Shown one piece after another: positions 1 to 64,000 of a stretch of DNA of 64,000 nt; positions within the stretch are counted from its first letter, which is position 1, and every line of letters begins with the position of its first letter. The notes under the pieces are model-generated. The model was not told where the DNA came from. It ran no database searches and saw only the letters and a program-made list of their open reading frames with translations. The translations under genes and the position numbers were made by a program. Origin of the DNA: a virus (taxonomy: Duplodnaviria; Caudoviricetes); IMG/VR virus record IMGVR_UViG_3300027255_000165; one strand, given 5' to 3'.

Positions 1-1579
1 TGATAACAAAGGTGTTGATCTGGTTTTCTTTGATCACCTGTGATAGAATCTTCAAGATGTTGTAAACACCATCCTGGTCAACAGAACTCAACAATTCGTC
101 AAGGAATAGAAGGTTCAATTGTGGGAATCTGAGTTTTAGGATCTTGATGATGGCAATGATGATAATGAAATCCGCCTTCTTACGTTCACCGGTTGATAGG
201 GTCATTGGGTTAACCTCTTCACCGTGATTGGTAATGATACAATCAAACTTGTCATTGAATCGAATGTGGAACGGAAGGTGCATTGTGTTCGCCATTGCAG
301 CGATGTTGGTGTTCAATCCAGGTAGAATAGTCTTAACCGCTAGATTCTTCACACCGTCTTCACCTAGGATTGATTCAATCAACTCTAAGAACTGATAATC
401 ATTAGAGTGTTTAGACTTATCCTGACTCTTTTGAACCTCTTGGTCTTCAAACTCACGAATTAGGGAGTTCAAGGATTCAAACTGTTCTGATGCCCCAACC
501 GTTTCTTTGATCTTAATCAACTCATTCTTGATTGAACGAATGTTGGTATTCAGGGTTGAAACCTTATCTAAGACCGCACGTTCTTTAACACGAGTATCAT
601 TAATCTTTTGTTTGATTAATTGAACCTCTTGTTCCGCCTTTTGAAGTTGTTCTGGAGTTTCATTAACTCGGTCTTTGTACTCCTTTTTCTTGTGAACGTG
701 AAATTCAGAATCTAAAGGTGCTTCACAAGTTGGACAGGTGTTGTTCTCGTATAGGGACAGTTTTCTCTTCGCAGATTCAAGTTCGTACTTTAGTTTGGTG
801 TAACTTGAGGTCTTGGTTTCAAGATCAGTTTCAAACGTGCCAATCCTGTCAGTGATCTGATCTCTTGCCTCTTCAAGTTTCTTACGATTGTCATCAAACT
901 TTACCAGTTGTGACTTTAATTTTTCAATCTGACCCTTGGACTTTTCATCACTCTCCGCTTGTAATTGATTCAACTTCATTTTAACCTGAACGATTGATTC
1001 TTCAATCTGTCGCAGTTCAGTGTCATACGAATCAATATCCGTCTTTAGGTTCTTACGTTCCTCCTTAACGGTTCGTTGCATGTCGTTCAGGATTGAGAAC
1101 CCAAACATACGGTCAATGATCTGTTTCTTGTCCATTGGGGACATGGTCAAGAAGGATTTAAAGTCGTTGATTGATAGGATAATAATGTTCTTGAATACGT
1201 GATATGGAATTCCATACACCTCTTCTTCAAGATACTCTTGAACTGATCTCTTACCCGCTTTGTCAAACTCAACCCCATTAACTAGGACTGAGAACCTAGA
1301 GGGTGCAAGACCACGTTCAATCTCAATGTCCATCGTACCACACTGAAGTTTGATACGAACCCATAATTCACGGTTAATACGGTTTGGAAGATCTGACATT
1401 CGAACACCTTCAACCTTACCATACAGGGCAAAGATGATTGCATTCGCAATGGTGGTCTTACCGTCACCGTTTTTACCCAGGGTCAAATACAACTCCGCCT
1501 TATCGTCAGAGAATTCAATCTTTTGAACCTTGTTTCCGTAAGATGCGATGTTCTTAAACTCTATCGACTTAATCTTCAT
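1..1579 (-). CDS. gp46: Recombination endonuclease ATPase subunit (T4 gp46 / SbcC / Rad50-like), 3' end cut by the window edge
   Basis: Not in the ORF track; translated by hand. ATG at 1579-1577 overlaps the gp47 stop. MKIKSIEFKNIASYGN, Walker A GKNGDGKTT, zinc-hook CPTC (~725-740), ABC signature LSTGERKK and Walker B LLFLDE near the left edge. The frame stays open to position 1. Confidence 0.93.
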   Translation of the reverse strand, partial: MKIKSIEFKNIASYGNKVQKIEFSDDKAELYLTLGKNGDGKTTIANAIIFALYGKVEGVRMSDLPNRINRELWVRIKLQCGTMDIEIERGLAPSRFSVLVNGVEFDKAGKRSVQEYLEEEVYGIPYHVFKNIIILSINDFKSFLTMSPMDKKQIIDRMFGFSILNDMQRTVKEERKNLKTDIDSYDTELRQIEESIVQVKMKLNQLQAESDEKSKGQIEKLKSQLVKFDDNRKKLEEARDQITDRIGTFETDLETKTSSYTKLKYELESAKRKLSLYENNTCPTCEAPLDSEFHVHKKKEYKDRVNETPEQLQKAEQEVQLIKQKINDTRVKERAVLDKVSTLNTNIRSIKNELIKIKETVGASEQFESLNSLIREFEDQEVQKSQDKSKHSNDYQFLELIESILGEDGVKNLAVKTILPGLNTNIAAMANTMHLPFHIRFNDKFDCIITNHGEEVNPMTLSTGERKKADFIIIIAIIKILKLRFPQLNLLFLDELLSSVDQDGVYNILKILSQVIKENQINTFVI

Positions 1580-2700
1580 CCTTCCTCAGTGTTTACCTCG
1601 TAGTTATAGACACATCTGTCATGTAGATCTTTTAGAGTCTGATGTATCTTTTGTTTCATTTCATCGTCATGAGGTAACCCATCTACGTAGGTTCTGAATA
1701 GGTGTTGGATGTTATAATTTTTGTACTGTCCTTCAATCTCATCCATATCATACAGATCCTTGTCGATGATGTCTTGTTCCTGATAGATGTTGGGTTCGAT
1801 TCGTCGAGCGGACTTTTGAATCTTCTGAATTAGGGTGCCAAGGGATGCAGTCTGTGCAATCGAACTTGGAATGTACAGATCAACAAAGTTATTGTCAATG
1901 TGTTTCTTAAAGTCACCTAGAGTGGTATTGTACAGTGTAGTAATGTTGTACTTTACAAACTTGGGTGAATACTTGTTCTCAAAGAAGGTTTCTTCCATTG
2001 TTGACAAGTCAACCAGGTCAAATCCTTTAGGGTTTCCAGAATCTGAACGGGTTAGTTGGTACGGAGTACCAACCATTCGGAGTTGTCCTTTCTTTTGACG
2101 GTAGTGAATGTGACCTGAATACACTGCGTCATAACGATCAAAGTTTTGAGAGTCAGACCCATGTTCATTCTTAACCTTTGAATTCAATGCAACGCCTCGT
2201 ACTTCTGAGTGACAGAAAACGATGTTAGAGTTAGGAAACTCAGCGAGGGTTTCAGACTCATGATCAACGTCTCTTCTCCATGGCATCAGTAAGATCTTCT
2301 TGTCTAACCACTTATATTCGATCGGGTCTTTATAAACCTGTACACCTGGGATCCACTTGATTGAATCAATCGCAGACACGTCATTAGATTTCTTGGCCCA
2401 AATGTCGTGGTTACCAACAATAACATGTGTAGGTAGAATCTTACCCAGTCTTTCGAACAGGTTGATTGCATAGTGGAGAACCTTTAGGTTGATGGACTGA
2501 CGATTGTCAAATGCATCACCAACCTGAACCAACACATCACCAGGTTGAACGTTCTTTTCAAGGGTTGGAATAAACACCTTATCGTAAAAGTCCTGTTGAA
2601 TTTCCAACCACTCCTGAGAATTGGCACGAACCCCTAAGTGCATATCACCTAGGATCCACACCCTTTTAACGGGTTGTTGAAGTGTTTTCTGATCGATCAT
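1576..2700 (-). CDS. gp47: Recombination endonuclease nuclease subunit (T4 gp47 / SbcD / Mre11 metallophosphoesterase)
   Basis: Motifs GDMHLG, GDAFD, VGNHD and SGHIH; coupled to gp46. Confidence 0.93.
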   Translation of the reverse strand: MIDQKTLQQPVKRVWILGDMHLGVRANSQEWLEIQQDFYDKVFIPTLEKNVQPGDVLVQVGDAFDNRQSINLKVLHYAINLFERLGKILPTHVIVGNHDIWAKKSNDVSAIDSIKWIPGVQVYKDPIEYKWLDKKILLMPWRRDVDHESETLAEFPNSNIVFCHSEVRGVALNSKVKNEHGSDSQNFDRYDAVYSGHIHYRQKKGQLRMVGTPYQLTRSDSGNPKGFDLVDLSTMEETFFENKYSPKFVKYNITTLYNTTLGDFKKHIDNNFVDLYIPSSIAQTASLGTLIQKIQKSARRIEPNIYQEQDIIDKDLYDMDEIEGQYKNYNIQHLFRTYVDGLPHDDEMKQKIHQTLKDLHDRCVYNYEVNTEEG

Positions 2701-3146
2701 TAGAATAATCGGTTAATGTTCTTCTTCTTAAGAATTCCTGTTTTGTTGTCAAGTTCTTCAATCAAACCCTCCTTAAAGGTGTTTGATAGGGAATTATAGA
2801 ACTTGGTTGGGTGAACGTTAAAGTAATCGCATAACTCAGAAAAGATTTCAATTCTAGAGTGGTTACGTACAAGTTCTCCTTCAATGTAATCATAAACGCT
2901 ATTGATGTCGTTCTTCTTCAACTTACGTGAATCTGAGAACTCGTCTAGATCATTAAAGGTTTTGAATCGTGAAGATTCAATTAGAGCGTGAATCTTTTCC
3001 TGTAGGATTCGCTGTTGAATCTTTTCTTCTTCAGGTCGATCATCAGTCCATTGTGGACTGAGGTTAAAGGTCATGGAGCCATCCAATTCGAATTCAGTTG
3101 ATTCGAAGTTGTTGTCAAATATTTTATCGTGTCTTTCGCGTGACAT
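2700..3146 (-). CDS. Hypothetical protein; C-terminal half resembles T4-like late-transcription coactivator gp33
   Basis: 148-aa ORF. The C-terminal pattern ELCDYFNV...LSNTFKEGLIEE...LKKKNINRLF recalls gp33 family spacing, by eye only. Confidence 0.4.
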   Translation of the reverse strand: MSRERHDKIFDNNFESTEFELDGSMTFNLSPQWTDDRPEEEKIQQRILQEKIHALIESSRFKTFNDLDEFSDSRKLKKNDINSVYDYIEGELVRNHSRIEIFSELCDYFNVHPTKFYNSLSNTFKEGLIEELDNKTGILKKKNINRLF

Positions 3147-3149
3147 ATC

Positions 3150-4463
3150 TTATAGTGTATGTATGTTTGAACCGGTGATGTCCTCGGTTTCGTTTAGTCT
3201 CATCATATTATAGTTGATTATCAACCTACATTTTGTACCCTTACCTTCACCATCTCTGATCTTTAGGATTTTCAACCAGTACTCAAAGTTCGCTCGCATC
3301 AAATCATCTTGAATAATACCCAACATTACATCTGCAGTGTGTGATAGACCTGCAGATTCCGCAACGTCAGACATTGAGATGTCAGATGCATTATATCCTG
3401 AACGCGTGATCTGTGTCGCTGTAACAATTAGCCAATTGTTACGAACTCCCATTGCACGAAGATCTTCAGCGATCTGTTTGATTTTCAGATAGGTGTTCTC
3501 CGAGTTTGGATTTCTGTAATTTGAAAGAATGTTAATGTAGTCAATTACGATTACATTTAGTTTTACTTTCTTTTCTTCTTCAACTTGTTTGAGGTACGAT
3601 TCAATATCGAGAACCGTCGCCTGTGAAGTTGGAAACTGTTTAACGAATAGATTTCCAGGAGGAGTTAGACCATTACCAACAGTTTCCAATCTACGTTGAA
3701 TGTAGTCCTTATTCTTTGACTTTTCCTGGTACTCGTTGATTGGAATTGATAGAAGGTTTGAACCAATACGTTTTACAAACTTATGGTCCGCCATTTCTGC
3801 AGTAATGACCGCAGTGTTGTGACCCATTTTAACAGCGGTTGCAGCATCATTCGCTAGAAAGATTGACTTACCGATGTTTTGTTCACCAACGTAAACAATT
3901 AAGTTACCACCTCTATCATATCCACCGCCAAGAAGACGGTCAATAAAGTTGTAACCCGAACTTACCTTTTCAGTTTCTTTTTGATCGTGGGCATTAGGGT
4001 CAAAGAAGTCTAGACCCAGGTTAGAATCAAAGTTAATTGAGTTACGGTCATTGATTAGACCTTTAAACTTATTGACTAAAGCATCAACGTTTTCAGGTGT
4101 AACTGTAGTGGTCTTAATGAACTCGATTGAATCTGCGAGAGATTCATTGAAGTTGCGCCATTTGATCCAAGACTCTGCGGTTGAGGTCAACCATTCGTCA
4201 TCGTATTCATGTAGATTGACATCATAGATGAGGTCAATCATTTCATCACTTACCTTTTCTTTTTGCTTTGAACTCTTAACGAGTAGCTTCATCTGATCCT
4301 TAGAAGGAGTCTCGTGAAACCGCTCGTAGAACTTGTGAGCTAATTTAGATAAGTGATCAATCTCTTCAGAAGTGTAGAAACCACCCTTGATGGTATCTAA
4401 ATACTTTACCCTCTGTAGAGATAGCTTAAAGAATATCTTTTCAAAATCTTGACCGAACTGCAT
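3150..4463 (-). CDS. gp41: Replicative DnaB-like helicase (T4 gp41-like)
   Basis: Walker A GEQNIGKS, IVIDYINI, VTATQITR, DVAESAGLSHTAD and LKIRDG. Confidence 0.9.
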   Translation of the reverse strand: MQFGQDFEKIFFKLSLQRVKYLDTIKGGFYTSEEIDHLSKLAHKFYERFHETPSKDQMKLLVKSSKQKEKVSDEMIDLIYDVNLHEYDDEWLTSTAESWIKWRNFNESLADSIEFIKTTTVTPENVDALVNKFKGLINDRNSINFDSNLGLDFFDPNAHDQKETEKVSSGYNFIDRLLGGGYDRGGNLIVYVGEQNIGKSIFLANDAATAVKMGHNTAVITAEMADHKFVKRIGSNLLSIPINEYQEKSKNKDYIQRRLETVGNGLTPPGNLFVKQFPTSQATVLDIESYLKQVEEEKKVKLNVIVIDYINILSNYRNPNSENTYLKIKQIAEDLRAMGVRNNWLIVTATQITRSGYNASDISMSDVAESAGLSHTADVMLGIIQDDLMRANFEYWLKILKIRDGEGKGTKCRLIINYNMMRLNETEDITGSNIHTL

Positions 4464-4476
4464 TATTGAGTATATT

Positions 4477-5052
4477 TTAGGCTTCTATACGAAATTGACC
4501 AACTTGTTTACTATATGGTTCATTTTCCCATAGATTAATTGCAATTGCATGTCGAGTTCCACTCGTTACTGGTTTAACTTCATGAACATAATTGCCTGCT
4601 CCAAAGATAATTAATCGATTAGGTTTAGCCTTTACGATCTCAGGTGGAGAGTTCACTCCGTCTGTGTAAATTGCTAATTCTCCACCTTCAAATTCTTGAC
4701 CTGCTGGATAATATACTGTTCCTATTAATGGAATCACAATAGCACCAGTTTTTTCAAACCAAGCTTCATCTTTATCGTAATGATTTCCAAGAATATTTTT
4801 GAATCCTTTTTCTGGATTAGCAGTTTGAATTCCAGTCCAATATTCAAATCCATTGATATTAAAGCTCTCATTGATTGGACAATTATGTCCCCAAATATAT
4901 TCAATCAATCTTTTCTTAATTGTATTAGCTGATGAATCCCACCATCCTCCCCAGTAATAATAAACACCGGGATCGGCAAAAAAAGTTTGATCAGCTGCAA
5001 TATCTTTAAGCAACATTTCATCTTTTACGAAGTTATCAATTACTACAATCAT
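4477..5052 (-). CDS. 2OG-Fe(II) oxygenase (prolyl-4-hydroxylase-like)
   Basis: HYD...GGEL...KPNRLIIF...HEVKPV...R; HxD...H facial triad plus the 2OG-binding Arg. Confidence 0.8.
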   Translation of the reverse strand: MIVVIDNFVKDEMLLKDIAADQTFFADPGVYYYWGGWWDSSANTIKKRLIEYIWGHNCPINESFNINGFEYWTGIQTANPEKGFKNILGNHYDKDEAWFEKTGAIVIPLIGTVYYPAGQEFEGGELAIYTDGVNSPPEIVKAKPNRLIIFGAGNYVHEVKPVTSGTRHAIAINLWENEPYSKQVGQFRIEA

Positions 5053-5354
5053 TCGAATGGATTTATTATAATTTTGTAGGCTTCTTTGCCCGGTTGATCT
5101 TTAGTCTGTTCTAAATAACCTTCTTCTAATAGTTTATTTAGAGATGCATCGATCACTTCTGGTGAAAAGTCTTTGAAGTGATATTGGACTACAGCATGTT
5201 TGGTAAAACTATCCTTATAACGATCTGGATTACGATAGGCCAGATTGATATAGAAATGTAAGATGTCAAAAGGATCTGGATAACTTTCCAGATCCTTTTC
5301 AATCCCTAGGATAAATTTAATTGGGAGACGATCTTCGTTAATCGTTAGCAACAT
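5049..5354 (-). CDS. Hypothetical protein, possible winged-helix domain
   Basis: 101-aa ORF overlapping both neighbours. C-terminal IDASLNKLLEEGYLEQ...YKI is wHTH-like. Confidence 0.5.
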   Translation of the reverse strand: MLLTINEDRLPIKFILGIEKDLESYPDPFDILHFYINLAYRNPDRYKDSFTKHAVVQYHFKDFSPEVIDASLNKLLEEGYLEQTKDQPGKEAYKIIINPFE

Positions 5355-6462
5355 CTTCTAAGATCTCATCAATGTTTATATCTTCGATCTCTTCCATATT
5401 GTAGTTGAAGATCGGTTGAATGTGTGCATCGATTCTCTTTAGAACCTCAGTCGTGAATACCTTATCAGTGAAGAAGTCTTTGTTATCGACTGCTTCGTCA
5501 AGGTGTTCACAAACCCAAGTGCGTGCAGTTTTCTTTAAGATCTTCTCACCGGTCTTAGGATCGATAGTTCCTCGATCGACACCGCAAATATCCCATGATA
5601 CGTAGTTTTCAAGACCAACGTAACGGTTCATGCCTTTAGAGAAGTGCAAGTGAAACTTGATCTTTGAAGGTTTAGCGAAACGGTTCTTGTTAGGTGACGC
5701 AGTAACGATAATACCTGCTTTCTGATCTCCTTCTTTCAATTGTGCCTTGTTCAAGAATAAAACGATTGACGCTGCATATTCAGGACCTGTACCTCCACCT
5801 GCAATTTGAGTTGGGATAAAGGATTGTGATTGATATGTGTGGTTGGTGAACAAGAAAGGAATCTTTAGATCTGCCATCGGAGTCATGATAATTCTAAAGA
5901 TTGACTTTAGAACCTTTGAACGTGTCATATCCGACTTATCAGACCCCGATGCAGCATCGTCAATTTCCTTTGCGGTTGCAAGGTTACCGGCAGAATCAAG
6001 AATAATTAGGATCTTAGGCAATTCTGCGCCTGATGCTTTTGCATCTTGCATTTTCTTGGTGATGCGGGTGACTGAAGTACGGAAATCTTGAACCGTATTA
6101 ACGGGTTGATAGTTAACTTTGTTTGTATCAATGCCAAACTTCTTCATTTGATCTCGATCCACCGCAGCTTCAGAATCATAATAGATGATACTGTAGCCCA
6201 TGTCAATTGCCCTCTTCACCGTGTTCAACATCAAATATGTCTTACCCGTTCCTGAAGGACCAGCAACCGAACATGCTCTATTATTTGGCCATCCGCCAAA
6301 CACAGACCCTGAGATACATGCGTTCAGGTTATAGTTGCCGGTGTCGATCCACTCTGTAACTTCACTAAAAGAAGAGTGTTCCATGATAGAACCTAACGGA
6401 TTGATGTCCTTCAACTCTGCGTTAAGATCTTCAAATGTGAATTCAGTTAATTTCTTCGCCAT
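5338..6462 (-). CDS. uvsX: RecA-like recombinase UvsX
   Basis: Walker A AGPSGTGKT, YYDSEAA, ILDSAGNL and FTNHTY...GGTGPEYAAS. Confidence 0.92.
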   Translation of the reverse strand: MAKKLTEFTFEDLNAELKDINPLGSIMEHSSFSEVTEWIDTGNYNLNACISGSVFGGWPNNRACSVAGPSGTGKTYLMLNTVKRAIDMGYSIIYYDSEAAVDRDQMKKFGIDTNKVNYQPVNTVQDFRTSVTRITKKMQDAKASGAELPKILIILDSAGNLATAKEIDDAASGSDKSDMTRSKVLKSIFRIIMTPMADLKIPFLFTNHTYQSQSFIPTQIAGGGTGPEYAASIVLFLNKAQLKEGDQKAGIIVTASPNKNRFAKPSKIKFHLHFSKGMNRYVGLENYVSWDICGVDRGTIDPKTGEKILKKTARTWVCEHLDEAVDNKDFFTDKVFTTEVLKRIDAHIQPIFNYNMEEIEDINIDEILEDVAND

Positions 6463-6652
6463 TGTTTTCTAGGGTTTGTTGTTCTTTTTCTCGAAGAGCT
6501 TGAAGCTCTGTTAATAGTTTACCTGTCTCGATTTCAATCTTTGACATGTTATCCTGTAGACGATTCAACTCACGGTAAATGAAATCATATCGTTCAACAA
6601 AGAATATTTCGTTTTGTGATAGACCTTCAAGGTCTCTTGGTCTGAGTGCCAT
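6443..6652 (-). CDS. Small coiled-coil hypothetical protein
   Basis: 69-aa ORF with heptad pattern, overlapping the uvsX start. Confidence 0.55.
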   Translation of the reverse strand: MALRPRDLEGLSQNEIFFVERYDFIYRELNRLQDNMSKIEIETGKLLTELQALREKEQQTLENNGEEIN

Positions 6653-6656
6653 ATTT

Positions 6657-6785
6657 TTAGTAAGCTGGACTGTTTTGCTGGATGTAATCCCATACTAGTT
6701 TGCGAACAGATGCTCCAAATTCCATGTCGTTTGGATTTTCAGTGTGAAGTTCAACTAATTGGGTCATGAGTTTATTATCTTCCAT
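6657..6785 (-). CDS. Small hypothetical protein (42 aa, MEDNKLMTQLVELHTENPNDMEFGASVRKLVWDYIQQNSPAY)
   Basis: Translated by hand. Fills the gap, follows an AAAC-N17-TATA motif and carries an NPNDMEFG..VR motif typical of small phage proteins. Confidence 0.6.
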   Translation of the reverse strand: MEDNKLMTQLVELHTENPNDMEFGASVRKLVWDYIQQNSPAY

Positions 6786-6826
6786 GATTAGTGTATTTTA
6801 ATTTATACTACGTGAATGTGTTTTGT

Positions 6827-8035
6827 TTAGAACAAAGAAGTTGAGTAAATTAGATTACGATTAATGGACTGTAATCCAACTGACGTTAACAATCGATTCA
6901 AGGGATCAATGATTGATTTTTCAAACTGTGTTTCGTAATCAACCTGTGGCGCAAATTCATAAGGATGATCTCCTGGAAGGTATGCAAATACGTCTGAAAT
7001 TCCACCTGGATCAATTGCGTGATAGATCTTCAACTTCTCACCATTACCAATCAGTCGATACTTTGATTTGAATTTTTGGTTGTTGTTCAACAAGAAGTTG
7101 TAATATCCTGCAGCCTTTACGTTGGGCGGACACTTTAGACCAAACTGAAATTCAATATGATCATCAACAATATATCTTTCAATGTTATTTGTTCTCTTAT
7201 TGAACGCAATTTCATCGAGCTTGGCCATCTTGAACTGCTTCTTGGCTTCGCTTAAGAATGATGTAAGTTTTTGAAGGGTGTCTGCTGTAGGGCCAGCCTC
7301 TTCATTAAACATAATCTTAAGGGCCTCTGTTAATTTAGCCCTAGCAAACGTAGGAGTAGAGGATTGAATGGTATCAAATCCAATGGTCTTTACTTTACTC
7401 AGTGGCTTATGGCGTTCAGTCGTAGGAATCTTATCATCCCACGCAATATCCTGAATGTACTTTTTCTTACTCATCCAAATGCCAGAGTAGGCCACTGTTT
7501 CTAGCTCAAAAACTAAGAAGTTATCGGTGTTGGCTGCTACTGCATACTTTTCCATTGCTTTAACAATATACTCTTTAATTCTAAAATTGTATACTGCTAG
7601 GATGAATGTATCAATGGTCATCGGTTCTCCTGTCCATTCACATGTTTTATACATCTCATCGAACTGTACGTAGCACGAATCAGTATCAATGTAAATTACA
7701 GATGGGCGGTGGCATTGTCCTTTAACTGTTACGCCGATGTGTTCGTGTAACTTAGTGTCTTTATGCCAAAAATCATGAAAGTACTTATTTAATACTTGTT
7801 CAGAATACAGGATAGCGTTTTGACCCTGTAAGGTAATTGATTCGGCAATATCTAGATTAAAGAAGTGAAACCACTTATTACCAAATGCACCGTAAACTGA
7901 GTTTAGCGTTACCTTAACCGCTTGCTCATAAGCCGTAAACTTGGCGGACTCTTTTTGATAATAGTCCACCAAGCTTTGTAGCTCGTCTTTTCCTAGTCGA
8001 TCTAGGGAAGTATTCTTTAGTTCTTCTAAAGTCAT
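6827..8035 (-). CDS. gp43: Family B DNA polymerase, C-terminal subunit (fingers, palm and thumb; gp43B-like)
   Basis: Motif B KVTLNSVYG, motif C YIDTDS, KKKY; ends IYSTSLF. Lacks the exonuclease domain and motif A. Confidence 0.92.
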   Translation of the reverse strand: MTLEELKNTSLDRLGKDELQSLVDYYQKESAKFTAYEQAVKVTLNSVYGAFGNKWFHFFNLDIAESITLQGQNAILYSEQVLNKYFHDFWHKDTKLHEHIGVTVKGQCHRPSVIYIDTDSCYVQFDEMYKTCEWTGEPMTIDTFILAVYNFRIKEYIVKAMEKYAVAANTDNFLVFELETVAYSGIWMSKKKYIQDIAWDDKIPTTERHKPLSKVKTIGFDTIQSSTPTFARAKLTEALKIMFNEEAGPTADTLQKLTSFLSEAKKQFKMAKLDEIAFNKRTNNIERYIVDDHIEFQFGLKCPPNVKAAGYYNFLLNNNQKFKSKYRLIGNGEKLKIYHAIDPGGISDVFAYLPGDHPYEFAPQVDYETQFEKSIIDPLNRLLTSVGLQSINRNLIYSTSLF

Positions 8036-8784
8036 TATTCAGCCGTTTGACAAGTAGCAATCGTCAACAATGTGTTAGAGTCATTAGACTTCATAACAAC
8101 CTTATTTGCTGATACGTAAACTGCGTACTCTTCACGGTCTAGAAGATTCAAATACTTTTTGTAAAGGGTTGCAGAAGCTGATTGACCATTGTACTCTGAA
8201 CCTGCTTGATAGTTATAAGTCTTACCTTTAACTCGAACACCTTCGCCATTCGCTTTAATTTCAAACGTTTCATCTTTATCAAGATTAAACAGTGACTTGA
8301 TTTTACCAAGTGTGAAAGTGTCAAGCGTAAAATCAAATGCCGACCCTTCACGTGAAAAGATGCCTTCAATTTGAGAATCTGTAAGATCTTTGAAACCAAG
8401 AGAAGGTTCAGAACAAACTAGTGTGATTTCAAGTTCATTATTGAAAATCTTCATTGTAGATGATACATAGTCTTCTTCGTTCTCGATCAATTCGATCTCT
8501 GCTGAGATTTGATCTGAACCAAACATCTTAATTGCTTCAAGAACTTTGTTAGCGTCAAAGAAAGCAACTTTGATTTCCTTACCTTCAGGAAGATCACCAT
8601 CGACAGTGAACAACTCTGAAATTGGCTGTGAATGCATTTTAACTGCATCACGTTGTGGTAGATAAACCGCAGATTGAATGTTACCGTTACGCAACTTGAA
8701 GTACAGGAATGAATCGATTGACTTCAGGCGATTAACGAACTCTACGAATTGGTTCTGATCTACGCGATTGATTTGAATTTTCAT
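8035..8784 (-). CDS. gp45: Probable sliding clamp (gp45-like)
   Basis: 249 aa with an alternating beta/alpha pattern of clamp size. Its stop overlaps the polymerase start (TAATG). No diagnostic motif, so the call is mostly from size and context. Confidence 0.65.
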   Translation of the reverse strand: MKIQINRVDQNQFVEFVNRLKSIDSFLYFKLRNGNIQSAVYLPQRDAVKMHSQPISELFTVDGDLPEGKEIKVAFFDANKVLEAIKMFGSDQISAEIELIENEEDYVSSTMKIFNNELEITLVCSEPSLGFKDLTDSQIEGIFSREGSAFDFTLDTFTLGKIKSLFNLDKDETFEIKANGEGVRVKGKTYNYQAGSEYNGQSASATLYKKYLNLLDREEYAVYVSANKVVMKSNDSNTLLTIATCQTAE

Positions 8785-8844
8785 GCTTAATTATTTTCGT
8801 TTAGTTATTGTATAGTAAAATTGGTAATTTGTTTCACATAAAAA

Positions 8845-8863
8845 AACCCGCTCAAAGCGGGTT
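8845..8863 (-). terminator. Rho-independent terminator after nrdA
   Basis: AACCCGCT-3nt-AGCGGGTT stem followed by a T-run on the minus strand. Confidence 0.85.
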
Positions 8864-8874
8864 CTTAAATAATG

Positions 8875-10674
8875 CTATCCATCACAACTTAAGCAGTCAA
8901 TCATTGCTCGTTGAGCAATATCTCCTCTTAGCACTGATTCTGTTCGCATGTAGTATAATGTCTTAACGCCTTGCTTATATGCCTCTAGGTGAACTTGATT
9001 GATGTACTTGGGTTCAGCCTCGTTAGGGAAGGCAAGGTTAAGTGAAACCGCTTGGTCAATGTATTGTTGACGAATACCAGCTTGACGAACTAATTCCATT
9101 TGATTGATTTCCTTAAAGGTCAAAAATACATCTTTGAATGGAACCCACTTGTCTTTTTCAATTTCAGAAAGTTTATCATATTCCTTTTGATTGATGTATG
9201 TGAATTTCTCACCTTCTTTGGCGTACCACTTGTCAAGAGATTCTACTCCTTGAACCGATCCACCATCTATCAAAATTTGATCCCAAACTTCTTTAGAGTT
9301 TAGTTTGATCATGTTCAGTGCCGTGTCAAGGGTTGGGTTCTTGCGAATGAATGTACCTTTTGCAGTTTGCTCGGTGAAAACGTTGGCAGCCCATGGCTCA
9401 ATACCCGCTGATACGTTTCCTGACAGTTTTGAATTTGAAACTGTTGGGGCAATGGCACGAAGGTGTGTATTTCTCATACCTGTTCCAACACACCACAGTG
9501 GCTCGCCATACACTTTTGCCATGTCTCGTGAAGCTCGTTCCGATTCAATCTTAATTTGAGAGAAGATCTTACGTGTTTCAAATTGTGCGCCCATTGCGTC
9601 AAATGCAATACCTCTTTCTTGTAGGTACGTATGCCATCCAAGAACTCCAAGACCCAGTGCTCGACCTTTTTCAGCTGAACGAACAGAGTTCTCGAAGCCA
9701 CGCATGTATTTTGCACGTGTGATAAACTCTTCTAGGACGCCGTCTAGGAACCATGTTGCAGTGTAAACCAGATCAGTGTCCTTCCACTCGTCGTATTTTG
9801 CAAGGTTGATTGAAGACAAACAACAAACGAATGAGTGGTTCTCGTCAGTATGAAGAGTAATCTCAGAACAAATGTTGGTCATAAAAACCTTTAACTGATT
9901 GTTCTTGTAAGCATCTGGATTTTGACGGTTAACGTTACCTTTAAACATGATGTAAGGCTCGCCGGTCGTTCTACGCTTACGAAGAACTGCAGCCCATCGT
10001 TTACGGGCTTCCTTGTCTCCTTGTTCAAGCTTCATCATAAATGAATCTGAGACAACAACACATTGGTGCATATTTAGAGATTGACGATTAACGTCTCCTT
10101 TGGGTTCTCTAATTTCTAGCCACTCCCAAAAGTCACCGTGCTCGATATCGATATTAACTGATGCTGCACCTCGACGAACTGAACCCTGATTTGTCGCTAG
10201 AATCGATGAATCGTAGATCTTAATAAAAGGAACTACGCCATCTGACGTACCGTTCTGTGAAATGTTCGAACCTGCAGGACGAATCATATTAACTCCAATT
10301 CCAACTCCGCCACCGTGTTTTGCAAGTAGCATCATTTCAAGATTCTTGTTACCAATCTCTTGAATTGAATCGCCTACATCAATACCAAAACATGAAATTG
10401 GTAGACCTCTTTCGGTTCCAGTGTTTGAGAAAACTGGAGTTGCTAGGTTCAACCAACCCTTCCACATGTAATCAAAGAATTTACTAGCCAAATCAGGCTT
10501 ACGTAATCTCTTTGCTACAGTGGTAGCAACTCTCCAATATGCATCCTTTGGTGTTTCACCTTCTAAAAGATAACCTTTAGATACTGTTTTAACGTAAACT
10601 TCAGTGTTGGCCCATATTGGAAAGTCAACTCCAACTTCCCATCCTAAAAATTCACCATGATTAATTTCTTCCAT
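8875..10674 (-). CDS. nrdA: Class I ribonucleotide reductase alpha subunit, short form without ATP-cone
   Basis: PISCF, GGGVG, TNICSEI, GLGVLG, APTVSNS, KTLYY and C-terminal CLSCDG. Confidence 0.95.
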   Translation of the reverse strand: MEEINHGEFLGWEVGVDFPIWANTEVYVKTVSKGYLLEGETPKDAYWRVATTVAKRLRKPDLASKFFDYMWKGWLNLATPVFSNTGTERGLPISCFGIDVGDSIQEIGNKNLEMMLLAKHGGGVGIGVNMIRPAGSNISQNGTSDGVVPFIKIYDSSILATNQGSVRRGAASVNIDIEHGDFWEWLEIREPKGDVNRQSLNMHQCVVVSDSFMMKLEQGDKEARKRWAAVLRKRRTTGEPYIMFKGNVNRQNPDAYKNNQLKVFMTNICSEITLHTDENHSFVCCLSSINLAKYDEWKDTDLVYTATWFLDGVLEEFITRAKYMRGFENSVRSAEKGRALGLGVLGWHTYLQERGIAFDAMGAQFETRKIFSQIKIESERASRDMAKVYGEPLWCVGTGMRNTHLRAIAPTVSNSKLSGNVSAGIEPWAANVFTEQTAKGTFIRKNPTLDTALNMIKLNSKEVWDQILIDGGSVQGVESLDKWYAKEGEKFTYINQKEYDKLSEIEKDKWVPFKDVFLTFKEINQMELVRQAGIRQQYIDQAVSLNLAFPNEAEPKYINQVHLEAYKQGVKTLYYMRTESVLRGDIAQRAMIDCLSCDG

Positions 10675-10717
10675 TCTATAATTCTTATGTACTTTATACC
10701 GCTAGATTCAAATCTGT

Positions 10718-11728
10718 TTAAGAAAACAAATCGTCTTCATCCCAGTTTTCATCTTCACCAGCCTTTGAGTAATCCGTAGGGCGTACTGCGAAGAAGTCTG
10801 TATGCGTATGCCCGCCTGTTAAGTGATAGAACCAATCAAGTTCTGCGGCTGCTGATTCATCAAACTTAAAGATAGATTCATAACCAATTTCATTGAGCTT
10901 TTCATTGGCTCTTTTCTTGATGAACTCTTTTAAGTCTGATGCATTTAGATTTTCTAGATCGCCAGCTTCAAAAATCTTATCGATGTAATTCATTTCCATT
11001 TCGACCATAAGATGTGCAGCTTCTTCAACCTGTGATTGTACTGCATTTCTTAGGTCTGGATACTCTTCACACATTTGACGGAACAATTGACATCCCATTT
11101 TTGAGTGAAGAGATTCATCTCTAACTGACCATTTCATTTGCTGACCAATACCCTTTAAAAGGTTTCTCATTTGAAACGAGTATAGAACCGCAAATGAAGA
11201 ATATAGAGCTACTCCTTCGGCAAAGGCTGAAAAAATAGCCAATGAACGAGCAACGTCTTTTCGAGCTTCCGCTGACCTAGCCAAATCTTCATGGGTGTAA
11301 TCCGCTGTAGTACCCATCAAGAACTCAAAACGTGCAGCTGTTGAAGGCTCATGTAAGAATGCCTTAAAATCCTCAAGGCCTAATGTTTCGTTTAGATATG
11401 AATACGCTGTTGCATGGATGGTTTCTTGCGAACCAAACATCATTGCCATTTGCTTAATTTCATGTTTAGGGAACCAATTGGTTACCATGCCGGTCCAATA
11501 ATCAGAAACTGCACATTCAGTCTGTGCAAACCCCAATAAAATGTTACCGACCAAATTCTTTTCAGATGCTGAAAGATTTTCATTCCAATCTTTCACGTCG
11601 CCTTGCATCGAAATCTCCGTATGAAGCCAAAAGGCCTGTGCTTGTTTTAGCCATCCCTCTGTGTAATAAATTGGATATTCAAAGGGCTTAAATTCTATTC
11701 TTTCTTTAAATAATTGAGATTTTGACAT
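10718..11728 (-). CDS. nrdB: Class I ribonucleotide reductase beta subunit
   Basis: FW...E, QTECAV, ETIHATAY (radical Tyr), EGVALYSSF, DESLH and DFF. Confidence 0.95.
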   Translation of the reverse strand: MSKSQLFKERIEFKPFEYPIYYTEGWLKQAQAFWLHTEISMQGDVKDWNENLSASEKNLVGNILLGFAQTECAVSDYWTGMVTNWFPKHEIKQMAMMFGSQETIHATAYSYLNETLGLEDFKAFLHEPSTAARFEFLMGTTADYTHEDLARSAEARKDVARSLAIFSAFAEGVALYSSFAVLYSFQMRNLLKGIGQQMKWSVRDESLHSKMGCQLFRQMCEEYPDLRNAVQSQVEEAAHLMVEMEMNYIDKIFEAGDLENLNASDLKEFIKKRANEKLNEIGYESIFKFDESAAAELDWFYHLTGGHTHTDFFAVRPTDYSKAGEDENWDEDDLFS

Positions 11729-11773
11729 TTTTTAAAAAACGTATTTTTTTTACTATTGCTATTAGACGACAAA

Positions 11774-11804
11774 GGGTCCTTAATTCATTAGAACTGATGG
11801 ACCC
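11774..11804 (-). other. Hairpin in the nrdB 5' leader
   Basis: GGGTCC/GGACCC outer stem with an inner AGTTC/GAATT stem, in the 144-bp intergenic region. Confidence 0.5.
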
Positions 11805-11872
11805 GGGGTGTAACTTTACGATACATTGTATATATCATGGCTGTTACGAGGGGCTCTAAATATAATAACTGA

Positions 11873-13276
11873 TTAAAATCCTTTTAGTACCTTTTTAGCT
11901 TCTTCAGCTTTAGTGAAATACTCGTAAGATTTTGCCTTATATTCTTTACGCTGTGTGTAAAGATCTGAAAGAATTTGCTTCAATATTGAATCTTTCTTAT
12001 CGTACACAACTCCGTTAACACAGACGATTTCATCTTCATTCTTTCGTCTTTCAGGAATCTCAGACTTTGGAATGATTTCTTTATATGAGTCAGGTGAGAT
12101 GTTAAACTGTCGCATGATTGAGGGGTACAGTGAAGCAAAGTCAAATGCAGATACACCTTGATAGAAACCAACAACCGGTTCTTTAACATAAGCACCAGCA
12201 TATTGGCCATCCTTTGAACCTTCATCTCTTTGTTCTGATCCAATTCTCTTATTAAGGGCTGACATCTTACGTGCAATCAGAGCTTCCGTTACAGCAACTG
12301 GTGATGCAGCTTTATAGAGAGGCATCTTGGTGATTGAAGCCAGGGTCAATAGAACTTCCATTGACTTAAGCTGTTGATCTATATAATAGACTAGACATGA
12401 GTCAACTACGTTATAGAATACGTATTTTGTAAAGTCATTCTCGTAAAGGTCCTGTAAGGATCCATTATACTTGATCTTATTTGTCTTCAGTACTTGACCA
12501 GATACATAATCCAAAGCATTAGATTCTTTTACCTTGACCGTGCGATCGTACTTATCATACAATTGCATGTAATCTAAGATGCCGATGTGCAGCGGTCTAG
12601 AATCATTCTTATCAAGTGATTGAGTCATTGAGGCTTCTTTGATGTCAATCTGGAGACGCTTACATCGGTTAACGATATATTGCCAGTCATAGTTGATAAA
12701 GTTCCAGCCCGTCATCATCGGAAACTTAGGTAAGAACCGATAAATGAATGTTGCCACCATGTCATGTTCATTCTTAAACTGACGGTATTCAAAGGTCCAA
12801 TCCTGATCGAATTGTTTGAAGTATTCATTAGTGTCAGCTTCGATTTTCTTAACTTTTTCAAGAGAAAGTTCTTCTAATCCAAGAACAATGGCCTTACGTT
12901 CTGGCGTAATGATTGAGAATGTTAGGATTCGTGATTTGGCTTCTTCAGCTTTAGGGAAACCATCTACGATCTCGGTTTCAATATCGACAAAGTATGTACG
13001 AGGAAGATTGTATGCAAAGATTTCTTCTTTGTCTCGTTCGGGTAAATTGTCTAAGTAATAGATCAAAGAGAACTTATTGAACTGGCGAGCAGGACCCAAC
13101 TTGATAGGACGACCGTCCCAGTTTGTCAAGGTCTCATGTTTATAACGATCCATTGGATCGGTGATGTACCAGTTCTTAAATTGCTCAACAGGGTAGCGCT
13201 TGAAATTAACCTTGCCTTCCTTGTCGTAATATGAAATAATGACTTCTTTGTCTCTTTGTTCTACGTCTAATAACAT
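11873..13276 (-). CDS. gp43: Family B DNA polymerase, N-terminal subunit (3'-5' exonuclease plus motif A; gp43A-like)
   Basis: ExoI VDIET, ExoII GWNFINYD, ExoIII YNVVD, GAYVKEP and motif A DFASLYPSI. Ends after the first fingers helix. Confidence 0.92.
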   Translation of the reverse strand: MLLDVEQRDKEVIISYYDKEGKVNFKRYPVEQFKNWYITDPMDRYKHETLTNWDGRPIKLGPARQFNKFSLIYYLDNLPERDKEEIFAYNLPRTYFVDIETEIVDGFPKAEEAKSRILTFSIITPERKAIVLGLEELSLEKVKKIEADTNEYFKQFDQDWTFEYRQFKNEHDMVATFIYRFLPKFPMMTGWNFINYDWQYIVNRCKRLQIDIKEASMTQSLDKNDSRPLHIGILDYMQLYDKYDRTVKVKESNALDYVSGQVLKTNKIKYNGSLQDLYENDFTKYVFYNVVDSCLVYYIDQQLKSMEVLLTLASITKMPLYKAASPVAVTEALIARKMSALNKRIGSEQRDEGSKDGQYAGAYVKEPVVGFYQGVSAFDFASLYPSIMRQFNISPDSYKEIIPKSEIPERRKNEDEIVCVNGVVYDKKDSILKQILSDLYTQRKEYKAKSYEYFTKAEEAKKVLKGF

Positions 13277-13740
13277 TAGTATCCTCGGTTTTGACGATCG
13301 TGATTCTCTGCGTTCTTGGCCATGTAAAGGTTGACTACATCTTTTGAAGTCATACCGATTGAAATTGCGAAATTCATGAAGAAGTGCAAGCCATCAACCC
13401 ACTCATAGTAGAGTTCCAATCGATCTGCTTCACTAAGATCTTCAACTTTCATGTCAACTGCCTTAGCGTTATCCTTCTTCCAGTACTTCCATGCAGCTGA
13501 ACCAATTCCATCGTTAACACCTCCTAGTGAATCGAACATTTCGTTTAGTTCATCACTTAGAGCGTGCTTGTTGACCATCCAAAAGTCTGCAATCTGCTTA
13601 AGGGTCCAACCTGTGAAGTCAAATCCAAGGCGAGCTTGTAATTCTTTTTGCTTGTTGTAGATTAGACCAAAGGTGTCTTCAACGCCTGTGTAGAAATCTT
13701 CTACGTTAAGGTCTGAGCATTTATTATCTGTGTTTGCCAT
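13276..13740 (-). CDS. gp56: dCTPase/dUTPase (T4 gp56-like, dimeric all-alpha family)
   Basis: EWVDGLHFFMN and YMAKNAENHDRQNRGY match the gp56 C-terminal signature (KNAENFxRQxRGY). Confidence 0.85.
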   Translation of the reverse strand: MANTDNKCSDLNVEDFYTGVEDTFGLIYNKQKELQARLGFDFTGWTLKQIADFWMVNKHALSDELNEMFDSLGGVNDGIGSAAWKYWKKDNAKAVDMKVEDLSEADRLELYYEWVDGLHFFMNFAISIGMTSKDVVNLYMAKNAENHDRQNRGY

Positions 13741-13751
13741 ATATCTTGTAC

Positions 13752-14972
13752 TTAGAAAAGTGAATTTGTTTGTAAAGTAATTGGCTTTTCTGTTTGTCTT
13801 TTATTAACACTTGCGATAGCATTGAACAAATCAGTGTTAACAACTTCAGGTGCATTGTGCAATTTAGCTAGACGGAATGAATTCTGTCTGAATTCATCTC
13901 GACGCTTGTGATCAGCTGCCAATTCTAGAATCTGAGGAATTGAAGCTTCAACGTTATTCTTATCAACGAAGATTGCAAAATCTTTTAGTTGACTGAAAGG
14001 AACCCCTTCAGTACGGTGAATAACGTGATCTCCCCAGTGTTTATCAAACAAAGGAATGGTACCTGCTGCAATTACCTCGCACATTGCATACTCAATCATT
14101 GAGCCGTAAAGGCGTTCGGGTAGGTTAAAGAATTCTGCACCAAACATTGAGTTTGACAACTCACCCATACCTTCAGCTAGATTATAAGGACCGTAAATGT
14201 AGACCTTATCAGTGAGTTGAGGATATGTGACTGGATTCTTCGTGTCATGGACTTCAAATACATCTTGACGTGGAGTGCGATCATCGTTCAAGAACATTGG
14301 TAGGGCACCAATAGAACGTTCAACGCCTCGAGCTTCAGTTACCACGTCTTCATTTTTCAAAAGGTTCATCAAATCAAACATTCTGAATGGATCCTTAAAT
14401 CCAGCGAAACGACCAAAGTAAGTGATTCTTCGAGTCTGCTTTTCAGCTGATTTCCAAACAGGCTTCCAAGCATCGTAATCGTAAGGATTGAGATTCATCT
14501 CAATCAATGGAGTGTTTGGAGCGTGCTCACGCATTTTGTTTGCGAAGTTAGATGTCAACGAGTAATTGAACATTGCATCCATTTGACTCATGATCTCCCA
14601 ATAGCGATGGTTCTTATTAAGATTCGCCATGTTGTGGTCAAGGCAGTTACCAACCTTTACTGGTTTGGTTAGACCATATACACAATGTTCGATAAAGTCT
14701 TCGTTAAATTCATCACCTACTGATTTGTGAGGGAATGAAGTGTAATAGACCACATCACATTCGTTCAATTCTTTAGCGACCTTAGGAATGTCTTTGCGCT
14801 TAAAGTTAGTTGCAATAATGTCAGTTGACTTGTGACGAGGCCACATCTTTTCTGTTGCTGCGTAAATGGTTGCTTCGTGACCTTCTTTAATCAACCAGTT
14901 GTAAAATTCAATGGTGTGGCGAGTCAATCCACATCCTTCTACTCCTTTAGCTAGTACTAATGCTATCTTCAT
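13752..14972 (-). CDS. agt: DNA alpha-glucosyltransferase-like GT-B glycosyltransferase
   Basis: N-terminus MKIALVLAKGVEGCGLTRHTIEFYNWLIKEGHE parallels T4 AGT MRICIFMARGLEGCGVTKFSLEQRDWFIKNGHE. Also YFGRFAGFKD, GVERS and EYAMCEVIAAGTIPLF, with similar length (406 aa). Confidence 0.85.
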   Translation of the reverse strand: MKIALVLAKGVEGCGLTRHTIEFYNWLIKEGHEATIYAATEKMWPRHKSTDIIATNFKRKDIPKVAKELNECDVVYYTSFPHKSVGDEFNEDFIEHCVYGLTKPVKVGNCLDHNMANLNKNHRYWEIMSQMDAMFNYSLTSNFANKMREHAPNTPLIEMNLNPYDYDAWKPVWKSAEKQTRRITYFGRFAGFKDPFRMFDLMNLLKNEDVVTEARGVERSIGALPMFLNDDRTPRQDVFEVHDTKNPVTYPQLTDKVYIYGPYNLAEGMGELSNSMFGAEFFNLPERLYGSMIEYAMCEVIAAGTIPLFDKHWGDHVIHRTEGVPFSQLKDFAIFVDKNNVEASIPQILELAADHKRRDEFRQNSFRLAKLHNAPEVVNTDLFNAIASVNKRQTEKPITLQTNSLF

Positions 14973-15015
14973 TTTAAGAAACGTTTAGTTATTTTATACA
15001 CGAAGTGGGATTTGT

Positions 15016-15498
15016 TTAATCCCACCAGTATCTTATGTTATGTTCAATCATTCTCCACAGGATGTCATGGGCTCGTTTGGTTTTATATGCAGTTATTTTC
15101 ATCTGCTCTGACCAAATTTGCATGATCTCTTCGTTGTGTTGATCATCAACTGCCTTTTCCCATCTAATGTCAAGAGAATACATGCCAGTTGCTTTGTTTT
15201 CAATAAACTCAAACTTTTGCTCGCCGTATATCTTTTCCATCATGACTGCCATTTCGTCATTATACTTTTCATCATATACAATGTCCATTAGTTTGATGAC
15301 AGTTCTAATTCTAGAAGCTTGATGAAGAGAATCACGACGATAAGATTTAGAAGATTCAAAGAACTTGGCCTGACGTTCAAGTTGGTGCTTGAATAATTCT
15401 ACTGAGTAACGGAAATCAAAGTCATAACCCTTCCAAATCATGGGTAGAAAGTCGATGACACGTTGTATTCTTCTAAAAATATCTTTAATCATTTTCAT
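15016..15498 (-). CDS. Conserved-type phage hypothetical protein
   Basis: 160-aa helical ORF with W..YDFDF and a C-terminal WWD. Confidence 0.6.
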   Translation of the reverse strand: MKMIKDIFRRIQRVIDFLPMIWKGYDFDFRYSVELFKHQLERQAKFFESSKSYRRDSLHQASRIRTVIKLMDIVYDEKYNDEMAVMMEKIYGEQKFEFIENKATGMYSLDIRWEKAVDDQHNEEIMQIWSEQMKITAYKTKRAHDILWRMIEHNIRYWWD

Positions 15499-15697
15499 AT
15501 TTTATTTCAAGATTTCCAGCTATTTGATACGCTTCGGCCAGTTTGTCGTTAGCCTCGTCAATTAGCGTTTGAATGTCTTTATTCAACTTAGCAACTGGAT
15601 GCTGAGTCAAATTGTTTTCAATCACCATCATAATGACGCTCAATCGATCTGTCATTTCATGATAGTGAAACTCATCAAGTTTAGGCATTCTAGCCAT
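15485..15697 (-). CDS. Hypothetical protein
   Basis: 70-aa ORF (LDEFHYHE..DR) overlapping both neighbours. Confidence 0.6.
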   Translation of the reverse strand: MARMPKLDEFHYHEMTDRLSVIMMVIENNLTQHPVAKLNKDIQTLIDEANDKLAEAYQIAGNLEIKYEND

Positions 15698-16056
15698 TAC
15701 ATTGCAGGGCCTACAGGTGATGTACGAGGCTTTGGAGTGGTATTGATTTTGATCAATACTTCAAACACGTCTTCTCCGCACTCGAATTTGACATACTCTC
15801 TTGAGTTTTCAACCACACTTGTAATCAATGGGCTTGTATATGCAGCTGAGTTTTTTACCTGTGCTTTTTTCAAGTTTGCTAGATCTAATGAATTAATATC
15901 TGCAACCTCGAGTTCGAGCGCCATTGCATAATTTAGGGCTGGATTGGTTTCAATTCTCTTACCAACTTTGTCTTTAGCCGTGTAAGAAATCCAGTTTAAT
16001 TTGTCTGCGGTCATAAATTCTTGACCGTTCTTTTTGATTGTGAAGTTAGCTTCCAT
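15697..16056 (-). CDS. Hypothetical protein
   Basis: 119-aa ORF in the tightly packed minus-strand operon. Confidence 0.6.
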   Translation of the reverse strand: MEANFTIKKNGQEFMTADKLNWISYTAKDKVGKRIETNPALNYAMALELEVADINSLDLANLKKAQVKNSAAYTSPLITSVVENSREYVKFECGEDVFEVLIKINTTPKPRTSPVGPAM

Positions 16057-16222
16057 GTCCTTTGATATGTGATAGTTTTTCGACCATTGAATTTATTCTT
16101 CGTTTATACGCTTCAGCCTTTTCAGTGTAACCGTTTTCGATGGCTCGATTGTAGCGCTTTTGAAGTTGGTGTAGTTTGTGACCTAACCTTTTAGATTCAA
16201 AATGTTCGATAATTCTTTTCAT
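16046..16222 (-). CDS. Small basic helical hypothetical protein (58 aa, MKRIIEHFESKRLGHKLHQLQKRYNRAIENG...)
   Basis: Translated by hand; start overlaps the upstream stop (TAATG). Confidence 0.6.
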   Translation of the reverse strand: MKRIIEHFESKRLGHKLHQLQKRYNRAIENGYTEKAEAYKRRINSMVEKLSHIKGHGS

Positions 16223-16392
16223 TACTCCGTTTTTAAGTCGTCTAATTTAACATAGACTGGTTCATTTCCATGGTTTTCAAATACCACATCAACGAATATA
16301 ACGTTATAAAACTCGTAGAAATCCTTGATGGATCCACGTCCAAATTTTGGATGGTGGACTTGGGTTCCTTTACTCAGTAATTGGGTACTCAT
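16222..16392 (-). CDS. Small SH3/Tudor-like protein (56 aa; DUF3553 / PcrA C-terminal-like)
   Basis: Translated by hand: MSTQLLSKGTQVHHPKFGRGSIKDFYEFYNVIFVDVVFENHGNEPVYVKLDDLKTE, with a G..V.HP.FG.G.I...V.F pattern. Confidence 0.6.
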   Translation of the reverse strand: MSTQLLSKGTQVHHPKFGRGSIKDFYEFYNVIFVDVVFENHGNEPVYVKLDDLKTE

Positions 16393-16663
16393 TCTTCTCG
16401 TTGATGTAGTTTTCTAAACCTTGAATATAACCAACCGCATCTAAGAGATTATCGCGCTTGTGATTGTAGCTTTCACGTGAAAACTTAAGAGCGATTAGAG
16501 CCATGTACATTTCACGACCGGTAACATTTAAACCTGTCATGCCGTTGAAGACCATCGCTGCACGATCCATGCCTTCAGAGAAGGGGCCATACATGCGATC
16601 TTTTTCTTCTGAACGATTATTAATAAGCTCGTGAGCTTCTAGTGCAATTGATTTGTTTTCCAT
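16370..16663 (-). CDS. DUF6378-like all-alpha protein (possible nucleotide pyrophosphohydrolase fold)
   Basis: R...YG.F....A..F......M.ALIALKFSR....RDNLLDAVGY pattern. Confidence 0.6.
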   Translation of the reverse strand: MENKSIALEAHELINNRSEEKDRMYGPFSEGMDRAAMVFNGMTGLNVTGREMYMALIALKFSRESYNHKRDNLLDAVGYIQGLENYINEKNEYPITE

Positions 16664-16678
16664 ATAGATTATACGTAA

Positions 16679-17368
16679 TTAAAGGTGTTTAGTTTCATTG
16701 ACCCACTCGGGTTTTCCATTGGCGAGACCCATGATCTTGATGTGCTTGCCGCCTGCAATTCTCTTGGTCTTTTCAATTGCCTCTCTGTGAGTTCGAGCCC
16801 ACACGCAACAAACGAAATCTTGTCTTTTACTCCACGCTGATTGCATTTCACGCTCATCTTCGTAGTGTAAGTAATAGACCACAGTTGCTTTGGGTTCGTT
16901 TTGCTCTCGTTCAATCTTTTCAACCTCTTGACGAGCCCAATCGATGTACCAGTTCAAAACGTGATCTTCCGGATCAACTGAATAATCATACAGCTGGAAG
17001 ATCTTCCATGAATCGAGGGCGTACTTACCAACTCCTGTTAAATCTCCCAACCGATCCACAGGGATGGTGACAGGATCTTTGAAAGTGTCTGTTAATTCGA
17101 GCCACTCGCGGCTAAATTGTTTCCATTGTTTAGCTCGTCGATTATAGAATCCAAGAGATCGAATGATTTCAATGATCTCTTCATCTGATGCAAACATCAA
17201 TTCCTCAGGCGTTGGAAATCGATCAAAGAAGTTATACCGTACTTTTTCTACCTGTTTGTAGTTGGTTTGATTCAACATCATACAGACGATCATCATCTGC
17301 CATGGGTTGTCTCTAAGTTGTTCTTGGCGGGTGTTCCAGGGTGATGTCTCAAGCCTGATTCTCAGCAT
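16679..17368 (-). CDS. HhH-GPD DNA glycosylase, MBD4-like (G:T/G:U mismatch)
   Basis: SPWNTRQEQLRDNPWQMMIVCMMLNQT, FPTPE, SLGFYNRRAK, LTGVGKYALDSWKIF and PEDHVLNWYIDW closely follow MBD4 catalytic-domain motifs. No 4Fe-4S cysteines. Confidence 0.85.
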   Translation of the reverse strand: MLRIRLETSPWNTRQEQLRDNPWQMMIVCMMLNQTNYKQVEKVRYNFFDRFPTPEELMFASDEEIIEIIRSLGFYNRRAKQWKQFSREWLELTDTFKDPVTIPVDRLGDLTGVGKYALDSWKIFQLYDYSVDPEDHVLNWYIDWARQEVEKIEREQNEPKATVVYYLHYEDEREMQSAWSKRQDFVCCVWARTHREAIEKTKRIAGGKHIKIMGLANGKPEWVNETKHL

Positions 17369-17645
17369 CGTCTTCCTTTTTAAGATCTTCTAACTTCTTT
17401 TTCTCGGCTTCAACTTTATTTTCTAAGTCTTCAACTGTTGTTCCATTAAAAAGGGTTAGAATGACTGAATAGATTACCAATGGCCAAACCAAAATCATGT
17501 ATAGTCTTTCAGCCGTAGTGTATCGATTCTTTTCGTAGGTTTCTTCATCAACTACATTGCGAATGTTGTAATGCATTAGATCCATCAATAGTGAAAAGAA
17601 GATGCCTAGGCCAAGGTAGATTTGTGCGTATGTTAGAATACTCAT
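17349..17645 (-). CDS. Small membrane protein
   Basis: Two hydrophobic segments (IYLGLGIFFSLLM and LYMILVWPLVIYSVILTLF). Confidence 0.6.
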   Translation of the reverse strand: MSILTYAQIYLGLGIFFSLLMDLMHYNIRNVVDEETYEKNRYTTAERLYMILVWPLVIYSVILTLFNGTTVEDLENKVEAEKKKLEDLKKEDDAENQA

Positions 17646-17658
17646 AGAATAGAGATAA

Positions 17659-17683
17659 GAAGAGCGGCACTAGGCCGCTCTTC
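17659..17683 (-). terminator. Stem-loop, probable terminator after the DUF932-like gene
   Basis: GAAGAGCGGC-5nt-GCCGCTCTTC perfect 10-bp stem; the T-tract is weak. Confidence 0.65.
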
Positions 17684-17691
17684 AATTAGAA

Positions 17692-18825
17692 TTAGTTGAG
17701 CAATTCTCCAACTTGGGTTCCAAAACCGGAGAAGGGAGATCGAACCTGATTGCCAAGGTTCCAATCTTTACCAAGAATGTTACCGGCTTGAACCATCAAG
17801 CGAGTACCATCGTGTGCTTGTACACCTTCAACGATGTCTTGACCGTGAGTTGCAAAGTGAGTGACTCCGTTAACGATAGACCAGATAGATTGGTCAGTTG
17901 TTGCGTTAGCAAGTTCTTTAGAGTTCAACTCGCTAGTTGAAACTCCAGCACGAGAGTAAGCTAATTCATTTTGTGCCAAAGGAATCCAGTTGTCTGCACG
18001 ATCACCTGCACCTGCATCTTTAATCAACTTGTGAGCCCATTGCATTTCCTTCAAAGAAGCTGCAGTGTTCTTGGCCTTCTTAACCAATGAGTCAAACTCA
18101 GTTGGCATGAATTGGCGCTTAGCAAGATCACGAAGGTACTCGTTGAACTTTTCCATTGAATCAGCTGTCAATGAAGTCAAGTTGTAAGTGTCAGCTGCCA
18201 TTGAGGTGGTCAAGCCATTAGTACACCACATACGATTTACGTAAGGAGATACTTGAAAACCCGTGATAGGTGAGTTCTTAAGAGTGATACCCGCTTGGAA
18301 CACTTCTGTTTCATCACCAGGAACAGCCCATGAAGCATTAGGATTGAATGCATTGATGGTAATGATACCAGTTCCAGGATCAGTTGTCCAGTTTACTACT
18401 CCAAACTTACCGCGATCAATGATCTCTTCTGCATTCTCAATGAACTGAGAGTTTGAGATCAACTCGTTAGAATGTTTGGTAAAGTTGACAATCAACTTAG
18501 AAACTGGATTCAAAACCAAAGTGATTTGGCTTAAGTTACCGCGGTTAGAAGCCATAGCGTTCTTAACCGTGTTGATGAATTGAGCTTTAGCTTCAGCATT
18601 GAACAGTCGTTCAAAGCGATCAGCAAATTGCTTGCTCATTCCAATGATTTTCATCAAGGACTTGAAAGCACCATTAGTGATTCCAATGCGGTGACCTTGA
18701 TACTCGATCGTCTTTTCGTCGATCAATTTGATGTCTCGAACTGGCACAGTCTTACGAAGAGCTTGTGCATTCAGTGATTCCTCTTTCCGCGTGAGGATTG
18801 CGTCGTTAGATAGTGTTGCTACCAT
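17692..18825 (-). CDS. DUF932-like domain protein
   Basis: 377 aa with an RMWCTNG motif (R.xC.NG hallmark of DUF932). Confidence 0.6.
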   Translation of the reverse strand: MVATLSNDAILTRKEESLNAQALRKTVPVRDIKLIDEKTIEYQGHRIGITNGAFKSLMKIIGMSKQFADRFERLFNAEAKAQFINTVKNAMASNRGNLSQITLVLNPVSKLIVNFTKHSNELISNSQFIENAEEIIDRGKFGVVNWTTDPGTGIITINAFNPNASWAVPGDETEVFQAGITLKNSPITGFQVSPYVNRMWCTNGLTTSMAADTYNLTSLTADSMEKFNEYLRDLAKRQFMPTEFDSLVKKAKNTAASLKEMQWAHKLIKDAGAGDRADNWIPLAQNELAYSRAGVSTSELNSKELANATTDQSIWSIVNGVTHFATHGQDIVEGVQAHDGTRLMVQAGNILGKDWNLGNQVRSPFSGFGTQVGELLN

Positions 18826-18856
18826 GGTTTTAATTTATTTTAGGTTTAGATTATAT

Positions 18857-19063
18857 TTATTTACTTGATTTTGTTTCAAAAGACATTGTGAGAGACGCGA
18901 TACCGACCATTCCAAGAAGGGCGGCGGTAAAGAGTTCGTTAATGGGGTCAGCGAAGTGAATGAATTCCTGAACGGAACCTTTCATTAAGCCAGCTACGAT
19001 CAGAAAACTGAGAGCTGAAACGGCGAGAGATTTGAGATTTACTTTCATAGTGTCTATTACCAA
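18857..19063 (-). CDS. Small two-TM membrane protein
   Basis: 68 aa with two hydrophobic helices; the likely start is MKVNLK. Confidence 0.55.
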   Translation of the reverse strand: MVIDTMKVNLKSLAVSALSFLIVAGLMKGSVQEFIHFADPINELFTAALLGMVGIASLTMSFETKSSK

Positions 19064-19075
19064 TTGTTATAAGTA

Positions 19076-19135
19076 AATATAACCAATAAATCTGACCCGA
19101 AAAAACTTTTTGTGAAAAAAGTGCAACTTTTTTTC
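19076..19135 (-). promoter_or_regulatory. Putative early, host-RNAP promoter with upstream A/T tracts
   Basis: Minus strand AAAAAAAGTTGCACTTTTTTCACAAAAAGTTTTTTCGGGTCAGATTTATTGGTTATATTTAC. TATATTTA resembles the Bacteroidota -7 box TAnnTTTG. The core is nearly duplicated at 29062-29090. Confidence 0.55.
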
Positions 19136-19177
19136 GAATAGATAGCTCATAAACCCAAATAACACACTTATGTAGAA

Positions 19178-19321
19178 ATGGCAAAAGCAAGTGCATCAGT
19201 AATGTCTCTTGACAAACCTAAAAGAAAGAGACCGGGCGTTCACGCTAAAAAGAAGAACTCTGTTCACAAGACGGGTAAAAACTACAAGAAGAAGAACAGA
19301 GGCCAAGGTGGTCGTCGCTAA
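19178..19321 (+). CDS. Small highly basic protein (47 aa), the only plus-strand gene found
   Basis: Translated by hand: MAKASASVMSLDKPKRKRPGVHAKKKNSVHKTGKNYKKKNRGQGGRR. Sits in an otherwise empty gap and converges on the thyA terminator. Confidence 0.7.
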   Translation: MAKASASVMSLDKPKRKRPGVHAKKKNSVHKTGKNYKKKNRGQGGRR

Positions 19322-19330
19322 GCCCTAAAA

Positions 19331-19350
19331 AAGCCTGATCTCTCAGGCTT
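19331..19350 (-). terminator. Terminator after thyA, between convergent genes
   Basis: AAGCCTGA-4nt-TCAGGCTT with a T-run on the minus strand. Confidence 0.75.
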
Positions 19351-19366
19351 ATTCTAGTGTGTTAAG

Positions 19367-20419
19367 TTAATTACTTAACGGTGCTTTGATTTGCTCATGA
19401 CATTGATATTCGAACAATCGAATATGGTCATGTGTCAAATCCTCTATTTTGCCAGAGATTGGCATGTCAACTGTGACGTATGGTAAGTCAAATGGCTCAC
19501 GTCTAATTTGCTGACTTGCCTGTGAAAGGTGATTGAGATACAAATGAGTATCTCCCAAACTTCCAATCAATTCATCTGGGATCATGTTAACGGCCTTACC
19601 AAGGATGGTAAGTAGAAGTCCGTACGACGCGATATTAAATGGTAGACCCAAGAACGTGTCAACTGAGCGTTGATTCCACATCAATGAAATCTTACGGCGA
19701 GGAAAATCTCTTTCATCAAGATCTTCATGTTCTAGGTTAACTGCATAATAATCATTGTGCCCGATTGATTCAGCCCAGCGCGATCTACGCTCTTTAATAC
19801 TCATTTCGGTGGTGTAAACTTGAAACCCATAGTGACACGGTGGAAGAACCATATTAGGCAACTGCTCAACGTTCCATGCATTAACCATCAATCTGCGAGA
19901 ATCTGGATTAGTCTTCAAGTCGTCAATCAACTGTTGGATCTGATCTATGCCTGGTTTTCTTTTGGTTTGAGTGCCTAAAATGTAATTGGTTTCATATTGA
20001 CTGCCCCATTCACGCCACTGATTACCATAGATTGGTCCTAACTCACCGTTTATTTCAGCAAATTGTTCATTGGTTTTGATAAGTTCAATGAACTCATCCA
20101 TAGACATTTGATTATTAGTCCTACTTTTGTATGCTTTATATGCATCACCGTTCCAAATGTTGCACCCATTTTCAACGAGGAACTTGATGTTAGTATCTCC
20201 CCGAAGGAACCATAGCAGTTCAGTCACCATTGTTTTCCACGCCATCTTTTTAGTGGTCAACAATGGAAATCCAGTTCGCATGTCGTGGCGAACCTGCCTT
20301 CCAAACAAGCTCTTTGTTCCAGTGCCGGTTCTGTCTTCTTTGATCTTACCGTTTTGAACGATATCGCTCAACAGTTTTTGATAGTCTAAATCTAACCAAT
20401 TTGTCATCATTTTACCCAA
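19367..20419 (-). CDS. thyA: Thymidylate synthase ThyA
   Basis: DRTGTGT, ELLWFLRG, GPIYG.QWR, SRR, catalytic LPPCH, QRSVD and PFNIASY (Asn specifies dUMP). The true start may be the ATG at 20410 or 20407. Confidence 0.95.
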   Translation of the reverse strand: MGKMMTNWLDLDYQKLLSDIVQNGKIKEDRTGTGTKSLFGRQVRHDMRTGFPLLTTKKMAWKTMVTELLWFLRGDTNIKFLVENGCNIWNGDAYKAYKSRTNNQMSMDEFIELIKTNEQFAEINGELGPIYGNQWREWGSQYETNYILGTQTKRKPGIDQIQQLIDDLKTNPDSRRLMVNAWNVEQLPNMVLPPCHYGFQVYTTEMSIKERRSRWAESIGHNDYYAVNLEHEDLDERDFPRRKISLMWNQRSVDTFLGLPFNIASYGLLLTILGKAVNMIPDELIGSLGDTHLYLNHLSQASQQIRREPFDLPYVTVDMPISGKIEDLTHDHIRLFEYQCHEQIKAPLSN

Positions 20420-20559
20420 TCTTGAAATGCTAGTTCGTACGATTCAACTCTTTCGATTCCTTCTTCCATGAATTTTTTAGCGGTTTCAATCACCTCTAGA
20501 CGAAGGCCGTATGCATCAGCCTCCATTAGAATTTCTTCAATTTGATTTTCAGCACCCAT
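20407..20559 (-). CDS. Small hypothetical protein (50 aa, MGAENQIEEILMEADAYGLRLEVIETAKKFMEEG...)
   Basis: Translated by hand; both ends overlap the neighbouring start and stop codons. Confidence 0.6.
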   Translation of the reverse strand: MGAENQIEEILMEADAYGLRLEVIETAKKFMEEGIERVESYELAFQDWVK

Positions 20560-20771
20560 TAACTTAAAAGTTTTTTTGCGGTTGAAAGTTCAGCCATCAA
20601 CGTATACATGTGCCATTCATGGTCATAGTTTTCGTCTTCTTTAACAAAAGATAATTCCATGTCAATATATTGTTGCATCACGGACTCTGCAACCGCCAAT
20701 TGAGTCATGTTTTCACATGACCGAATAGTGTTCAGGGCCTTTAAAAAATAGAGTTGTTGATTGACTGCCAT
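20559..20771 (-). CDS. Hypothetical protein
   Basis: 70-aa ORF downstream of an AAAC-N17-TATA motif. Confidence 0.55.
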   Translation of the reverse strand: MAVNQQLYFLKALNTIRSCENMTQLAVAESVMQQYIDMELSFVKEDENYDHEWHMYTLMAELSTAKKLLS

Positions 20772-20806
20772 GTAATTTATATCGCAGTCGTGAGGAAAGT
20801 TTCAGA

Positions 20807-21367
20807 TTAATTGTTAGCAATGCCAATAATTTGACGAACCTTGCTAAGCATATTTCCTTTTTCGATCATTTCTTGATCTGGAATGGGAACTGAGCCCTTT
20901 TCATAATCTCCACCGCCAACAGATTCTTCTTCTGGTTGATCAGGTGAAAATGCCTTTAATTGTTTTTCAACAATGAATTCCTCCATTGTCATTAAGAGTT
21001 TACGTCTCTTTTTCTTTTTCTTACGATACTCTTCCTTAGCATCGCCTTGGCCGGCAGGTACATCTCCTGAACCATCGGAGCCGGCATCGGGTAAAACAGG
21101 GTCTCCCATCCCACCCAACATACCTGGACCAAGATTCGATAAAGACGCTCCACCCAACGTGCTGAACATCGTATCTTCCTTAACCTCTGGAAGACCTTCA
21201 TGGCTTGTTTCTGCAAAATCTTTAAGTTGTTTAAGTGTCATACTGTCTACTAGATCTGACACCTTATTTCTGTAAGTCGCGTCAACGTCTGAAAGTTGCA
21301 TATCGCCCTTCTTGACGGCGTATGCAACTCCCATTAAACGTTGTTGTGATTTACTAGTGCTTGGCAT
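20807..21367 (-). CDS. DUF3008-like N-terminal domain protein with a low-complexity linker
   Basis: MPSTSKSQQRLMGVAYAVKKG...LKDFAETSHEGLPE matches the DUF3008 pattern. Internal LMTMEEFIVE motif. Confidence 0.65.
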   Translation of the reverse strand: MPSTSKSQQRLMGVAYAVKKGDMQLSDVDATYRNKVSDLVDSMTLKQLKDFAETSHEGLPEVKEDTMFSTLGGASLSNLGPGMLGGMGDPVLPDAGSDGSGDVPAGQGDAKEEYRKKKKKRRKLLMTMEEFIVEKQLKAFSPDQPEEESVGGGDYEKGSVPIPDQEMIEKGNMLSKVRQIIGIANN

Positions 21368-21393
21368 TTTAATAGCTCTATATTGTTTAGAGA

Positions 21394-22086
21394 TTAGACT
21401 CTAACGCCAGCAACTTTTGCCAATTCTCTTAACTTAGCTTGAGCTTGTTGAAATTTAGAAAATACTTCGTCGTATGTCTTTTTACGAGCTGCAACTTCAT
21501 CGCAACCCTTTTTAAGATCTTTACAAGTCTCTTTTACACCTTGTAATGCTGATCCTGCTTTCATAAAAGCTTTTCTTGATGATTTATATTCACCTTTAGC
21601 AAAAGAATATAGCGCTAACATATCCGATGACATTTTATCCTCTAACTTATCGCATTTAGCAATCACCTTTTCTGCAACTGCATCTGCTTTCGTCTCCTCT
21701 GCTTCGTCTCTCTCTTTCAAAGATTTCATCAAATTTTTCTTATCTGATGGAACGTGTTGCAACATTGCAGACCATTTAGAAGATTGATAACTCAATTCTC
21801 CAATAATTTGAATTGTTTTTGCAACAACTGGTCTAACTTTCTCTTGATCTTTGTCTTTATCACCACCTTTAAGCTTTTCTAATTCAGCTTCTAGATCTAG
21901 TTTGTTACCGTCTAGATCATTTAGGCGAAGTTCAGCCTCATCTTCATCAAAGTCGCCATTGTCCATAGCGTCTTGAACATCTTCCATTTCTTTTTCGATG
22001 TCCTGCAATTCTGCTTGAATCTCTTTAATTCTCTTCTCGTTAGAAGCTTCGAAGATGAATTGTTCAAATAGTTTTACGTGTTTCAT
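21394..22086 (-). CDS. Putative internal head protein, coiled-coil
   Basis: N-terminus MKHVKLFEQFIFE (CTS-like); TATAAATA immediately precedes the ATG. Confidence 0.6.
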   Translation of the reverse strand: MKHVKLFEQFIFEASNEKRIKEIQAELQDIEKEMEDVQDAMDNGDFDEDEAELRLNDLDGNKLDLEAELEKLKGGDKDKDQEKVRPVVAKTIQIIGELSYQSSKWSAMLQHVPSDKKNLMKSLKERDEAEETKADAVAEKVIAKCDKLEDKMSSDMLALYSFAKGEYKSSRKAFMKAGSALQGVKETCKDLKKGCDEVAARKKTYDEVFSKFQQAQAKLRELAKVAGVRV

Positions 22087-22124
22087 TATTTATAGATATG
22101 TTTAATCTTTAGTTGGTTTAATGA

Positions 22125-23132
22125 TTACCAAGCGTAATCCATGTCATTTACTTTTTTAACCTTGTCTTTAATGCTCTTAGCGTAGGTAGAAGCTTCTCTT
22201 GTGTAGTATTTACTACCTTCAGGATTTTTAGCATCGTTAGTGTATCTAACATAACTTTGATACATGTCAAGTATATTAGAAATAACGTTAGCGGCATCTC
22301 TCATAGAGATTTCGCGACCTTTCTTGTCGGTGCCAATGATCATTGACTCGTATCTACCCGCAGTCTTATTCTTAAGAGCGCTTTGAATATGTCCAGTTAC
22401 AGTTTCAATTGCCTTTTCAACCATACCGTCAATATCATCGCTGGCTGCTCTAGTTGCAAGAATCATTTTGTATCTGTTCATGTTCTCCTGTTTGAATTCC
22501 TTATCTGTCATGAATGCTGTTGCGCCTGCTTTAGCAGCTGATCTGCTAGCTTTTTGATCTGCAGCGCTTGGAAGAATAGATGGATCAAACATTAGAACTC
22601 TATCTGAAACCTCAGAAATTCTCTTGATGTTTGATAGACCTGAAGCACCATAACCAGAATGTTGCTTGTCAATGCCTATAGATGAAGCTTCTTTACCGTA
22701 TTTACCGGCATTCTTTAGTTTTGGTTCGTAAGGAGCTGATCTATTCCATCCTCTAGTGTAATCCATTGCAAACATTTCATTTTTACCATTTGCAATGGCC
22801 AAAAGAGTGTTACCTGGAATAGTACCGTAACCGGTGTATTTAGATTGACTGTGATCAGCGTATGGGTTTCCTTTCTCATTATCGGAGATATAGAAAAAGA
22901 TAGCGTTAGGGTGAGCTTTGGTCTTATAAGCCTCAGCTGGGTGTAGTTCAACCACTTGATCGTCAGTAATTTCATCTAGCTTAACCTTAGTGAAATTATA
23001 AACTGCTTTCATTATGTCCTTCCTAGCCGAAGATAGGCCAAGAATAGAAGCCAACTTTGAAGACTTGAATGCTTCGTTAACCTCTAATGACTCATTAACA
23101 AAGCTTTCGAATGTTGTGTGAATCTTATTCAT
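22125..23132 (-). CDS. Putative internal head protein
   Basis: N-terminus MNKIHTTFESFVNESLEVNEA. Confidence 0.55.
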   Translation of the reverse strand: MNKIHTTFESFVNESLEVNEAFKSSKLASILGLSSARKDIMKAVYNFTKVKLDEITDDQVVELHPAEAYKTKAHPNAIFFYISDNEKGNPYADHSQSKYTGYGTIPGNTLLAIANGKNEMFAMDYTRGWNRSAPYEPKLKNAGKYGKEASSIGIDKQHSGYGASGLSNIKRISEVSDRVLMFDPSILPSAADQKASRSAAKAGATAFMTDKEFKQENMNRYKMILATRAASDDIDGMVEKAIETVTGHIQSALKNKTAGRYESMIIGTDKKGREISMRDAANVISNILDMYQSYVRYTNDAKNPEGSKYYTREASTYAKSIKDKVKKVNDMDYAW

Positions 23133-24144
23133 TTTCGTTTACTGTTTTAATTTTAGATAGGATTCTCTGGCCGTACTTCGACAGTGAGATACCATCTTCT
23201 GAAACGTTGAAGTAGTGACGATTTGATTTCGCCCATCTTCTAGAAGCAGTAGAGAATTCCTTAATGATTGTTTCAAATTCTTCAGTCGTTACTTTACCGT
23301 CTGCAATTGCTTCGATGATCTTGTCTCTGACTGGACCAAACTTAGATACTGTGATCTGTGGATAGTTGTCAGTGTAACGTCTTTTTAGAGTGATTTTACC
23401 TTCGGTGATTTGTTCACCTTCTAGGATTACGATAGATGTAAGGCCACCCTTTGTGAATGAATCAACGTCCATTTTGAACTCGTGACCCATGATTTCGCTA
23501 AACATCTTAATCATGCCATAACCTTCAAGGGAAGATGGAGACATGTACGATGACATGTTCATTTGGAAACCACCTTTAACTTTAGAGATTCTTTTCAGAG
23601 CTTTATCAAAGCCAACCTCACTGAACACTTGTTGCATCGCATATCTGATGTCTTCCATGTTGTAACCTTTAGCTTCGTCAATTTCGCCTTCAATCTCAAC
23701 TTCGTTTTCTAGAGATTCTGGTACGCCCATTGCAAATTTGCTTAGATCTGGTTCGTAGTCCATACCAAAGCCGTATCTTACGTAATTAGCGCCTTGAGTA
23801 TCAACGAAAACACATTGACCGTAGTAGTCCTTAAGTTCACCTTGTTCGTGATTCAACCAAAGAATAAAGATCGTTTCAGTAGGTGTGTTTGCAAAATTAG
23901 CATAGATTCCTTTTGGTGCCATTTTACCCCAAACATCCTTAGATGTATAAACTGGAATGTGGGTTAGGTCTAGTTCTTTTTGCTGTGCGTCTTTCAGCTG
24001 AACAGCGTTTGAACCAAAAAGATCAGATGTGTAAGCTGGCTTTCTCTCAATGTTTCTACCACCATAAGTTTTGAACAGGGTATAAGCCTGATCTTCGTTG
24101 TAGAATTCATTTAAGAATGTTCCAAATGACTCAAATACTCTCAT
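23125..24144 (-). CDS. Putative internal head protein, modular
   Basis: N-terminus MRVFESFGTFLNE. Internal acidic junctions IDE/A and ITE/G precede distinct modules. Confidence 0.55.
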   Translation of the reverse strand: MRVFESFGTFLNEFYNEDQAYTLFKTYGGRNIERKPAYTSDLFGSNAVQLKDAQQKELDLTHIPVYTSKDVWGKMAPKGIYANFANTPTETIFILWLNHEQGELKDYYGQCVFVDTQGANYVRYGFGMDYEPDLSKFAMGVPESLENEVEIEGEIDEAKGYNMEDIRYAMQQVFSEVGFDKALKRISKVKGGFQMNMSSYMSPSSLEGYGMIKMFSEIMGHEFKMDVDSFTKGGLTSIVILEGEQITEGKITLKRRYTDNYPQITVSKFGPVRDKIIEAIADGKVTTEEFETIIKEFSTASRRWAKSNRHYFNVSEDGISLSKYGQRILSKIKTVNENE

Positions 24145-24182
24145 TTTTAAGTGTTGTCTTTTTTAATATCTTATTTTATATA

Positions 24183-25361
24183 TTACGCATCTTCTCTTAC
24201 TCTTAGTAGGGCTCCTGACATACCAAAGATGGCTTCTTTACCAGCTCCGTATTGTGATGCAATATCGGTTCCTTGAACCTTCTTCAACCCTGAAGTAATG
24301 TTCATTGCCTCTTTTCTAAAGACAACGAATTTCATTTTAGCGTATTTCTTTTCAACATTTGCAAGACCATCATTGATGTCTTTAACTAGCGATTCAACGC
24401 CTGCTCTAACATATTCGTTCTTTGCAAGCATTCTGTATAGTGCTTCTTCGTTTGAAACGTCAGCCATATTAACTTGCTTAATGATCTTAAATTTACCTGC
24501 TTTAATATCTGCTTCCTTTGCGGGTTCGATAATAAAAGACATGTTTGGATTACCGGGTGAAGTTGATTTCACCTCAATGATATCGTATCCTGTAGACCTA
24601 TTCGCTAATTGCTCTTTTGCAATCTTAATGAAATCAATCACAGAGCTAATAAGTTCTTTTGATACTTCACCTCTAGAAAAATCAGAAGCTGCTGATTTAC
24701 CTTCACCTCTTGAATTTACGGTCGCAGCTGCATTGAAGATTTCAGGGTGCATATCTTTTAGACCTGGAATTGCAACAATCTCTTCTGTGATTTCGGCAAC
24801 GTGTCTCATTTTTCTCAACCATACGAATTGAGAAGCTGCACCTGCATTACCCAATCTGAATGGAGAATGAGAGTCAGCGTATGACTTAACTTCGTATTGT
24901 CCTTTTTCATTGTGTGTTACGTCAAAGGATTCTCCGCCGCCTGAGATTCTAACACCATCAACCACCCAAGCCAACCACAATTCACCAGGACCAATACCCT
25001 TTGATTGCGTATTGAATAGACCATTTGAGAACGAAGATGAATTAACTTCTTTAAGATAGTTAGGCTGTAGGGCCTCAAGGCTCGAATACTTTCCAAGTCC
25101 TTCAACGAAGATTGCAAGATCCTTACCTGACAGGGAATTAAGTGTCTTAATCATGTCGGCAAAAGGTGAACCTCCTGTCCTTTGTAGGTTTTGAAGGTAC
25201 TTATCAAATTGTGCCTTCTTAGAAGAAACCGCTTTAGTAAGAGCAGGGTTCTTAATTCCGTATGCTGTGTATTCTTCAGTCTCGTTGATCAGCTGAAGTT
25301 CTCTTGCAAAATTAGATCTAATTAAATTACTCATTGCTAAACTTGTTGATGAACTGTTCAA
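24183..25361 (-). CDS. Hypothetical protein with a PD-(D/E)xK nuclease-like motif
   Basis: GIGPGELWL...GGGESFDV-x7-YEVKSY; the likely start is Met10. Confidence 0.5.
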   Translation of the reverse strand: MNSSSTSLAMSNLIRSNFARELQLINETEEYTAYGIKNPALTKAVSSKKAQFDKYLQNLQRTGGSPFADMIKTLNSLSGKDLAIFVEGLGKYSSLEALQPNYLKEVNSSSFSNGLFNTQSKGIGPGELWLAWVVDGVRISGGGESFDVTHNEKGQYEVKSYADSHSPFRLGNAGAASQFVWLRKMRHVAEITEEIVAIPGLKDMHPEIFNAAATVNSRGEGKSAASDFSRGEVSKELISSVIDFIKIAKEQLANRSTGYDIIEVKSTSPGNPNMSFIIEPAKEADIKAGKFKIIKQVNMADVSNEEALYRMLAKNEYVRAGVESLVKDINDGLANVEKKYAKMKFVVFRKEAMNITSGLKKVQGTDIASQYGAGKEAIFGMSGALLRVREDA

Positions 25362-27192
25362 AGGTCATCAATTCTTCATTTACTTTTGACTCCGCAGCTG
25401 TCATAGCTTTTAAAAGCTCAGACTGTAGAACTGGGTACATTCCGTGAAGTGACTTTGGTGTCATTCTTTGAAACTCTGTCTTATTATCGGACATCATTGC
25501 GTTTCTAACCGCAGTTGCTGAGATGTCATCATCTGTTCTGTGAATTTCATGCATACCAAACTCAGGTAGAACGTTCAATTGTTCTCTGTACGTTTCTTTG
25601 TATGCCTGTGAAGAGTAAGCTGCCATTCTATCTGTACCTGTACCCCATAAGACTGGTTCGTACTTAGGTCTTAACTCATTGAATAGGGCGTCAATTGCAG
25701 CGAATGGAACAACAATAATATCTTTTAGGAACTTGTATTCCCTTTGAACTGCCTTAAACATTTTCATTTGCATTGCCTCGTCATAAGGTCTTTTGAATGC
25801 ATCTTCCTTTTTAGCCGTCTTTGACTTAACTAGGAATACTACAACTGGTAGGCCGTTCTGATCATGTAGAGACTGAAGAACTTTAGCGTGACCTAGAGTA
25901 AAAGGTTGGAATCTGCCAACAAACATATTTACTTTTTGTTTACCATGTTCTAGGGTCTTAACCTTTAGGGCTTCATTAACTTCTCCTTCTGGAGCATCTT
26001 CCTGAATTGAAGACCACTTCTTAAATGATGTAAAGTCCATTACGTCGTTCTCTTCTAATTTTGCGTCAATCTGCTCGTAAATCTTATCGATGATCTCGTT
26101 TAGCTGTGCAACCATGTCCTCGGTTAGAATATCACTTGCCTTCTCTCTTTTATTTCTAAAAGAAGATAAAACAATTTTGAAAAGCTCAGATAGGATTGGG
26201 TTGTTGACGTATTTTAAGGTTTGTTCGTTTTTCAAAAACGCGGTGTTTAGATTAAAGGCTTCATTCTTTGCGAAATCAGCTGTCTCAAACTTAACACCAA
26301 TATATTTTGCGGCATTAGCCTTAATGTAATCGTTAAATGATTCAGACATGATTTCTATAAATCTTCTGTCTTTCTTTTCTTCAACTAGTTTGTATTGTGA
26401 AAAATCATGGTTTGTGAAGTATTCAATAACGTCTACCATTGTGATTTGATAAACATCAGAAGACTTTCTTTCTGTTTCTTCATTCTTTCTTCTATAATCT
26501 TCTAGCTTGAAAGACTTCATTGATTTGCCATCAACAAACGAAACAACTAAACCATCAATTTCTTCATTAACTGATTCATTCAGCGCAGTTCTAGACATGC
26601 CTGAATTAAAAATGTTATAGATGTCTCTGGTGAATGAACGATTTTCGTATACTTTTTCAAATTCATTATCGTTCATTTCTAGAATTTTGATCAATTGCTC
26701 CTTCTGGAACATCGTCAGCATGCCTTCGAAGATCACAGGTGGCTTTTGAACATCAAGTTTCTTTGCCCACTTGTTTAGGACCTCAGTGTCTCTAATCACC
26801 TTAGAAACCCTGCCTGATTCGTTAAGAACCTGGATATGCGTTAGAATTAAATTATTCTTAGGAAGAAGAGCGTACTTAAAATTTGGAGTTTCATTTTCAA
26901 TCAGATAATCAAAACCAAACTTCCAATCCTTCGGCATGTCGCTCTTCATTTCATCACCTAAACCTTGAAAGTGACGAATAGCATTTTCATAAAATCTAAC
27001 GATAGTACGATCTACAATATCCATAGCTCTTTCAGAACCTGATTTGTAGTACTTGTTGGTTAGATCATCTCTTCTGACGTGAAATGATGAAGCAGCGATC
27101 TTCTCAACAGCGTGAACCTTTTGGGTTAACATTGCCATGAAGTTTTCGCGATTCGTATCGTTGAAGTGATCTCTAAGTTTAGGTAGTGCCAT
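25327..27192 (-). CDS. Fusion of a degenerate RNA-ligase-fold domain and a C-terminal HxGH nucleotidyltransferase (phage cytidylyltransferase-like)
   Basis: N-terminal VEKIAASS, FGFDY, PPVIFEG, IDGLVV and FKL. C-terminal VGRFQPFTLGH, GTDR and ISATAVR. Confidence 0.7.
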   Translation of the reverse strand: MALPKLRDHFNDTNRENFMAMLTQKVHAVEKIAASSFHVRRDDLTNKYYKSGSERAMDIVDRTIVRFYENAIRHFQGLGDEMKSDMPKDWKFGFDYLIENETPNFKYALLPKNNLILTHIQVLNESGRVSKVIRDTEVLNKWAKKLDVQKPPVIFEGMLTMFQKEQLIKILEMNDNEFEKVYENRSFTRDIYNIFNSGMSRTALNESVNEEIDGLVVSFVDGKSMKSFKLEDYRRKNEETERKSSDVYQITMVDVIEYFTNHDFSQYKLVEEKKDRRFIEIMSESFNDYIKANAAKYIGVKFETADFAKNEAFNLNTAFLKNEQTLKYVNNPILSELFKIVLSSFRNKREKASDILTEDMVAQLNEIIDKIYEQIDAKLEENDVMDFTSFKKWSSIQEDAPEGEVNEALKVKTLEHGKQKVNMFVGRFQPFTLGHAKVLQSLHDQNGLPVVVFLVKSKTAKKEDAFKRPYDEAMQMKMFKAVQREYKFLKDIIVVPFAAIDALFNELRPKYEPVLWGTGTDRMAAYSSQAYKETYREQLNVLPEFGMHEIHRTDDDISATAVRNAMMSDNKTEFQRMTPKSLHGMYPVLQSELLKAMTAAESKVNEELMTFEQFINKFSNE

Positions 27193-27194
27193 TT

Positions 27195-28484
27195 TTATCT
27201 TCCGTATTTAATAATACCCATTAGCTGGTTGATTGCAGCAAAGGTGCCAGTTAGCTTATATATTTTACCCTTATACTTGAACACTAGACCTTCAGAAGGA
27301 ATGATTGAATCAATTCCACCAATTCTTGAAAGTCTGTCAAGTTCAGCTTCAACCTTTTGAATTTGCTTAACGTCTCCGCCTTTCTTAATCTTACCCGCCT
27401 CTGTTCTAATCTGATTGTGAAGTCTTTGCATTTCCTGATCAGGTGAAGCAGCCAAGAAGTTTGAAGCATTCTTTAGAACCTCAGAACCAAACTCTAGGAA
27501 AAGATCTTCAAATGGTCTAATGTTTTCTTTGTATTTCTTACCAGCATCCATCTTATCGTATTGCTTGATCTTATCCATACCTGCAGCGTCAACGAGTTTG
27601 GCCATGGCTCTAAAGTCCATGCCTTGTTTGTTGTTATAGGCCCATCTCTGAAGAAGACCTTCTTTTACGTCTTGTGTAAGGTTAGGGAATGAAGCATCGA
27701 TCTCTTCTCTCCACCACATTTCATGATAACGTGAAACCTCGTCTGAATCAGAAAGCTTGTAACGATTCTTAAGGTCTTCAATCTTCTTCATGAAATAAGG
27801 TAGCTTGGCAGAAAAGTCTTGGTGCTTTCTCAGAACAAGAACCTGTGGAGGAATGATCGTGAATGTTTTACCAATGTGAGCATTAACGTCTTGTAGAATC
27901 TTTGTAAGCTCTTTAGCTGCTCCAGGACCAGACTCACCAGTAATGTTTCCGTTACCGTCAGTGTATTTAATTCCGTGGAACTGAATTACATCTTTATCGT
28001 AATTGATGACATTAGAGTTACCCGAAAAGATTAACTCCATATTCATGAAGTTCTTACCGCCGTCAAAGTATTTTTCTTGTGAATCTGACTTCAATTTGCC
28101 TAGGGCTGAAGCTAAATCATTAGCTGCCATAGTAAATGTCTTACGAACTCCCTCTGAAGGGTGATCAGCAAACATTGAAGTAACTCCACTAAGGTCCAAT
28201 GGGTTTTTCAACTGACCTGCATTTCTTGCAAACATTGTAACGCCATCTTTAACTGTTGCAAAGATGTTTTGACCATCTGTTTTTTCAGTTGGATCTTCTT
28301 CGAAGTTCAATTCTCCCTTTAGACCTGCTTCAATCATGGCTTTAAAGTCGCCAAACGTTAGATCTTTGTCATCAAACGGATGTGACATGTGACCAGCAGC
28401 ACCACCCTCTAAAACGAGGTCAGAGCCGGCCAAGCTTTGACCTGCTCTTTCAACGATGAATTGGTTATAAGTTAATAATTTCAT
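27195..28484 (-). CDS. Ligase-fold nucleotidyltransferase (DUF6267-like)
   Basis: GGAAGHMSHPFD, motif I TEKTDGQN, NMELIF, SEGLVFK and YKLTG. N-terminus MKLLTYNQFIVE. Confidence 0.7.
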   Translation of the reverse strand: MKLLTYNQFIVERAGQSLAGSDLVLEGGAAGHMSHPFDDKDLTFGDFKAMIEAGLKGELNFEEDPTEKTDGQNIFATVKDGVTMFARNAGQLKNPLDLSGVTSMFADHPSEGVRKTFTMAANDLASALGKLKSDSQEKYFDGGKNFMNMELIFSGNSNVINYDKDVIQFHGIKYTDGNGNITGESGPGAAKELTKILQDVNAHIGKTFTIIPPQVLVLRKHQDFSAKLPYFMKKIEDLKNRYKLSDSDEVSRYHEMWWREEIDASFPNLTQDVKEGLLQRWAYNNKQGMDFRAMAKLVDAAGMDKIKQYDKMDAGKKYKENIRPFEDLFLEFGSEVLKNASNFLAASPDQEMQRLHNQIRTEAGKIKKGGDVKQIQKVEAELDRLSRIGGIDSIIPSEGLVFKYKGKIYKLTGTFAAINQLMGIIKYGR

Positions 28485-28765
28485 TAGATTTTATCTTGAA
28501 ATACTATTTTACCGGTAGCATCTTCAAGTGTGAAATGATAACCGGACGTTGGGTAACGCTTTTTAAGAGTTGTCCAGTTCGCTGGAACGGCGTCGGGAAT
28601 GTTAATTACTTCCTGATGAATGACTGCTCCAACCTGGGCGCCTTTAGCGTGAACTACTAGTGTCACTGGGAAGGCAGCATCTTTCAATGATTTCTTAATC
28701 TTTGAGAAAGATACTTCTTCATTAACAAATGCTTCGTACAATTTTACGCGTTTCATAGTGACCAT
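28484..28765 (-). CDS. Small putative internal head protein
   Basis: MKRVKLYEAFVNEE N-terminus. Confidence 0.55.
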   Translation of the reverse strand: MVTMKRVKLYEAFVNEEVSFSKIKKSLKDAAFPVTLVVHAKGAQVGAVIHQEVINIPDAVPANWTTLKKRYPTSGYHFTLEDATGKIVFQDKI

Positions 28766-29055
28766 GGGTGATTTTTAGCAACAAACTTTTTACCGTGAAT
28801 AAGGCCTAGAACATCTCTGTCCTTTTCACTGTGTTGTAATTTGAATGTATCGTGATCATATTTCCAATGAGCCTCTTTAGAACCTTTACGAAAACCGTAT
28901 GTCATATCCTGCTTCTTGTCATAAGATACCATGTTATCAGGGTGAAGCTCCTTGTATGATTCAACAAATTTGTTGTACTCATAAGGAGTCATCTGATTAT
29001 AGGTCATGAAAATACCTTCAGAGATGAACTGTTCATATAGTTTAACGTGTTTCAT
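28753..29055 (-). CDS. Small putative internal head protein
   Basis: MKHVKLYEQFISEG N-terminus. Confidence 0.55.
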   Translation of the reverse strand: MKHVKLYEQFISEGIFMTYNQMTPYEYNKFVESYKELHPDNMVSYDKKQDMTYGFRKGSKEAHWKYDHDTFKLQHSEKDRDVLGLIHGKKFVAKNHPWSL

Positions 29056-29070
29056 AGGGCTAATATAACC

Positions 29071-29099
29071 AAAAAAACCGACCCGGAAAAATCCGGGTC
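29071..29099 (-). terminator. Terminator after the 616-aa gene, overlapping a promoter-like element
   Basis: GACCCGGA-4nt-TCCGGGTC followed by GGTTTTTTT on the minus strand. Confidence 0.75.
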
Positions 29100-29108
29100 A
29101 GATTATTT

Positions 29109-30959
29109 TTATCCTTTAGCGATCTTTGCAAGCTCTTTAGCAACGTTCTTTGCTTCAGCGCCTTTTAGACCACCTTCTGTTTGAACAAGATTGAATAGCT
29201 CGTCTTCTGACATTGATTGAAGTTCAGACTCAGAGTGCTTACCTTTCTTTAGATCAACTAGAGACACATAAAGTTCCATTGCCTTTTGCTCGTCCTTAGC
29301 TGCCTCTTCGACCTTGTAAGTCTTACCATCGAATTCAAACTCTTCTTCGCCAGCTTCTTTAGCCTTTCTTACTGCGTCACCGAAAGCATTGCCTTCTTCA
29401 ACTTCATCAGACTCGCGAACTGGAACAATACCTAGTTTGCTAGATGCTTTGCCAAGGTTGTTTTCAACTGCTTCAACGTTTTTAATGATATTCTGAATGG
29501 CCTTTCTCCAAGCTGCGTCGGTTGTTTCTTCAGCTAGATCATTTAGCTTTGCGTATAGATCTTCAATTAGACCGCCGACTTCGTCGTAAATATCTACTTC
29601 AGCTTCATATACTTTTGATTCTTTAATGTATTCTGCTAAGTCTTCGTCACACCATCCATAATCACAATCTGCTAATACAGTTTCAAGGTCTTTTCTCTTA
29701 CCTTGCATTAAGATAACTGGGTGACCACCTGCTGGACCGTCCATTTGCTTGTTAATAATTTTAACATTATTCTTCTTTAAGAATTTTAAGAAGTCTTTAT
29801 TGTCTGGATCCATTGCGTCCATTTCAACTTCTGCTTCGAATAATTGCTCATTCTCTTCATTGACTACTGCTTCAAAAGCTGGAACAAGATCTCTATCTCC
29901 ATAAAGGTCGATCATGTACCACTTGCCGTCTCTTTCGTCATAAAGGTATGCATATTCTGCACCATTAGCGTCAGCGTCGTTGATATACTTCTTCAAATTC
30001 TTAACTGAACCCTTAAGAGGTGTCATAGAGTTTTTATCGTTATAGAACTTAATCTTATTGATGTCAGCCTCTAGACCTGAATTATCTCCCTTTGTGATAA
30101 CTGCATCAACATCAGAACCAGATTTGTAACCTTTCTTAATAACTGGCAACATGTGTTCTGGGTAAGAATCGTAGTGAGTGTATACTGATGCAATCTCGCC
30201 TGACTTATAAATCTTACCGAATTGGCCTCTTGTACCTTCTTCAATGATTTGCTCTAGAGAGTTTAGGTTAACTGACTCGTTAAGATTGAATTTTGTGATA
30301 GCGTTAAGAAGCTTATCAGCCGCGTCATTTTCACCAATTTCTTTTAGGTAATCTACTGTGCCGTTAGCGATTGCATAACCGTCCCACTTAGCAGCGTTAG
30401 CGATGTCTGAATAAACTTGACCTTGGCCCTTTGCTCTCGATGCAGAACCGATTGCCTTTGACGTAACGATTTCTTGGTGAAAGTTAGCATCTTCCATTGC
30501 ATCAGCGTAAACCCTAGCGATTGCATTTAGTTCTTTAACGCCTGACTTTTTCCAAGCATTGACTACTGAACTACGCTCTCTTTTGCCTTCGTTAACTTCT
30601 TCGGTTTCCTTTGCTTCCTCTGTCTCAGATTCTTTCAAAGTGATTGGGTATTTCTTACCGTTCCATTCGAACTCTTTTTTACCCTCTCTTTTTGCCTTTG
30701 AAGCAGCGAAAATGAAAGCTCTACCTTCAGCAATTCCAGCCTCTTCTTCGTTTAGATCGAATAGTTCGGCGGTGAAAGCCTCTAACTGATCTTCTGTAAG
30801 TTCAGAAGCTCTAGTTACGTTATATTTCTTCAGAAGCCCATTAAATGAAGCGGCCGCTTCACCTCTTGAAACTTCTTTTTGTTGGTTCTCGGCCTCTTCT
30901 CTAAGCTGTGTTTTTAGCGTAGAAAATGACTTGAAATTTTGAATACGTTCCATTTGCAA
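29109..30959 (-). CDS. Modular, polyprotein-like putative head protein
   Basis: 616 aa with modules separated by xxE junctions and an internal repeat AF..A..KAK..G..EFE(W/F).GK.Y. Confidence 0.6.
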   Translation of the reverse strand: MQMERIQNFKSFSTLKTQLREEAENQQKEVSRGEAAASFNGLLKKYNVTRASELTEDQLEAFTAELFDLNEEEAGIAEGRAFIFAASKAKREGKKEFEWNGKKYPITLKESETEEAKETEEVNEGKRERSSVVNAWKKSGVKELNAIARVYADAMEDANFHQEIVTSKAIGSASRAKGQGQVYSDIANAAKWDGYAIANGTVDYLKEIGENDAADKLLNAITKFNLNESVNLNSLEQIIEEGTRGQFGKIYKSGEIASVYTHYDSYPEHMLPVIKKGYKSGSDVDAVITKGDNSGLEADINKIKFYNDKNSMTPLKGSVKNLKKYINDADANGAEYAYLYDERDGKWYMIDLYGDRDLVPAFEAVVNEENEQLFEAEVEMDAMDPDNKDFLKFLKKNNVKIINKQMDGPAGGHPVILMQGKRKDLETVLADCDYGWCDEDLAEYIKESKVYEAEVDIYDEVGGLIEDLYAKLNDLAEETTDAAWRKAIQNIIKNVEAVENNLGKASSKLGIVPVRESDEVEEGNAFGDAVRKAKEAGEEEFEFDGKTYKVEEAAKDEQKAMELYVSLVDLKKGKHSESELQSMSEDELFNLVQTEGGLKGAEAKNVAKELAKIAKG

Positions 30960-30994
30960 ATGATTATGTATTTTTGTAGTATGTTATCTTAAGA

Positions 30995-32503
30995 CTATAT
31001 ATCACCCTCAAAGGTTACCCTTTTAATTTCATATCTAAACTTTTCTTGTCTATAGATCTTTTGGCGGGCAATACCGTGTTTATATAGGTAGTTGTGATGG
31101 CCTTCGTATGTAATATCGTCAACGAAGTCAATGATATTTACAGCATCCTTTGATTCATGTTGTCTAAGGCCACGACCAATTGACTGTCTAATAATGATCT
31201 CGGATTTGAAAGACTCGGTGAAAAAGATGTTGTGAATCTTTTTAATTGAGATACCTGTCGAGAACGTTCCATAAGACGCGACGATGATAATGTCATCACC
31301 TTGTTCCATCTTCTTTTTATATTCTTCTCTAATATCCTTATCAGTTCCTCCATCAACATAGTAGACTGCCTTGTTACTTCTTCTACGAAGTTCTTCGTAT
31401 AGTCTTTTACCGTGTTCAATTCTATGGAATAGCACAAGTGAGTTGTTTGGAATCTTAGCGATTACTTTACTAATAAAGTTTAATCTTCCAGGTGATTGTA
31501 TAATGTAGTTTTGTTCAAGCTGAAATACGTCTTTATTTTCGTATCTGTTTGTTGACAATTCCATAAACGCCTTACGTGCTGTTTCTGGTGCGTAATTCAT
31601 TTCAATTACTTTCACATTACACTTTGCAATATGACCTTCATCTTGTAAAAAAGCGGCCTTAACCTCAGTGATAAGAGGTCCAGTATGTGACATTAAGGTT
31701 AAACGATCTAGTGTGTTATCCTTTGGAATAGTACCTGATAAACCAAACCTATAGGTCGCGTTTTCACACTTCTGTAGAATGGTTTTGATTGAGGCTGATT
31801 TGGCCTTGTGCGTTTCATCGACAATCACACAATCAAACTGTTCAAAGAAGTCTTTTCCCTTTTTAACTAGCGATTGATATGTTCCTATAACAATGTTTCT
31901 AGAGTCTTTAATCTTTTGACCAGCATAAACTTGCTGAATCATCATTTGAATTCTATTCTCGTAATTGTATTCTCCAAAGTCCTCAGTTGCTTGAACAACC
32001 AGGGATACGTTAGGTACGATAAACAAAATCTTTTTTGCCTTTTGTTTCTCTAGCATATATGCAACTGCCATGAAAGAAATCATTGTCTTACCGGCTGATG
32101 TAGCAAGCTCAGATAGAGAGCGTCTGAATTTTAGAATGTTAAATGCGGCTTCTATTTGATAGTCCCTTGGAGTCATTTCTGATCTTTCAAAAAACTCAAG
32201 AGACCATTCTTCGAATCCTTCTGATGTTATGTCTCTGTCAAACAGCCGAGTAATGCCATTGATCTTAAGCTCATAGTTGTAGCTCTTACAGATCTTCATC
32301 ACTTCTTGCCATAAACCGGAAGGAATCCACTTATCGTCTTTTACATACGAGATGTAACCGTCCCAAACACCCCTTTTAACTAGGGGGTTGAAACGCCAAC
32401 CCTCGATTCGACGAGTCATCGATATGTTCAACTGCTCAAGTTCAAGATCAGTTGCCTGATCAATTCTTAAGAACTGAGCGTTGTCAGTTAAAGTTAGCTC
32501 CAC
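30995..32503 (-). CDS. uvsW: SF2 DNA helicase UvsW
   Basis: PRDYQ, ATSAGKT, VDETH, GLSGT, ASYGTFSTGISI and QSIGRGLR. Confidence 0.93.
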   Translation of the reverse strand: MELTLTDNAQFLRIDQATDLELEQLNISMTRRIEGWRFNPLVKRGVWDGYISYVKDDKWIPSGLWQEVMKICKSYNYELKINGITRLFDRDITSEGFEEWSLEFFERSEMTPRDYQIEAAFNILKFRRSLSELATSAGKTMISFMAVAYMLEKQKAKKILFIVPNVSLVVQATEDFGEYNYENRIQMMIQQVYAGQKIKDSRNIVIGTYQSLVKKGKDFFEQFDCVIVDETHKAKSASIKTILQKCENATYRFGLSGTIPKDNTLDRLTLMSHTGPLITEVKAAFLQDEGHIAKCNVKVIEMNYAPETARKAFMELSTNRYENKDVFQLEQNYIIQSPGRLNFISKVIAKIPNNSLVLFHRIEHGKRLYEELRRRSNKAVYYVDGGTDKDIREEYKKKMEQGDDIIIVASYGTFSTGISIKKIHNIFFTESFKSEIIIRQSIGRGLRQHESKDAVNIIDFVDDITYEGHHNYLYKHGIARQKIYRQEKFRYEIKRVTFEGDI

Positions 32504-32532
32504 TCATTGGTTGAGCATTTTTATTCTCGCAA

Positions 32533-32961
32533 TTACAGACCGTTCAACTGTAATTTATTGCGAACGGCCCAACTCATATTGTCTAGAGTCTTAACCGATT
32601 CACGCATGAAATCCATCTGTGTTTCTAATAGGGATAGAATCATGCTCTCATCTGACATATCGGCTTTTAAGAACGATTCCCTTTGTTTGTCAGTGAGTTT
32701 ATAATCATATTCGTAATACTTGATGAAAGACTCTTTATAAGTCTTTGACAGTTTACGTTCCTGTTCCTTGATCTTGATGTTCAGTTGTGCTATCTGTTCA
32801 ATGATGATTTGGCGATAAGATGGAATTGTCACCATTGCATCATTTAAGTCATCAACATTCTTAAAGGCCTTTGCAAGCTCTCTAATCTTTGAAGTCCATT
32901 CTGATCGCTGATTTCCAAGGTACTGATCAACTTGTACTATTTTGTTTTTCTCTACTTGCAT
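32533..32961 (-). CDS. uvsY: Recombination mediator UvsY-like
   Basis: 142-aa helical protein directly upstream of uvsW, with a C-terminal L...DF....VKTL....WAVRN pattern. Confidence 0.65.
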   Translation of the reverse strand: MQVEKNKIVQVDQYLGNQRSEWTSKIRELAKAFKNVDDLNDAMVTIPSYRQIIIEQIAQLNIKIKEQERKLSKTYKESFIKYYEYDYKLTDKQRESFLKADMSDESMILSLLETQMDFMRESVKTLDNMSWAVRNKLQLNGL

Positions 32962-32970
32962 TGGTTACAT

Positions 32971-33180
32971 TTAAAAAAGTTGACCTTTGTTGTTTTTCAA
33001 CGGGGTCCATGGATTTGCAGTTAACTTCTTTTTCATCTTTGGCGTGCTAAATTCTAATCCTACCTCGCTAAATGAAATATCGATTTGATCGAAATCAATC
33101 AACGCTTTCATGTTTTTGCGACCATCGTGGTCTTCGTGAAACTGGTCAAGTTCCTTTTCCATCCAATCAAAACTAATCAT
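32971..33180 (-). CDS. Hypothetical protein ending in KGQLF
   Basis: 69-aa ORF overlapping the primase stop. Confidence 0.55.
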   Translation of the reverse strand: MISFDWMEKELDQFHEDHDGRKNMKALIDFDQIDISFSEVGLEFSTPKMKKKLTANPWTPLKNNKGQLF

Positions 33181-34259
33181 ACGTACAAGGCATCTAAACG
33201 TGAATCTGTAAAATACTGATTGATTTTGCTTAGAGGTGAGGTGTTCTTAATTTCAAAACACTTCTTAACCAGATCGTTTAAATCCTTTATACTATCTGAA
33301 TATATATTCATTTTCGTATCGTCTAGGAATTTAGACCACATGAAAACCTGTTTACCCTTCTTTAGTTTCTCTAACATCTTCTTTTTACCCGTTTCGTCAT
33401 TATCAAACATGTAACGGATTGTTGGAATCTCGTCTAGCTCGGTAGTTGAACGACCAGCCGTTGCAAGAGCAATCGAATTGCTCATAAACTTTGCGTCAAG
33501 AGGTCCTTCAAACACTGTTACTGGACGACCCATATCAGCGTACATTAGACCAAACAGAGTTGATAGTTTATTAACGGCAATGACATCATCTCCTTCAACT
33601 GGAAATGGACGATTCATTTCTTCATACAATTTTTCAAGATCATACGTCAAATACTTTGATCGTGCATTCTTGCCTAATTGACGACTTTGACAACTTAAGA
33701 TTTTGCCGTCAGGTGTCTTGTTTAGAATCCACAATCTTTTGCCCATATCTGAAAAAAGAAAGTCATCGATGTGACGATGTAACAATCTTCCTCTTAGATA
33801 GAACCATGCAAAATCGCCAGGTTGAATAGATTTGGCCTTAAAGAAGGCCTTGAAATCCTGTACGGGTATTGCAAGTTTTATTGCATTATTATAAACCGAA
33901 TGCTGAAGAGTTTGAATGTCTTTAACGTCAATCTTCTTTTCCCTAATGTATTCGATGATTTGAACTGTTTCATCAGTTGAACCTGCTCGTAAACCATGAT
34001 CCTTTAAGAATGTATTCAGATCAGTGTGATGACTACAATTATAACAGTGAAACTGAAGAGTATCCCAAAAAAGATTACCTCTCTTTTTGGTATGATCCTC
34101 TGTGGAATCCCCACAATAAGGACATGCCAGGTTCAAACGACCTGACATTTCCTTAATCATTTGTTTGGGAGAGGCAGAGTGGTTTTCTACAACCACCTGC
34201 TTCACCAAACTTCTGATTTTTTGCTTTAAATCTTCTGATAAATTAGATGTCGAGGTCAT
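33177..34259 (-). CDS. gp61: DNA primase (T4 gp61-like)
   Basis: Zn finger CPYCGDS...HCYNC; TOPRIM VFEGPLDA and MFDND. Confidence 0.9.
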   Translation of the reverse strand: MTSTSNLSEDLKQKIRSLVKQVVVENHSASPKQMIKEMSGRLNLACPYCGDSTEDHTKKRGNLFWDTLQFHCYNCSHHTDLNTFLKDHGLRAGSTDETVQIIEYIREKKIDVKDIQTLQHSVYNNAIKLAIPVQDFKAFFKAKSIQPGDFAWFYLRGRLLHRHIDDFLFSDMGKRLWILNKTPDGKILSCQSRQLGKNARSKYLTYDLEKLYEEMNRPFPVEGDDVIAVNKLSTLFGLMYADMGRPVTVFEGPLDAKFMSNSIALATAGRSTTELDEIPTIRYMFDNDETGKKKMLEKLKKGKQVFMWSKFLDDTKMNIYSDSIKDLNDLVKKCFEIKNTSPLSKINQYFTDSRLDALYV

Positions 34260-35166
34260 TCAAGAATGATTCCAAGTCATCATCATCGCTCACCTTAGCA
34301 GTGCTTCCTGCTGGTTCTGAAGATACATTATCCAAGTCGAACGCAGCTTCTACTTCAGGAGTATATGCTTTCTTTGCAACGGGAGCTGATTTTGAAGTCA
34401 CAGCTGTCATTGCTTCGCTTGGGTTAACGTATTGACCAAGTACTGAATTTACAAAGTCACGTGTTTGATCGTCCCATACTTTGTATTCATATACTTCTAG
34501 CTTTGGAGCCTTATCCAATTCAGTCTTGATGGATGCCATCGCTTCCTTGGTACGTTCAGCTGCTTTACCATCTACGATAACTGCAGATCGAGAAGAAGAG
34601 AACTTAGACTTATCATAGTTGTTGTACTCGCCTTGGCGTGTAATAATCAACTCGAAGTTCTTACCTTCAAACAAGTCAAATACTTGAGTTGACTCGCCGA
34701 ATGAAGGCTTCAATTCCTCATCAATCTTTTCTTTGATCTTGTAACCAAATTTGAAGATCATGTATTGACCTTCTAGCTCAGGACGTTGTGGATCCTTGAT
34801 GATTTTAATGAGCGAATAGTACTGCTCACGGCGCTTTAGCTTTTCAGACATCTTGCGATCAACGGCTGAGTCTGATTTGCGAAGGCGAAAGAATGCATCC
34901 TGAATTGGACACTTTTCACCGACTGATGCAGGTGAATCGATCAAACGACCAGTGCCAGAGGCGTCAGTCATCCAATGGACATACTTGCGAACCAGTGATT
35001 TACGTGGGTTTTCAGGGTTTGGTACGAAGCGAATAAGTGCTTTGTAAGTACCGTCTTTACCGTCATCTGCGGTAGGTTTGTAGATAACCTCTTCTCGTGT
35101 GTTTGAGGCTGTCTCGTGTGTGTCTACGTCTGAGACACTCAGATTAAAAATGTCAAAATCTGCCAT
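34243..35166 (-). CDS. gp32: Single-stranded DNA-binding protein (T4 gp32-like)
   Basis: ALIRFVP, HW...CPI, FKFGYKIKEKI, DLFEGKNF and an acidic tail DDDDLESFLNDLDI. Confidence 0.88.
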   Translation of the reverse strand: MADFDIFNLSVSDVDTHETASNTREEVIYKPTADDGKDGTYKALIRFVPNPENPRKSLVRKYVHWMTDASGTGRLIDSPASVGEKCPIQDAFFRLRKSDSAVDRKMSEKLKRREQYYSLIKIIKDPQRPELEGQYMIFKFGYKIKEKIDEELKPSFGESTQVFDLFEGKNFELIITRQGEYNNYDKSKFSSSRSAVIVDGKAAERTKEAMASIKTELDKAPKLEVYEYKVWDDQTRDFVNSVLGQYVNPSEAMTAVTSKSAPVAKKAYTPEVEAAFDLDNVSSEPAGSTAKVSDDDDLESFLNDLDI

Positions 35167-35275
35167 GTTTCCTTTAAAAATTGTTAAACTTAAATTATCC
35201 CGTTAATGTGTCTTTTAGAGAAACTTTAACAATACTTATATCTACAAACCTAAGTTTGTTTCATAAGCATAGAAA

Positions 35276-35461
35276 TTACTTACTCCCGTTTGTCTCGTGT
35301 ACCGTACCGTCAGGTGCATGATATCCCGTGTCGCTAATCTTGACATAACCTGTCTTAGCTATGAAGGCTTCTGCTTCATCTTGTGTGATTAGCTTATAAT
35401 TGAGCATGCTGTCGACTATGTATAGCAGACGAAAGAACTCTACGGAAGTTAGTGTTTTCAT
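35276..35461 (-). CDS. Small hypothetical protein
   Basis: 61-aa ORF directly after a GATATATA motif. Confidence 0.5.
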   Translation of the reverse strand: MKTLTSVEFFRLLYIVDSMLNYKLITQDEAEAFIAKTGYVKISDTGYHAPDGTVHETNGSK

Positions 35462-35568
35462 ATTCTATATATCCCGCCCGTAGAGATTTGTTTACACCAA
35501 ACTTATTATCTGATTATATTTAATGGTCTCTGAAACAATCGGGCCCAGGAAGCATAGAAGGATTGGTT

Positions 35569-36204
35569 CTAATCCTGGGTTGAAGGTTGCAACGACAGTA
35601 AATACATTAAGAGGAAGGCAGCGTCAACCAAGTCATCTAAAGGTTTCACTAGTTTTTTCTCATCACGAAAGGGTTGACAAAAAGAATGAAATTCAGAGGA
35701 CTGAAAGGAGTCACTGTCAACAAATGCTTTCCACATCGCTTCTTTGTTCATGTTACCTTTGCCAGCAAACTTCTTGATTGCGGTTGGAGCAATAACGTCA
35801 AGGTCTTCAACGATTAAGGTTTCAATCAATTTACATTTAAGGATTGATGCAGCTGCTTGAAGATCCAGTAGTGAATTGGTACCAAATCTAGAAGTACCAT
35901 AAGAAGCACCCTCAAAATAAATCCTGTAAGGTTTAGATGGATCAGTGTGCTCAATGATCATTGCCATTAGATTTTCGGCAATGTTAATATGTCGATTAAC
36001 TCTAGTGAGTTCGTGTTTAGAAATATCAGGTTCGTCTTGAAAAACAAGACTAACGTCCGATAGCTTGGCCATCTCTTGTTGAGCGGCTTTATCCTTCTTT
36101 GTAGATTTTGTAGAATTTAGGTATGAAATCCAATGAGGTTTCCCATCCTTTAAAACACAAACACCTGGAGAATTAATAGAAAAGTCGATTCCGACGTAGT
36201 TCAT
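35569..36204 (-). CDS. RuvC-like Holliday junction resolvase
   Basis: GIDFSINSPG, YFEG, PTAIKKFAGKGNMNKEAM and DDLVDA. Confidence 0.8.
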   Translation of the reverse strand: MNYVGIDFSINSPGVCVLKDGKPHWISYLNSTKSTKKDKAAQQEMAKLSDVSLVFQDEPDISKHELTRVNRHINIAENLMAMIIEHTDPSKPYRIYFEGASYGTSRFGTNSLLDLQAAASILKCKLIETLIVEDLDVIAPTAIKKFAGKGNMNKEAMWKAFVDSDSFQSSEFHSFCQPFRDEKKLVKPLDDLVDAAFLLMYLLSLQPSTQD

Positions 36205-36575
36205 TAGAACATGTTTTTACCAAGACTTGCACCTAGAGCGGCGCCGACAAGTCTTGAAGTTAATAGATCGTACATCAAGCCCTTTTCAATACCAAGCGTC
36301 TTAGCCAGAAGTTTACCAACAGATTTACCAAGTGCAAAACCAGTTAGACCTCCTAAAATAGAACCCAGAACACCTTCATTCGTAAGTTCAACGTTAAACT
36401 TATCGATATCGTACGTACCGTCTTCGTTTTTATATTCAGCAAGAAATGCGTCAACAGCTGCGTCAACTCTTTCTTCGAGTTCGTCAGTCCATTCAGATTG
36501 CAATGACTCGTTAAGGGCATTCAATTCTGCCTCTGTAACGTTCTGTGCTTCAAGATATTCGATAAAAGTTCTCAT
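36204..36575 (-). CDS. CTS-like protein with a C-terminal glycine-zipper hydrophobic hairpin
   Basis: MRTFIEYLE N-terminus; C-terminal GVLGSILGGLTGFALGKSVG...LVGAALGASLG. Confidence 0.6.
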   Translation of the reverse strand: MRTFIEYLEAQNVTEAELNALNESLQSEWTDELEERVDAAVDAFLAEYKNEDGTYDIDKFNVELTNEGVLGSILGGLTGFALGKSVGKLLAKTLGIEKGLMYDLLTSRLVGAALGASLGKNMF

Positions 36576-36585
36576 ACTCTATATA

Positions 36586-37137
36586 TTAGTCTAATTCGTT
36601 AATCAAATTAAATTTGTTATAATAGAACCCACAATCAAACGTAGTGAATTCAGCAACATTCTGACTCATGTTTAATGATAGCTCATTGATACTGTTGTAA
36701 ATTGGCTTCTCAAAAACGGCGCTCATCACATGAAGACCCTCCGAATCTAGGATCTGAAGTTTCAAATCGTCAGTATAAGATTCTTTATTGTCACGGTTAT
36801 AATAGTACAATAGAGTGTCCGTCATAATCCAATAATTAATGAAACCATCAAGGAGTTGCATAGTTACAGTGAACTGCCTTGTGACTAGATTTTGAATTGG
36901 AATCAAACCACGCTTATAAGTAACGGTACCATCGTTAGGTGATTGTTCAACTGGATCGAAGGTTACACCTGGAATTGATATGCCTTGAATTGCATAGTTA
37001 ATGTAATCAATAGGTTCAGTGATCAAGTTACCTGGCATCCTATTCAAATAAGGACGGTACTTATCAGCCACCTCCTTAGGAATGAAGTTTCTTGGAAACT
37101 TAAAGTTGTATAAATTACTACGTGAATTTAAGATCAT
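36586..37137 (-). CDS. Tail tube / tube terminator family protein (gp3/gp19-like)
   Basis: QGISIPG, FTVT..L.DGFINYW, LQILDS and F...F.Y..F pattern. Confidence 0.65.
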   Translation of the reverse strand: MILNSRSNLYNFKFPRNFIPKEVADKYRPYLNRMPGNLITEPIDYINYAIQGISIPGVTFDPVEQSPNDGTVTYKRGLIPIQNLVTRQFTVTMQLLDGFINYWIMTDTLLYYYNRDNKESYTDDLKLQILDSEGLHVMSAVFEKPIYNSINELSLNMSQNVAEFTTFDCGFYYNKFNLINELD

Positions 37138-39155
37138 ATCACACTGTAAGTTCCGTGGTGAACTAATGTTTTAGTGCTACCATTCATAATAGAAATGGTG
37201 TATGTTACCGGGGCAGTTGATGCATTCTGCAACGACTTAGCAGTGGTAGCCTGATCTTGAGTTACTTTAAACATTACTTCTCCTTGGCTCAAATCAACAT
37301 CATCATAATTCATTTGATTTTCTATAGTTGCTCCAGAAATATCTAGAATAACTTTATCAGCACCTTCAAGCGAGATTGCAATCAAACTATCTCCATCCTT
37401 CTTAGCAATTTTGAATTTGATGAAGTTATCGTATGGACTAAGCATGAGATTTGATTGACCATCTGCGAAATAAGTTATTTCTGAAGAGTCAATAACTTCA
37501 TTATCTATTATAGTGACGTTAGTTGAACCCGTAACGATGTTCATTCTTTCAATAAATGTTGGAACGAATCTAACTTGTGTTTGAGGAAGAGCGTTTAAAT
37601 TAGATGAAATCTCTCTACTTTCCAATACGTTTGGTAGAGTATTATAAATCTTGAACAATCTATTTGAGGAAGGTAGGTTAACCTTTCTTAGTGATTTGCC
37701 ATACTTTCCAATCTCATAAGATGTGAATGAAGCTCTCTTAACAATTTGAGAATTATTCTTTTCATTATAAATTCTCAAAGTGTAGTCAATATTATATGCT
37801 ACAGCATTAGAAGAGTTCTGAATTACTGGTCTAAATGGAATTGACTGATCAAAGTTTTCTGCTTGAACAATTGACATCTCATACGTCTTATCAAAGAAAG
37901 ATGCAATCTGCTCATAAACTGAAATGTCATGGAAAACAGTGATGTCATCTCCTTGAGTTTGAATTCTACCATTAATGTAATTATCAAACTCAACAATTGA
38001 ACCGTTAATTGCACCGTACATTTCAAAGTAATCTCCATCAGAAGCTGGTTGTAGTACTGCCGTTATATTAGCATACTCATCTTCTCTAGAAAGAGTTAGA
38101 GTTACTTCTTCGCCCGTGTTAATGTAATCGAATCCTGTTGAAGTTTCAAATGAATCGATTAACTTATATGTAATCTCATAGTTAGCTGTAGGATCTACTG
38201 CATCAGCCCCAGTTCCAAAGAACCAATTCGCAAAACCAGGATCCATATTAACTAGTGATGGAATCTTAACCTCAATGAACTTTGAGTAAAGTGTTTCACC
38301 AATAATAAATGGCTTTGGGTTTTGAATCTCAAATGAAGATGAATTCAAATAAACGATTGAAGTAAAATATGATCTAACTCCAGAAACTCTAGGCGCTGCA
38401 ACTTGGAAAAGGAAACCCTGATACCCTCTGGCAGCGAATGAATAACCCGATTTAAGGTGAAGTCTTACTGTATCGTATGTAATTGTATTAGATGGAATAT
38501 CTACTGCATCTGCTTGGTCAATAGTGGTTGAATCATCACCTGTCCAATCAACGTTATTATCAATGTAATTGTTAGTTGAATCTAGTAAAGCGTATTTTGA
38601 ACCAGCTGTATCTGCCGAAACTGCTTGGTATCTTTCAACTTGACCAACTCCGGTTTTAATATCATTACCTGTTTCCTCATCGGCCGTTGCGTACAAAGGA
38701 TTTGCGGTATTTTGAACAGTGATTTTACCACCGATGAAATCATCGTATGTGTATTGATAGATTCCATTCACAGTTGGCGTGAATGTTAGAACTGAACCTA
38801 AAAGAATGGCTGAACCGCCACCTGAAATAGTGAATAGCGTAGGATCTGCTAATGTTGCTAGGTTAAACTTATACGTCTTACCATTTTCGAGCGTTAATGG
38901 TCTAGCTGCGAAGTTTTCAACTAATACATAAGCACCTGATGTCGTAATATCAAAGTTAACAACATTAGAACCTAACTCGTGAATCAAATGACGAGTACCT
39001 GATATAGAAGTAGTAGTATTTAATGCCTTAACATGAGAACCATTATCATCAATTTCAATCTGATAGTTCGCAATAGTGGCGACAGTTTGATCGTGATAAA
39101 TGAACTCTAATAGAACATCCTGATCTAATCTAGCGTATTTTGATGATTGTGCCAT
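37134..39155 (-). CDS. Virion structural protein, unassigned
   Basis: 673 aa, beta-rich and T/S/N-rich, in the tail cluster. Confidence 0.55.
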   Translation of the reverse strand: MAQSSKYARLDQDVLLEFIYHDQTVATIANYQIEIDDNGSHVKALNTTTSISGTRHLIHELGSNVVNFDITTSGAYVLVENFAARPLTLENGKTYKFNLATLADPTLFTISGGGSAILLGSVLTFTPTVNGIYQYTYDDFIGGKITVQNTANPLYATADEETGNDIKTGVGQVERYQAVSADTAGSKYALLDSTNNYIDNNVDWTGDDSTTIDQADAVDIPSNTITYDTVRLHLKSGYSFAARGYQGFLFQVAAPRVSGVRSYFTSIVYLNSSSFEIQNPKPFIIGETLYSKFIEVKIPSLVNMDPGFANWFFGTGADAVDPTANYEITYKLIDSFETSTGFDYINTGEEVTLTLSREDEYANITAVLQPASDGDYFEMYGAINGSIVEFDNYINGRIQTQGDDITVFHDISVYEQIASFFDKTYEMSIVQAENFDQSIPFRPVIQNSSNAVAYNIDYTLRIYNEKNNSQIVKRASFTSYEIGKYGKSLRKVNLPSSNRLFKIYNTLPNVLESREISSNLNALPQTQVRFVPTFIERMNIVTGSTNVTIIDNEVIDSSEITYFADGQSNLMLSPYDNFIKFKIAKKDGDSLIAISLEGADKVILDISGATIENQMNYDDVDLSQGEVMFKVTQDQATTAKSLQNASTAPVTYTISIMNGSTKTLVHHGTYSVI

Positions 39156-39171
39156 TTACTTTTTAATTTCT

Positions 39172-39933
39172 TTAGAACTGTAGCCATTTAGGTGACCAGC
39201 CCAACATAATACCAACGGTTGGAGTTACTGCAAGTCCAGTGGTACCGTTAGGAACAACTCCTAATCCGATTCCTGCACTTATGTTCCATCTACTTTTCTT
39301 TTGGTATGTATTCAAATCTTTATTTACAAGTTCAATTCCTTGAATATCGAAATTGTCAAATGGATATTTTGTAGCAAGCTTTAGAGACTTAACGCCTTTA
39401 ATATCTTCAACGGCCATCCATAATCTGATGCTTTGGTCAAGTGTGATAGTACCATTGACGGTTGAATCTTGAATCTTTCCAGTTACTTTTATATTTCTAT
39501 AACTTCCATCTCCATAGTCCTGATTATCAGATAAGATAAATGTTGAATCTGGCATTAGAGTTCCGTTAGCTAAAATACTATCTTTATCTCTTAATTCAGC
39601 TCTCAATAAAGAGTTAACATTCTTAAGATTTCTATTAAGGCTTAAAGATGAAACATAATCCTTGGTTAGCTTTGCATTAGCATTCTTTAATCCTTCAGCT
39701 GAGATTTGATAAGTTTTGATTTCAGCCTCCAAGAATCCTTTTCTATTCTTATAAACTTCAACAGTATCGTTAGCTGCTGCAATGTTAGCGTTAGACGCGT
39801 TTAATTCAACTGTGATTTCATCAATCTTTTGATTAAGCGTAGCGTTGCGGCTGCATTGTCCAAGCAGAAGAAGAACAACAATCACCAATCCGATGAAAGT
39901 TAAATTGTCTCTATTAAAGTCAAACTTAATCAT
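39172..39933 (-). CDS. Membrane-anchored coiled-coil protein, spanin-like
   Basis: N-terminal hydrophobic helix ending LLGQC, then a coiled coil and a C-terminal amphipathic beta hairpin (RWNISAGIGLG...GIMLGWSPKWLQF). Confidence 0.5.
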   Translation of the reverse strand: MIKFDFNRDNLTFIGLVIVVLLLLGQCSRNATLNQKIDEITVELNASNANIAAANDTVEVYKNRKGFLEAEIKTYQISAEGLKNANAKLTKDYVSSLSLNRNLKNVNSLLRAELRDKDSILANGTLMPDSTFILSDNQDYGDGSYRNIKVTGKIQDSTVNGTITLDQSIRLWMAVEDIKGVKSLKLATKYPFDNFDIQGIELVNKDLNTYQKKSRWNISAGIGLGVVPNGTTGLAVTPTVGIMLGWSPKWLQF

Positions 39934-39938
39934 CTTAA

Positions 39939-41255
39939 TTATCCTCCTACTGGTCCTCCGCCTAAAGAACCTGTGTAATATTGTAGGTTTGCGTTTCCAA
40001 GATAGATCATGAAACCCACTACTGCAGATCTCGGTGAAATGTCGTTATTTGCTGCCACTGAAGTTCCAGAAGTACTTGTCTGTAATTGCCCATCTGATGA
40101 AGAAACATAAGGAACATATTTACTAGTTGTACCGGTTGCTACTTGAGCGTATTGATAACCGGATCCATTGGCAACGTTATTAATGCTGTGATTGTGTTGA
40201 CCCGTTGTAATAGATTTAGTCTGTAGATTATCAACGTCATTGGTGCCAAAATATCCAGCAACTGATGTATTAGATGCAATACCTGATCCAACTGCTGCCG
40301 AATTAACGTCAGTTGAAACGCCTGCAAATGAAAGTGGAGATCCAACGTAACCAATTGGATAACGCTCTCTCATATCTGGTGTCTCAAAAGAGGTTGAACC
40401 AGTCACCCATGTTTTACCATAACAATAGTACCAACCTTCCCATGAACCGGTTCCTCTACCTACATAGTCATAATCGCCAACAGCGGGGTATGTACCAGTC
40501 CAGTTAACATTAGAATCTAATACAAATTTAGATACCATTACAATAGTACCAATCGGAACCGCGGTGGTTAAAGTAGCCCATGAAGCATTACCTGAAGCGT
40601 CAGATTTCAAATATCTGTTAGCCGCAGCACCTGAAGTTATCTTAAGGCTAGAATTTAATACTATTGCAGAATCAAACGTAGACGTTACAGCTCCTAAATT
40701 AACCTTGTTAACGCCACCTGACTTCAGAATTAGGTTTTCGCCATTAAATGTATAAATGTAGTCACCAGAACCTAGAGGTGATTTGTTGAAATTCAAAGTG
40801 AAATTGCCACCAGATTGACGAGACTCTACATCAACATAATAGGCTGAACCCATGTCTGCTAATCTCAAAGAGCCTGAAAGTCTACTATATAGTTTCAAAG
40901 GAACTTCATCTCCTAAATCTTCTGGAGAATCACCTGGCACAGTAAGGCTACCCAATATTATTGCAGCAGGAGAACCGTGTAATGCATCTGAAACCGGAGA
41001 TAATGAATAATAATCACTACTGTATTCTTCTCTAACAAAATAATCCGTTGCCGTTCCAGGTTCACCTTTAATACCTTGGGAACCAGTGTCACCTTTTTCA
41101 CCTTTAGCACCCTGTGGACCCACGTCACCTTTAGAACCGGTTAAGCCGATTGGGCCACCACCGTTTGCAACGATCTGGTCAAAGTTGTAATTAATCTTGT
41201 CCAGCTGGATGTTAGATGAATCTCCACTGAAAAGTTCTTTAATATTAATAGCCAT
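39939..41255 (-). CDS. Tail fiber protein with a collagen-like segment and a tail-collar domain
   Basis: 12 GXY triplets; VPIGTIVM...WYYCYG...TPDMRERYPIG collar motif. Confidence 0.75.
   Translation of the reverse strand: MAINIKELFSGDSSNIQLDKINYNFDQIVANGGGPIGLTGSKGDVGPQGAKGEKGDTGSQGIKGEPGTATDYFVREEYSSDYYSLSPVSDALHGSPAAIILGSLTVPGDSPEDLGDEVPLKLYSRLSGSLRLADMGSAYYVDVESRQSGGNFTLNFNKSPLGSGDYIYTFNGENLILKSGGVNKVNLGAVTSTFDSAIVLNSSLKITSGAAANRYLKSDASGNASWATLTTAVPIGTIVMVSKFVLDSNVNWTGTYPAVGDYDYVGRGTGSWEGWYYCYGKTWVTGSTSFETPDMRERYPIGYVGSPLSFAGVSTDVNSAAVGSGIASNTSVAGYFGTNDVDNLQTKSITTGQHNHSINNVANGSGYQYAQVATGTTSKYVPYVSSSDGQLQTSTSGTSVAANNDISPRSAVVGFMIYLGNANLQYYTGSLGGGPVGG
41049..41156 (-). repeat. Collagen-like (Gly-X-Y)12 coding repeat
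   Basis: GPIGLTGSKGDVGPQGAKGEKGDTGSQGIKGEPGTA. Confidence 0.9.
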
Positions 41256-41256
41256 T

Positions 41257-44200
41257 TTAGCTGCTTATTTTTACGTATACGTAGAACTGGTGTCTAAACC
41301 CAGGCCTTTTGTTATATATTAGTCTCACATTCAGAGGATGGTTAGGATCATACTCAACCCTAAAACTCTTTTCTTCTGGAATGTTAGTGTCTAAAATCTG
41401 TTGTAAAGAATCTGCACTTAATAGTTCAGATTGATTAATTGTCTTAGAAGGATTATTCCACAGTCTGACCTGTTCAATACCCATCAACTTCAATAGGTTA
41501 ACCTCGATGTATTCTTTAATATCATCGTTTAAGGTACTTTTATCACCGTAAGATTGTGCAACATCAACGTATTTTAGAAGACTTCTACCTGCACCGTCAA
41601 GTGTTAGAATTTCTGTAACACGGTTTTTTAAGTACAGGTCAATCCATACGTTTGATGAATCTTCCCACATTACAACGTCACCGTTATAATTGTTTAGTCT
41701 TTTGATATTCTGTAACTCTTCAAAGGCATTACCTCTTCTAATAGCATTAAAAGAAGTTAGGTCATAAGAGTCTTTAGGTAGGTTCAGGGTTGATGCTAGG
41801 AATGAACTCTCTTCGTATGCAGATAGAGTACCAAATACAAACTGTCTTGAAGACTGAGTGTCGTTGTTAACATAAAATCCATCTTCCCATGAAGATCTGA
41901 ATACGTTAAAGTCTCTTTTATCAATTGCAACCTCGTTAATTAGAGGATACGCTGGAGCACCATCACCCGATTGAGATAGTTTCAAAATACCATCGGCCTT
42001 GTCAGGATTTATTTTGTGGAAATAATAGTCCTTGATCAAACCATAATAGTCACTTCCTAGGTTAGCGTAAGAACCAAATGCAATACCTAAACGGTTAAAT
42101 CTGTCGTAAACTAATTTTTGTCTTTCGTCAGATGTTGTTGTAAGGGTTTGATTTAGTTTGTGATTCTTATAAATGTCAGTGAACCACGCCACCTTTCTCA
42201 TCAGGGGACTGTAATCTCCTCCCATTCTTAGAAGGTTAACGTTAACTGGTGTAGATAGTTCGGTGTTAATGTATCCAACCAATCCGCTCGAAACCTTGTA
42301 ACTCTTAGGTTTGTTTGGGTCTGCTTCAACTCTTAACTTAGACTTCTTAACGAAATCATTACCGTCTTCAATGTTAATGATAAAACGATTAGGTAGAATT
42401 GAACCGTCTTCTTCAACTGTGATGTATTCAATTCTTTCAGTGTCGTTCACATTTACCAGACCAGAAATGTAATTGATACCCGCCGCTTCAAAGGTAGATG
42501 TCGCTAGGTTATAACCACCCTGTAGGTATTGATAAGTAATAGAAGACGAAGTAACAATTGAAGATAGTGAAAGTTCAATTGAACTCGTTATATCAAAAAT
42601 GGTACCCGTAGAACTTGTTTCAACAACAATTCTATTATCTCCTAGTACGTCAACCACTTGTAGATTAAACGTATAACCGGCGTAAACAAATTGAATTTCG
42701 CCATAACCTCCACTAGGCCCAACTTGAATTTCACGATTGAAGAAGGTACCCTCTCCATAAACAGTTGTGTTTGTACCTGTAGTTTGTGCTGTTTCCCAAT
42801 CTAAATACCCAGAAACGTTTGAAGATACGTAGGTGGTAGGCGATGCATTAATAAAGTGATTAACCTCATATAACATCTTATGATTAACATAGGTTAATAG
42901 TTCGTCCGAAGAATTAATCTCAACATAGAACGTAACATTTTTCCACTTCTTGTTTTGAATAACCTTATATGAAACGGAATCTTCTGATTGTTGACCGTTA
43001 TAATTTAAGACTGCAGAAAACTTATATCCGTTAAAGTCAGAATTCGTTAATAGATTTCTCGGGTTAGTCTCAGTAAATTCTTTACGTGAGTAAAACTTAA
43101 TCTTTAGACCACGGAACATAGTTTCCGCTGGTGAAATAGAAGTACCCTTAATGACACTAGACCACTTTTTTGATAGAACTGTTGGAACCCAATCACTATT
43201 AATCTGAATACCTTCATACGTAAACAGTCTGTCAAACCAATTATCGTTAACATCTTGTAGATTAGACGCAGTTAGATTGATTGTTTCGTCAGGTTGTAAG
43301 TAACTGTAAAAACTTCTAATCACATTTCCCATTCCCGCTTGGGTTTGTGGAACACTAGTGTATTGTGGGTATTTGTAAAGATAGAACCATTCGTGAGTCA
43401 TTGACTGTGGAACTCTTCCAGTGACTGTGATGTCAGGCGAAAAGTTGGTTTTTCCAAATGATTCAGACGTTGATAGGAAATAAGGTTTGTCCTTAGAGTT
43501 AACCGAATCTTTATAGACCCACTTATTAATGGTAGGTACAACTCTCGATAGTGTTGAAGTTGAAGTCAGGTAGTTCTCTTTTAATCTATCGTATTCAGAG
43601 TTAATGTTAACTACACCACTTCCAAACGCCGTTACTGCATTATTAATACCCTCTAATTGTTTAAAATAAGTTGGATACGTTGTCGCAGTATAGGTCAGTG
43701 AATCGTTAAAGTGAACGGGATTAACTTGTGTATCGTAATCTTCGTACTGTAATTCTTTTGGATCGTTATTATCGGTTGAATTAAAGTTAAAATCAAAGTC
43801 CACAAAATCAAACATTTCAAACTTACCCCAGTCAATATATGAATCTACGTATAGATTAAATGATGTATCAAATAAGAGTTCAGGTCGTGTCTTTGACGCT
43901 GATAAACAAACGCGATATAAATTAGAGTAGTAAGGATCTTTAACAATGTCAATGATCTTATAGAAATCACCAGTCTTAACCCTGATGTAAGTGTTAGTGT
44001 CAATATCTCCAACCTCAGTCTCGCTAATCAAGAACCCAATACCTGAGTTTGAACCACCGATCGGATAGTAAACGTTCCAATCTGTGTAAACAGAATTGTC
44101 AAGTCCTAGTTTCTTGGTTACGTTATCAAACTCACCAACCTCAATCTCAAATGGATCTAAGGCATTAGTTGAGTGTGAACCAAAGAACGATCTGTATAGT

Positions 44201-45672
44201 CTGTTACCAATTGAGTTGTGTTCAATAATCAGAGATGAACCGTTTCTCGTAACTCTAAGTGGATTATCTTGAATGTTATTGATCGCTTGTAGAATAGAAT
44301 GTGCAATCTGTTGAAGAGTACCCTGATTCGAGAACCTTTGACCCTGAACTCCACCTGCGGGTATTGAACCGTCTGCAGTAATTGTAAAGTAGTTCTCGTC
44401 TCCGATGGTGTTCCACTCTCCTTTGTTTGCGATGACCCATCTTTCACCATTCAGTGGAATGTCAATCACGTTCAACTTAATAAAGTCCTTTAAGGCGGGC
44501 ACTGCACCTTCAACTTGCAGGGTCTCTGGTTTCTGTATCTTACCGGTCACCTGGGTGTCATCTGACATTCCCGCTACCTTCAGTTCTAGTGATCCAGTAC
44601 TGGTGTTCAAAACATTATAGAACACTCCTCTGTTCTTGACCCACTGTAAGACAGGAAACCCTAAATCGTCATTAGGTAACATTGAAATTGGAGTCAATGA
44701 AGTACCGGTTAGATCATATTCGGTTTCAACAGTTGACGCTAGAACTTTTAAGATACCTTTACGAATTGAACCCGCTTGGAACTTACCTTCAGTATGTGCC
44801 TTAACGTAAAATCCAACATAACGATGTACGTCATAAGGTCTTGCACTTGCATCATCAAAGATGAACTCTAGGTTTAGAAGGTTTGCGCAAACCATTGTGT
44901 TGCGTTTGAAACCCTCGGTGATGTATTGATTATTTAATATTTCTTGACGATCGGTGACCGCAAAATCTTCAAAGATGTATTCTCCCTTAGATGTGAAACC
45001 GCCTTTAACTAGGTCAATACCATTCCAAGATGTTTTCTCATCTTTCTCAAACGATACCGTTAATGGAGAAGATGGAAACTTAGGGTCATTGATGTAGGTG
45101 TTAATGTAATCACCTAATTTTGAACCTTGTCTTAGGTCAAATGTTTTGATCAACTCAGCGTTGTTCAACATCTGCATCACTCGACTGTTGATACCGTCGT
45201 ACGTGTCAGTTAATCCAACCTGGGATACTGGTTCGTTAATTCTATAAATGACAAAGTATTCGGGTAGATCAGTGTCTAACCAAATCGGAGCAAAGAATCT
45301 GATGTTATCTTCATATAACTTTGAGTCATTTAGCCTACTACCATACTGGTATTGTTCCTCGTACTGTTTGTTATAATCCCTGAAAACGGACATATTTGAG
45401 TCCCTGTTCCAAACTTCATATACTTTATCAAGTGGAGTATTCTTGTAAAACTGCGCAAGGTCATACGCATAGTTACCTTTTGAATCCAACGGAAACTTTT
45501 TGTACCTCTGATTAGAGAGTACTCTGTTTGCGTCGATACTGTCAAGGTATAGTTCCCCGTCAGAATCTACAACCAACTTCACATTAGAAGTCAGGTGTGG
45601 ATTCGTTCTTAAAACGACCTGTGATTTGTTTTCGACTGAATTCGAATTTACGTCAAAGTTAATGCTAGCCAT
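41257..45672 (-). CDS. Large virion structural (baseplate/tail) protein
   Basis: 1471-aa ORF in the tail cluster with a GATATATA motif upstream; no catalytic motif recognised. Confidence 0.6.
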   Translation of the reverse strand: MASINFDVNSNSVENKSQVVLRTNPHLTSNVKLVVDSDGELYLDSIDANRVLSNQRYKKFPLDSKGNYAYDLAQFYKNTPLDKVYEVWNRDSNMSVFRDYNKQYEEQYQYGSRLNDSKLYEDNIRFFAPIWLDTDLPEYFVIYRINEPVSQVGLTDTYDGINSRVMQMLNNAELIKTFDLRQGSKLGDYINTYINDPKFPSSPLTVSFEKDEKTSWNGIDLVKGGFTSKGEYIFEDFAVTDRQEILNNQYITEGFKRNTMVCANLLNLEFIFDDASARPYDVHRYVGFYVKAHTEGKFQAGSIRKGILKVLASTVETEYDLTGTSLTPISMLPNDDLGFPVLQWVKNRGVFYNVLNTSTGSLELKVAGMSDDTQVTGKIQKPETLQVEGAVPALKDFIKLNVIDIPLNGERWVIANKGEWNTIGDENYFTITADGSIPAGGVQGQRFSNQGTLQQIAHSILQAINNIQDNPLRVTRNGSSLIIEHNSIGNRLYRSFFGSHSTNALDPFEIEVGEFDNVTKKLGLDNSVYTDWNVYYPIGGSNSGIGFLISETEVGDIDTNTYIRVKTGDFYKIIDIVKDPYYSNLYRVCLSASKTRPELLFDTSFNLYVDSYIDWGKFEMFDFVDFDFNFNSTDNNDPKELQYEDYDTQVNPVHFNDSLTYTATTYPTYFKQLEGINNAVTAFGSGVVNINSEYDRLKENYLTSTSTLSRVVPTINKWVYKDSVNSKDKPYFLSTSESFGKTNFSPDITVTGRVPQSMTHEWFYLYKYPQYTSVPQTQAGMGNVIRSFYSYLQPDETINLTASNLQDVNDNWFDRLFTYEGIQINSDWVPTVLSKKWSSVIKGTSISPAETMFRGLKIKFYSRKEFTETNPRNLLTNSDFNGYKFSAVLNYNGQQSEDSVSYKVIQNKKWKNVTFYVEINSSDELLTYVNHKMLYEVNHFINASPTTYVSSNVSGYLDWETAQTTGTNTTVYGEGTFFNREIQVGPSGGYGEIQFVYAGYTFNLQVVDVLGDNRIVVETSSTGTIFDITSSIELSLSSIVTSSSITYQYLQGGYNLATSTFEAAGINYISGLVNVNDTERIEYITVEEDGSILPNRFIINIEDGNDFVKKSKLRVEADPNKPKSYKVSSGLVGYINTELSTPVNVNLLRMGGDYSPLMRKVAWFTDIYKNHKLNQTLTTTSDERQKLVYDRFNRLGIAFGSYANLGSDYYGLIKDYYFHKINPDKADGILKLSQSGDGAPAYPLINEVAIDKRDFNVFRSSWEDGFYVNNDTQSSRQFVFGTLSAYEESSFLASTLNLPKDSYDLTSFNAIRRGNAFEELQNIKRLNNYNGDVVMWEDSSNVWIDLYLKNRVTEILTLDGAGRSLLKYVDVAQSYGDKSTLNDDIKEYIEVNLLKLMGIEQVRLWNNPSKTINQSELLSADSLQQILDTNIPEEKSFRVEYDPNHPLNVRLIYNKRPGFRHQFYVYVKISS

Positions 45673-45732
45673 TAAACTGTTAATATGTTATTAAGCGCTT
45701 GAGGTATATATCAACCACCTAATAACACCAGC

Positions 45733-48700
45733 TTAGGCCTTATACTTGGCGAATACCTCTAAGTCGATGTGGAACTCGTTAGATTGAGAATCAAAAATGT
45801 CAATACCAATTCTCTTAGAGTAACTAATGTTACTCAATGACGTAGAAGAAATACCACCAACATGTCCACTTGCTGAATCCGAAGTACCGGCATAGTCAGT
45901 CATTCTGTACTGGAAGATAATGTCAACCGATACTGAAGAATTACCTGAAATTTCTCTAACACCTTGGTTATTATCTGCATCAACAGATAGTGATGAAATC
46001 GATAGAGGAGACATGAATAAGTATGCACCGCATGATTTTCCACCCAATAGGTATTGATCATTAGGTTCAAACGACATTTTTACTGTTCTAGACAAAATAG
46101 AATCGTAATAAAACGCAGTCTGTTGATTGCCATTTAATTCATTGGCTCTCTTAGTTGAGGTCTTAGACTGGACAAATCTACCGTTTCCGTATACTGCGTT
46201 CGTACCTGTCCATGAAGAACCTGCCAATTCAGGGTGATTGATGTGGAGGAATAAACCGCTGTCATAGTTAGATGACAGGCCAGCTCCTACAATGTCAATG
46301 CTTGATGGAACTCCAGCAAGATCGTATGTACCGTCAAATACATAACCGGATCCTGAAAGACCGTTATCGGTCTTAAGTTGATTTACGTTAGTTAGCTCGT
46401 ACTCATAATCTATTTGCGAAGAATTATAAGTTGATGTCCATGTTGGATCGATGTCATCGGTTGCATATAGGATTGCGTCAGCCGAAACATTCTTGTATCT
46501 AGAATAAACGTATTGCCCTCTTAGTTGTGCAGATTGATATGGTGAATCATTAAAGTATGATAAGTTAGTGTCAACGCCACTCATGTTTTGGTACTGAGTA
46601 GGTACCAAATCGTATTTGCCATTGTTAGTGTAAAAACTATCACTAGCAATTTCAGTAGCTGGCGTAGTACCAGGACTAACACCGAAACCATTATACGTTA
46701 AAGGATCTGTACCCGAGTTAAATGTTGGAAGGGCTCTGTTACCTATTAATCTTGAAATAAGTTCAAGTTTTGTAGCTTTACTATTTTCAAGAATTAACTT
46801 GAACGTCTTAGTAACAATGTGACCTTTTTTAATTTGAAGATCTTTAATTTCATCGGTGTAATATCCTGCAAATACCTGAGTAACTGCATTGTTTTGAATA
46901 ACCTGTGAAGCTCCATCCTCGAATTCAAGTCTAATAGATAGTTCGCCTTTAACTCCTTCAATTTGTGCTTTTAAAGAATCAATTTCCTGTTGCATTGCAA
47001 TCAACTTATCCATTAATGAAATTGGAGATTGTTCTGGGCTTAGGAAGCCTGACGCAATTGAAGAAGCTTCATGTGAATAGTATTTTTCATTGACCTGGAA
47101 AGAGTCTGCGATGTGAGTGTAGAATCCTTTAGATTCCAACTCATCCATCATTCTAACTAATGCAATCTCTTGAGTACTAGTATCGACAATAGTAGTTACA
47201 GCTTGAGATGCTTGTGTTCCAGTTGGAAATTCAATTCTAGTTACGTCTGACCAATCAGACTCTACAGGATTTGCAGGCCATCCAGCCTCAGAAACAGACT
47301 TAATTCTAACTTCAACAACTTCACCCTCTTGAATAGCAATATCAAGCTGATTGATGTTAATTGCTTGACCGTCTTCAACGTTCTCAAGATCCCAATAGTA
47401 TTTACCAGTTGTTTCGTCCTTGACTCTTTTTCTAACAGGCGTTAGAATTTCGTTCCAGTTTGAAAACACAGCGGTCTTATTCTTATCCCTGTCTGAGAAT
47501 TCAATCTGAGAAACCGCAGATGGGTTTCCATCAGTTGAAAGGTATCTGTACTGTACTTTAAATTGTACAATCTCTTGTGGCATTGTTTCAGCCGCAAGTT
47601 TAGCAGTAGGAATAGACCAGAAACCTCTAACTCTGTATTTAGGAGTAATGGACTTAACTGAAGAAGAATTAGAAGTAGCAACAATTTCATTAACCAAAGA
47701 AGTATACAATTTAGATTCTGCAGATCTTTGGTTTAGGGCTGTAGCTAGTTCATTCTTTTCTCTATCTTTAGCAACGAGAGTTGGATACTTAGAAGTGGAA
47801 AGTTTTGATCTTCTTGAAGAAATATCATCATCAAGTCTTTTAATGTTTTCTTCAGCAGCAACCTTGTTGGAATTCAATTTTTTAATCTTATTGAATGCAT
47901 CGTTCTCAGTTAGATGTGTATTAATCTGAACGACTTTGAAGTTATTAGCTTCTAGAGTTGGTGCATCAGGTGTAACACCGAGTGTTGCTGGAGGAATAGA
48001 ATCGTCCTTAAGAGCTTTGATCATTTGACCAAAGTCAGCAACTTCTTTCTTATAATATTGTGAAAGAGTTTGAACCTGACCATTTGGTAAAGTGATTAGC
48101 AAATCGTTAGTATAGAACGCAGCACCTGGTGACCATGTCTCAGCTTCTAAATTTGAATCTGGATCAACAGGCTTAATGAATACTATAACTCTTTCATCAA
48201 AACCAACGTTAATGTCAATAGCATTATACGCTTCTTTGTTCTTGTAAATCTTTAACTGAGCAGCTCCAACCAAAATAGGCTCGTAACCTTCAATTAATAG
48301 AAGTTCTGCTTCAAGAGTATCAGAGCTTAGAGCAACTACTCTATACTTTGTCGAGGCGCTGCCTGAGTTAACTAATAACTCATCTCCAACCTTAAGAAGT
48401 TCAGTATCGTTTAGATTCTTATTAGAATCAGAATATGTAAACTTGTTAAGAGAGTAAAGCTTAACGCTCTTAGTAATAGATACACCGTCAACTACTACGT
48501 TTCTTTGAATAGTACGAACTTTAGATACGTCAAATGCACCAAAGTATTGTGTTGATCTAACTGGAGCATCAATAACCTCTTCGTCAACGTTGTAAGCAAC
48601 GTTATTTGTTTCAAGTAGAGAAACAAGGCTGTTAATTTCTAGGGCGTCTGAACCTTTAACGGTCTGATCAAACCACTCCGCTGAAGCAGGGGCTTGAGAG

Positions 48701-49167
48701 TCGATCAAATATCTTTTAATTTTGATCTTTTCGGTATCCGCTGGAACCTGACCCGCTACGTCTAACTTAATAGTAAGAAGTGGATTTAAGAAAGATTCAA
48801 AGAAATAGTTTGACTTGGTAGAAAATTCAGTAGGAACCGCAACGGTTGAAACTGCTTTTGCAGGTGTCTTAAGCTTAGACTTTTGAATCTGTCTAAACGT
48901 ACCGTCTTTCATTCTAACGGCAGCATCTCCTTGACCCAACCCTGAAAGTGATTTCATGTTAGTATCAAGTCTTTCAATTTCACGCTTTAGATAACCAAAT
49001 GCAGGAACTTGAACCGTCTTAAGAGCTCCATTCTCATCGAATAAATCGATAGTAACCGTCTGCTTATCGGTTGTGATCGCTTCGGAAATCTTCTCATAAG
49101 TTTCCAAAGAGTTCTGGTTCATTTCCAGAAACTGTCTAATGATTTGCGAAATGCTGTTATTTGCCAT
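45733..49167 (-). CDS. Large virion structural (baseplate/tail) protein with coiled coils
   Basis: 1144 aa with two coiled-coil segments and beta-rich regions. Confidence 0.6.
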   Translation of the reverse strand: MANNSISQIIRQFLEMNQNSLETYEKISEAITTDKQTVTIDLFDENGALKTVQVPAFGYLKREIERLDTNMKSLSGLGQGDAAVRMKDGTFRQIQKSKLKTPAKAVSTVAVPTEFSTKSNYFFESFLNPLLTIKLDVAGQVPADTEKIKIKRYLIDSQAPASAEWFDQTVKGSDALEINSLVSLLETNNVAYNVDEEVIDAPVRSTQYFGAFDVSKVRTIQRNVVVDGVSITKSVKLYSLNKFTYSDSNKNLNDTELLKVGDELLVNSGSASTKYRVVALSSDTLEAELLLIEGYEPILVGAAQLKIYKNKEAYNAIDINVGFDERVIVFIKPVDPDSNLEAETWSPGAAFYTNDLLITLPNGQVQTLSQYYKKEVADFGQMIKALKDDSIPPATLGVTPDAPTLEANNFKVVQINTHLTENDAFNKIKKLNSNKVAAEENIKRLDDDISSRRSKLSTSKYPTLVAKDREKNELATALNQRSAESKLYTSLVNEIVATSNSSSVKSITPKYRVRGFWSIPTAKLAAETMPQEIVQFKVQYRYLSTDGNPSAVSQIEFSDRDKNKTAVFSNWNEILTPVRKRVKDETTGKYYWDLENVEDGQAININQLDIAIQEGEVVEVRIKSVSEAGWPANPVESDWSDVTRIEFPTGTQASQAVTTIVDTSTQEIALVRMMDELESKGFYTHIADSFQVNEKYYSHEASSIASGFLSPEQSPISLMDKLIAMQQEIDSLKAQIEGVKGELSIRLEFEDGASQVIQNNAVTQVFAGYYTDEIKDLQIKKGHIVTKTFKLILENSKATKLELISRLIGNRALPTFNSGTDPLTYNGFGVSPGTTPATEIASDSFYTNNGKYDLVPTQYQNMSGVDTNLSYFNDSPYQSAQLRGQYVYSRYKNVSADAILYATDDIDPTWTSTYNSSQIDYEYELTNVNQLKTDNGLSGSGYVFDGTYDLAGVPSSIDIVGAGLSSNYDSGLFLHINHPELAGSSWTGTNAVYGNGRFVQSKTSTKRANELNGNQQTAFYYDSILSRTVKMSFEPNDQYLLGGKSCGAYLFMSPLSISSLSVDADNNQGVREISGNSSVSVDIIFQYRMTDYAGTSDSASGHVGGISSTSLSNISYSKRIGIDIFDSQSNEFHIDLEVFAKYKA

Positions 49168-49168
49168 C

Positions 49169-51055
49169 TTATCTTAGGACGTCTGTTACAAACGTTAGGT
49201 TTACTTTATCAGTGCACACCAGTTCAATGTAAGGTTTCTTGCTGATTAAACTGCCATAGGCAACTTGAGCAACTTGTTCCCAATTACCTGAGATCTTGGT
49301 GTAGAAGTTTATGTTATTACCATCCATTTCAATGTTAGAATTGAAAGCAAGCTTTACAACTTGTCCATCGTTCCAACCTGAAAGAGTTGTATCAATGTAT
49401 ATATTGACATCATTATCGGCAGCTCCAGAGGAAGTTGTCACTCTTAGCATATTTGAGAATGGTTTTAGTCTGCAATATAAACCGTATGTCGTCGCATCAG
49501 ATGGATCGTATGTAGATATTTTAGTTCCCATTACGCTAGCTAAATTGCTCCATTGAAAAGCCTGAAGAAGTTGGTAACCATTGTTAGAGTTAATAACTTT
49601 AATCTTATTAGGGGTCGACTTATCGATGGCCATTCCGTTACCGGCTGCAATTACGTCAGTGTTATACTGAACCTCGGTCGGAATAGTACCGTCTACAATG
49701 TGATTAATTCTTCTATTGATTTCAGTAATCATGTTCAATAGAGATGCTTCATCTGCATAATTCAAAGATGCATTTTCAACCTGTTGTTGAAGTGAAGCAA
49801 TTTGAGCTGACATTTCTTGAGCATCTTCAGAAGAAAGAACCATGTTTTCCATGGTATCCAATCTTCTAACAATACCCGCATATCTGTCATTAGCCTGAAG
49901 AAGTAACTTAGTTGCATTCTCTAGGACAGATGTGGTGTCAAAGAATAGGTCCATTGAGAACGTTGTAAAGTCGTTGATTGAGTTCTCAACGCCAACGTTA
50001 TCAAGTGATGTGTTGTATTTGATGTTAAGCTTTAGAGAATAAGCATTACCATTCAAACCGGTAACGGAATTTGGCTTATACTTATTTAGTTCTCTGATCT
50101 TACCATCTTTAAAGTTATCGAGCAAAAGAATACCATAGAGATTTGTTGCTCTATTGGCAGGATTTGATTGCGAATACAGATCGTAATAAACTAGAACGGC
50201 GTTGAATTGGAAGTTACCACCTCTTTGAGAGAAATCATGAAGTGTATTAATTGAAGAGTTAACATTTACTGCATAGTAATTTTGCTCTTCCCAATCAATT
50301 CCAACAGCCGGCAATGTGTTAGTATTAACGTCGTATTCTGTTGATGCATCGTGCAAAGCGTTGATGCTAAACGCTGTCTCAGGGTGAGACGTTCTACCAT
50401 TAATCAGACCGTTGCTGTGAGGATACACTGTAAGACTTGTGGTGTTATATGTTCCATCTTTCAATAGAACTGTTGGTGTGTAACCAACAGATGTAGGAAC
50501 GTTAATAAACACCTCTTGGTAAGTGTTAGCCGCGTAATTCTTATCGTTAATTACGTCTACAGTACCAAGATATTTAATGATTCTAGTGTAATCTGTACCT
50601 GTTCCGGAAGCAGTGTCTTCTTCAATGTATCTTGCGATAGTTGAGATTGCTTCTGACGCAGTAGCAGTTCTAATTCTAATTGCACCAACGGCAGAAAGAA
50701 ACTTAAAGAAAATCTTTTCTGCGTCTGATTGATAGATTGTTGGATCAAAATCATCATCGTTTCTGATGATTTCTTCTAGGTTCAACGCGTAGTTTTGAAA
50801 AGCTTCAGACCAGCTTTGATTGTCATTTGCCGATGGTGTCCATGATCCAGCACCTTCATACAGATTAGTGTAATCGATGGTGTTTAGGCCATTAACTGGA
50901 GCTGTTACATCTGGAAGATCTAACAATGCATAGTGTGAGAATTCAAATTTTAAATCAGGATCACCCTGTGCTCTGGTTAAATCCCTAGCCGCAGAAGCAA
51001 ATGCAAACATTGTTCCGCCTTGTTCTTGAACCGTTCTTACTAATGGTGTTGCCAT
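49169..51055 (-). CDS. Virion structural (baseplate) protein
   Basis: 628 aa with a coiled coil near the C-terminus, in the tail cluster. Confidence 0.55.
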   Translation of the reverse strand: MATPLVRTVQEQGGTMFAFASAARDLTRAQGDPDLKFEFSHYALLDLPDVTAPVNGLNTIDYTNLYEGAGSWTPSANDNQSWSEAFQNYALNLEEIIRNDDDFDPTIYQSDAEKIFFKFLSAVGAIRIRTATASEAISTIARYIEEDTASGTGTDYTRIIKYLGTVDVINDKNYAANTYQEVFINVPTSVGYTPTVLLKDGTYNTTSLTVYPHSNGLINGRTSHPETAFSINALHDASTEYDVNTNTLPAVGIDWEEQNYYAVNVNSSINTLHDFSQRGGNFQFNAVLVYYDLYSQSNPANRATNLYGILLLDNFKDGKIRELNKYKPNSVTGLNGNAYSLKLNIKYNTSLDNVGVENSINDFTTFSMDLFFDTTSVLENATKLLLQANDRYAGIVRRLDTMENMVLSSEDAQEMSAQIASLQQQVENASLNYADEASLLNMITEINRRINHIVDGTIPTEVQYNTDVIAAGNGMAIDKSTPNKIKVINSNNGYQLLQAFQWSNLASVMGTKISTYDPSDATTYGLYCRLKPFSNMLRVTTSSGAADNDVNIYIDTTLSGWNDGQVVKLAFNSNIEMDGNNINFYTKISGNWEQVAQVAYGSLISKKPYIELVCTDKVNLTFVTDVLR

Positions 51056-51075
51056 CTATCCTGATCTATTGATTA

Positions 51076-51630
51076 TTAAATTGTAATTGTTGCGTTGAAT
51101 GAAGATACAATGTACCACATTGTACCAACAAATCTTAGGGTTAGAGTACCGAACTCTGCAATTTCAACTGCAGCGGTTGGACCCGCGATGTTAGTGTTAT
51201 CAATGTAAACTGTTCCACCGTCAGCCACTAACGTAATTTCTTGACCATTGTCTCCAATGTTTAGAGTTACGGGGTTTGCAGCTGTTGTAGAATCAATTAC
51301 ATAAATAGTACCAACAAATGAGTTAGCAGCAGGAAGCGCTGAAGCAGCTGTAACATCGTAAGAAACTGCGCCATTGAAAGAGATTGCTCCATCAACGTCA
51401 GTATCAGATGTTAGAGTGTTGCCTGTTGTGGCGAACTCAGCCGCATTGCCTGCATCAACTAATAGAGTTTCGACTCCAGCGTCAATAACGCCAGTCAAGT
51501 TACCAGTTGAAGGGTCAAGCAACGTAGTTACCTGTGCCAATTCATCATTAATTGCAGTGAAATTGTCGTTCAAAGTTACTCTTGACGCTGAAAGGCTGTC
51601 TGTACCTTGAATTGTTGTGATGATTGCCAT
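51076..51630 (-). CDS. Small baseplate/fiber-associated protein
   Basis: N-terminal DSL...RVTLNDNF helix similar to the 438-aa fiber N-terminus (D....DKINYNF). Confidence 0.55.
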   Translation of the reverse strand: MAIITTIQGTDSLSASRVTLNDNFTAINDELAQVTTLLDPSTGNLTGVIDAGVETLLVDAGNAAEFATTGNTLTSDTDVDGAISFNGAVSYDVTAASALPAANSFVGTIYVIDSTTAANPVTLNIGDNGQEITLVADGGTVYIDNTNIAGPTAAVEIAEFGTLTLRFVGTMWYIVSSFNATITI

Positions 51631-51645
51631 TTTGCTCGTTTATAT

Positions 51646-54345
51646 TTATTTAATTGTTAAAGCGTTTTTCACTAAAGTATTAGTGTTTCCATTAACATCA
51701 GTAACTTCGAGTTCAAGGGTGTAATCACCTTTGTCCTCGAAGAGATATGTTAACCACTTATTACTGTAGTATATATCAGACATCGATGTACTGTTATTTC
51801 GTATCGTCCATCTGTATTTATTCTTTCCAGGCATCATTGATTTGTCTGCACTGAAAGTCATGTGAGTTAGTAGTTCAATTTCAGCATATGCTTCTGCAAT
51901 CTGAATATCATTGAATGTTGGATTATATGGCGTGTAATTAACTTTACCAGTAATTGTTACTGAACCAACCGAAGCTACCGCTTCATACACATCTTCAAAA
52001 TCGTATCTATTAGAATAATCCTTGCCGACCGCTAAAATGTATTTACAATAATCAATACCATTGGAAATTATTCCATCACCATCAACGTCTTTAAATACAG
52101 GATTATATGTAAATTTAGATAGAATTGGATCAGTCGATGCGTTCAAATCATTTGCAGCTGATTGCCATGCTGGAATATCGGTAGGATCAGTCAAATCAAC
52201 TGTAAATACATAAGTGCTATATTCGTACTGGTATGTCTGATAGTTAAAGTGTTCAATAGTAAATGAAGAACCTGGATCAGCATTTTCAATTTTGAATGAC
52301 GCAGTTAGGTCAGAACCGACTCTAGTTGCATCCCACCATGTGTGTTTACCGTCATTCCATTCATGTTTTCTAAGGTTTCTCCAGAAGTATGGACCTGGGG
52401 TTTCACCAAACCCGGTGGTTGATGAAGTGTCAACGTATCTTCTAACAGTTGAGAAGTTAACGCCTTGACTGTCATCGTTAACATAGTTCGCTCTATCTAA
52501 AGTCAAGTACAGTGTACCAATTTCTTGGTCAACAGTGTCGTTGTTTTGTTGTGGGAAACCCCATGAACCTCCTGCAACACCCCACTTAAAGTTTGAAGAT
52601 TGCCAATCATAGTACTCTCTGTCCATCCACCTGTACATGCCGTAAATCTCAAGTGACTTCATCTTAGCATGAATAGAGTTAGGATATGTCTCATTAGATA
52701 CATGGTTGAATAGATTAGTGTGTTCAATCTTAACATCATAAGATCCTTCATAAGGTAGAGCAATCGCTACCTTTAACATATCTGCAGTTTCACCTGTTAA
52801 AACCTGTGACCAACCCTTAGGACCTGTAATTGTCCAAGTCGTTTCATACACATCTCTCTTCCACCAGTTGTTCCAAGTCAGGTAAGTTACTGCGTCAGCA
52901 TCAATCCAAGTGAACTCAGCGTCTTCCCATGTATCAGGGAAGGACTTACACTCCAACTGAACCGGAGCTCCCACTGGAATATCTTCAAAAGATTCTTGGA
53001 ACGTTGATCTATTTAATTCGTAGTAATTGGTATAGAAGTCTTCAGTATCAGAATATAGGGCTGACATATCAACATCTGACAGTGATGAAAAGTCTTGTGT
53101 TTTACCAGTGTAAAGATCTGAAACCAATCTCAAATCCTCAATAAAAGGTTCTGTCTGGTGAATCTCAATCTTTGGGTCAACACCCGCTACGATAGTATCG
53201 ATTGGATTCTGATTGTTCCAAATGTTGGTATTATATGAATAGAAGAAGTCCGCTTCACCAATGATGTCAATGATCTTGGCATTCAGTGGAAGGTACTCTC
53301 TTTGTAGTTTGTTCTTAAGACCGTATAACTTGATTAGAACTTCGTCAGCGGTGAAGTCAAAAACTTCATCAACCTGTGGAGTGTCCCACTGATCAAAGTT
53401 ACCGTTAGGTGTGTTCAACTTATAGTACAGTCCAAAACGTGAAGTCTTTTTGTATGAAGATGAAGGTAGTTGAATACCCTTTAGTTTGTTAGATACGTAA
53501 GAACCTTTTGACGAAGATGGAATTTCAAACGCCTTTAGTTTACCAAACATTGGTGATCTATCGTCAACCACCAACCAATACTCCTTTAGTGTTAGATTGT
53601 TATATCCAAAGAATTTAATAGCGTTAATCAGCGCCTTATATGTACCAATGAACGGTTTAATGTTTGATAGTTCAAGTAGAAGTTCCTTTCTCTTACGGTT
53701 TAAGAGTTTCCAGTCAGTACCGACCTCGTTAATGTCATGATCTTTGAATAGGAATTGATCCGCAGTTGAAAGTGTTGCGCCAAAGTTTGAAAGTAGAACA
53801 CCCAGTCTTTCGTCCTCTCCAACTGTTTCACCGTAAAAGTGGATGATAGCGACCACGTGGTCGTCAATAGTGTCAATCAAATATAGGTCTCTACGATGTG
53901 AATCATCGCGTTCTGAGTTCAGAGCGACGTTAACCTGTAAAGCGTCTTTAGCGTATGAAGTTCCAAGGGTGTGAATACCTGATGAAGTTGAAACCGCAAC
54001 TGAGTTTGGTTGAGGATCTAAGATCTGAGAAGTTAGAGTTTCAACGTAAGGATCACCATCAACCAACTTAACACCAACCAAATTAATGTCCTTTGAAGAC
54101 TGATACCAATCTCTCCACTCCAACTTAAATTGAGAACCAATGTTAGACCCGACTGGTTTAACCAATACAGAAGCGCCAAGGGAGTTGTACGCCTCTTCTA
54201 GGATGAACAGGGACACTGACTCATATAATCCAGTAGATACCTCATCCATGTGAATGTATCCCTCAAACACTTCTGATGTGCTGTCGTATTCCAACTGCAC
54301 TTCATAGTTTGTACCATTAAAGAATCTTAGTCCTGAGTATCTCAT
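51646..54345 (-). CDS. Baseplate wedge-like protein with C-terminal PKD/Ig-like domains
   Basis: 899 aa. IKPFIGTYKALINAIKFFG; Ig-like segments EGSYDVKIE and KGDYTLELEVTDVNG. Confidence 0.6.
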   Translation of the reverse strand: MRYSGLRFFNGTNYEVQLEYDSTSEVFEGYIHMDEVSTGLYESVSLFILEEAYNSLGASVLVKPVGSNIGSQFKLEWRDWYQSSKDINLVGVKLVDGDPYVETLTSQILDPQPNSVAVSTSSGIHTLGTSYAKDALQVNVALNSERDDSHRRDLYLIDTIDDHVVAIIHFYGETVGEDERLGVLLSNFGATLSTADQFLFKDHDINEVGTDWKLLNRKRKELLLELSNIKPFIGTYKALINAIKFFGYNNLTLKEYWLVVDDRSPMFGKLKAFEIPSSSKGSYVSNKLKGIQLPSSSYKKTSRFGLYYKLNTPNGNFDQWDTPQVDEVFDFTADEVLIKLYGLKNKLQREYLPLNAKIIDIIGEADFFYSYNTNIWNNQNPIDTIVAGVDPKIEIHQTEPFIEDLRLVSDLYTGKTQDFSSLSDVDMSALYSDTEDFYTNYYELNRSTFQESFEDIPVGAPVQLECKSFPDTWEDAEFTWIDADAVTYLTWNNWWKRDVYETTWTITGPKGWSQVLTGETADMLKVAIALPYEGSYDVKIEHTNLFNHVSNETYPNSIHAKMKSLEIYGMYRWMDREYYDWQSSNFKWGVAGGSWGFPQQNNDTVDQEIGTLYLTLDRANYVNDDSQGVNFSTVRRYVDTSSTTGFGETPGPYFWRNLRKHEWNDGKHTWWDATRVGSDLTASFKIENADPGSSFTIEHFNYQTYQYEYSTYVFTVDLTDPTDIPAWQSAANDLNASTDPILSKFTYNPVFKDVDGDGIISNGIDYCKYILAVGKDYSNRYDFEDVYEAVASVGSVTITGKVNYTPYNPTFNDIQIAEAYAEIELLTHMTFSADKSMMPGKNKYRWTIRNNSTSMSDIYYSNKWLTYLFEDKGDYTLELEVTDVNGNTNTLVKNALTIK

Positions 54346-54617
54346 TACTTAACTTTCAAATAATCTTTTGGCATTGCAAATGCCTTAAACAGTTTTAGTT
54401 GTGTTACCGCTCTTGTTGAAGTAACAAACATGTCTTGAATGAACTCAATGAAATCTTTCATTGTTTCCTTTCTTTGAATGTGAGGTGATAGACCCTTGGT
54501 CATAAGGTCGTATGAATAGTCCCTACCTTCATTCAGTTTATAATCGTTGGCACTCTTGGTTATGTTATACTTTTTACCAAGCTTGTACTTATAAAGGTCT
54601 TTGTATAGATCGCTCAT
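54345..54617 (-). CDS. Small baseplate-cluster protein
   Basis: 90-aa ORF coupled to both neighbours. Confidence 0.55.
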   Translation of the reverse strand: MSDLYKDLYKYKLGKKYNITKSANDYKLNEGRDYSYDLMTKGLSPHIQRKETMKDFIEFIQDMFVTSTRAVTQLKLFKAFAMPKDYLKVK

Positions 54618-56446
54618 TAGATTGACTTTCTATTTGCTGCCTGAATTTGAGTGAAGACAGTTCTTGGAATTGGTTTAGCAAAGCTTACTGAAAGCGCAGC
54701 TGCTTCTCCAATCTTAGCATCATCGGCAATTGTTGAACCTGTTCTATCAGCCCATCCACCTCTAAACATCGCAACGTCTTCTTTACTCAGTGCAATATCT
54801 CCAAATTCATCTAGACCAGTGATAGACATTCTAACGTCAGCTGGAATTCCATCAGTGGCATTAAAGGTAATAGTGTTTGAAGTTACAGTTTTCTTAAAGA
54901 ATAGAATTCTGTTCTTACCATTGCCAACATCTTCTAGAACGGGGGTTTGTGGAGTGATAGTTGTCTGTGTTACTGTGTATGATCCTGTTCTTAGAGCGTC
55001 TTCTTCTGACTTAGATAGAAACTGAACGTTAACTGAGTCAATGCCATCGACTCCTTCTAGAAGGGCGACAATGTCAGACTTAGGCAATCTATCTCTTCTA
55101 GTGATAGACATTAAATACGTTGAAATCTTTCTTCTGATTTCAGCTAGAAGTTGAATTTCGTCAAATCCTTCAAAGTGACGAACCCAAATGTTCATAGCAT
55201 ACATTTTTGGCTTTGGATCAACGAATGAGATCTCAGTCGTTACCATCTGCTTACCTGATAACTCAATTGCTTCTCTAATGCCCTCAAGTTCAGATTGTGT
55301 AAAAAAGAATTCTTCGGTTGGAACGGAGAAATAATCTTGATTTGACTTTAGTTTTGACTTAACGTCAGGGAGAAGGAAAAGATAGATGATATTATCGTCA
55401 TCTAAATATTGATCATCAGTCTGTGAATATGCATCAACATAAGAGAACATATTGTATCTTGCTAGGAAGTGTTCGTAATTGTCTGGAGTTGCAAGTACAA
55501 ATGACTTAGATGTAAGAGGCGCAATTAGTTTTGTAAATTCAATTGATTCAGGATCTGCTCCCATTTTAGGAGAGGCGGTACTTCTGATTTCCAATAGATT
55601 ATTAAGGTCGTATTCATTTCCTAATGCATCATATCCTGGATCAACAAACTTATATGAAATATCAGGTGAATCGCCCAGATTTCCAGATCTGCCATTGGTT
55701 TTAATGTAATTAACTTCGATTACCGCACCGTTGTTAGGAATCTGTCCAAAGTTACCATTACCAAAGAATAAATCAATACCACCGGTGATACCAGTCTTAA
55801 TAACTACTCCCTTTGTAGAAGCGTTCATGTCATATAGAGATTCATATACTGTCCATTTCTCACCATTAACTGCAACGTCGACAATATCGTGGGCTGTAAC
55901 ACCTCCGGTTTGAATGTTAAAAGTTTGAAAAGGTTCACCTGACCCTGTGACATTCTGTGCTTGGGTTTCACCCTGAACGACAGGAACTTTAATATATCCT
56001 GCTAGGCCTTTTGAAATGCTAATTAAATCGGTCGAAGATCTTAATAAGTAAATTAAAGAGTTGTTATTAGATCTAATCTGAGAATTGGAATTAATATAAA
56101 GGGTATTTCCTGCAATTTCAGATTGCATACCCGGCTTCCATGTTATTTCAATCTCTCCCATCGCAGCAAATCCTCTAGTAGGATCATGGCCAGCCAATCT
56201 AGCTAGTCCATAGATGGATTCAGGCTGTTGAGCCGTGATAATGTTTTGTTCAACAGTCGCGTCTTCAATGTAATAGAAGATCATGTTAGTAAGCTCTGAC
56301 GCTACTTTAACCATCTGAGAAAACGGAGATGCAGTTGTGAAAATGCTTTCAGCATTACCGTAAACCCTGCTCAAATAGGTTCTAACGTCCTGTTGAATCT
56401 GTGTAACTGCAACTCTAGCAGTGTCAAGAAAATTGAATTGGGCCAT
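54617..56446 (-). CDS. gp6: Baseplate wedge subunit (gp6 / baseplate J-like)
   Basis: LARLAGHDP..G.AA, FFGNGNFGQIP, ESIEFTK.IAP...VLATPDNY; follows gp25. Confidence 0.75.
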   Translation of the reverse strand: MAQFNFLDTARVAVTQIQQDVRTYLSRVYGNAESIFTTASPFSQMVKVASELTNMIFYYIEDATVEQNIITAQQPESIYGLARLAGHDPTRGFAAMGEIEITWKPGMQSEIAGNTLYINSNSQIRSNNNSLIYLLRSSTDLISISKGLAGYIKVPVVQGETQAQNVTGSGEPFQTFNIQTGGVTAHDIVDVAVNGEKWTVYESLYDMNASTKGVVIKTGITGGIDLFFGNGNFGQIPNNGAVIEVNYIKTNGRSGNLGDSPDISYKFVDPGYDALGNEYDLNNLLEIRSTASPKMGADPESIEFTKLIAPLTSKSFVLATPDNYEHFLARYNMFSYVDAYSQTDDQYLDDDNIIYLFLLPDVKSKLKSNQDYFSVPTEEFFFTQSELEGIREAIELSGKQMVTTEISFVDPKPKMYAMNIWVRHFEGFDEIQLLAEIRRKISTYLMSITRRDRLPKSDIVALLEGVDGIDSVNVQFLSKSEEDALRTGSYTVTQTTITPQTPVLEDVGNGKNRILFFKKTVTSNTITFNATDGIPADVRMSITGLDEFGDIALSKEDVAMFRGGWADRTGSTIADDAKIGEAAALSVSFAKPIPRTVFTQIQAANRKSI

Positions 56447-56458
56447 GTCAGACGTTTA

Positions 56459-56815
56459 TTAGTTTACATACACTTGAACTTGATACTTCGAGTTAAGTGT
56501 AATGTTTATTTCTGCAATATCTCTAACGGTTCCCTTATAAAAAGAAACATTAGTCGATACTCTATATTTTCCAGCCAGTGGTACATATCTTTGAATTTGA
56601 TCCTCAATGGTTGAAGTAACCATACTCTCATTGTAATTAAGAGTGTATATCAAATCTTCAAGATTTGCTCCAAAATCTGGTTCGCCAAGAACATCACCTT
56701 TTCTAGTGAACAGAATAGTTTCAATCTGCGTGATGACCTTTGAGATCTCACTCTCAGAATGAACCTTATATGGATCGTAGTTTGGATCTCCTTCTGCTCT
56801 TACGTAAAATTCCAT
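56459..56815 (-). CDS. gp25: Baseplate wedge subunit gp25-like
   Basis: ILFTRKGDVLGEPDFGANL...IEDQIQRYVP. Confidence 0.85.
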   Translation of the reverse strand: MEFYVRAEGDPNYDPYKVHSESEISKVITQIETILFTRKGDVLGEPDFGANLEDLIYTLNYNESMVTSTIEDQIQRYVPLAGKYRVSTNVSFYKGTVRDIAEINITLNSKYQVQVYVN

Positions 56816-56835
56816 GGCTATCTTTATATATCACA

Positions 56836-57672
56836 TTACGAGTGCATCATCCAGTCGGTGCCCTCATCATTTTTGATTTCTTCAATCACTTTATCTAATT
56901 CATCCTGCCCCATTGACTGAATAATGTCAGCGTTAATCGTAATGCCACCTGGAAGATTGTAACCAAAAATAGCTAATTTCTGACCTAGTGAAATCATAAC
57001 CTTTGCGGCCACGTATCTGAAGAAGATTTCATCTGCAAATAATGCACAGTCTGGAAGAGTTTCGTAAATCTCTAGAACGACGGGTTTAGTTGGTGTTTGA
57101 CCTGTAAATTTCAATTCATGTGTCTGCTGTGAATAGTGGAAAGACAATGGGTTTTCAAGAATCTGACGAGCCATGTCAAAGAAAGATTCGTTAATTACAA
57201 AGTACTGTAAGTTTTCTGCACCTGCAACAATTGATGCACCACCTGAATAAAGAGAACCAAACAGTGCTCTTTGAACGTCAAAGTCACCTGTTGTGAAAGT
57301 GATAGCAGAACCTGCACCGTATCTTGAACCAATTTCAGCAACGGCATAAACAGCATACACTTCGTTTCCTCCTGTTGCAGGATTCTCTTTAGGTAGTGTT
57401 AATGATCTACGTCTTCTGAAGTGATCAGTGTCAAACACCTCAACTGGAATGTACAAGAAGTTCTCAGTCACTGAGTACTCATACGTTTTGTAAAACCACT
57501 TCTTTGCACGCTTAATGATGTTATACACCTCCGACTTAGGTAGGTTCATAGGAATCATACATGCACCTGTAACATGACTTCCGATTTCGTCAATGAAATC
57601 GTTTAGGCAATTAGAATCGTAATCTGGTGGGGTGGTTAGATTGTCTAAATCACCAATAAAAATATCACCCAT
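56836..57672 (-). CDS. gp13: Neck / head-completion protein (gp13-like)
   Basis: RYVAAKVMISLGQKLAIFGYNLPGGITINADII resembles gp13 QWG.NL.KF...LPGG..LNG. Confidence 0.7.
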   Translation of the reverse strand: MGDIFIGDLDNLTTPPDYDSNCLNDFIDEIGSHVTGACMIPMNLPKSEVYNIIKRAKKWFYKTYEYSVTENFLYIPVEVFDTDHFRRRRSLTLPKENPATGGNEVYAVYAVAEIGSRYGAGSAITFTTGDFDVQRALFGSLYSGGASIVAGAENLQYFVINESFFDMARQILENPLSFHYSQQTHELKFTGQTPTKPVVLEIYETLPDCALFADEIFFRYVAAKVMISLGQKLAIFGYNLPGGITINADIIQSMGQDELDKVIEEIKNDEGTDWMMHS

Positions 57673-57676
57673 TTCT

Positions 57677-58969
57677 TTAGTTTATTTTTTTAGAGTTTAT
57701 CACCTCGGTCTTATCAAACTTGGCGAACTTCTCGCTATATTTACCCTCTCTAAAAATACCACCCGACATAGTACCTTTAAAAACACTGTCGGTTCCAAAT
57801 ACATAGCAGTTATTTAGAGTGCAACTGTTATGAGTGTAGCATGATTGAACCTTTGACCCATCAACCTGAGTCGACTGGTAAAGATTACTTCGCTGAATAT
57901 CAGATCCATTAATTTGGCATCTGTAAAAATCGCTTAAGATTGCTTCGCCTCTAAACTTGCAATCTACGAATTCATAACCCTCCAAACCATGGGCTCCTAA
58001 GAAAACACCATCTTTAACCTGAACCCTTGAACGATCAGTGTCGTAGTTAATATGACCCTCTGACATTCCACCCTCTGAAATAAGTTTTACAACTTGGGTT
58101 TTAATGTTAGACCAGAACATGTCAATAGTTTCACCGTGGTTCTGAAGATCAAGAGTAAAATCAATCTTTTGAAAATTCTTAAAGTTACGATGATCCTTGT
58201 AAAGGTCGTAAATCTTTTTCATGTTTGACATGATTCTTCTTAACTCAAGGCGATTAAGCTCTGTTAAATCAGGATTCTTACATGTGTTCCAGAGTTGAAT
58301 TAGAAAACTGTCAAGTAAATGAAGAATTGTTGAAGTCTTCTTTTCATAATCTTTACCGCCCAGGTATCTAAATTCTAGGTACCCTTTCTCCTGTTTTAAG
58401 AAGTTAACACCATAATACTTGGTGTCTGGATATTTAAACTGCATTTTAGAGATGTGATTTTCATCAAAGTTAAACAGCTCATTCTTAGGCAGAACGTACT
58501 TGATTGACTTGGCGTAAACAAGATCTCTACGTTCAGGAAAGTGTTTATACACCTGTTCTTCTTTAAAGTCCAAGATGAACTTTAAAGTGTTCATGTGAGT
58601 GATAAAGTTTGAACCCACAATCTTTTTGTCAAACGATACATTAAGGTGAATACCCGCTCTATCAGTAGTGTGACCGTTTTCCGAGATCCAATGTAACATC
58701 TTAATGATGATCAGTCTGGCATCAGGATACGGCAATGCACCAGTCACCATCTCAATGAGACCGGCACCACCTGACATATCAGGCTCCAACTTAAACACCT
58801 TATCGGACGGTTGAAAATCTGAGTGAGCCTTTTCTTCTACCTGAATCTTACGACCCAGATATTCACCGACCATCTCAGCTGTTTTTTCAACACTGTGATT
58901 CGAGTAAAACTCAAATTCAATGCCGCAAAATGAATGAAGGAGTATATCCTTGTTTGCTTCGTTTAACAT
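57677..58969 (-). CDS. Putative amidoligase (COOH-NH2 ligase) with a C-terminal beta-helix
   Basis: GIEFEF, LEPDMS...IEMVT, RAGIHLNVS, KYYGVN and LEFRYLG. Repetitive C-terminus. Confidence 0.75.
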   Translation of the reverse strand: MLNEANKDILLHSFCGIEFEFYSNHSVEKTAEMVGEYLGRKIQVEEKAHSDFQPSDKVFKLEPDMSGGAGLIEMVTGALPYPDARLIIIKMLHWISENGHTTDRAGIHLNVSFDKKIVGSNFITHMNTLKFILDFKEEQVYKHFPERRDLVYAKSIKYVLPKNELFNFDENHISKMQFKYPDTKYYGVNFLKQEKGYLEFRYLGGKDYEKKTSTILHLLDSFLIQLWNTCKNPDLTELNRLELRRIMSNMKKIYDLYKDHRNFKNFQKIDFTLDLQNHGETIDMFWSNIKTQVVKLISEGGMSEGHINYDTDRSRVQVKDGVFLGAHGLEGYEFVDCKFRGEAILSDFYRCQINGSDIQRSNLYQSTQVDGSKVQSCYTHNSCTLNNCYVFGTDSVFKGTMSGGIFREGKYSEKFAKFDKTEVINSKKIN

Positions 58970-59031
58970 GCAGTAGACACTATCTTACTATTTAAGTTTA
59001 TATATCTACCGCACCGGGTAGCGGTTTAGAC

Positions 59032-59063
59032 ACAAGCTCAGTTACCGAAATAACTGAGCTTGT
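59032..59063. other. Perfect 13-bp inverted repeat (hairpin)
   Basis: ACAAGCTCAGTTA-CCGAAA-TAACTGAGCTTGT; the minus-strand loop contains TTCG. Confidence 0.85.
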
Positions 59064-59094
59064 AACTAAGTAGTAATTAAGTAGTAACTAAGAA
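59063..59094. repeat. Three tandem 11-bp repeats
   Basis: TAACTAAGTAG TAATTAAGTAG TAACTAAGAA. Confidence 0.75.
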
Positions 59095-60441
59095 TTATGC
59101 ACCGATAACTCTCAAGAATACTTTCTTGGTATCTTCATCAACCTTAGTAACCTCTACTACAATTTCCTGACCCTTTTGGAAAGTGTCTCTCAATACTGTA
59201 CCTTCTGGGAACTCAGAGATGTGTGCCATACCTACCACTGAACCGTGAACGGCGATGAATAAACCGTAATCTTTAATTGATCTGATGGTAGCGTTTTCAA
59301 CCAGCGTCGGTAACTTTAAACCTTTAGTGAATTCTTCCCATGAGTTATCAACCTTCATCTCAGACTTTTCCTTTTGAGTCAAGATGATCTTTTCGTTACT
59401 GACAATTTCTTTGATTTTGAAGGTAACTTCATCACCAGGATTTACAGTACCATTTTTGTGAGAATTGAATAACTCAGGTGATAGGTCATTAACGTGAATC
59501 ATACCCGTCAAACATGTATTAAATTCAACGAATACACCGTATTTTGCAGTACCTGTTACGTTACCTTTAATTTCAGAATCGATATTAGCTTGTAGGTTTT
59601 CAATTTCTCTAGGAATCATTGCCTGTAAGTATTTTCGGTGAGAAACCACGATTGTACCTCTCTTAGACGAGAATGAATCAGGTACCACGTACATCTGAGC
59701 ACCGACAATTGAACTAAAGTCATGCAGTTTATTAATACCCGCAAGTGAACCGGGCATAAAACATTGGATACCTTGAACGAGTACAAGGTAACCTCCACCC
59801 GGGATCATCTCTTTAATAGTACCTAGGTATGCTGTATCTCCATCGTCAGCTGCTTGTCTAAGTTCTGCAAACACCTTTTGTTTAGTTCCTTCAGTGATAG
59901 AAGCAACTGCGTATTCTCTAACGTCAGTTTTATCACTTAAAACTTTTACAGCAACTTCGTCTCCAGGTCTAACGTCTGCAATAACGTCTCTATCTTCTCT
60001 TGACAAATCAATGTACAACATTTCACGATAATTAATATCGACTGTTGCCCATTTTTCACTCATCGAGTGGATTCTTCCAACTTCAACAGCACCTACGGTT
60101 AATTCAGAGATACCGTCGTCAAATTGAACGGTAGACAATAAATTATACATTTCTTGAGCATAAGGCTCGTGACAGTACACCACGTCTTTGTGGGAACCTG
60201 TCTTAATCTTAGTGTTGGGTTTGAGTTTTCGGTTGTAATAAGACTCGTATCTGTCCCAATCAAATTCTCCAGTTGGAGTTAAGAATTCGTCTGTAGATGA
60301 ATCAAATTCATCAAGGTTGACTTCTACCTCTTCTTTTTCAACTTCAGTTACCTCTACTTTAATTTGTTTTTTGTTAGAGTTTTCTTGAAGTCTTCTTCGC
60401 TTTTGAGTACCATTATTGGTACCGTTGTTTTGATTTGTCAT
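59095..60441 (-). CDS. rpsA: Ribosomal protein bS1 homolog (four S1 domains)
   Basis: Successive S1 repeats: VGRIHSM..KWATVDIN; GTIKEMIPGGGYLV...FMPGS...VVSHRK; GNVTGTAKYGVFVEF...GMIHVNDLS; SIKDYGLFIAV...GMAHISEF. Confidence 0.82.
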   Translation of the reverse strand: MTNQNNGTNNGTQKRRRLQENSNKKQIKVEVTEVEKEEVEVNLDEFDSSTDEFLTPTGEFDWDRYESYYNRKLKPNTKIKTGSHKDVVYCHEPYAQEMYNLLSTVQFDDGISELTVGAVEVGRIHSMSEKWATVDINYREMLYIDLSREDRDVIADVRPGDEVAVKVLSDKTDVREYAVASITEGTKQKVFAELRQAADDGDTAYLGTIKEMIPGGGYLVLVQGIQCFMPGSLAGINKLHDFSSIVGAQMYVVPDSFSSKRGTIVVSHRKYLQAMIPREIENLQANIDSEIKGNVTGTAKYGVFVEFNTCLTGMIHVNDLSPELFNSHKNGTVNPGDEVTFKIKEIVSNEKIILTQKEKSEMKVDNSWEEFTKGLKLPTLVENATIRSIKDYGLFIAVHGSVVGMAHISEFPEGTVLRDTFQKGQEIVVEVTKVDEDTKKVFLRVIGA

Positions 60442-60481
60442 TTATGTTTAATTTAAAGGTGTAAAATACTAATTATATAAC

Positions 60482-60946
60482 TCACTTCTTTTTATAGCGG
60501 TCGTCTCCCTTGACAATAGCACCTGCAACAGCCCTATCAACTGCTTTTCCAAGCGCTTGCATAAGAGTTAGTGTGAGAGCATGGGATAAATTTGCTACGT
60601 TATTAATACCGTCGGCTTTTGCCTTTTCATTCGCGGCTTGAATGTCGGGATTATTGTCTTTGGTTTTCGTCTTTTTAATCGTATCCATGCCGAAGGCAGA
60701 TGAAATAGCCTTGTACCAATCGAGAGGAGCGTCGCCGTAGATAGGGTTGGCCTTTAGTTGTTCCCTATACAATTTATCTCTGTCAGTGGTCTTTTTAGGA
60801 TTAGGTTGTGATCCGCCTCCTTTTTGGCCGCCTCCACCGCCTCCACCGCCAGTATTTGCAGCGTTATCGGTGTTCATGTTATTGCCACCGCCGCCATCGG
60901 TTGCATTTCCGACTCCCGTGTTGTTTGTATCTTTACCGTCAGCCAT
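60482..60946 (-). CDS. Gly/Asn-rich hypothetical protein following gp5
   Basis: 154 aa with poly-Gly runs, then a helical C-terminus. Confidence 0.55.
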   Translation of the reverse strand: MADGKDTNNTGVGNATDGGGGNNMNTDNAANTGGGGGGGGQKGGGSQPNPKKTTDRDKLYREQLKANPIYGDAPLDWYKAISSAFGMDTIKKTKTKDNNPDIQAANEKAKADGINNVANLSHALTLTLMQALGKAVDRAVAGAIVKGDDRYKKK

Positions 60947-60947
60947 C

Positions 60948-61700
60948 TTAGTTAACTTTTACCTTTGTTGATTTGGTAGGTGGAATCTTAGCAGCAATAA
61001 CGGGAATTGAAGAAGTCAAATTCGTAGCCGCAGTTGCAGCTGCTGTAGCAGCGGTCCCCAACGGCACTGCAAGCGGAGCAGCACTCAAAATAGGAAGTGA
61101 GGCTGCCGCAACACCTGCCGATGCGAGAGCTGTCATGTTTGTTGATAGATTGGTTAGATCAATTGCTAGCTTTTGCAACGTGTTCTTAATTTCGTTAAGG
61201 GCATCTTCATTTTTATCACCTAACACGGCAGGTTCTTCTGAACCTCCACCCATTCCAACGAGATGCAATAGATCAGCGGCCTGAAATAGGCCTTCACCGG
61301 CTGAACCAATCAACTTAACACCCTCTGATGAGTTCCAATACAGTTGCATTCTCGATGGGTCATAGAAAAGTGAGACCACTCCCATTGCACCATTCGCAGA
61401 TACCATGTCTGAAACTTCTTGACGTGCCTTAGCCTGAAAGAAATAAACTGGAGTGTATAAGTTTCCGTTATCAAATCTAACAGAAACAATGTCACCTACG
61501 GCTGGAACCGCAAATTGACCATGTGAATCATTAGAACCGCAAAGGGCCCATGGAAGATCTTCATCAGGAATTAGATCAAACTTACCAAAAATGCGTATCC
61601 TACAACGGCCCTGATTTGATGGATCTTCGTTATTAACGATTTCTCCTAACCAGTGCGAATCTCTTAAATTATCTTGAAAAAGCTCTTTAATAGAGTCCAT
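60948..61700 (-). CDS. gp5: Baseplate hub / spike protein with gp5 N-terminal OB-fold
   Basis: WLGEIVNNEDPSNQGRCRIRIFG...LPWA...VPAVGDIVSVRFDNGNLYTPVYF; no lysozyme domain. Confidence 0.8.
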   Translation of the reverse strand: MDSIKELFQDNLRDSHWLGEIVNNEDPSNQGRCRIRIFGKFDLIPDEDLPWALCGSNDSHGQFAVPAVGDIVSVRFDNGNLYTPVYFFQAKARQEVSDMVSANGAMGVVSLFYDPSRMQLYWNSSEGVKLIGSAGEGLFQAADLLHLVGMGGGSEEPAVLGDKNEDALNEIKNTLQKLAIDLTNLSTNMTALASAGVAAASLPILSAAPLAVPLGTAATAAATAATNLTSSIPVIAAKIPPTKSTKVKVN

Positions 61701-62881
61701 TATTCGTAGTTGTTTCCAAGGTTAGACTTCGTGTTAGCTGCTTCGTTTAGATTATTTATCATTGGAAATATGGAAGCAATCGAACCCTGTCTTAATGCCG
61801 CTCCGACGGTGGCACCTTCAGCTCCGAATATGTTTGTCACAATTGACTGTTTAAAGGAAGTTGCGGCATCTTTTGCAATGGCCTCACTCTGTCCAAATAT
61901 GTTATCTACAGCTCCTCCTAAACCGCCTGCATAGCTGTCAACTTGATTAATGGCCTGTTGATATGCCTGTTCAAGATCACTACCATATACGTTGACAGGC
62001 TTGCTAATAGCGTTTAGTGGATTATTCTCTCTAATAGCACCTGTTAAACTGTCAATTGCACTGTTAGTTATTTGACCAACGTCCTGCGACAATCTATCAC
62101 CGACACCCTGGATTTTAGTTCTAGCGTCACTATCACTGCTTACGCCTAAATCACCTGTACTTTCTGTCATCAACCCCTGTAAATATGAAGTTGCAGTTTT
62201 CTTAATAGTTTCGTAACTAATTTCAATCTTAGGTGAAGGGCTTTCAGGCGCTGCGTTGCTTAATGTTTCAAATGTTTCTTTAGCAGACTTAATATTGAAC
62301 TCGCAGAAATTAAATTCATACTGAAACAACGGCTTAAAGTCACCTGATATTTCAGCGTTCTTTGTTTCAGATCCAAGCAAACCCTTTTTGAATTCTGTGT
62401 TAATGTCTCTAATCTCAGAAACCATAATCCACATTCTAAATCCTCTAATATTCTTTGGTAGAACCTGGGTCCATGCTGCAAAATCATAAACCGAATCCCT
62501 ATATAAATCCATCAAACCAGAAATTGCAAGATTGATTGATTCATTGCAAGTGATAGTTAGTTTGGCCTCATCACCTCCCCAATAAGGCTCAGTCATGTTA
62601 TAGTCTAAAACCCTTGTCATTCCATCTAATGAAACCCAATACCATGGCATTTCACGATTAATCAAGAGCATGGTATCAACAAATCTTTCAAGCTTATCGG
62701 CTCTTTCAGTTTCTTTATAATGCTCTCTTAGAGTTTTAACGGCAATATCTTTATTAAAAAGAGGAGACGTAGTATCAAATAAAATTGTAAAGCTCAAATA
62801 CGTAGGATCTTGATAAGGGTTCTTTGAACTCTTACCTAGTAATCCTTTTCTAAATTGTATTTGATTTGTACCAGTTGCCAT
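61700..62881 (-). CDS. Baseplate / tail-tube initiator-like protein (gp48/gp54 family candidate)
   Basis: DPTYLSFTILFD, LTITCNESI and YEFNFCEF tube-fold patterns; position between hub and spike. Confidence 0.5.
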   Translation of the reverse strand: MATGTNQIQFRKGLLGKSSKNPYQDPTYLSFTILFDTTSPLFNKDIAVKTLREHYKETERADKLERFVDTMLLINREMPWYWVSLDGMTRVLDYNMTEPYWGGDEAKLTITCNESINLAISGLMDLYRDSVYDFAAWTQVLPKNIRGFRMWIMVSEIRDINTEFKKGLLGSETKNAEISGDFKPLFQYEFNFCEFNIKSAKETFETLSNAAPESPSPKIEISYETIKKTATSYLQGLMTESTGDLGVSSDSDARTKIQGVGDRLSQDVGQITNSAIDSLTGAIRENNPLNAISKPVNVYGSDLEQAYQQAINQVDSYAGGLGGAVDNIFGQSEAIAKDAATSFKQSIVTNIFGAEGATVGAALRQGSIASIFPMINNLNEAANTKSNLGNNYE

Positions 62882-62891
62882 ATCCTATATA

Positions 62892-64000
62892 TTAGTTTCC
62901 TGCAGGGGCTGTCATTTTCTCAACAACCTGTTGTCTAACTGGCCATTCTTTTCTAGATAAATGAAGAACCTGATTGATTCCATCTTCACCATTATACTTA
63001 TATTCGATTCCCATGATAACGTAATATCCAGTTAGAAATTCATCGACTTTAAAAGCTTCCGCTTGATTATCGTCCTCAGTCTTGGTTTGATTCTTACCGG
63101 ATTCCATCTGTTCTTGCTTCACTTCGAAACCAGCCTCTTCTGCCTTTTCATTTTCAGTATTAGCTACCGCGTTACTAGTGTTAGAGTAATTATAAATGGT
63201 AACTGGAATCTTCATGTATCGATACAACGCAGGGTTATTGGTTGACAACTCGACTATTAACTTCATCTTATCTAATTCAACCATATTTTGAACATTATTA
63301 ATAGATGAATAGGCATAGTTTAAATGAACGTTATCCGCAGAGTGTTGCATTCCAATGTACTTATGCTTGACAATAGTACCATATTCATCTTCCTTTGAAG
63401 TTTGATTACCCTTTAAAGGTACTTCGTTGTCTTTAATCGTGGAACTAACTAAGGATTCAACATCAAACTCAAGAAGCTTTCCGCCCTCTTCATTCATATC
63501 AAAATACTGCAAGGTTCTCTTGTATCCATTTTCAAGAGCTACCTGAGTTGACATGTTAATTAGGTTATATGAGACAATGTGGGTTGCCGTACCTTCTACA
63601 TTGTGGTGATTCGTTAAAATTAATTCAGCCTTGTTTTCAGCTGAACCTTCCTTTGGATCTTCTTTTCTTTCATCAAACAGGGTTGCTGAAATAAGTTCAT
63701 CCATTTCAACTTCTTCTTCAGAATTGAAAACCTTTTGAACGTCAACAAAGTTTACGTAATAATATGGATCAATGGAATAGGTTTGAAAAGTTTCATCTGA
63801 AATGTAAGAGTGCAAAACAGTCTTATCTAATAATTCATACTTAGATTGAAATGCCGCAATTCTTACCATTTGATCGTCTGTTGCGTCTACATTAGTCGCA
63901 ACCCCTAACTTCATATCTTTAGCGATTGAAATGACATGGTCATACGAGTTTCCTAAACCGTAACTTTTGCAACTGTCATTATAAAATTCTGGAATCTTTG
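62892..64000 (-). CDS. Baseplate hub protein (gp27-like), 5' end beyond the window
   Basis: The frame stays open from 63914 to the window edge (..KIPEFYNDSCKSYGLGNSYDHVISIAKDM..). C-terminal TGYYVIMGIEYKY...LHLSRKEW is typical of hub proteins. Confidence 0.6.
   Translation of the reverse strand, partial: KIPEFYNDSCKSYGLGNSYDHVISIAKDMKLGVATNVDATDDQMVRIAAFQSKYELLDKTVLHSYISDETFQTYSIDPYYYVNFVDVQKVFNSEEEVEMDELISATLFDERKEDPKEGSAENKAELILTNHHNVEGTATHIVSYNLINMSTQVALENGYKRTLQYFDMNEEGGKLLEFDVESLVSSTIKDNEVPLKGNQTSKEDEYGTIVKHKYIGMQHSADNVHLNYAYSSINNVQNMVELDKMKLIVELSTNNPALYRYMKIPVTIYNYSNTSNAVANTENEKAEEAGFEVKQEQMESGKNQTKTEDDNQAEAFKVDEFLTGYYVIMGIEYKYNGEDGINQVLHLSRKEWPVRQQVVEKMTAPAGN

Follow-up and report, generated by a model that had tools for sequence, protein, structure and literature searches.

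Gene organisation at the locus

The window analysed here is a stretch of 64,000 nucleotides from an uncultured tailed phage, and all genes discussed for it are located on its minus strand (Table 1). The gene under study starts with ATG and encodes a protein of 229 aa, as had been stated in a preliminary description of this DNA. The same gene call was obtained on five independent metagenome contigs, and the exact protein is indexed in 307 blocks of the collection. The samples with this phage, for instance those of L003, L005 and L100, are viromes from freshwater or estuaries. It consists of an N-terminal glycosylase domain followed by a C-terminal module. The gene for the predicted membrane protein upstream is kept in the contigs L003, L005, L009 and L114. 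The DUF6378 gene downstream recurs beside the glycosylase or the stand-alone module, at 13 viral loci as well as in L109, L114, L116 and L118. The claim that the gene lies close to a cytosine-modification locus proved correct, the distance to the genes of an AGT-like glucosyltransferase and an NTP pyrophosphatase being 1.7 kb.

Table 1. Features of the glycosylase locus and of its surroundings in the window.
Feature	Position	Strand	Basis
All-alpha NTP pyrophosphatase, 154 aa, candidate equivalent of the T4 gp56 dCTPase	13276..13740	-	Pfam dUTPase_2 7.1e-9; PHROG
AGT-like DNA alpha-glucosyltransferase, 406 aa	13752..14972	-	Pfam AGT 1.9e-22; PHROG alpha-glucosyltransferase 8.1e-73
DUF6378 gene, 97 aa, downstream	16370..16663	-	PF19905 on contig gene calls
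Whole gene: MBD4-type HhH-GPD glycosylase domain and C-terminal module, 229 aa	16679..17368	-	ORF translation, ATG start
Conserved beta-beta-alpha-beta module, residues 152-229 and stop, without significant fold or family match	16679..16915	-	AF2, structure searches
Polymorphic segment, 478 nt, codons 1-159, missing from the near-identical contigs L114/L115	16892..17369	-	blastn, window vs L114
Clusterless HhH-GPD glycosylase domain, MBD4 type, residues 1-151	16916..17368	-	phmmer, Foldseek, Pfam
Asp135 codon, aligned to catalytic Asp560 of human MBD4 (PEDH motif)	16964..16966	-	HMMER alignment
Codons 112-116 (GVGKY), helix-hairpin-helix hairpin and Tyr116 (MBD4 Tyr540)	17021..17035	-	Conservation
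Predicted membrane protein, 98 aa, upstream; shares 20 nt at its end with the start of the glycosylase gene	17349..17645	-	ORF list
Thymidylate synthase ThyA, uracil-type Asn in PFNIASY	19367..20419	-	Pfam 3.5e-92; PDB thymidylate synthases 3e-69

The catalytic domain is of the MBD4 type

In a phmmer search of PDB sequences, residues 8-153 matched human MBD4 with an E-value of 2.1e-21, far above chance, whereas the other branches of the superfamily were weaker in the same search (Nth 7e-11, MutY 5e-7). The Pfam HhH-GPD profile matched the 229-aa protein with 5.8e-13. All three motif pairs given in the preliminary description (SPWNTRQEQLRDNPW / SPFNLVQETLFHDPW, GVGKYALDSWKIF / GIGKYGNDSYRIF and PEDHVLNWYIDW / PEDHKLNKYHDW) are present in the HMMER alignment with human MBD4. 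The AF2 model of the full protein reached a mean pLDDT of 94.8 and a pTM of 0.81, and ranks 1 to 16 of the Foldseek search of the PDB with this model were all MBD4. The mammalian glycosylase domains (PDB 4E9E, 4EVV, 4EW0, 1NGN, 3IHO, 7KZ0) share the fold at a TM score by target of 0.83-0.89 and 34-36% identity over about 145 residues, compared to TM scores of about 0.45 for MutY, Nth and the archaeal MIG. In the phylogeny of the family, which is a quick tree, E. coli Nth and MutY stand on long branches outside the family. Thus, by sequence as well as by predicted structure MBD4 is the nearest branch, and the catalytic domain is of the MBD4 type and not of the Nth or MutY type.

The label "eukaryote-type" does not fit, since the phage protein is a member of a viral subclade within this family of 2149 representative clusters, while the long, eukaryote-like proteins group in subclades of their own in the quick tree. 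The domain order differs as well. Eukaryotic MBD4 carries an N-terminal methyl-CpG-binding domain and a C-terminal glycosylase, whereas in the phage protein the glycosylase is N-terminal and followed by the 78-aa module. Pfam detected no MBD domain in the phage protein, although the eukaryote-like relative P0189 has one. A PHROGs search with the protein and a megablast search of the region against GenBank phages gave no match, and a literature search of incomplete coverage yielded no description of an MBD4-type glycosylase from a phage.

Catalytic and substrate-reading residues

In MBD4, Asp560 is catalytic, Gln449 and Tyr540 contact the polar edge of uracil or thymine, and the Q449A mutant is inactive (PMC3479182). 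The counterpart of Asp560, Asp135, is invariant across 63 family members and nearly invariant in 168 wider relatives; among grouped relatives the position is Asp in 135 of 140. Gln15 and Tyr116, corresponding to Gln449 and Tyr540, are both conserved in the alignment, and Gly112, Gly114 and Tyr116 are invariant in the 63-member alignment and in the wider relatives. The column of Tyr116 is occupied by Lys in E. coli Nth and by Ser in MutY; the Nth-type lyase lysine is therefore absent from the phage protein. Because the whole protein contains only three cysteines (C29, C187 and C188), it lacks the Fe-S cluster of Nth, MutY and MIG, as had already been claimed. The catalytic Asp, the edge-reading Gln and Tyr and the lack of both cluster and lyase lysine are common to the phage protein and mammalian MBD4.

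Other positions of the MBD4 active site have changed. Instead of the Arg468 finger, the phage protein has Gln34, a glutamine at the helix-plugging position that it shares with Nth and MutY. Across the family this column varies between Gln, Leu, Arg and Lys, the two basic residues occurring mainly in eukaryote-like proteins, indicating that the arginine finger is a trait of the animal enzymes and not family-wide. The Leu508 wedge of MBD4 is replaced by Phe74, and the residues flanking the C5 substituent are altered, too (Gly471 to Tyr37, Lys562 to Val137). Owing to the replacements at Tyr37, Val137 and Gln34, the substrate range of MBD4, including any tolerance of a glucosyl group, is not simply transferable to the phage enzyme.

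Predicted cytosine-modification genes of the phage

The preliminary description had presumed a genome built from modified cytosine, a premise with which the gene content of the phage agrees. The ThyA encoded in the window was considered as the cytosine-modifying enzyme and ruled out by the uracil-type Asn at the specificity column. A second, Asp-type thymidylate synthase (TS) homolog was detected outside the window, on a contig sharing genes with it (L101:2961-3848), about 21.6 kb beyond the window end as determined by walking contigs of the same phage. Among PDB entries this homolog is closest to T4 dCMP hydroxymethylase (6e-15), with its Asp aligned to the T4 motif. Genes for a dCMP deaminase, UvdE and DNA ligase are located past the window end as well. 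For the NTP pyrophosphatase, Pfam dUTPase_2 matched the C-terminal stretch only and the PHROG match was NTP pyrophosphohydrolase (6.6e-21), the substrate not being readable from the sequence. As the phage encodes a T4-type dCMP hydroxymethylase homolog, a glucosyltransferase and an NTP pyrophosphatase, we infer with good reason a genome of modified cytosine; judged from its genes, this uncultured T4-like phage appears to build its DNA from glucosylated hydroxymethylcytosine.

Occurrence in other phages and viruses

Glycosylases of this kind had been called unusual in phages. They are rare among cultured phages, with matches in 22 of 50,697 records and none of these from Escherichia or other T-even phages, but common in viral metagenomes, where 155 confirmed IMG/VR stretches carry relatives. 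S-TIM54, tried as a case of two split modules, has a single domain only, the apparent extension of the match being spurious. Among the cultured phages, true homologs occur almost exclusively in the 5mC phages of the Xp12 group; the DNA of Xp12 contains 5mC (PMC7653180). The proteins of Xp12 (QNN97216.1, annotated as hypothetical) and its relative Donnerlittchen (USN14433.1, annotated as endonuclease III) belong to the same glycosylase family as the phage protein (about 32-34% identity, E 1e-18). Their genes adjoin those of an NTPase, an Asp-type TS homolog, a dCMP deaminase and a DHFR. As in our phage, judged here by gene content, cytosine is replaced or modified in the Xp12 group and the homolog lies near nucleotide-modification genes. 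The Xp12-group proteins differ in that they have one domain and about 160 aa and lack the C-terminal module; they belong to a different subclade, and their genes are situated inside the dCMP-methylation cluster, whereas the hydroxymethylase gene of our phage is about 68 kb away from the glycosylase gene.

This distance would suit a general-purpose enzyme that has the chemistry proposed below but serves housekeeping base-excision repair of G:U and G:T mismatches in large phages; it would be functionally independent of cytosine modification, and its position would reflect no more than the clustering of nucleotide-metabolism genes. The same applies to G002 (174 kb) and G006 (284 kb), two complete genomes that carry homologs and in which no TS-family enzyme, C5-methyltransferase or TET/JBP was detected. 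C5-methyltransferases and TET/JBP, tried as other sources of modified cytosine, were found in none of the glycosylase-bearing records searched, and a TS-family match is absent in 12 of 20 large glycosylase-bearing IMG/VR records. However, most of these TS-negative records are only 19-42% complete. Asp-type TS homologs were detected in seven of the 20 records, no more than 2 kb from the glycosylase in two of them (G004 and G009), and such a homolog immediately adjoins the locus in L118. Together with the near confinement of the cultured homologs to dCMP-modification clusters of 5mC phages, this makes a pure housekeeping role unlikely in our view.

Domain polymorphism

The near-identical contigs L114 and L115, with 83-93% identity in the flanking DNA, lack exactly codons 1-159. 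In the blastn alignment with L114, the window shows 92.8% identity down to position 17370 and 83% from position 16891 on, and between the flanks matching these two positions L114 has 16 nt. In L109 and L116 the module alone occupies the glycosylase slot, and L118 contains a core-deleted remnant. Judged from these sequences, the glycosylase domain is dispensable, an accessory that has been gained or lost. The preliminary description had spoken of a "dedicated" repair enzyme. This is too strong, because near-identical phages do without precisely this domain, because T-even phages are missing from the 22 cultured records with a match, and because G002 and G006 carry homologs in genomes in which no cytosine-modifying enzyme was detected.

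The C-terminal module

The C-terminal extension, previously estimated at about 70 aa, is real; it comprises 78 aa and is kept across the family. Modelled by itself with AF2, it reached a pLDDT of 91.9. No significant match was obtained in the PDB with Foldseek (best E 0.32), in the AFDB clusters (best E 0.037) or in BFVD (best E 0.079), nor with VIA-align wide (best Z 6.2, ribosomal eL20/LX). Pfam gave no significant match to the module, a search of the Atlas by shape returned its own family only, and the Atlas features yielded no usable match. In these structure searches the module gave no match to the C-terminal 8-oxoG-recognition domain of MutY either. Complex prediction with residues 1-151 and 152-229 gave a score of 0.00, which is no verdict either way. 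On the basis of its model, the module can be regarded as a small, confidently folded, previously undescribed domain and as a new element of the locus.

The module was found fused, split or stand-alone alongside pyrimidine-modification genes. Its neighbours include AGT or T4 beta-glucosyltransferase, NTP pyrophosphatase, an Asp-type TS homolog and a conserved pair of paralogs. Possibly, it is a new domain recognising pyrimidine DNA with hydroxymethyl or glucosyl modifications, or a component of the modification machinery, so that the module would be the resident gene under selection and the glycosylase a swappable add-on; we consider this reading doubtful. Regarding the paralog pair, the 390-aa protein encoded 3' of two-domain glycosylases (L010-L050) was tried as a glucosyltransferase and rejected, as BLASTP against the AGT of the window gave an E-value of 2.2 and there was no PDB match. 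The Atlas placed this protein and its 334-aa paralog near a 5-hmdU kinase, an amino-acid:DNA transferase or an aGPT pyrophosphorylase (score 0.97). HMM searches for such a hypermodification link found nothing, neither with Pfam in 20 members nor with PF18724 and PF18723 in six-frame translations of five records.

These neighbours, the placement of the paralog pair in the Atlas and the remodelled pocket residues next to C5 might also be expected of an enzyme for quality control or editing of the modification pathway, which removes wrongly modified or unmodified pyrimidines or intermediates and receives its specificity from the module. Yet the readers of the Watson-Crick edge, which in MBD4 exclude cytosine derivatives, are conserved, the hypermodification link was not borne out by the HMM searches, and the module also occurs without a glycosylase domain. 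An editing function is thus rather improbable.

A weapon or counter-defence, in which the glycosylase attacks host DNA or the module blocks a repair or defence protein of the host in the style of phi29 p56, would agree with the stand-alone occurrence of the module. It is very improbable, because the likeness of the module to the small phage regulators phi29 p56 (Z 2.8-2.9) and T7 Gp2 (Z 2.8-3.2) and to RNA polymerase epsilon (Z 3.6) lies far under the tool's own meaningful level, MBD4-type enzymes target rare mismatches and not bulk DNA, and the module lacks the consistent acidity expected of a DNA mimic (pI 5.2 to 9.5 across the family).

Proposed function

Our analysis favours, with some reservation, a monofunctional MBD4-type glycosylase free of Fe-S, likely acting on G:T, G:U and G:hmU, which would repair deaminated modified cytosine and which as an accessory domain has been fused in frame to the resident 78-aa module. 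By analogy with MBD4, the GVGKY hairpin would contact the DNA backbone. T, U or 5-hydroxymethyluracil mispaired with G would flip into the pocket, with Gln34 plugging the gap of the flipped base and Phe74 serving as the wedge. [quoted passage not shown] Processing of the resulting abasic site may then fall to an AP endonuclease, which could be the phage's own UvdE or come from the host, and to PolB and the ligase of the phage. The enzyme's main natural target in this phage would be what deamination of the modified cytosine leaves opposite G.

Significance

Deamination of 5-substituted cytosine results in T or 5-hydroxymethyluracil opposite G, and uracil-DNA glycosylase is not expected to remove either of them. 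Phages with 5-substituted cytosine could solve this repair problem simply through a viral branch of the MBD4 family located within or close to cytosine-modification loci. The occurrence of near-identical phages that either have or lack the glycosylase domain constitutes a natural experiment on the load of C-to-T mutations in the wild, and enzymes of the MBD4-type family could serve to detect deaminated modified cytosines. The module accompanies pyrimidine-modification genes in phage lineages that are not related to each other, and it possibly serves as a new reader of modified DNA or as an accessory to it. If it does read modified DNA, the fusion would be the phage counterpart of the combination of modification reader and mismatch glycosylase in MBD4, of independent origin and with an unrelated reader.

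The glycosylase gene and its family

Independent assemblies of metagenomes, from ENA and from JGI, give one and the same call for the gene of the MBD4-type glycosylase, and according to the index its 229-aa product occurs unchanged in 307 blocks of the collection. Residues 8-153 align with human MBD4 (HMMER, PDB sequences, E 2.1e-21), and all three motif pairs quoted in the preliminary description lie in this alignment. Pfam detected an HhH-GPD domain (5.8e-13); no PHROGs family was found for the protein. As described before, there is no Fe-S cluster: with only three cysteines in the protein, a four-cysteine cluster is impossible. The C-terminal extension reported there comprises residues 152-229.

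Among PDB sequences, MBD4 glycosylase domains take the first 15 places (2e-21 to 3e-19); an endonuclease III (7e-11), MutY (5e-7) and the archaeal G:T glycosylase 1KEA (3.5e-6) come after them. From 63 family members AlphaFold2 gave a model (mean pLDDT 94.8, pTM 0.81) that was compared with the PDB by Foldseek. Ranks 1-16 were MBD4 chains (TM by target 0.83-0.89 at 34-36% identity, E about 1e-9 to 8e-8), and MutY, Nth and MIG followed below (E about 4e-4, TM about 0.45). In a quick maximum-likelihood tree of 168 domains and 143 columns, with weak resolution of the deep relations, the very long branches of E. coli Nth and MutY fall outside the family. The two-domain proteins group together (support 86), nested in a viral clade (support 98) that also contains single-domain viral forms. 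Eukaryote-like proteins make up two separate subclades, and phage Xp12 belongs to a further clade of short proteins. Sequence matches, structure and tree therefore place the phage protein in the MBD4 family, not with Nth or MutY. The MBD4-like catalytic domain proposed earlier is thereby upheld, while the label "eukaryote-type" is a misnomer for a member of a viral clade.

Searched exhaustively with HMMER, 1.84 billion representatives yielded 2149 relatives (E up to 1e-3), namely one cluster of two-domain proteins like the phage protein, many single-domain proteins of 130-170 aa and long proteins with a C-terminal glycosylase domain. [quoted passage not shown]

Functional residues

Functional residues of the phage glycosylase, from the HMMER alignment with human MBD4, whose numbering reproduces the residues named in PMC3479182 and PMC3458566
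Phage	Human	Conservation	Role in MBD4 (PMC3479182, PMC3458566)
Gln15	Gln449	conserved in viral and short forms	reads N3 and O2 of flipped base; Q449A inactive
Gln34	Arg468	differs; Gln/Leu/Arg/Lys family-wide	finger filling gap in helix
Tyr37	Gly471	differs; varies family-wide, Trp in Xp12	Cα 4.0 Å from thymine methyl
Phe74	Leu508	differs	
Tyr116	Tyr540	conserved across family	contacts O2
Asp135	Asp560	invariant in 63-member family	catalytic residue
Val137	Lys562	differs	contacts 5hmU hydroxyl

The column of Tyr116 holds Lys in E. coli Nth and Ser in MutY. With Tyr116 in place of this Lys, which we take to be the lyase nucleophile, the phage protein would be expected to act as a monofunctional glycosylase. 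Human Leu508 is presumably the wedge position. The chemistry and the uracil-type base preference of the phage enzyme are well supported, and tolerance at C5, including that of a glucosyl group, cannot be inferred from the residues.

The phage and its predicted genes for modified DNA

The window contains T4-type replication and recombination genes (UvsW, gp32, UvsX/RecA, DnaB-like helicase, Mre11/Rad50-like, ribonucleotide reductase and split PolB). No close relative of the phage was found in GenBank; its best UvsW match belongs to an uncultured 462-kb phage (56% identity).

Features of the window and of related records
Feature	Position	Strand	Basis or remark
2OG-Fe(II) oxygenase	4477-5052	-	191 aa; between DnaB-like helicase and UvsX-like recombinase
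Split family-B DNA polymerase	6827-13276	-	
C-terminal half	6827-8035	-	
ORF of unassigned function	8035-8784		249 aa
Ribonucleotide reductase, both subunits	8875-11728		
N-terminal half	11873-13276	-	
DUF6378 protein	16370-16663	-	97 aa
MBD4-type glycosylase plus module	16679-17368	-	ORF translation, 229 aa
AGT-like alpha-glucosyltransferase	1.7 kb downstream of glycosylase		Pfam 1.9e-22, PHROG 8e-73
True thymidylate synthase (ThyA homolog)	19367-20419	-	specificity residue, uracil-type Asn; 350 aa
Block of conserved ORFs	21394-28484	-	230, 335, 339, 392, 429 aa, no assigned function
Paralog pair, representatives	L019:812-1984; L031:7410-8414		about 390 and 334 aa
Paralog pair in L118	5380-7746		
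Interrupted Asp-type TS homolog	G003:C1:44171-44842 (L090)		complete 183-kb viral genome

The neighbourhood of the glycosylase gene is the same on every contig examined. In the window, an all-alpha NTP pyrophosphatase comes next after the glucosyltransferase. A contig walk via identical proteins led to an Asp-type thymidylate synthase (TS) homolog about 21.6 kb past the window end. ENA contig k141_268857 encodes both this 295-aa protein and the exact product of window gene 61700-62881. The best solved relative of the homolog is T4 dCMP hydroxymethylase (6e-15 vs 1.8e-10 for the best thymidylate synthase), and Asp occupies its specificity position. Between the gene of this homolog and the window end lie genes for dCMP deaminase, UvdE, 5'-nucleotidase and DNA ligase. 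Taken together, the Asp-type homolog, glucosyltransferase, pyrophosphatase and deaminase would make up a nearly complete T4-style gene set for glucosyl-hmC, and the gene content suggests that the phage DNA carries this modification.

The region about 5-23 kb past the window end (L101:1-7918, L099/L100) also encodes an Eco57I-like methyltransferase-like protein and a ClpP protease with a ClpB-like AAA+ protein. Relative to canonical ThyA, the ThyA homolog has two insertions (residues 91-118 and 206-242, approximately) that break its alignments with PDB entries up into three blocks. Both ribonucleotide reductase subunits and an ORF lie between the polymerase halves, a gene order identical on all related contigs. 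The block of conserved ORFs surrounds a 621-aa protein with a cytidylyltransferase-like C-terminal part; several of these ORFs are syntenic with the glycosylase in the phages of L082-L088.

The C-terminal module

Modelled alone with 41 homologs, the module is confidently predicted to adopt a beta-beta-alpha-beta fold (pLDDT 91.9). Five structure libraries gave no significant match, the best (ribosomal eL20/LX, Z 6.2) being below the tool's own meaningful level, and neither a Pfam family nor an informative source name was found. The distribution of the module is that of an independent unit. In 42 of 80 viral loci it is joined to the glycosylase, in three loci it has an ORF of its own 2.5 kb downstream, and about 27 clusters contain it as a stand-alone protein.

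In the T4-like relatives L109 and L116, which share the gene order, the glycosylase slot holds the module alone, next to DUF6378, an alpha- or T4 beta-glucosyltransferase, NTP pyrophosphatase and PolB. Contigs L114/L115 are collinear with the window (93% identity up to 17370, 83% from 16891 on). The intervening 478 nt, corresponding precisely to codons 1-159, are absent from them, and what they encode is a 77-aa module (85% identical). The 128-aa protein of L118 consists of the first ~20 glycosylase residues plus the module and is a core deletion of the glycosylase; its gene has an Asp-type TS homolog on one side and, on the other, the pair of paralogs found after the two-domain gene at 41 further loci. 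Loss of the glycosylase domain thus leaves the module in place, and the module has a function of its own, tied to pyrimidine-modification neighbourhoods.

In several phage lineages, no other neighbour accompanies the glycosylase or the stand-alone module as faithfully as the DUF6378 protein does (13 IMG/VR loci and also L109, L114, L116 and L118). The PHROG label of this protein, "phosphofructokinase", seems unreliable.

The two tandem paralogous genes after the two-domain gene in 41 viral loci share invariant Asp, Glu and His columns. The L118 pair follows the core-deleted gene, which has the Asp-type TS homolog on its other side. Atlas groups the pair near clusters of 5-hmdU kinase, amino-acid:DNA transferase and aGPT-pyrophosphorylase (score 0.97); Pfam HMMs gave no confirmation of a hypermodification-enzyme identity. 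The pair is a candidate for a new cytosine-hypermodification module.

Association with cytosine modification in other phages

Although the glycosylase was first described as unusual in phages, 155 IMG/VR stretches encode relatives, so this does not apply to uncultured phages. Among 50,697 GenBank phage records 22 match, 13 of them Xp12-group phages of Xanthomonas, Stenotrophomonas and Janthinobacterium. Xp12 DNA contains 5mC (PMC7653180), and its homolog lies directly upstream of genes for a hydrolase, an Asp-type TS homolog, dCMP deaminase and DHFR, an arrangement also found in Donnerlittchen. Eight of 20 large glycosylase-bearing IMG/VR records carry TS-family genes; seven are of Asp-type, and in two of these the distance to the glycosylase is less than 2 kb.

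In G003 the matching stretch of the Asp-type TS homolog is interrupted by TAA codons (one or two); the gene may be a pseudogene, two genes or a differently coded reading frame.

The chief alternative, an enzyme for general repair that is not specifically linked to modification, appears rather unlikely to us. A strict link is argued against by two complete genomes (G002, G006), which have the glycosylase homolog and no TS-family gene, C5-methyltransferase or TET/JBP, as well as by the T-even phages, Escherichia phages included, none of which is among the 22 matching records.

As to the catalytic domain, it adds one more member to a family already known; the novelty of the whole lies in the fusion with an undescribed module and in the glycosylase domain being present in some phages and absent from others. 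We favour, with some reserve, a monofunctional mismatch glycosylase that would clear phage DNA of deaminated (modified) cytosine opposite G and would be accessory, not essential, to the modified-DNA lifestyle.

What the first reader, a model, noticed from the sequence alone, without database searches (positions are those of the whole stretch)
25327..28484. Tandem ligase-fold nucleotidyltransferases plus an HxGH nucleotidyltransferase: candidate uncharacterised injected enzyme system
Seen: the 429-aa protein has intact covalent-NTase motifs (TEKTDG, SEGLVFK, YKL). The adjacent 621-aa protein has a second, degenerate ligase fold that keeps the motif I Lys (EKIAA instead of KxDG; FGFDY; IDGLVV; FKL). 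That fold is fused to a GRFQPFTLGH...ISATAVR nucleotidyltransferase. Both genes carry CTS-like tags, and a CTS-like motif plus VNE/A (about 25968-26040) sits exactly between the two domains of the fusion. Known: KxDG enzymes adenylate RNA or DNA ends, and HxGH enzymes include NMN adenylyltransferases and cytidylyltransferases. Inference: a packaged module for RNA repair, NAD or nucleotide-signal rebuilding, or protein NMPylation, plausibly countering host abortive defences immediately after injection.
Basis: partly seen in the sequence, partly recalled or inferred. Interest (0 to 1): 0.85.

Follow-up and report, generated by a model that had tools for sequence, protein, structure and literature searches.

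The report
Phage double RNA-ligase plus adenylyltransferase module
Two adjacent genes of a large T4-like marine phage encode two different RNA-ligase-fold enzymes, one fused to an NMNAT-like adenylyltransferase; both carry T4-style capsid-loading tags, so this may be a ready-made nucleic-acid end-joining kit injected with the DNA, though its chemistry is untested.

Summary
Gene 27195-28484(-) encodes a 429-aa protein whose AlphaFold model matches only polynucleotide ligases, with RNA ligases on top (Z 9.3-9.6). Motifs I, III, IV and V are invariant, and a ~175-aa helical insert precedes motif IV. Gene 25327-27192(-) encodes a T4 Rnl2-like domain (Foldseek 1.5e-8, Z 11.3) joined by a conserved VNE|A linker to a PF01467 HxGH domain. 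That domain is nearest archaeal NMNAT and PPAT.

The order P2 ligase, Rnl2-like, HxGH holds in 44 of 47 related IMG/VR loci and in a 462-kb megaphage. The HxGH enzyme is the constant partner:
- In most lineages it is fused N-terminally to the P2 ligase.
- In huge phages it is fused to a canonical Rnl2-like ligase, and P2 is absent.
- Where P2 is present, the Rnl2-like motif I is degenerate (KIAA here; K to Q, M or N in about 40% of a wider sample).

Relatives lack NadV and KptA, which argues against plain NAD salvage. Most also lack a Pnk-type kinase. They do have a canonical DNA ligase.

The tags resemble the T4 CTS (MKTYQEFIAE), and relatives encode a gp21-type protease. Packaging is plausible but unproven.

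First readers of this scan noted the same module in at least six other genomes; none of those notes was checked.

The parts
27195..28484 (-). P2 ligase gene (429 aa): a covalent nucleotidyltransferase of RNA-ligase fold from a large uncharacterised viral family
   Evidence: ORF. AF2 model has pLDDT 88. All of the top 13 of 48,161 PDB representatives are polynucleotide ligases: NgrRnl Z 9.3, REL1 8.5, T4 Rnl2 8.3, Trl1 8.2. The family has 1,898 clusters at 50% identity.
28449..28484 (-). N-terminal tag MKLLTYNQFIVE|R, resembling the T4 capsid targeting sequence MKTYQEFIAE|A
   Evidence: Sequence. T4 CTS quoted from PMC8442874. The pattern is present in 115 of 120 orthologues. The shared P2 module starts only at about residue 21.
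28272..28289 (-). Motif I, TEKTDG (K68 is the presumed AMP-accepting lysine)
   Evidence: E67, K68, D70 and G71 are invariant in 47 diverse homologues and in 32 fusion proteins.
27315..27842 (-). All-helical insertion of about 175 aa (residues ~215-390) between motif IIIa and motif IV. There is no C-terminal domain after motif V.
   Evidence: Secondary structure of the model. Ligase alignments span residues 24-423 but align only about 185-190 residues, skipping this part.
27246..27296 (-). Motifs IV and V: SEGLVFKYKGKIYKLTG (E398, G399, K410, T412, G413)
   Evidence: These columns are invariant.
25327..27192 (-). Fusion gene (621 aa): Rnl2-like ligase domain, linker, HxGH adenylyltransferase domain, C-terminal tag
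26473..27192 (-). Rnl2-like nucleotidyltransferase domain (residues 1-240). Motif I is EKIAASSF (T4 Rnl2 has EKIHGTNF), with FGFDY, IDGLVV and FKL.
   Evidence: Foldseek against 2hvr (T4 Rnl2): E 1.5e-8, probability 1.0. VIA: Z 11.3, 188 residues aligned over 1-235. E30 and K31 are invariant in 30 orthologues. T4 Rnl2 sequence read.
25993..26460 (-). Helical C-terminal region of the ligase part (residues 245-400), ending in the CTS-like helix VMDFTSFKKW (25999-26040)
   Evidence: Model secondary structure. The helix motif is kept in 106 of 107 orthologues, but also in untagged relatives.
25969..25980 (-). Linker site VNE|A (residues 405-408), matching the T4 gp21-type phi-x-E cleavage consensus, in a disordered linker
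   Evidence: pLDDT is below 50 at residues 400-412. The phi-x-E-[AGS] site is present in 107 of 107 fused orthologues. Stand-alone 426-aa versions of the ligase part end just after this point.
25378..25950 (-). HxGH (HIGH) nucleotidyltransferase domain (residues 415-605) with GRFQPFTLGH and ISATAVR
   Evidence: PF01467 E 6e-9. phrog_3041 and phrog_395 'cytidyltransferase'. The domain profile hits M. jannaschii NMNAT 1f9a at 2.3e-8, then PPAT, NadM and NadD.
25330..25371 (-). C-terminal tag LMTFEQFINKFSNE, preceded by the AAE|S and VNE|E sites
   Evidence: The tail motif is in 104 of 107 fused and 12 of 13 stand-alone orthologues. Where the HxGH enzyme is a separate ORF, it instead carries an N-terminal tag MDNLKNIQDFITEK.
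29078..29101 (-). Intrinsic terminator (10-bp stem, T7 tail) that closes the upstream gene. The unit o28753, o28484, P2 ligase and fusion gene starts just after it.

Best explanation
This is a conserved phage module for polynucleotide (most likely RNA) end-joining, built from three catalytic parts.

1. The 429-aa P2 protein is an intact covalent nucleotidyltransferase of RNA-ligase fold. It would self-adenylylate on K68 and transfer AMP to a 5'-phosphate end.
2. The first 400 residues of the 621-aa protein form a T4 Rnl2-like ligase domain with a partly degenerate motif I. It probably acts mainly in the sealing step or in substrate binding.
3. The last 200 residues form an NMNAT/PPAT-like HxGH adenylyltransferase. 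This is the constant partner of ligase-fold modules across phage lineages. It probably handles an adenylylated phosphate, either a dinucleotide cofactor or a 5'-adenylylated end, for the ligases.

T4-type targeting tags and phi-x-E sites suggest that the proteins are loaded into the prohead, cut by a gp21-type protease into three separate enzymes, and injected with the DNA.

Shown: folds, motifs, synteny, fusion patterns and tag conservation. Inferred: every activity, the substrate, the cleavage and the packaging.
For: Folds:
- P2 model: the top 13 of 48,161 PDB representatives are all ligases, with RNA ligases first.
- Fusion N-domain against T4 Rnl2: Foldseek 1.5e-8, VIA Z 11.3.
- Catalytic residues are invariant.
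- 4 of 47 P2 members, and 1 of 30 Rnl2-like members, weakly hit PF09414 RNA_ligase.
- The HxGH domain passes PF01467 and lies nearest NMNAT and PPAT.

Linkage:
- The order P2, Rnl2-like, HxGH holds in 44 of 47 clade loci.
- The pair is also adjacent in megaphage LR756500 at 33-36% identity.
- In most distant lineages the HxGH domain is fused to P2 in one ORF (Mel-JY01).
- Other fusion partners of P2 are RNA-end enzymes: a P-loop kinase, the poly(A)/CCA polymerase head, and RNase T.
- Canonical Rnl2-like-HxGH fusions occur without P2 in 80 of 80 loci. P2 is also absent from four complete genomes of 319-430 kb.
- Where P2 is present, the Rnl2-like motif I is KIAA/KIQA or Q/M/N.

Replication role unlikely: relatives have a separate canonical DNA ligase.

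Tags:
- They resemble the T4 CTS.
- They are conserved in orthologues.
- They are reassigned when domains are split into separate ORFs.
- They cluster in one cassette: 6 of the 7 N-terminal hits in the window.
- A Peptidase_S77 (gp21-type) gene is present in four related contigs.
Against: - No enzyme activity, virion proteomics or cleavage data exist for any member.
- Most relatives show no Pnk-type kinase and no KptA/Tpt1. Repair of the 5'-OH and 2',3'-cyclic phosphate ends left by anticodon nucleases therefore has no visible healing step.
- Motif V has a single Lys in both ligase folds rather than KxK.
- Fold similarity (Z 8-11) does not fix the substrate. DNA ends, RNA:DNA hybrids or a protein acceptor remain possible.
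- The internal CTS-like helix is also conserved in untagged relatives.
- A C-terminal CTS has no tested precedent that I could find.
- The related contigs searched for missing genes are 45-100% complete.
Confidence: 0.5

Rival explanations
1. NAD+ rescue kit. The HxGH domain is a true NMN adenylyltransferase that rebuilds NAD+ after host NADase defences fire. The ligase folds are either NAD+-using enzymes or unrelated passengers.
For: The best structural relatives by sequence are NMNATs (2qjo; 1f9a at 2.3e-8). The GRFQPF...GH and ISxTxxR signatures match NadM-type enzymes. Phage NAD+ salvage by NadM/NadV is documented (PMC9503650).
Against: No NAPRTase/NadV gene is found in five related contigs, one of them 100% complete. 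PMC9503650 reports that every NadM phage also has NadV. There is no Nudix fusion. PPAT scores nearly as well as NMNAT. The tight and repeated fusion to ligase folds is not explained by this reading.
Confidence: 0.15
2. Classic tRNA-repair system, analogous to T4 Pnkp plus Rnl1. P2 would reseal anticodon loops cut by host nucleases, and the Rnl2-like part would seal nicks in duplex RNA.
For: The top fold matches include T4 Rnl1, fungal Trl1 and T4 Rnl2. In other lineages P2 is fused to kinase, CCA/poly(A) polymerase and RNase T domains. First-reader notes on this genome mention a tRNA array (unchecked).
Against: A Pnk-type kinase was found in only one of five relatives, and there it sits beside a canonical Rnl1. 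No KptA was found. The role of the HxGH domain is left unexplained.
Confidence: 0.2
3. The tags are not capsid-targeting signals. The proteins would be ordinary cytoplasmic early or middle enzymes of the replication-gene region, and the F-x-x-F-phi motif would be a docking peptide for another hub or a lineage habit.
For: The genes lie next to UvsW, thymidylate synthase and other replication genes, not head genes. The tag occurs at either terminus. The internal copy is conserved in untagged relatives.
Against: The tags closely match T4's MKTYQEFIAE|A, including the phi-x-E site. Tagged genes form a cluster. The phi-x-E-[AGS] site is conserved in a disordered linker in 107 of 107 orthologues. 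Relatives encode a gp21-type protease.
Confidence: 0.35
4. Protein or small-molecule NMPylation. The ligase folds would transfer AMP to a non-nucleic-acid acceptor.
For: Motif V has one Lys only. There is no OB or other known nucleic-acid-binding C-domain. The helical insert has no identified fold relative.
Against: All the nearest structures are polynucleotide ligases. The fusion partners seen elsewhere are RNA-end enzymes.
Confidence: 0.08

Closest known systems
T4 RNA ligase 2 (Rnl2, gp24.1; PDB 2hvr, 2hvq, 1s68)
   Same: It is the best structural match of the fusion's N-domain (Foldseek 1.5e-8; Z 11.3 over residues 1-235). Motif I reads EKIAASSF against EKIHGTNF, and an acid-Gly motif IV is present. 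A helical region follows motif V, as in Rnl2.
   Different: There is no significant Pfam PF09414 hit and no hhalign match. The G (and the H/D) of motif I is replaced. The motif III acid is shifted (FGFDY against FGEF). There is one Lys in motif V. The domain is fused to an HxGH enzyme. Many relatives lack the Lys.
Naegleria gruberi RNA ligase (Rnl5), T4 Rnl1 and fungal Trl1 ligase domain
   Same: These are the best structural matches of the 429-aa protein (Z 9.3-9.6, 8.2-8.4 and 8.2-8.7). It has a full set of KxDG, motif III Glu, EG and Lys motifs.
   Different: Identity is 12-17%. A 175-aa helical domain is inserted before motif IV instead of an appended N- or C-domain. There is an extra invariant EGGAAGHMxHPFDD motif upstream of motif I. 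No Pfam or PHROG family covers it.
NadM-type NMN adenylyltransferase (M. jannaschii MJ0541, Synechocystis and Francisella NadM) and PPAT
   Same: It passes PF01467, has the GRFQPF..GH and ISxTxxR signatures, and gives the best PDB sequence matches.
   Different: The motif is T-x-G-H rather than H-x-G-H in this clade. There is no Nudix domain and no NadV in relatives. The domain is always fused or adjacent to a ligase fold.
T4 internal proteins and Alt (CTS-directed, gp21-processed capsid cargo)
   Same: There is an N-terminal tag of 10-12 residues with aromatic and aliphatic positions and a phi-x-E cleavage-type end. Several tagged genes lie together. A gp21-type protease is present in relatives.
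   Different: The cargo here would be nucleic-acid enzymes. One tag is C-terminal. A predicted cut would split a two-enzyme polyprotein. Nothing has been tested.
RlaP or Pnkp/Hen1-type RNA-ligase-associated repair modules (Burroughs and Aravind 2016, from memory; RlaP preprint PMC12776372)
   Same: An RNA ligase is genomically coupled to a second nucleotidyltransferase.
   Different: The partner here belongs to the HxGH (HIGH) superfamily, not Pol-beta. I found no description of this pairing. The 2016 paper could not be read here.

Membership tests
Covalent nucleotidyltransferase superfamily (ligases and capping enzymes): 429-aa protein | Nucleotidyltransferase fold | tested here: met
   The top 13 of 48,161 PDB representatives are ligases, Z 6.7-9.3. 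The top 37 rows of the Foldseek-seeded list are also all ligases.
Covalent nucleotidyltransferase superfamily: 429-aa protein | Motif I KxDG, motif III acid, motif IV EG, motif V Lys | tested here: met
   K68, D70, G71, E150, E398, G399 and K410 are invariant in 47 and 32 sequences. Motif V has one Lys, not KxK.
Covalent nucleotidyltransferase superfamily: both proteins | Formation of a lysyl-NMP adduct | not testable with these tools
   Needs labelling with alpha-32P NTP or NAD+.
Rnl2 family (PF09414): N-domain of the 621-aa protein | Significant match to the family profile | tested here: not met
   No hit for the window's protein at E up to 1. One of 30 orthologues hits at 0.07. hhalign against T4 Rnl2 gives nothing. 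Two distant relatives carry a precomputed PF09414 hit.
Rnl2 family: N-domain of the 621-aa protein | Structure closest to Rnl2 | tested here: met
   2hvr at Foldseek 1.5e-8 and Z 11.3. Rnl5, Trl1 and Rnl1 are within 1 Z unit, so this ranking is effectively a tie.
Rnl2 family: N-domain of the 621-aa protein | Motif I E-K-x-(H/D)-G | tested here: not met
   The window has EKIAAS. Relatives have EKMDGS (canonical), EQLDGS, EMIDGS and ENLDGS.
Rnl1/Trl1 family (PF09511): 429-aa protein | Match to the family profile | tested here: not met
   There is no Pfam hit. PF09511 finds a different gene in one relative only.
HxGH (HIGH) nucleotidyltransferase superfamily, PF01467 | Profile match above cut-off, (H/T)xGH motif and ISxTxxR motif | tested here: met
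   36.6 bits against a cut-off of 21. TLGH lies at 432-435 and ISATAVR at 557-563. G, F, P, H, S and R columns are invariant across 26 sequences.
NadM-type NMNAT (phage NAD+ salvage) | Co-occurrence with NadV (NAPRTase) and fusion to Nudix | tested here: not met
   No PF04095 in five related contigs, one of them complete. No Nudix domain in the protein. The rule that NadM phages have NadV is from PMC9503650.
NadM-type NMNAT | NMN + ATP to NAD+ activity | not testable with these tools
   Sequence places it equally near PPAT.
T4-type capsid-targeted, gp21-processed cargo | Terminal tag resembling MKTYQEFIAE, ending in phi-x-E | tested here: met
   MKLLTYNQFIVE|R against the T4 CTS. The tag is kept in 115 of 120 orthologues.
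T4-type capsid-targeted, gp21-processed cargo | gp21-type (Peptidase_S77) prohead protease in the genome | tested here: inconclusive
   Present in related contigs G002, G003, G004 and G006. The window's own genome is not held.
T4-type capsid-targeted, gp21-processed cargo | Protein found processed inside virions | not testable with these tools
   No cultured member with proteomics was found. Nothing is held on Mel-JY01.

The most novel reading that the evidence does not exclude
The NMNAT-like HxGH domain acts on nucleic-acid ends rather than on a vitamin nucleotide. A 5'-phosphorylated RNA end is chemically an NMN analogue. The domain would therefore either adenylylate 5'-P ends directly (ATP + pRNA to AppRNA + PPi) or reverse abortive AppRNA by pyrophosphorolysis.

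The fused ligase fold would only need to bind the end and seal it. That would explain three observations:
- the HxGH enzyme is the constant partner of two unrelated ligase types;
- the Rnl2-like partner tolerates loss of its Lys nucleophile;
- no NadV is present.

Delivered ready-made through the capsid, this would be the first HIGH-superfamily enzyme working on polynucleotide ends, and the first injected end-joining kit.
Probability: 0.15. Interest if true: 0.85.

Novelty: new variant of a known kind. Interest (0 to 1): 0.66.

Why it matters
The P2 ligase family is very large: about 1,900 clusters at 50% identity. It is almost exclusively viral and has no significant match in the Pfam and PHROG libraries searched. 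It has an unusual topology for the ligase superfamily.

Its obligate pairing with an NMNAT-like adenylyltransferase recurs with a second, unrelated ligase type. This points to a coupling between HIGH-superfamily and ligase chemistry that I found no description of.

If the tags work as in T4, the phage would inject ready-made nucleic-acid-joining enzymes. That would solve the problem that a phage cannot translate repair enzymes once the host has cut its tRNAs or mRNAs.

New RNA ligases and pre-adenylylating enzymes are also useful reagents for RNA sequencing and for making circular RNA.

Tried and rejected
- BLASTP and hhalign between the two ligase folds found no similarity, so I do not call them paralogues.
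- hhalign of the Rnl2-like profile against the T4 Rnl2 sequence found nothing. The residue mapping onto Rnl2 motifs is therefore by eye and by structure rank only.
- Sequence and profile searches of both ligase parts against PDB gave only spurious hits (CFTR, ribosomal protein eS6, FliS).
- Complex prediction of P2 (residues 21-429) with the HxGH domain gave a score of 0.00, which the tool reports as no verdict. It is not evidence either way.
- The Atlas suggested Pfam DUF6267 (PF19782) for neighbouring clusters. That profile found nothing in G001, G002, G006 or Mel-JY01, and no member of the alignment hit it.
- The replicative DNA ligase reading was rejected for this clade, because relatives carry a separate PF01068 ligase. 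No NAD-dependent LigA was found.
- A capping-enzyme reading was rejected: capping enzymes score Z about 5 against 8-9.6 for RNA ligases.
- The T4 late promoter TATAAATA occurs once in the window, fewer times than expected by chance.
- Literature searches for an RNA ligase-NMNAT fusion in phages found nothing. The Burroughs and Aravind 2016 paper is not held, so an earlier description there cannot be excluded.
- A scan of genome contigs gave only 11 MAG contigs, probably mis-binned phage DNA.

Full report
**What is there.** All genes of this stretch lie on the minus strand. ORF 27195-28484 (429 aa, here called P2) ends 2 nt before ORF 25327-27192 (621 aa) starts. A strong intrinsic terminator at 29101-29078 closes the preceding gene. 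The unit o28753, o28484, P2 and the fusion gene follows it.

**The 429-aa protein.**
- It has no significant Pfam, PHROG or PDB sequence match.
- It belongs to a very large family: 1,657 clusters at 90% identity among the candidates scored, and 1,898 representatives at 50% identity, 507 of them below 1e-30.
- The shared module starts at about residue 21, just after the N-terminal tag. In most relatives it is the C-terminal part of proteins of 500-2,000 aa.
- An alignment of 47 diverse members has invariant E67, K68, D70, G71 (TEKTDG), R87, N88, E150, Y162, R280, E398, G399 and K410, T412, G413. A nearly invariant EGGAAGHMxHPFDD motif lies upstream.
- The AlphaFold2 model is confident (pLDDT 88, pTM 0.83).
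- Foldseek against PDB gives only weak E-values (1e-2), but almost every row is an RNA ligase.
- VIA-align gives Z 9.6 for Naegleria RNA ligase, 8.7 for Trl1, 8.4 for T4 Rnl1, and 8.3 each for REL1 and T4 Rnl2. DNA ligases score 5-7.6 and capping enzymes about 5.
- An exhaustive alignment to 48,161 PDB representatives, independent of Foldseek, puts ligases in all of the first 13 places.
- Four of 47 family members weakly hit Pfam RNA_ligase (7e-4).
- The topology is unusual. About 175 helical residues (215-390) are inserted before motifs IV and V, which lie at the extreme C-terminus.

**The 621-aa protein.**
- Residues 415-605 pass PF01467 (6e-9). A profile of this domain finds M. jannaschii NMNAT first (2.3e-8), then PPAT, NadM and NadD.
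- Residues 1-405 have no family match. Their model (pLDDT 84) hits T4 RNA ligase 2 at Foldseek 1.5e-8 and Z 11.3 over residues 1-235. Rnl5, Trl1 and Rnl1 are within one Z unit.
- By eye, motif I EKIAASSF aligns with T4 Rnl2 EKIHGTNF.
- E30 and K31 are invariant in 30 orthologues; D95, D213 and K229 are nearly so.
- hhalign finds no similarity between the two ligase folds. Their helical parts also sit in different places, so I do not treat them as simple paralogues.

**Conservation and the fusion pattern.**
- In 47 IMG/VR loci of the same clade (58-71% identity), the order P2, Rnl2-like, HxGH on one strand holds in 44. In three of these 44 the HxGH enzyme lies in its own ORF about 2.2 kb further on. 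The remaining three loci are cut by contig ends.
- The pair always lies downstream of a UvsW-type helicase. The next gene in the window (24183-25334) is variable.
- The pair is also adjacent in the 462-kb megaphage LR756500, at 33-36% identity.
- In the more distant group (40-46% identity), P2 is the C-terminal half of 600-1,270-aa ORFs whose N-termini read IYPGRFQPMGxHHA. This is an HxGH domain fused to P2, as in Microcystis phage Mel-JY01.
- Among 32 such fusion proteins, Pfam also finds P-loop kinases (Zeta_toxin in 5, AAA_33 in 4), a poly(A)/CCA polymerase head, RNase T and an ADP-ribosyltransferase. Apart from the last, these are enzymes of RNA ends.
- A wider search from a relative of the Rnl2-like part shows three states of that domain:
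  - fully canonical (EKMDGS, motif III Glu, aromatic IIIa, motif IV Glu, motif V Lys), in 33 sequences of which 32 are fused to GRFQP;
  - Lys-less (EQxDGS, EMxDGS or ENxDGS, usually with Gln at motif III), in about 45 of 108;
  - the window's type (K kept, DG lost).
- In 80 loci of the canonical subfamily (73 of them with EK[MI]DGS, 7 with ENLDG[SP]), no P2 module lies within 10 kb.
- In four complete genomes of 319-430 kb P2 is absent.
- The HxGH enzyme is therefore the constant partner. It is fused either to P2 or to an Rnl2-like ligase. The degenerate Rnl2-like forms I examined sit next to P2.

**What it probably does not do.**
- Relatives carry a separate canonical ATP-dependent DNA ligase, so the pair is not the replicative ligase.
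- They lack NAPRTase/NadV, whereas NadM phages are reported always to have NadV (PMC9503650). They also lack KptA/Tpt1. Ordinary NAD+ salvage and the NAD-dependent 2'-phosphate route are therefore disfavoured.
- Only one relative has a Pnk-type kinase, and there it sits beside a canonical Rnl1. Classic repair of anticodon-nuclease cuts thus has no visible healing enzymes.
- The contigs searched are 45-100% complete, so these absences are indicative only.

**Tags.**
- The T4 capsid targeting sequence is MKTYQEFIAE, cut after the Glu (PMC8442874; PMC9026906). P2 starts MKLLTYNQFIVE|R.
- The pattern [FYWLMI]xx[FWY][ILVMF]x[ED] occurs in the first 24 residues of 7 of 56 window proteins. Six of these lie in the cassette 21394-29055, against about 2 expected overall.
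- It is kept in 115 of 120 P2 orthologues.
- The fusion protein instead ends in LMTFEQFINKFSNE. This tail is kept in 104 of 107 fused and 12 of 13 stand-alone orthologues.
- Where the HxGH enzyme is a separate ORF, it has its own N-terminal tag.
- The disordered linker carries phi-x-E-[AGS] (VNE|A here) in 107 of 107 orthologues.
- Related contigs encode a Peptidase_S77 (gp21-type) protease.
- This fits head loading and cleavage into three enzymes, but there is no experimental evidence for it.
- The internal CTS-like helix is also conserved in untagged canonical relatives and may be structural.

**Mechanism.** I commit, at about 0.5, to an end-joining module. P2 is the self-adenylylating ligase. 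The Rnl2-like part binds and seals. The HxGH enzyme handles an adenylylated phosphate for them. Capsid delivery is a separate inference at about 0.5.

The most novel reading still open is that the NMNAT-like domain works directly on 5'-phosphate ends. It would either make AppRNA or reverse its formation. NMNATs have been proposed, without evidence, as RNA-end enzymes (PMC8131947).

**Earlier notes.** First readers of this scan noted the same module in at least six other genomes. A follow-up described a related tagged repair set. I treated these as leads only.

Noticed in passing
window 11829-11836, 30996-31003, 35466-35473, 45705-45712, 51770-51777, 56825-56832, 58999-59006 (all minus strand): GATATATA occurs 7 times, always on the coding strand (2.2 expected; 2 of 100 shuffles reach 7). 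Several copies lie just upstream of gene starts, for example before the genes starting at 45672, 56815 and 58969, and before the first cassette gene, o29109. It is a candidate phage promoter motif, possibly late. Just upstream of o28753 the sequence is GGTTATATTA.
   Followed up: partly
window 23125-24144 (C-terminal part) and L033:10486-11856, L034:10221-11339, L041:10471-11586: The C-terminal segment of the tagged 339-aa protein (ITLKRRYTDNYPQITVSKFGPVRDKIIEAIADGKVTTEEFETIIKEFS) recurs as the N-terminal segment, after the tag, of the stand-alone HxGH proteins of three relatives. It looks like a small mobile domain of unknown role.
   Followed up: partly
L004:7266-10610 and proteins P0392-P0412: Relatives of the fusion protein reach 800-1,130 aa, with a long extra C-terminal region of unknown fold. 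Some of these long forms have lost the HxGH domain altogether (no GRFQP motif).
   Followed up: partly
window 24183-25334 (-): The 383-aa gene directly downstream overlaps the fusion gene by 8 nt. It has no family match and is found in only 1 of 47 related loci, so this is a variable slot inside the conserved cassette.
   Followed up: partly
window 34243-35166 (-): The protein ends in a strongly acidic tail (DDDDLESFLNDLDI), of the kind found at the C-terminus of single-stranded-DNA-binding proteins. A relative's locus has a gp32 gene (PF08804) upstream of the UvsW helicase.
   Followed up: no
window 19367-20419 (-): The thymidylate synthase is 350 aa, while the Pfam profile of 266 positions spans residues 12-349. 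It therefore carries an insertion of roughly 70-80 residues.
   Followed up: no
G005:C1:118163-119420: One relative carries, besides the P2/Rnl2-like pair, a canonical AAA_33 kinase next to a T4 Rnl1-type ligase. That genome therefore has up to three RNA-ligase-fold genes.
   Followed up: partly
L089 (PAUJ01000002.1): The closest hit in cellular genome bins (58% identity) is a 19-kb contig binned with a Flavobacteriaceae MAG. This is a weak hint at the host group, or a mis-binned phage contig.
   Followed up: no

What the first reader, a model, noticed from the sequence alone, without database searches (positions are those of the whole stretch)
29109..30959. 616-aa polyprotein-like head protein built from modules between Glu junctions, with an internal repeat
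Seen: segments are bounded by IAE/G, LKE/S, VNE/G, LNE/S, IEE/G, LFE/A, IKE/S and VEE/G. One module repeats: GRAFIFAASKAKREGKKEFEWNGKKYPITLKE (30630-30725) and GNAFGDAVRKAKEAGEEEFEFDGKTYKVEE (29304-29393). Known: T4-type prohead proteases cut after (I/L)xE-like sites. Inference: one ORF packs several small effectors that are released as separate peptides in the capsid.
Basis: partly seen in the sequence, partly recalled or inferred. Interest (0 to 1): 0.7.

Follow-up and report, generated by a model that had tools for sequence, protein, structure and literature searches.

The report
Shuffled capsid-cargo polyprotein of marine phage
A large uncultured marine T4-like phage encodes one 614-residue protein made of about eight small independent modules joined by floppy linkers that all end in the glutamate motif cut by T4-type head proteases, so it is probably loaded into the capsid and chopped into several small injected proteins, and near-identical phages swap whole modules in frame at these linkers.

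Summary
The ORF (minus strand, 29109-30953 from its ATG, 614 aa) contains all eight quoted junctions and the internal repeat (15/31 identical, E 3e-8). Aliphatic-x-Glu followed by a small residue is about 5-fold enriched.

It is not a structural head gene. It lies between UvsW helicase and a run of small genes in the replication region. These neighbours begin with T4-like capsid-targeting tags, and two internal linkers of the ORF repeat that heptad.

AlphaFold gives no global fold (pTM 0.33). Confident modules are separated by disordered stretches at exactly the Glu junctions.

In about 200 relatives the residue before five module types is Glu in 233/233 distinct contexts and P3 is Val/Ile/Leu in 215/233. 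Modules also occur as stand-alone genes.

A contig 100% identical over 2.9 kb differs by one 183-nt in-frame cassette flanked by an 11-nt repeat in linker DNA. Other relatives permute or replace modules.

A late-type promoter motif, its own terminator and late-gene codon usage fit virion loading.

Cleavage and packaging remain inferred. Earlier first-reader notes of this scan, on this same genome, had flagged the tags and a second polyprotein.

The parts
30996..31003 (-). GATATATA motif, candidate late-type promoter, 43 nt upstream of the ATG
   Evidence: There are 7 matches in the window, all on the coding strand (2.2 +/- 1.6 expected). Several lie just upstream of fibre or baseplate genes.
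29109..30953 (-). Polyprotein ORF, 614 aa from ATG (stop 29109-29111); an in-frame TTG lies two codons upstream at 30959
   Evidence: database copy P0002 is 614 aa, on 86 contigs, the longest 223 kb
30894..30953 (-). Residues 1-20: N-terminal leader MERIQNFKSF...LREE, a variant of the capsid-targeting tag (Phe7/Phe10 spaced as T4 Tyr4/Phe7); first aliphatic-x-Glu site is LRE19
   Evidence: The N-termini of relatives grade from the canonical MQKLKSFDQFATE to this form. The T4 tag and its determinant positions come from PMC8442874 and PMC9026906. pLDDT is below 50 for residues 1-14.
30726..30893 (-). Residues 21-76: acidic helical N-terminal module ending IAE76|G
   Evidence: Helices 10-43 and 54-64; disordered at 67-78. 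76 relatives align from residue 1.
30630..30725 (-). Residues 77-108: basic copy of the 30-32 aa mini-module (helix plus beta-hairpin), bounded by E76|G and LKE108|S
30588..30629 (-). Residues 109-122: acidic disordered linker ending VNE122|G
   Evidence: pLDDT below 50 for residues 105-123
30276..30587 (-). Residues 123-226: all-helical module (pLDDT about 90) with the ANFHQE motif, ending LNE226|S
30237..30275 (-). Residues 227-239: disordered linker carrying a full targeting-tag-like heptad, LEQIIEE239|G
   Evidence: E239 and G240 are at least 90% conserved in 68 sequences.
29856..30236 (-). Residues 240-366: alpha/beta module (phrog_1987 family); its tail is a second tag-like heptad, FEAVVNE366|E
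   Evidence: phrog_1987 E 6.6e-16. Stand-alone genes in Synechococcus myophages start with Met and then align from G240 onward. Predicted-structure hits begin at query residue 240 and hit residue 2.
29835..29855 (-). Residues 367-373: short linker ending LFE373|A
   Evidence: pLDDT below 50 for residues 363-368. P1 is Glu in 37/37 contexts before this module type.
29619..29834 (-). Residues 374-445: alpha/beta module (phrog_5922 family) ending IKE445|S; replaced or moved in relatives
29604..29618 (-). Residues 446-450: linker SKVYE450|A; site of the 183-nt cassette polymorphism
   Evidence: 11-nt direct repeat TGAAGCTGAAG / TGAAGCCGAAG
29394..29603 (-). Residues 451-520: helical-hairpin module plus disordered tail with VRE514|S and VEE520|G
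   Evidence: Helices 455-476 and 480-507; pLDDT below 50 for residues 507-522. Only generic hairpin matches were found.
29304..29393 (-). Residues 521-550: acidic copy of the mini-module, bounded by VEE520|G and VEE550|A
   Evidence: The profile finds 1264 representative clusters.
29112..29303 (-). Residues 551-614: C-terminal helical module (pLDDT about 85)
29078..29101 (-). Intrinsic-terminator-like hairpin plus T-run directly after the stop codon
   Evidence: 10-pair stem, 7 G-C pairs, T7 tail

Best explanation
The ORF is a capsid-cargo polyprotein of a T4-like phage. It is made late. A capsid-targeting-type leader (and possibly the internal tag-like heptads) brings the whole chain into the prohead core. 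The phage's T4-type prohead serine protease then cuts after Glu in the aliphatic-x-Glu sites exposed in the disordered linkers. This would release about eight small folded proteins or peptides of 3-14 kDa, plus short acidic linker peptides. The products stay in the head and enter the host with the DNA, as T4 internal proteins do. The gene most likely arose, and keeps changing, by in-frame joining and exchange of tagged cargo cassettes, with short homologies in the linker-coding DNA serving as recombination sites. Shown here: the modular anatomy, the conserved junction motif, the stand-alone forms of modules, cassette exchange at linkers, and late-gene signals. Inferred: packaging, cleavage, injection, and an anti-defence or host-takeover role for the modules.
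For: (1) Fold. The AlphaFold2 model has pTM 0.33. pLDDT is below 50 only at 1-14, 67-78, 105-123, 225-239, 363-368, 446-454 and 507-522, which are exactly the Glu junctions. Confident modules lie between them.
(2) Junction conservation. The residue before five module types is Glu in 86/86, 50/50, 37/37, 20/20 and 40/40 distinct sequence contexts. P3 is V/I/L in 73/86, 50/50, 36/37, 19/20 and 37/40. P2 and P4-P6 vary. T4 gp21 cuts after L/I-x-E (PMC9026906).
(3) Targeting tags. Six neighbouring genes begin with tags such as MKHVKLYEQFISE and MKRVKLYEAFVNE. These match the T4 tag MKTYQEFIAE (PMC8442874) at its four determinant positions (PMC9026906). The strict heptad recurs inside this ORF at 233 and 360. 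The ORF's own leader grades into canonical tags in relatives.
(4) Stand-alone modules. These include tag plus phrog_1987 domain (P0140), tag plus mini-module (P0301, P0262), and cyanophage genes that start exactly at the junction residue. The window's own genes 22125-23132 and 23125-24144 are modules of polyproteins in relatives.
(5) Cassette exchange. A contig with 100.000% identity over 2857 nt and 99.85% over 1999 nt differs only by one 183-nt in-frame cassette flanked by an 11-nt repeat that encodes the linker. Other relatives have modules permuted or replaced.
(6) Late-gene signals. A GATATATA motif lies 43 nt upstream, as before fibre and baseplate genes. The ORF has its own terminator. 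AGA makes up 13/17 Arg codons, like structural genes (192/243) and unlike replication genes (59/187, Fisher p 4e-4).
(7) Related contig G004. It carries a Peptidase_S77 protease fused to a scaffold full of aliphatic-x-Glu repeats, tagged small genes, and a polyprotein homologue with two mini-modules abutting directly at IKE|G.
Against: There is no direct evidence of packaging or cleavage. The window's own genome could not be searched, so its protease and capsid cleavage sites were not read. In T4 the internal proteins are cut only once, at the tag (PMC8442874). The ORF's own leader lacks the aliphatic-x-Glu directly after the aromatic pair. The alignment of the G004 capsid protein to T4 gp23 was too weak to place a cleavage site. 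Cyanophage homologues of the central module carry no tag, so that domain can work without being packaged. Part of the Glu conservation could reflect acidic linker composition: Glu is also common at P2 and P4-P6.
Confidence: 0.55

Rival explanations
1. The protein is loaded into the head through its leader but stays one chain, or loses only its leader. It would be a beads-on-a-string 'polyvalent' cargo. On this reading the conserved linkers are scars of gene fusion and convenient recombination sites, not cleavage sites.
For: T4 internal proteins are cut only once (PMC8442874). Large multidomain injected proteins that are not fully processed are known (PMC5512222). The linker microhomology demonstrably mediates cassette indels.
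Against: Fusion scars would not keep Glu at P1 in 233/233 contexts and an aliphatic P3 in 215/233 while the neighbouring linker positions vary. Junctions with no tag remnant at all (THE|G, LKE|G, IKE|G between tandem mini-modules) still keep the motif. The sites lie in predicted disorder, where a protease with so few determinants (PMC9026906) would be expected to cut.
Confidence: 0.2
2. It is a cytoplasmic multidomain phage protein that is never packaged. The tag-like motifs and acidic linkers would serve some other purpose (flexible spacers, a degradation or localisation signal), and the resemblance to T4 tags would be superficial.
For: The gene sits in the replication region next to UvsW and primase. 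The central domain occurs untagged in cyanophages. No virion data exist.
Against: Late-type promoter motif and late-gene codon usage contrast with the flanking replication genes. The tag matches all four functional positions of the T4 sequence and heads six unrelated neighbouring genes. In T4 the internal-protein genes also lie outside the head gene cluster (established knowledge of the T4 map).
Confidence: 0.12
3. It is a prohead core or scaffold component, like T4 gp22, gp67 or gp68. It would be cut into fragments and expelled during maturation rather than delivered as cargo.
For: T4 core proteins are cut into many fragments at the same motif (PMC9026906). The scaffold of the related contig is full of such sites.
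Against: The protein consists of compact alpha/beta and helical domains, not long coiled coils. Its module content varies between near-identical genomes, which is unlike an essential assembly protein. It lies far from the protease-scaffold-capsid genes in the related contig.
Confidence: 0.05

Closest known systems
T4 internal proteins Ip1, Ip2, Ip3 (and Alt) with the capsid-targeting sequence, processed by prohead protease gp21
   Same: A short N-terminal tag with the same determinant spacing (aromatic-x-x-aromatic-aliphatic-x-Glu). Cleavage motif aliphatic-x-Glu. Non-core, hypervariable, unrelated cargo domains that share only the tag. Genes lie outside the head cluster. Sources: PMC9026906, PMC3012670, PMC8442874, PMC12373910.
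   Different: T4 cargoes are separate genes, each cut once at its tag. Here about eight cargo modules are joined in one reading frame with about a dozen candidate sites, and the ORF's own leader is a divergent form of the tag. No module resembles Ip1-3 or Alt.
Modular shuffling of T-even internal-protein loci and hyperplastic regions through conserved intergenic cassettes (PeSLs)
   Same: Conserved short flanking sequences act as recombination sites that insert, delete or replace adaptive cargo genes between close relatives (PMC2839356, which also cites Repoila et al. 1994 for the IP loci). Here a 183-nt cassette is gained or lost between 100% identical flanks at an 11-nt repeat.
   Different: The recombination sites here lie inside a reading frame and encode the linker or cleavage site. 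Exchange must therefore keep the frame, and the cassettes carry no promoter or terminator of their own.
Polyvalent proteins of phages and conjugative elements (Iyer et al. 2017, PMC5512222)
   Same: Many unrelated small domains in one polypeptide. Predicted to travel with the DNA into the host. Possibly split into separate effectors by proteolysis.
   Different: None of the characteristic polyvalent-protein domains or an embedded peptidase was found by Pfam. Processing here would be in trans, by the prohead protease at a uniform linker motif.
Multiply cleaved ejection / inner-body proteins of giant phages phiKZ and SPN3US
   Same: Head-internal proteins cut after Glu at a short motif by a gp21-related protease, often at several sites (PMC9026906, PMC5694885, PMC10052503).
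   Different: In those phages cleavage mostly removes propeptides from single proteins. A hypervariable chain of interchangeable stand-alone modules has not, to my knowledge, been described there. No sequence relation was found.

Membership tests
T4-type capsid-targeted internal (injected) proteins | N-terminal tag of about 10-19 residues with targeting residues at T4 positions 4 and 7 (aromatic, three apart) | tested here: met
   The leader MERIQNFKSF has Phe7 and Phe10. Relatives grade into MQKLKSFDQFATE. Neighbouring genes carry canonical tags. T4 determinants are from PMC9026906.
T4-type capsid-targeted internal (injected) proteins | Processing residues directly after the targeting residues (aliphatic at T4 position 8, Glu at 10) | tested here: not met
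   The leader continues S-T-L, and the first aliphatic-x-Glu is LRE at residues 17-19. The full heptad is present only internally, at 233-239 and 360-366.
T4-type capsid-targeted internal (injected) proteins | Genome encodes a gp21-type prohead protease (Peptidase_S77) | tested here: inconclusive
   The window's own assembly is not held. A related 60-kb contig that carries a polyprotein homologue does encode Peptidase_S77 (E 1.9e-16).
T4-type capsid-targeted internal (injected) proteins | Late expression together with virion genes | tested here: inconclusive
   There is a GATATATA motif 43 nt upstream and late-like codon usage, AGA 13/17. Contigs from four RNA libraries cover the gene, but they cannot show timing or exclude DNA carry-over.
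T4-type capsid-targeted internal (injected) proteins | Physically present in the head, cleaved after Glu, ejected with the DNA | not testable with these tools
   Needs virion proteomics or in vitro cleavage.
Protease-processed viral polyprotein | Independently folding units separated by accessible linkers that carry one conserved cleavage motif | tested here: met
   The disordered linkers coincide with the junctions. P1 is Glu in 233/233 and P3 is aliphatic in 215/233 contexts. Units occur alone elsewhere.
Polyvalent proteins (Iyer et al. 2017) | Characteristic domain repertoire (for example metallopeptidase, ADP-ribosyltransferase, ParB-like, methylase or helicase domains) | tested here: not met
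   There were no Pfam hits above cut-off in the ORF. DUF5661 was the only hit above its cut-off in relatives.
Prohead scaffold/core proteins (gp22/gp67/gp68-like) | Conserved, in or near the head gene cluster, coiled-coil or repetitive scaffold architecture | tested here: not met
   It lies beside UvsW. Its domains are compact. Module content differs between near-identical genomes.

The most novel reading that the evidence does not exclude
Marine T4-like phages carry an 'in-frame integron' of capsid cargo. The same short linker would serve three roles: a capsid-targeting remnant, the prohead-protease cleavage site, and the recombination site. Anti-defence or takeover modules could then be swapped as cassettes within one reading frame and loaded in fixed proportion behind a single leader. 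One product would be a highly conserved 30-residue peptide, present in 1-4 copies per precursor in more than a thousand protein clusters. It would be released like a peptide from a prohormone and injected into the host.
Probability: 0.3. Interest if true: 0.8.

Novelty: new variant of a known kind. Interest (0 to 1): 0.62.

Why it matters
Proteins injected with phage DNA act before any phage gene is expressed. In T4 all three characterised ones disable restriction systems (PMC12373910). If this family is processed as proposed, abundant marine phages pack a whole changeable set of such first-strike proteins into one precursor. That gives a simple sequence rule (tag-like leader plus aliphatic-x-Glu linkers) for finding injected cargo in metagenomes. 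It gives hundreds of small stand-alone domains to test as anti-defence factors. It also gives a natural design for loading several proteins into a T4-type capsid from one construct. Finally, it shows domain shuffling caught in the act between genomes that are otherwise identical.

Tried and rejected
- Own genome: it is not held, so its prohead protease and capsid cleavage sites could not be read. The nearest held record, G001, is a 20-kb fragment without a protease.
- Capsid cleavage site in a relative: I tried to place it by aligning the G004 capsid protein to T4 gp23. The match was too weak (E 2.6e-4, low-confidence alignment) to use.
- Module functions: Pfam gave nothing above cut-off. PHROGs gave only families of unknown function.
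- Module folds with the whole model: Foldseek against PDB gave no match at E <= 0.001. VIA-align gave only generic helical-hairpin matches for residues 451-512. AlphaFold DB, BFVD and the Atlas returned only uncharacterised stand-alone proteins for residues 240-360. Single modules were not folded separately, so unknown folds are not claimed.
- Huge-phage record: LR756500.1 (UvsX 61% identical) has a Peptidase_S77 gene but no mini-module match, so it was not informative.
- Canonical T4 late promoter: TATAAATA occurs once in the window and not at this gene. Sigma-70-like matches are at chance level.
- First module clustering: single linkage over regex-cut pieces merged most pieces into one family and was abandoned in favour of anchor-based junction counts.
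- RNA-library contigs: they cannot rank expression or define transcript ends. The similar contig ends at 30963 and 30965 in two studies are only a weak hint.
- Literature: full-text searches for the mini-module sequence, DUF5661 or the central-module motif found no paper.

Full report
**The observation.** The ORF is on the minus strand. From the TTG at 30959 it has 616 codons. The database copy begins at the ATG at 30953 and has 614 residues, and it was seen on 86 contigs up to 223 kb long. I number from that ATG. The repeat is significant: 15/31 identical, E 3e-8. [ILVF]-x-E-[GSA] occurs 11 times against 4.0 +/- 1.9 in shuffles. [VIL]-x-E-[GAS] is five times denser than in the other 55 proteins of the window.

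**Context.** This is a T4-like genome but not a head module. Upstream lie a UvsW-type helicase and a primase. Further along are RNR, a split family-B polymerase, UvsX, gp41-like helicase and SbcCD. Fibre and baseplate genes fill 37-64 kb. The nearest record by UvsX (61%) is an uncultured 462-kb phage.

The six genes downstream (21394-29055) start with MKHVKLFEQFIFE, MNKIHTTFESFVNE, MRVFESFGTFLNE, MKLLTYNQFIVE, MKRVKLYEAFVNE and MKHVKLYEQFISE. An earlier first-reader note of this scan pointed me to these tags, and I checked them myself. The T4 capsid-targeting sequence is MKTYQEFIAE (PMC8442874). Its residues 4 and 7 direct targeting and residues 8 and 10 direct processing (PMC9026906). The tags here have the same aromatic-x-x-aromatic-aliphatic-x-Glu spacing.

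The strict heptad occurs at residue 7-8 of four neighbours. It occurs twice inside the ORF, as LEQIIEE239|G and FEAVVNE366|E. The ORF's own leader, MERIQNFKSF, keeps the aromatic pair but not the adjacent cleavage site. Relatives show a graded series from MQKLKSFDQFATE through MKRIDTFKSFTDL to this form.

**Anatomy.** An AlphaFold2 model built on 68 relatives has pTM 0.33. pLDDT is below 50 only at 1-14, 67-78, 105-123, 225-239, 363-368, 446-454 and 507-522. Each of these stretches contains one or two of the Glu junctions. Between them are confident units:
- a helical domain, residues 123-226;
- an alpha/beta domain, 240-362;
- a smaller alpha/beta domain, 374-445;
- a helical hairpin, 455-507;
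- two helix-plus-hairpin mini-modules, 77-108 and 521-550;
- a helical C-terminal domain.

**Relatives.** More than 600 metagenomic proteins match. Their lengths and coverage vary widely. Read side by side, they are different strings of a shared pool of modules joined by linkers such as ESVVNE|A, ESVEVNE|G and EVEE|G.

I anchored on conserved module starts and counted only distinct contexts. The preceding residue is Glu in 86/86, 50/50, 37/37, 20/20 and 40/40 cases for five module types. P3 is Val, Ile or Leu in 73/86, 50/50, 36/37, 19/20 and 37/40. P2 and P4-P6 vary. This is the T4 gp21 motif L/I-x-E (PMC9026906), widened to include Val. The second refutation criterion, non-conserved junction Glu, also fails.

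**Modules as stand-alone genes.**
- The 240-366 domain (phrog_1987) is a separate gene in Synechococcus myophages. It begins with Met and then aligns from G240 onward, and it has no tag.
- A metagenomic 157-residue protein is a canonical tag plus this domain.
- Predicted-structure hits start at query residue 240 and hit residue 2.
- A profile of the mini-module finds 1264 representative clusters, with up to four copies per protein. These include a 58-residue gene that is tag plus one mini-module and an 84-residue gene that is tag plus two.
- The window's genes 22125-23132 and 23125-24144 are, in relatives, modules of polyproteins that also contain the central domains.
- A related 60-kb contig encodes several pieces together. 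It has a Peptidase_S77 protease fused to a scaffold full of aliphatic-x-Glu repeats and several tagged small genes. It also has an 891-residue polyprotein with two mini-modules abutting directly at IKE|G.

**Exchange at the linkers.** One contig is 100.000% identical to the window over 2857 nt and 99.85% over the next 1999 nt. It carries an extra 183 nt (61 codons) in frame after YEAE, flanked by TGAAGCTGAAG and TGAAGCCGAAG. Other relatives in the same UvsW-linked position insert a different cassette, replace the 374-445 module, or swap the order of the 374-445 and 451-520 modules. Contigs from RNA libraries show the same rearranged joints. T4-type recombination needs only short homology, and conserved flanking cassettes are known to shuffle internal-protein loci (PMC2839356). 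Here the shuffling happens inside a reading frame.

**Timing.**
- GATATATA occurs seven times in the window, always on the coding strand. It lies before fibre and baseplate genes and also 43 nt before this ATG. Other first-reader notes of the scan had proposed it as the late promoter.
- A strong terminator hairpin follows the stop codon.
- Arg is encoded by AGA in 13/17 cases. Structural genes use it in 192/243 cases and replication genes in 59/187 (p 4e-4). The tagged neighbours behave the same way, while the flanking replication genes do not.

**Interpretation.** The best reading is a late-made cargo precursor that a tag-like leader takes into the prohead core. The prohead protease would cut it at the exposed linker sites into small proteins that are injected with the DNA. 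Packaging and cleavage are inferred, not shown. T4 internal proteins are cut only once (PMC8442874). The own genome's protease could not be read. No module has a known function. I give this reading 0.55, an uncleaved packaged chain 0.2, a non-packaged cytoplasmic protein 0.12, and a scaffold role 0.05.

**Novelty.** Tags, the Glu-specific protease, hypervariable injected proteins and cassette shuffling are all established for T-even phages. Multidomain 'polyvalent' injected proteins are also known (PMC5512222). Four things appear new. Many cargoes are fused in one frame with uniform cleavage-type linkers. Whole modules are exchanged in frame at those linkers between otherwise identical genomes. 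The 30-residue mini-module is widespread. All of this occurs in uncultured marine T4-like phages. I found no paper on these sequences. Notes of this scan report further tagged clusters and a second polyprotein elsewhere in the same genome, which I could not check.

Noticed in passing
window 25327-27192 (minus strand), C-terminus; also 20807-21367, residues ~125-133: The 621-aa cytidylyltransferase-like protein ends with a linker plus a tag-like sequence (ESKVNE-ELMTFEQFINKFSNE-stop) and overlaps the next gene's start. The 186-aa protein has an internal K-rich stretch followed by MTMEEFIVE. Both look like fusion or fission points of tagged cassettes.
   Followed up: partly
window 30996-31003, 35466-35473, 45705-45712, 51770-51777, 56825-56832, 58999-59006, 11829-11836: GATATATA occurs 7 times, always on the coding (minus) strand, against 2.2 expected. 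It mostly lies shortly upstream of virion genes. It is a candidate late promoter replacing T4's TATAAATA.
   Followed up: partly
window-wide codon usage: There is a sharp split in Arg codons. Structural genes and the tagged cassette use AGA (about 79%), while replication genes use mostly CGT/CGA (AGA 32%). This gives a usable classifier of late versus early genes in this phage.
   Followed up: yes
window 11873-13276 and 6827-8035: The family-B DNA polymerase is split into two genes, separated by both ribonucleotide reductase subunits and another ORF.
   Followed up: no
L015/G004 30321-32264 (minus strand): In the related contig the Peptidase_S77 prohead protease is fused to a scaffold-like region. 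That region has about ten tandem ~14-residue repeats of the type SIQYSEHVAE|K, each ending in an aliphatic-x-Glu site.
   Followed up: partly
window 22047-22086, 28717-28756, 29016-29055: The tag-coding 40 nt of three genes are 68-88% identical at the DNA level. This is enough to act as recombination targets between cassettes.
   Followed up: no
window 30963-30965: Contigs from RNA libraries of two different studies end 10-12 nt upstream of the ATG. This is a weak hint of a transcript start downstream of the GATATATA motif, but contigs cannot prove ends.
   Followed up: no
relatives P0005, P0024, P0032 (inserted module GISPEV...): One interchangeable 67-residue cassette begins with a hydrophobic, membrane-helix-like stretch. 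This is unusual for a protein meant to sit in a DNA-filled capsid.
   Followed up: no
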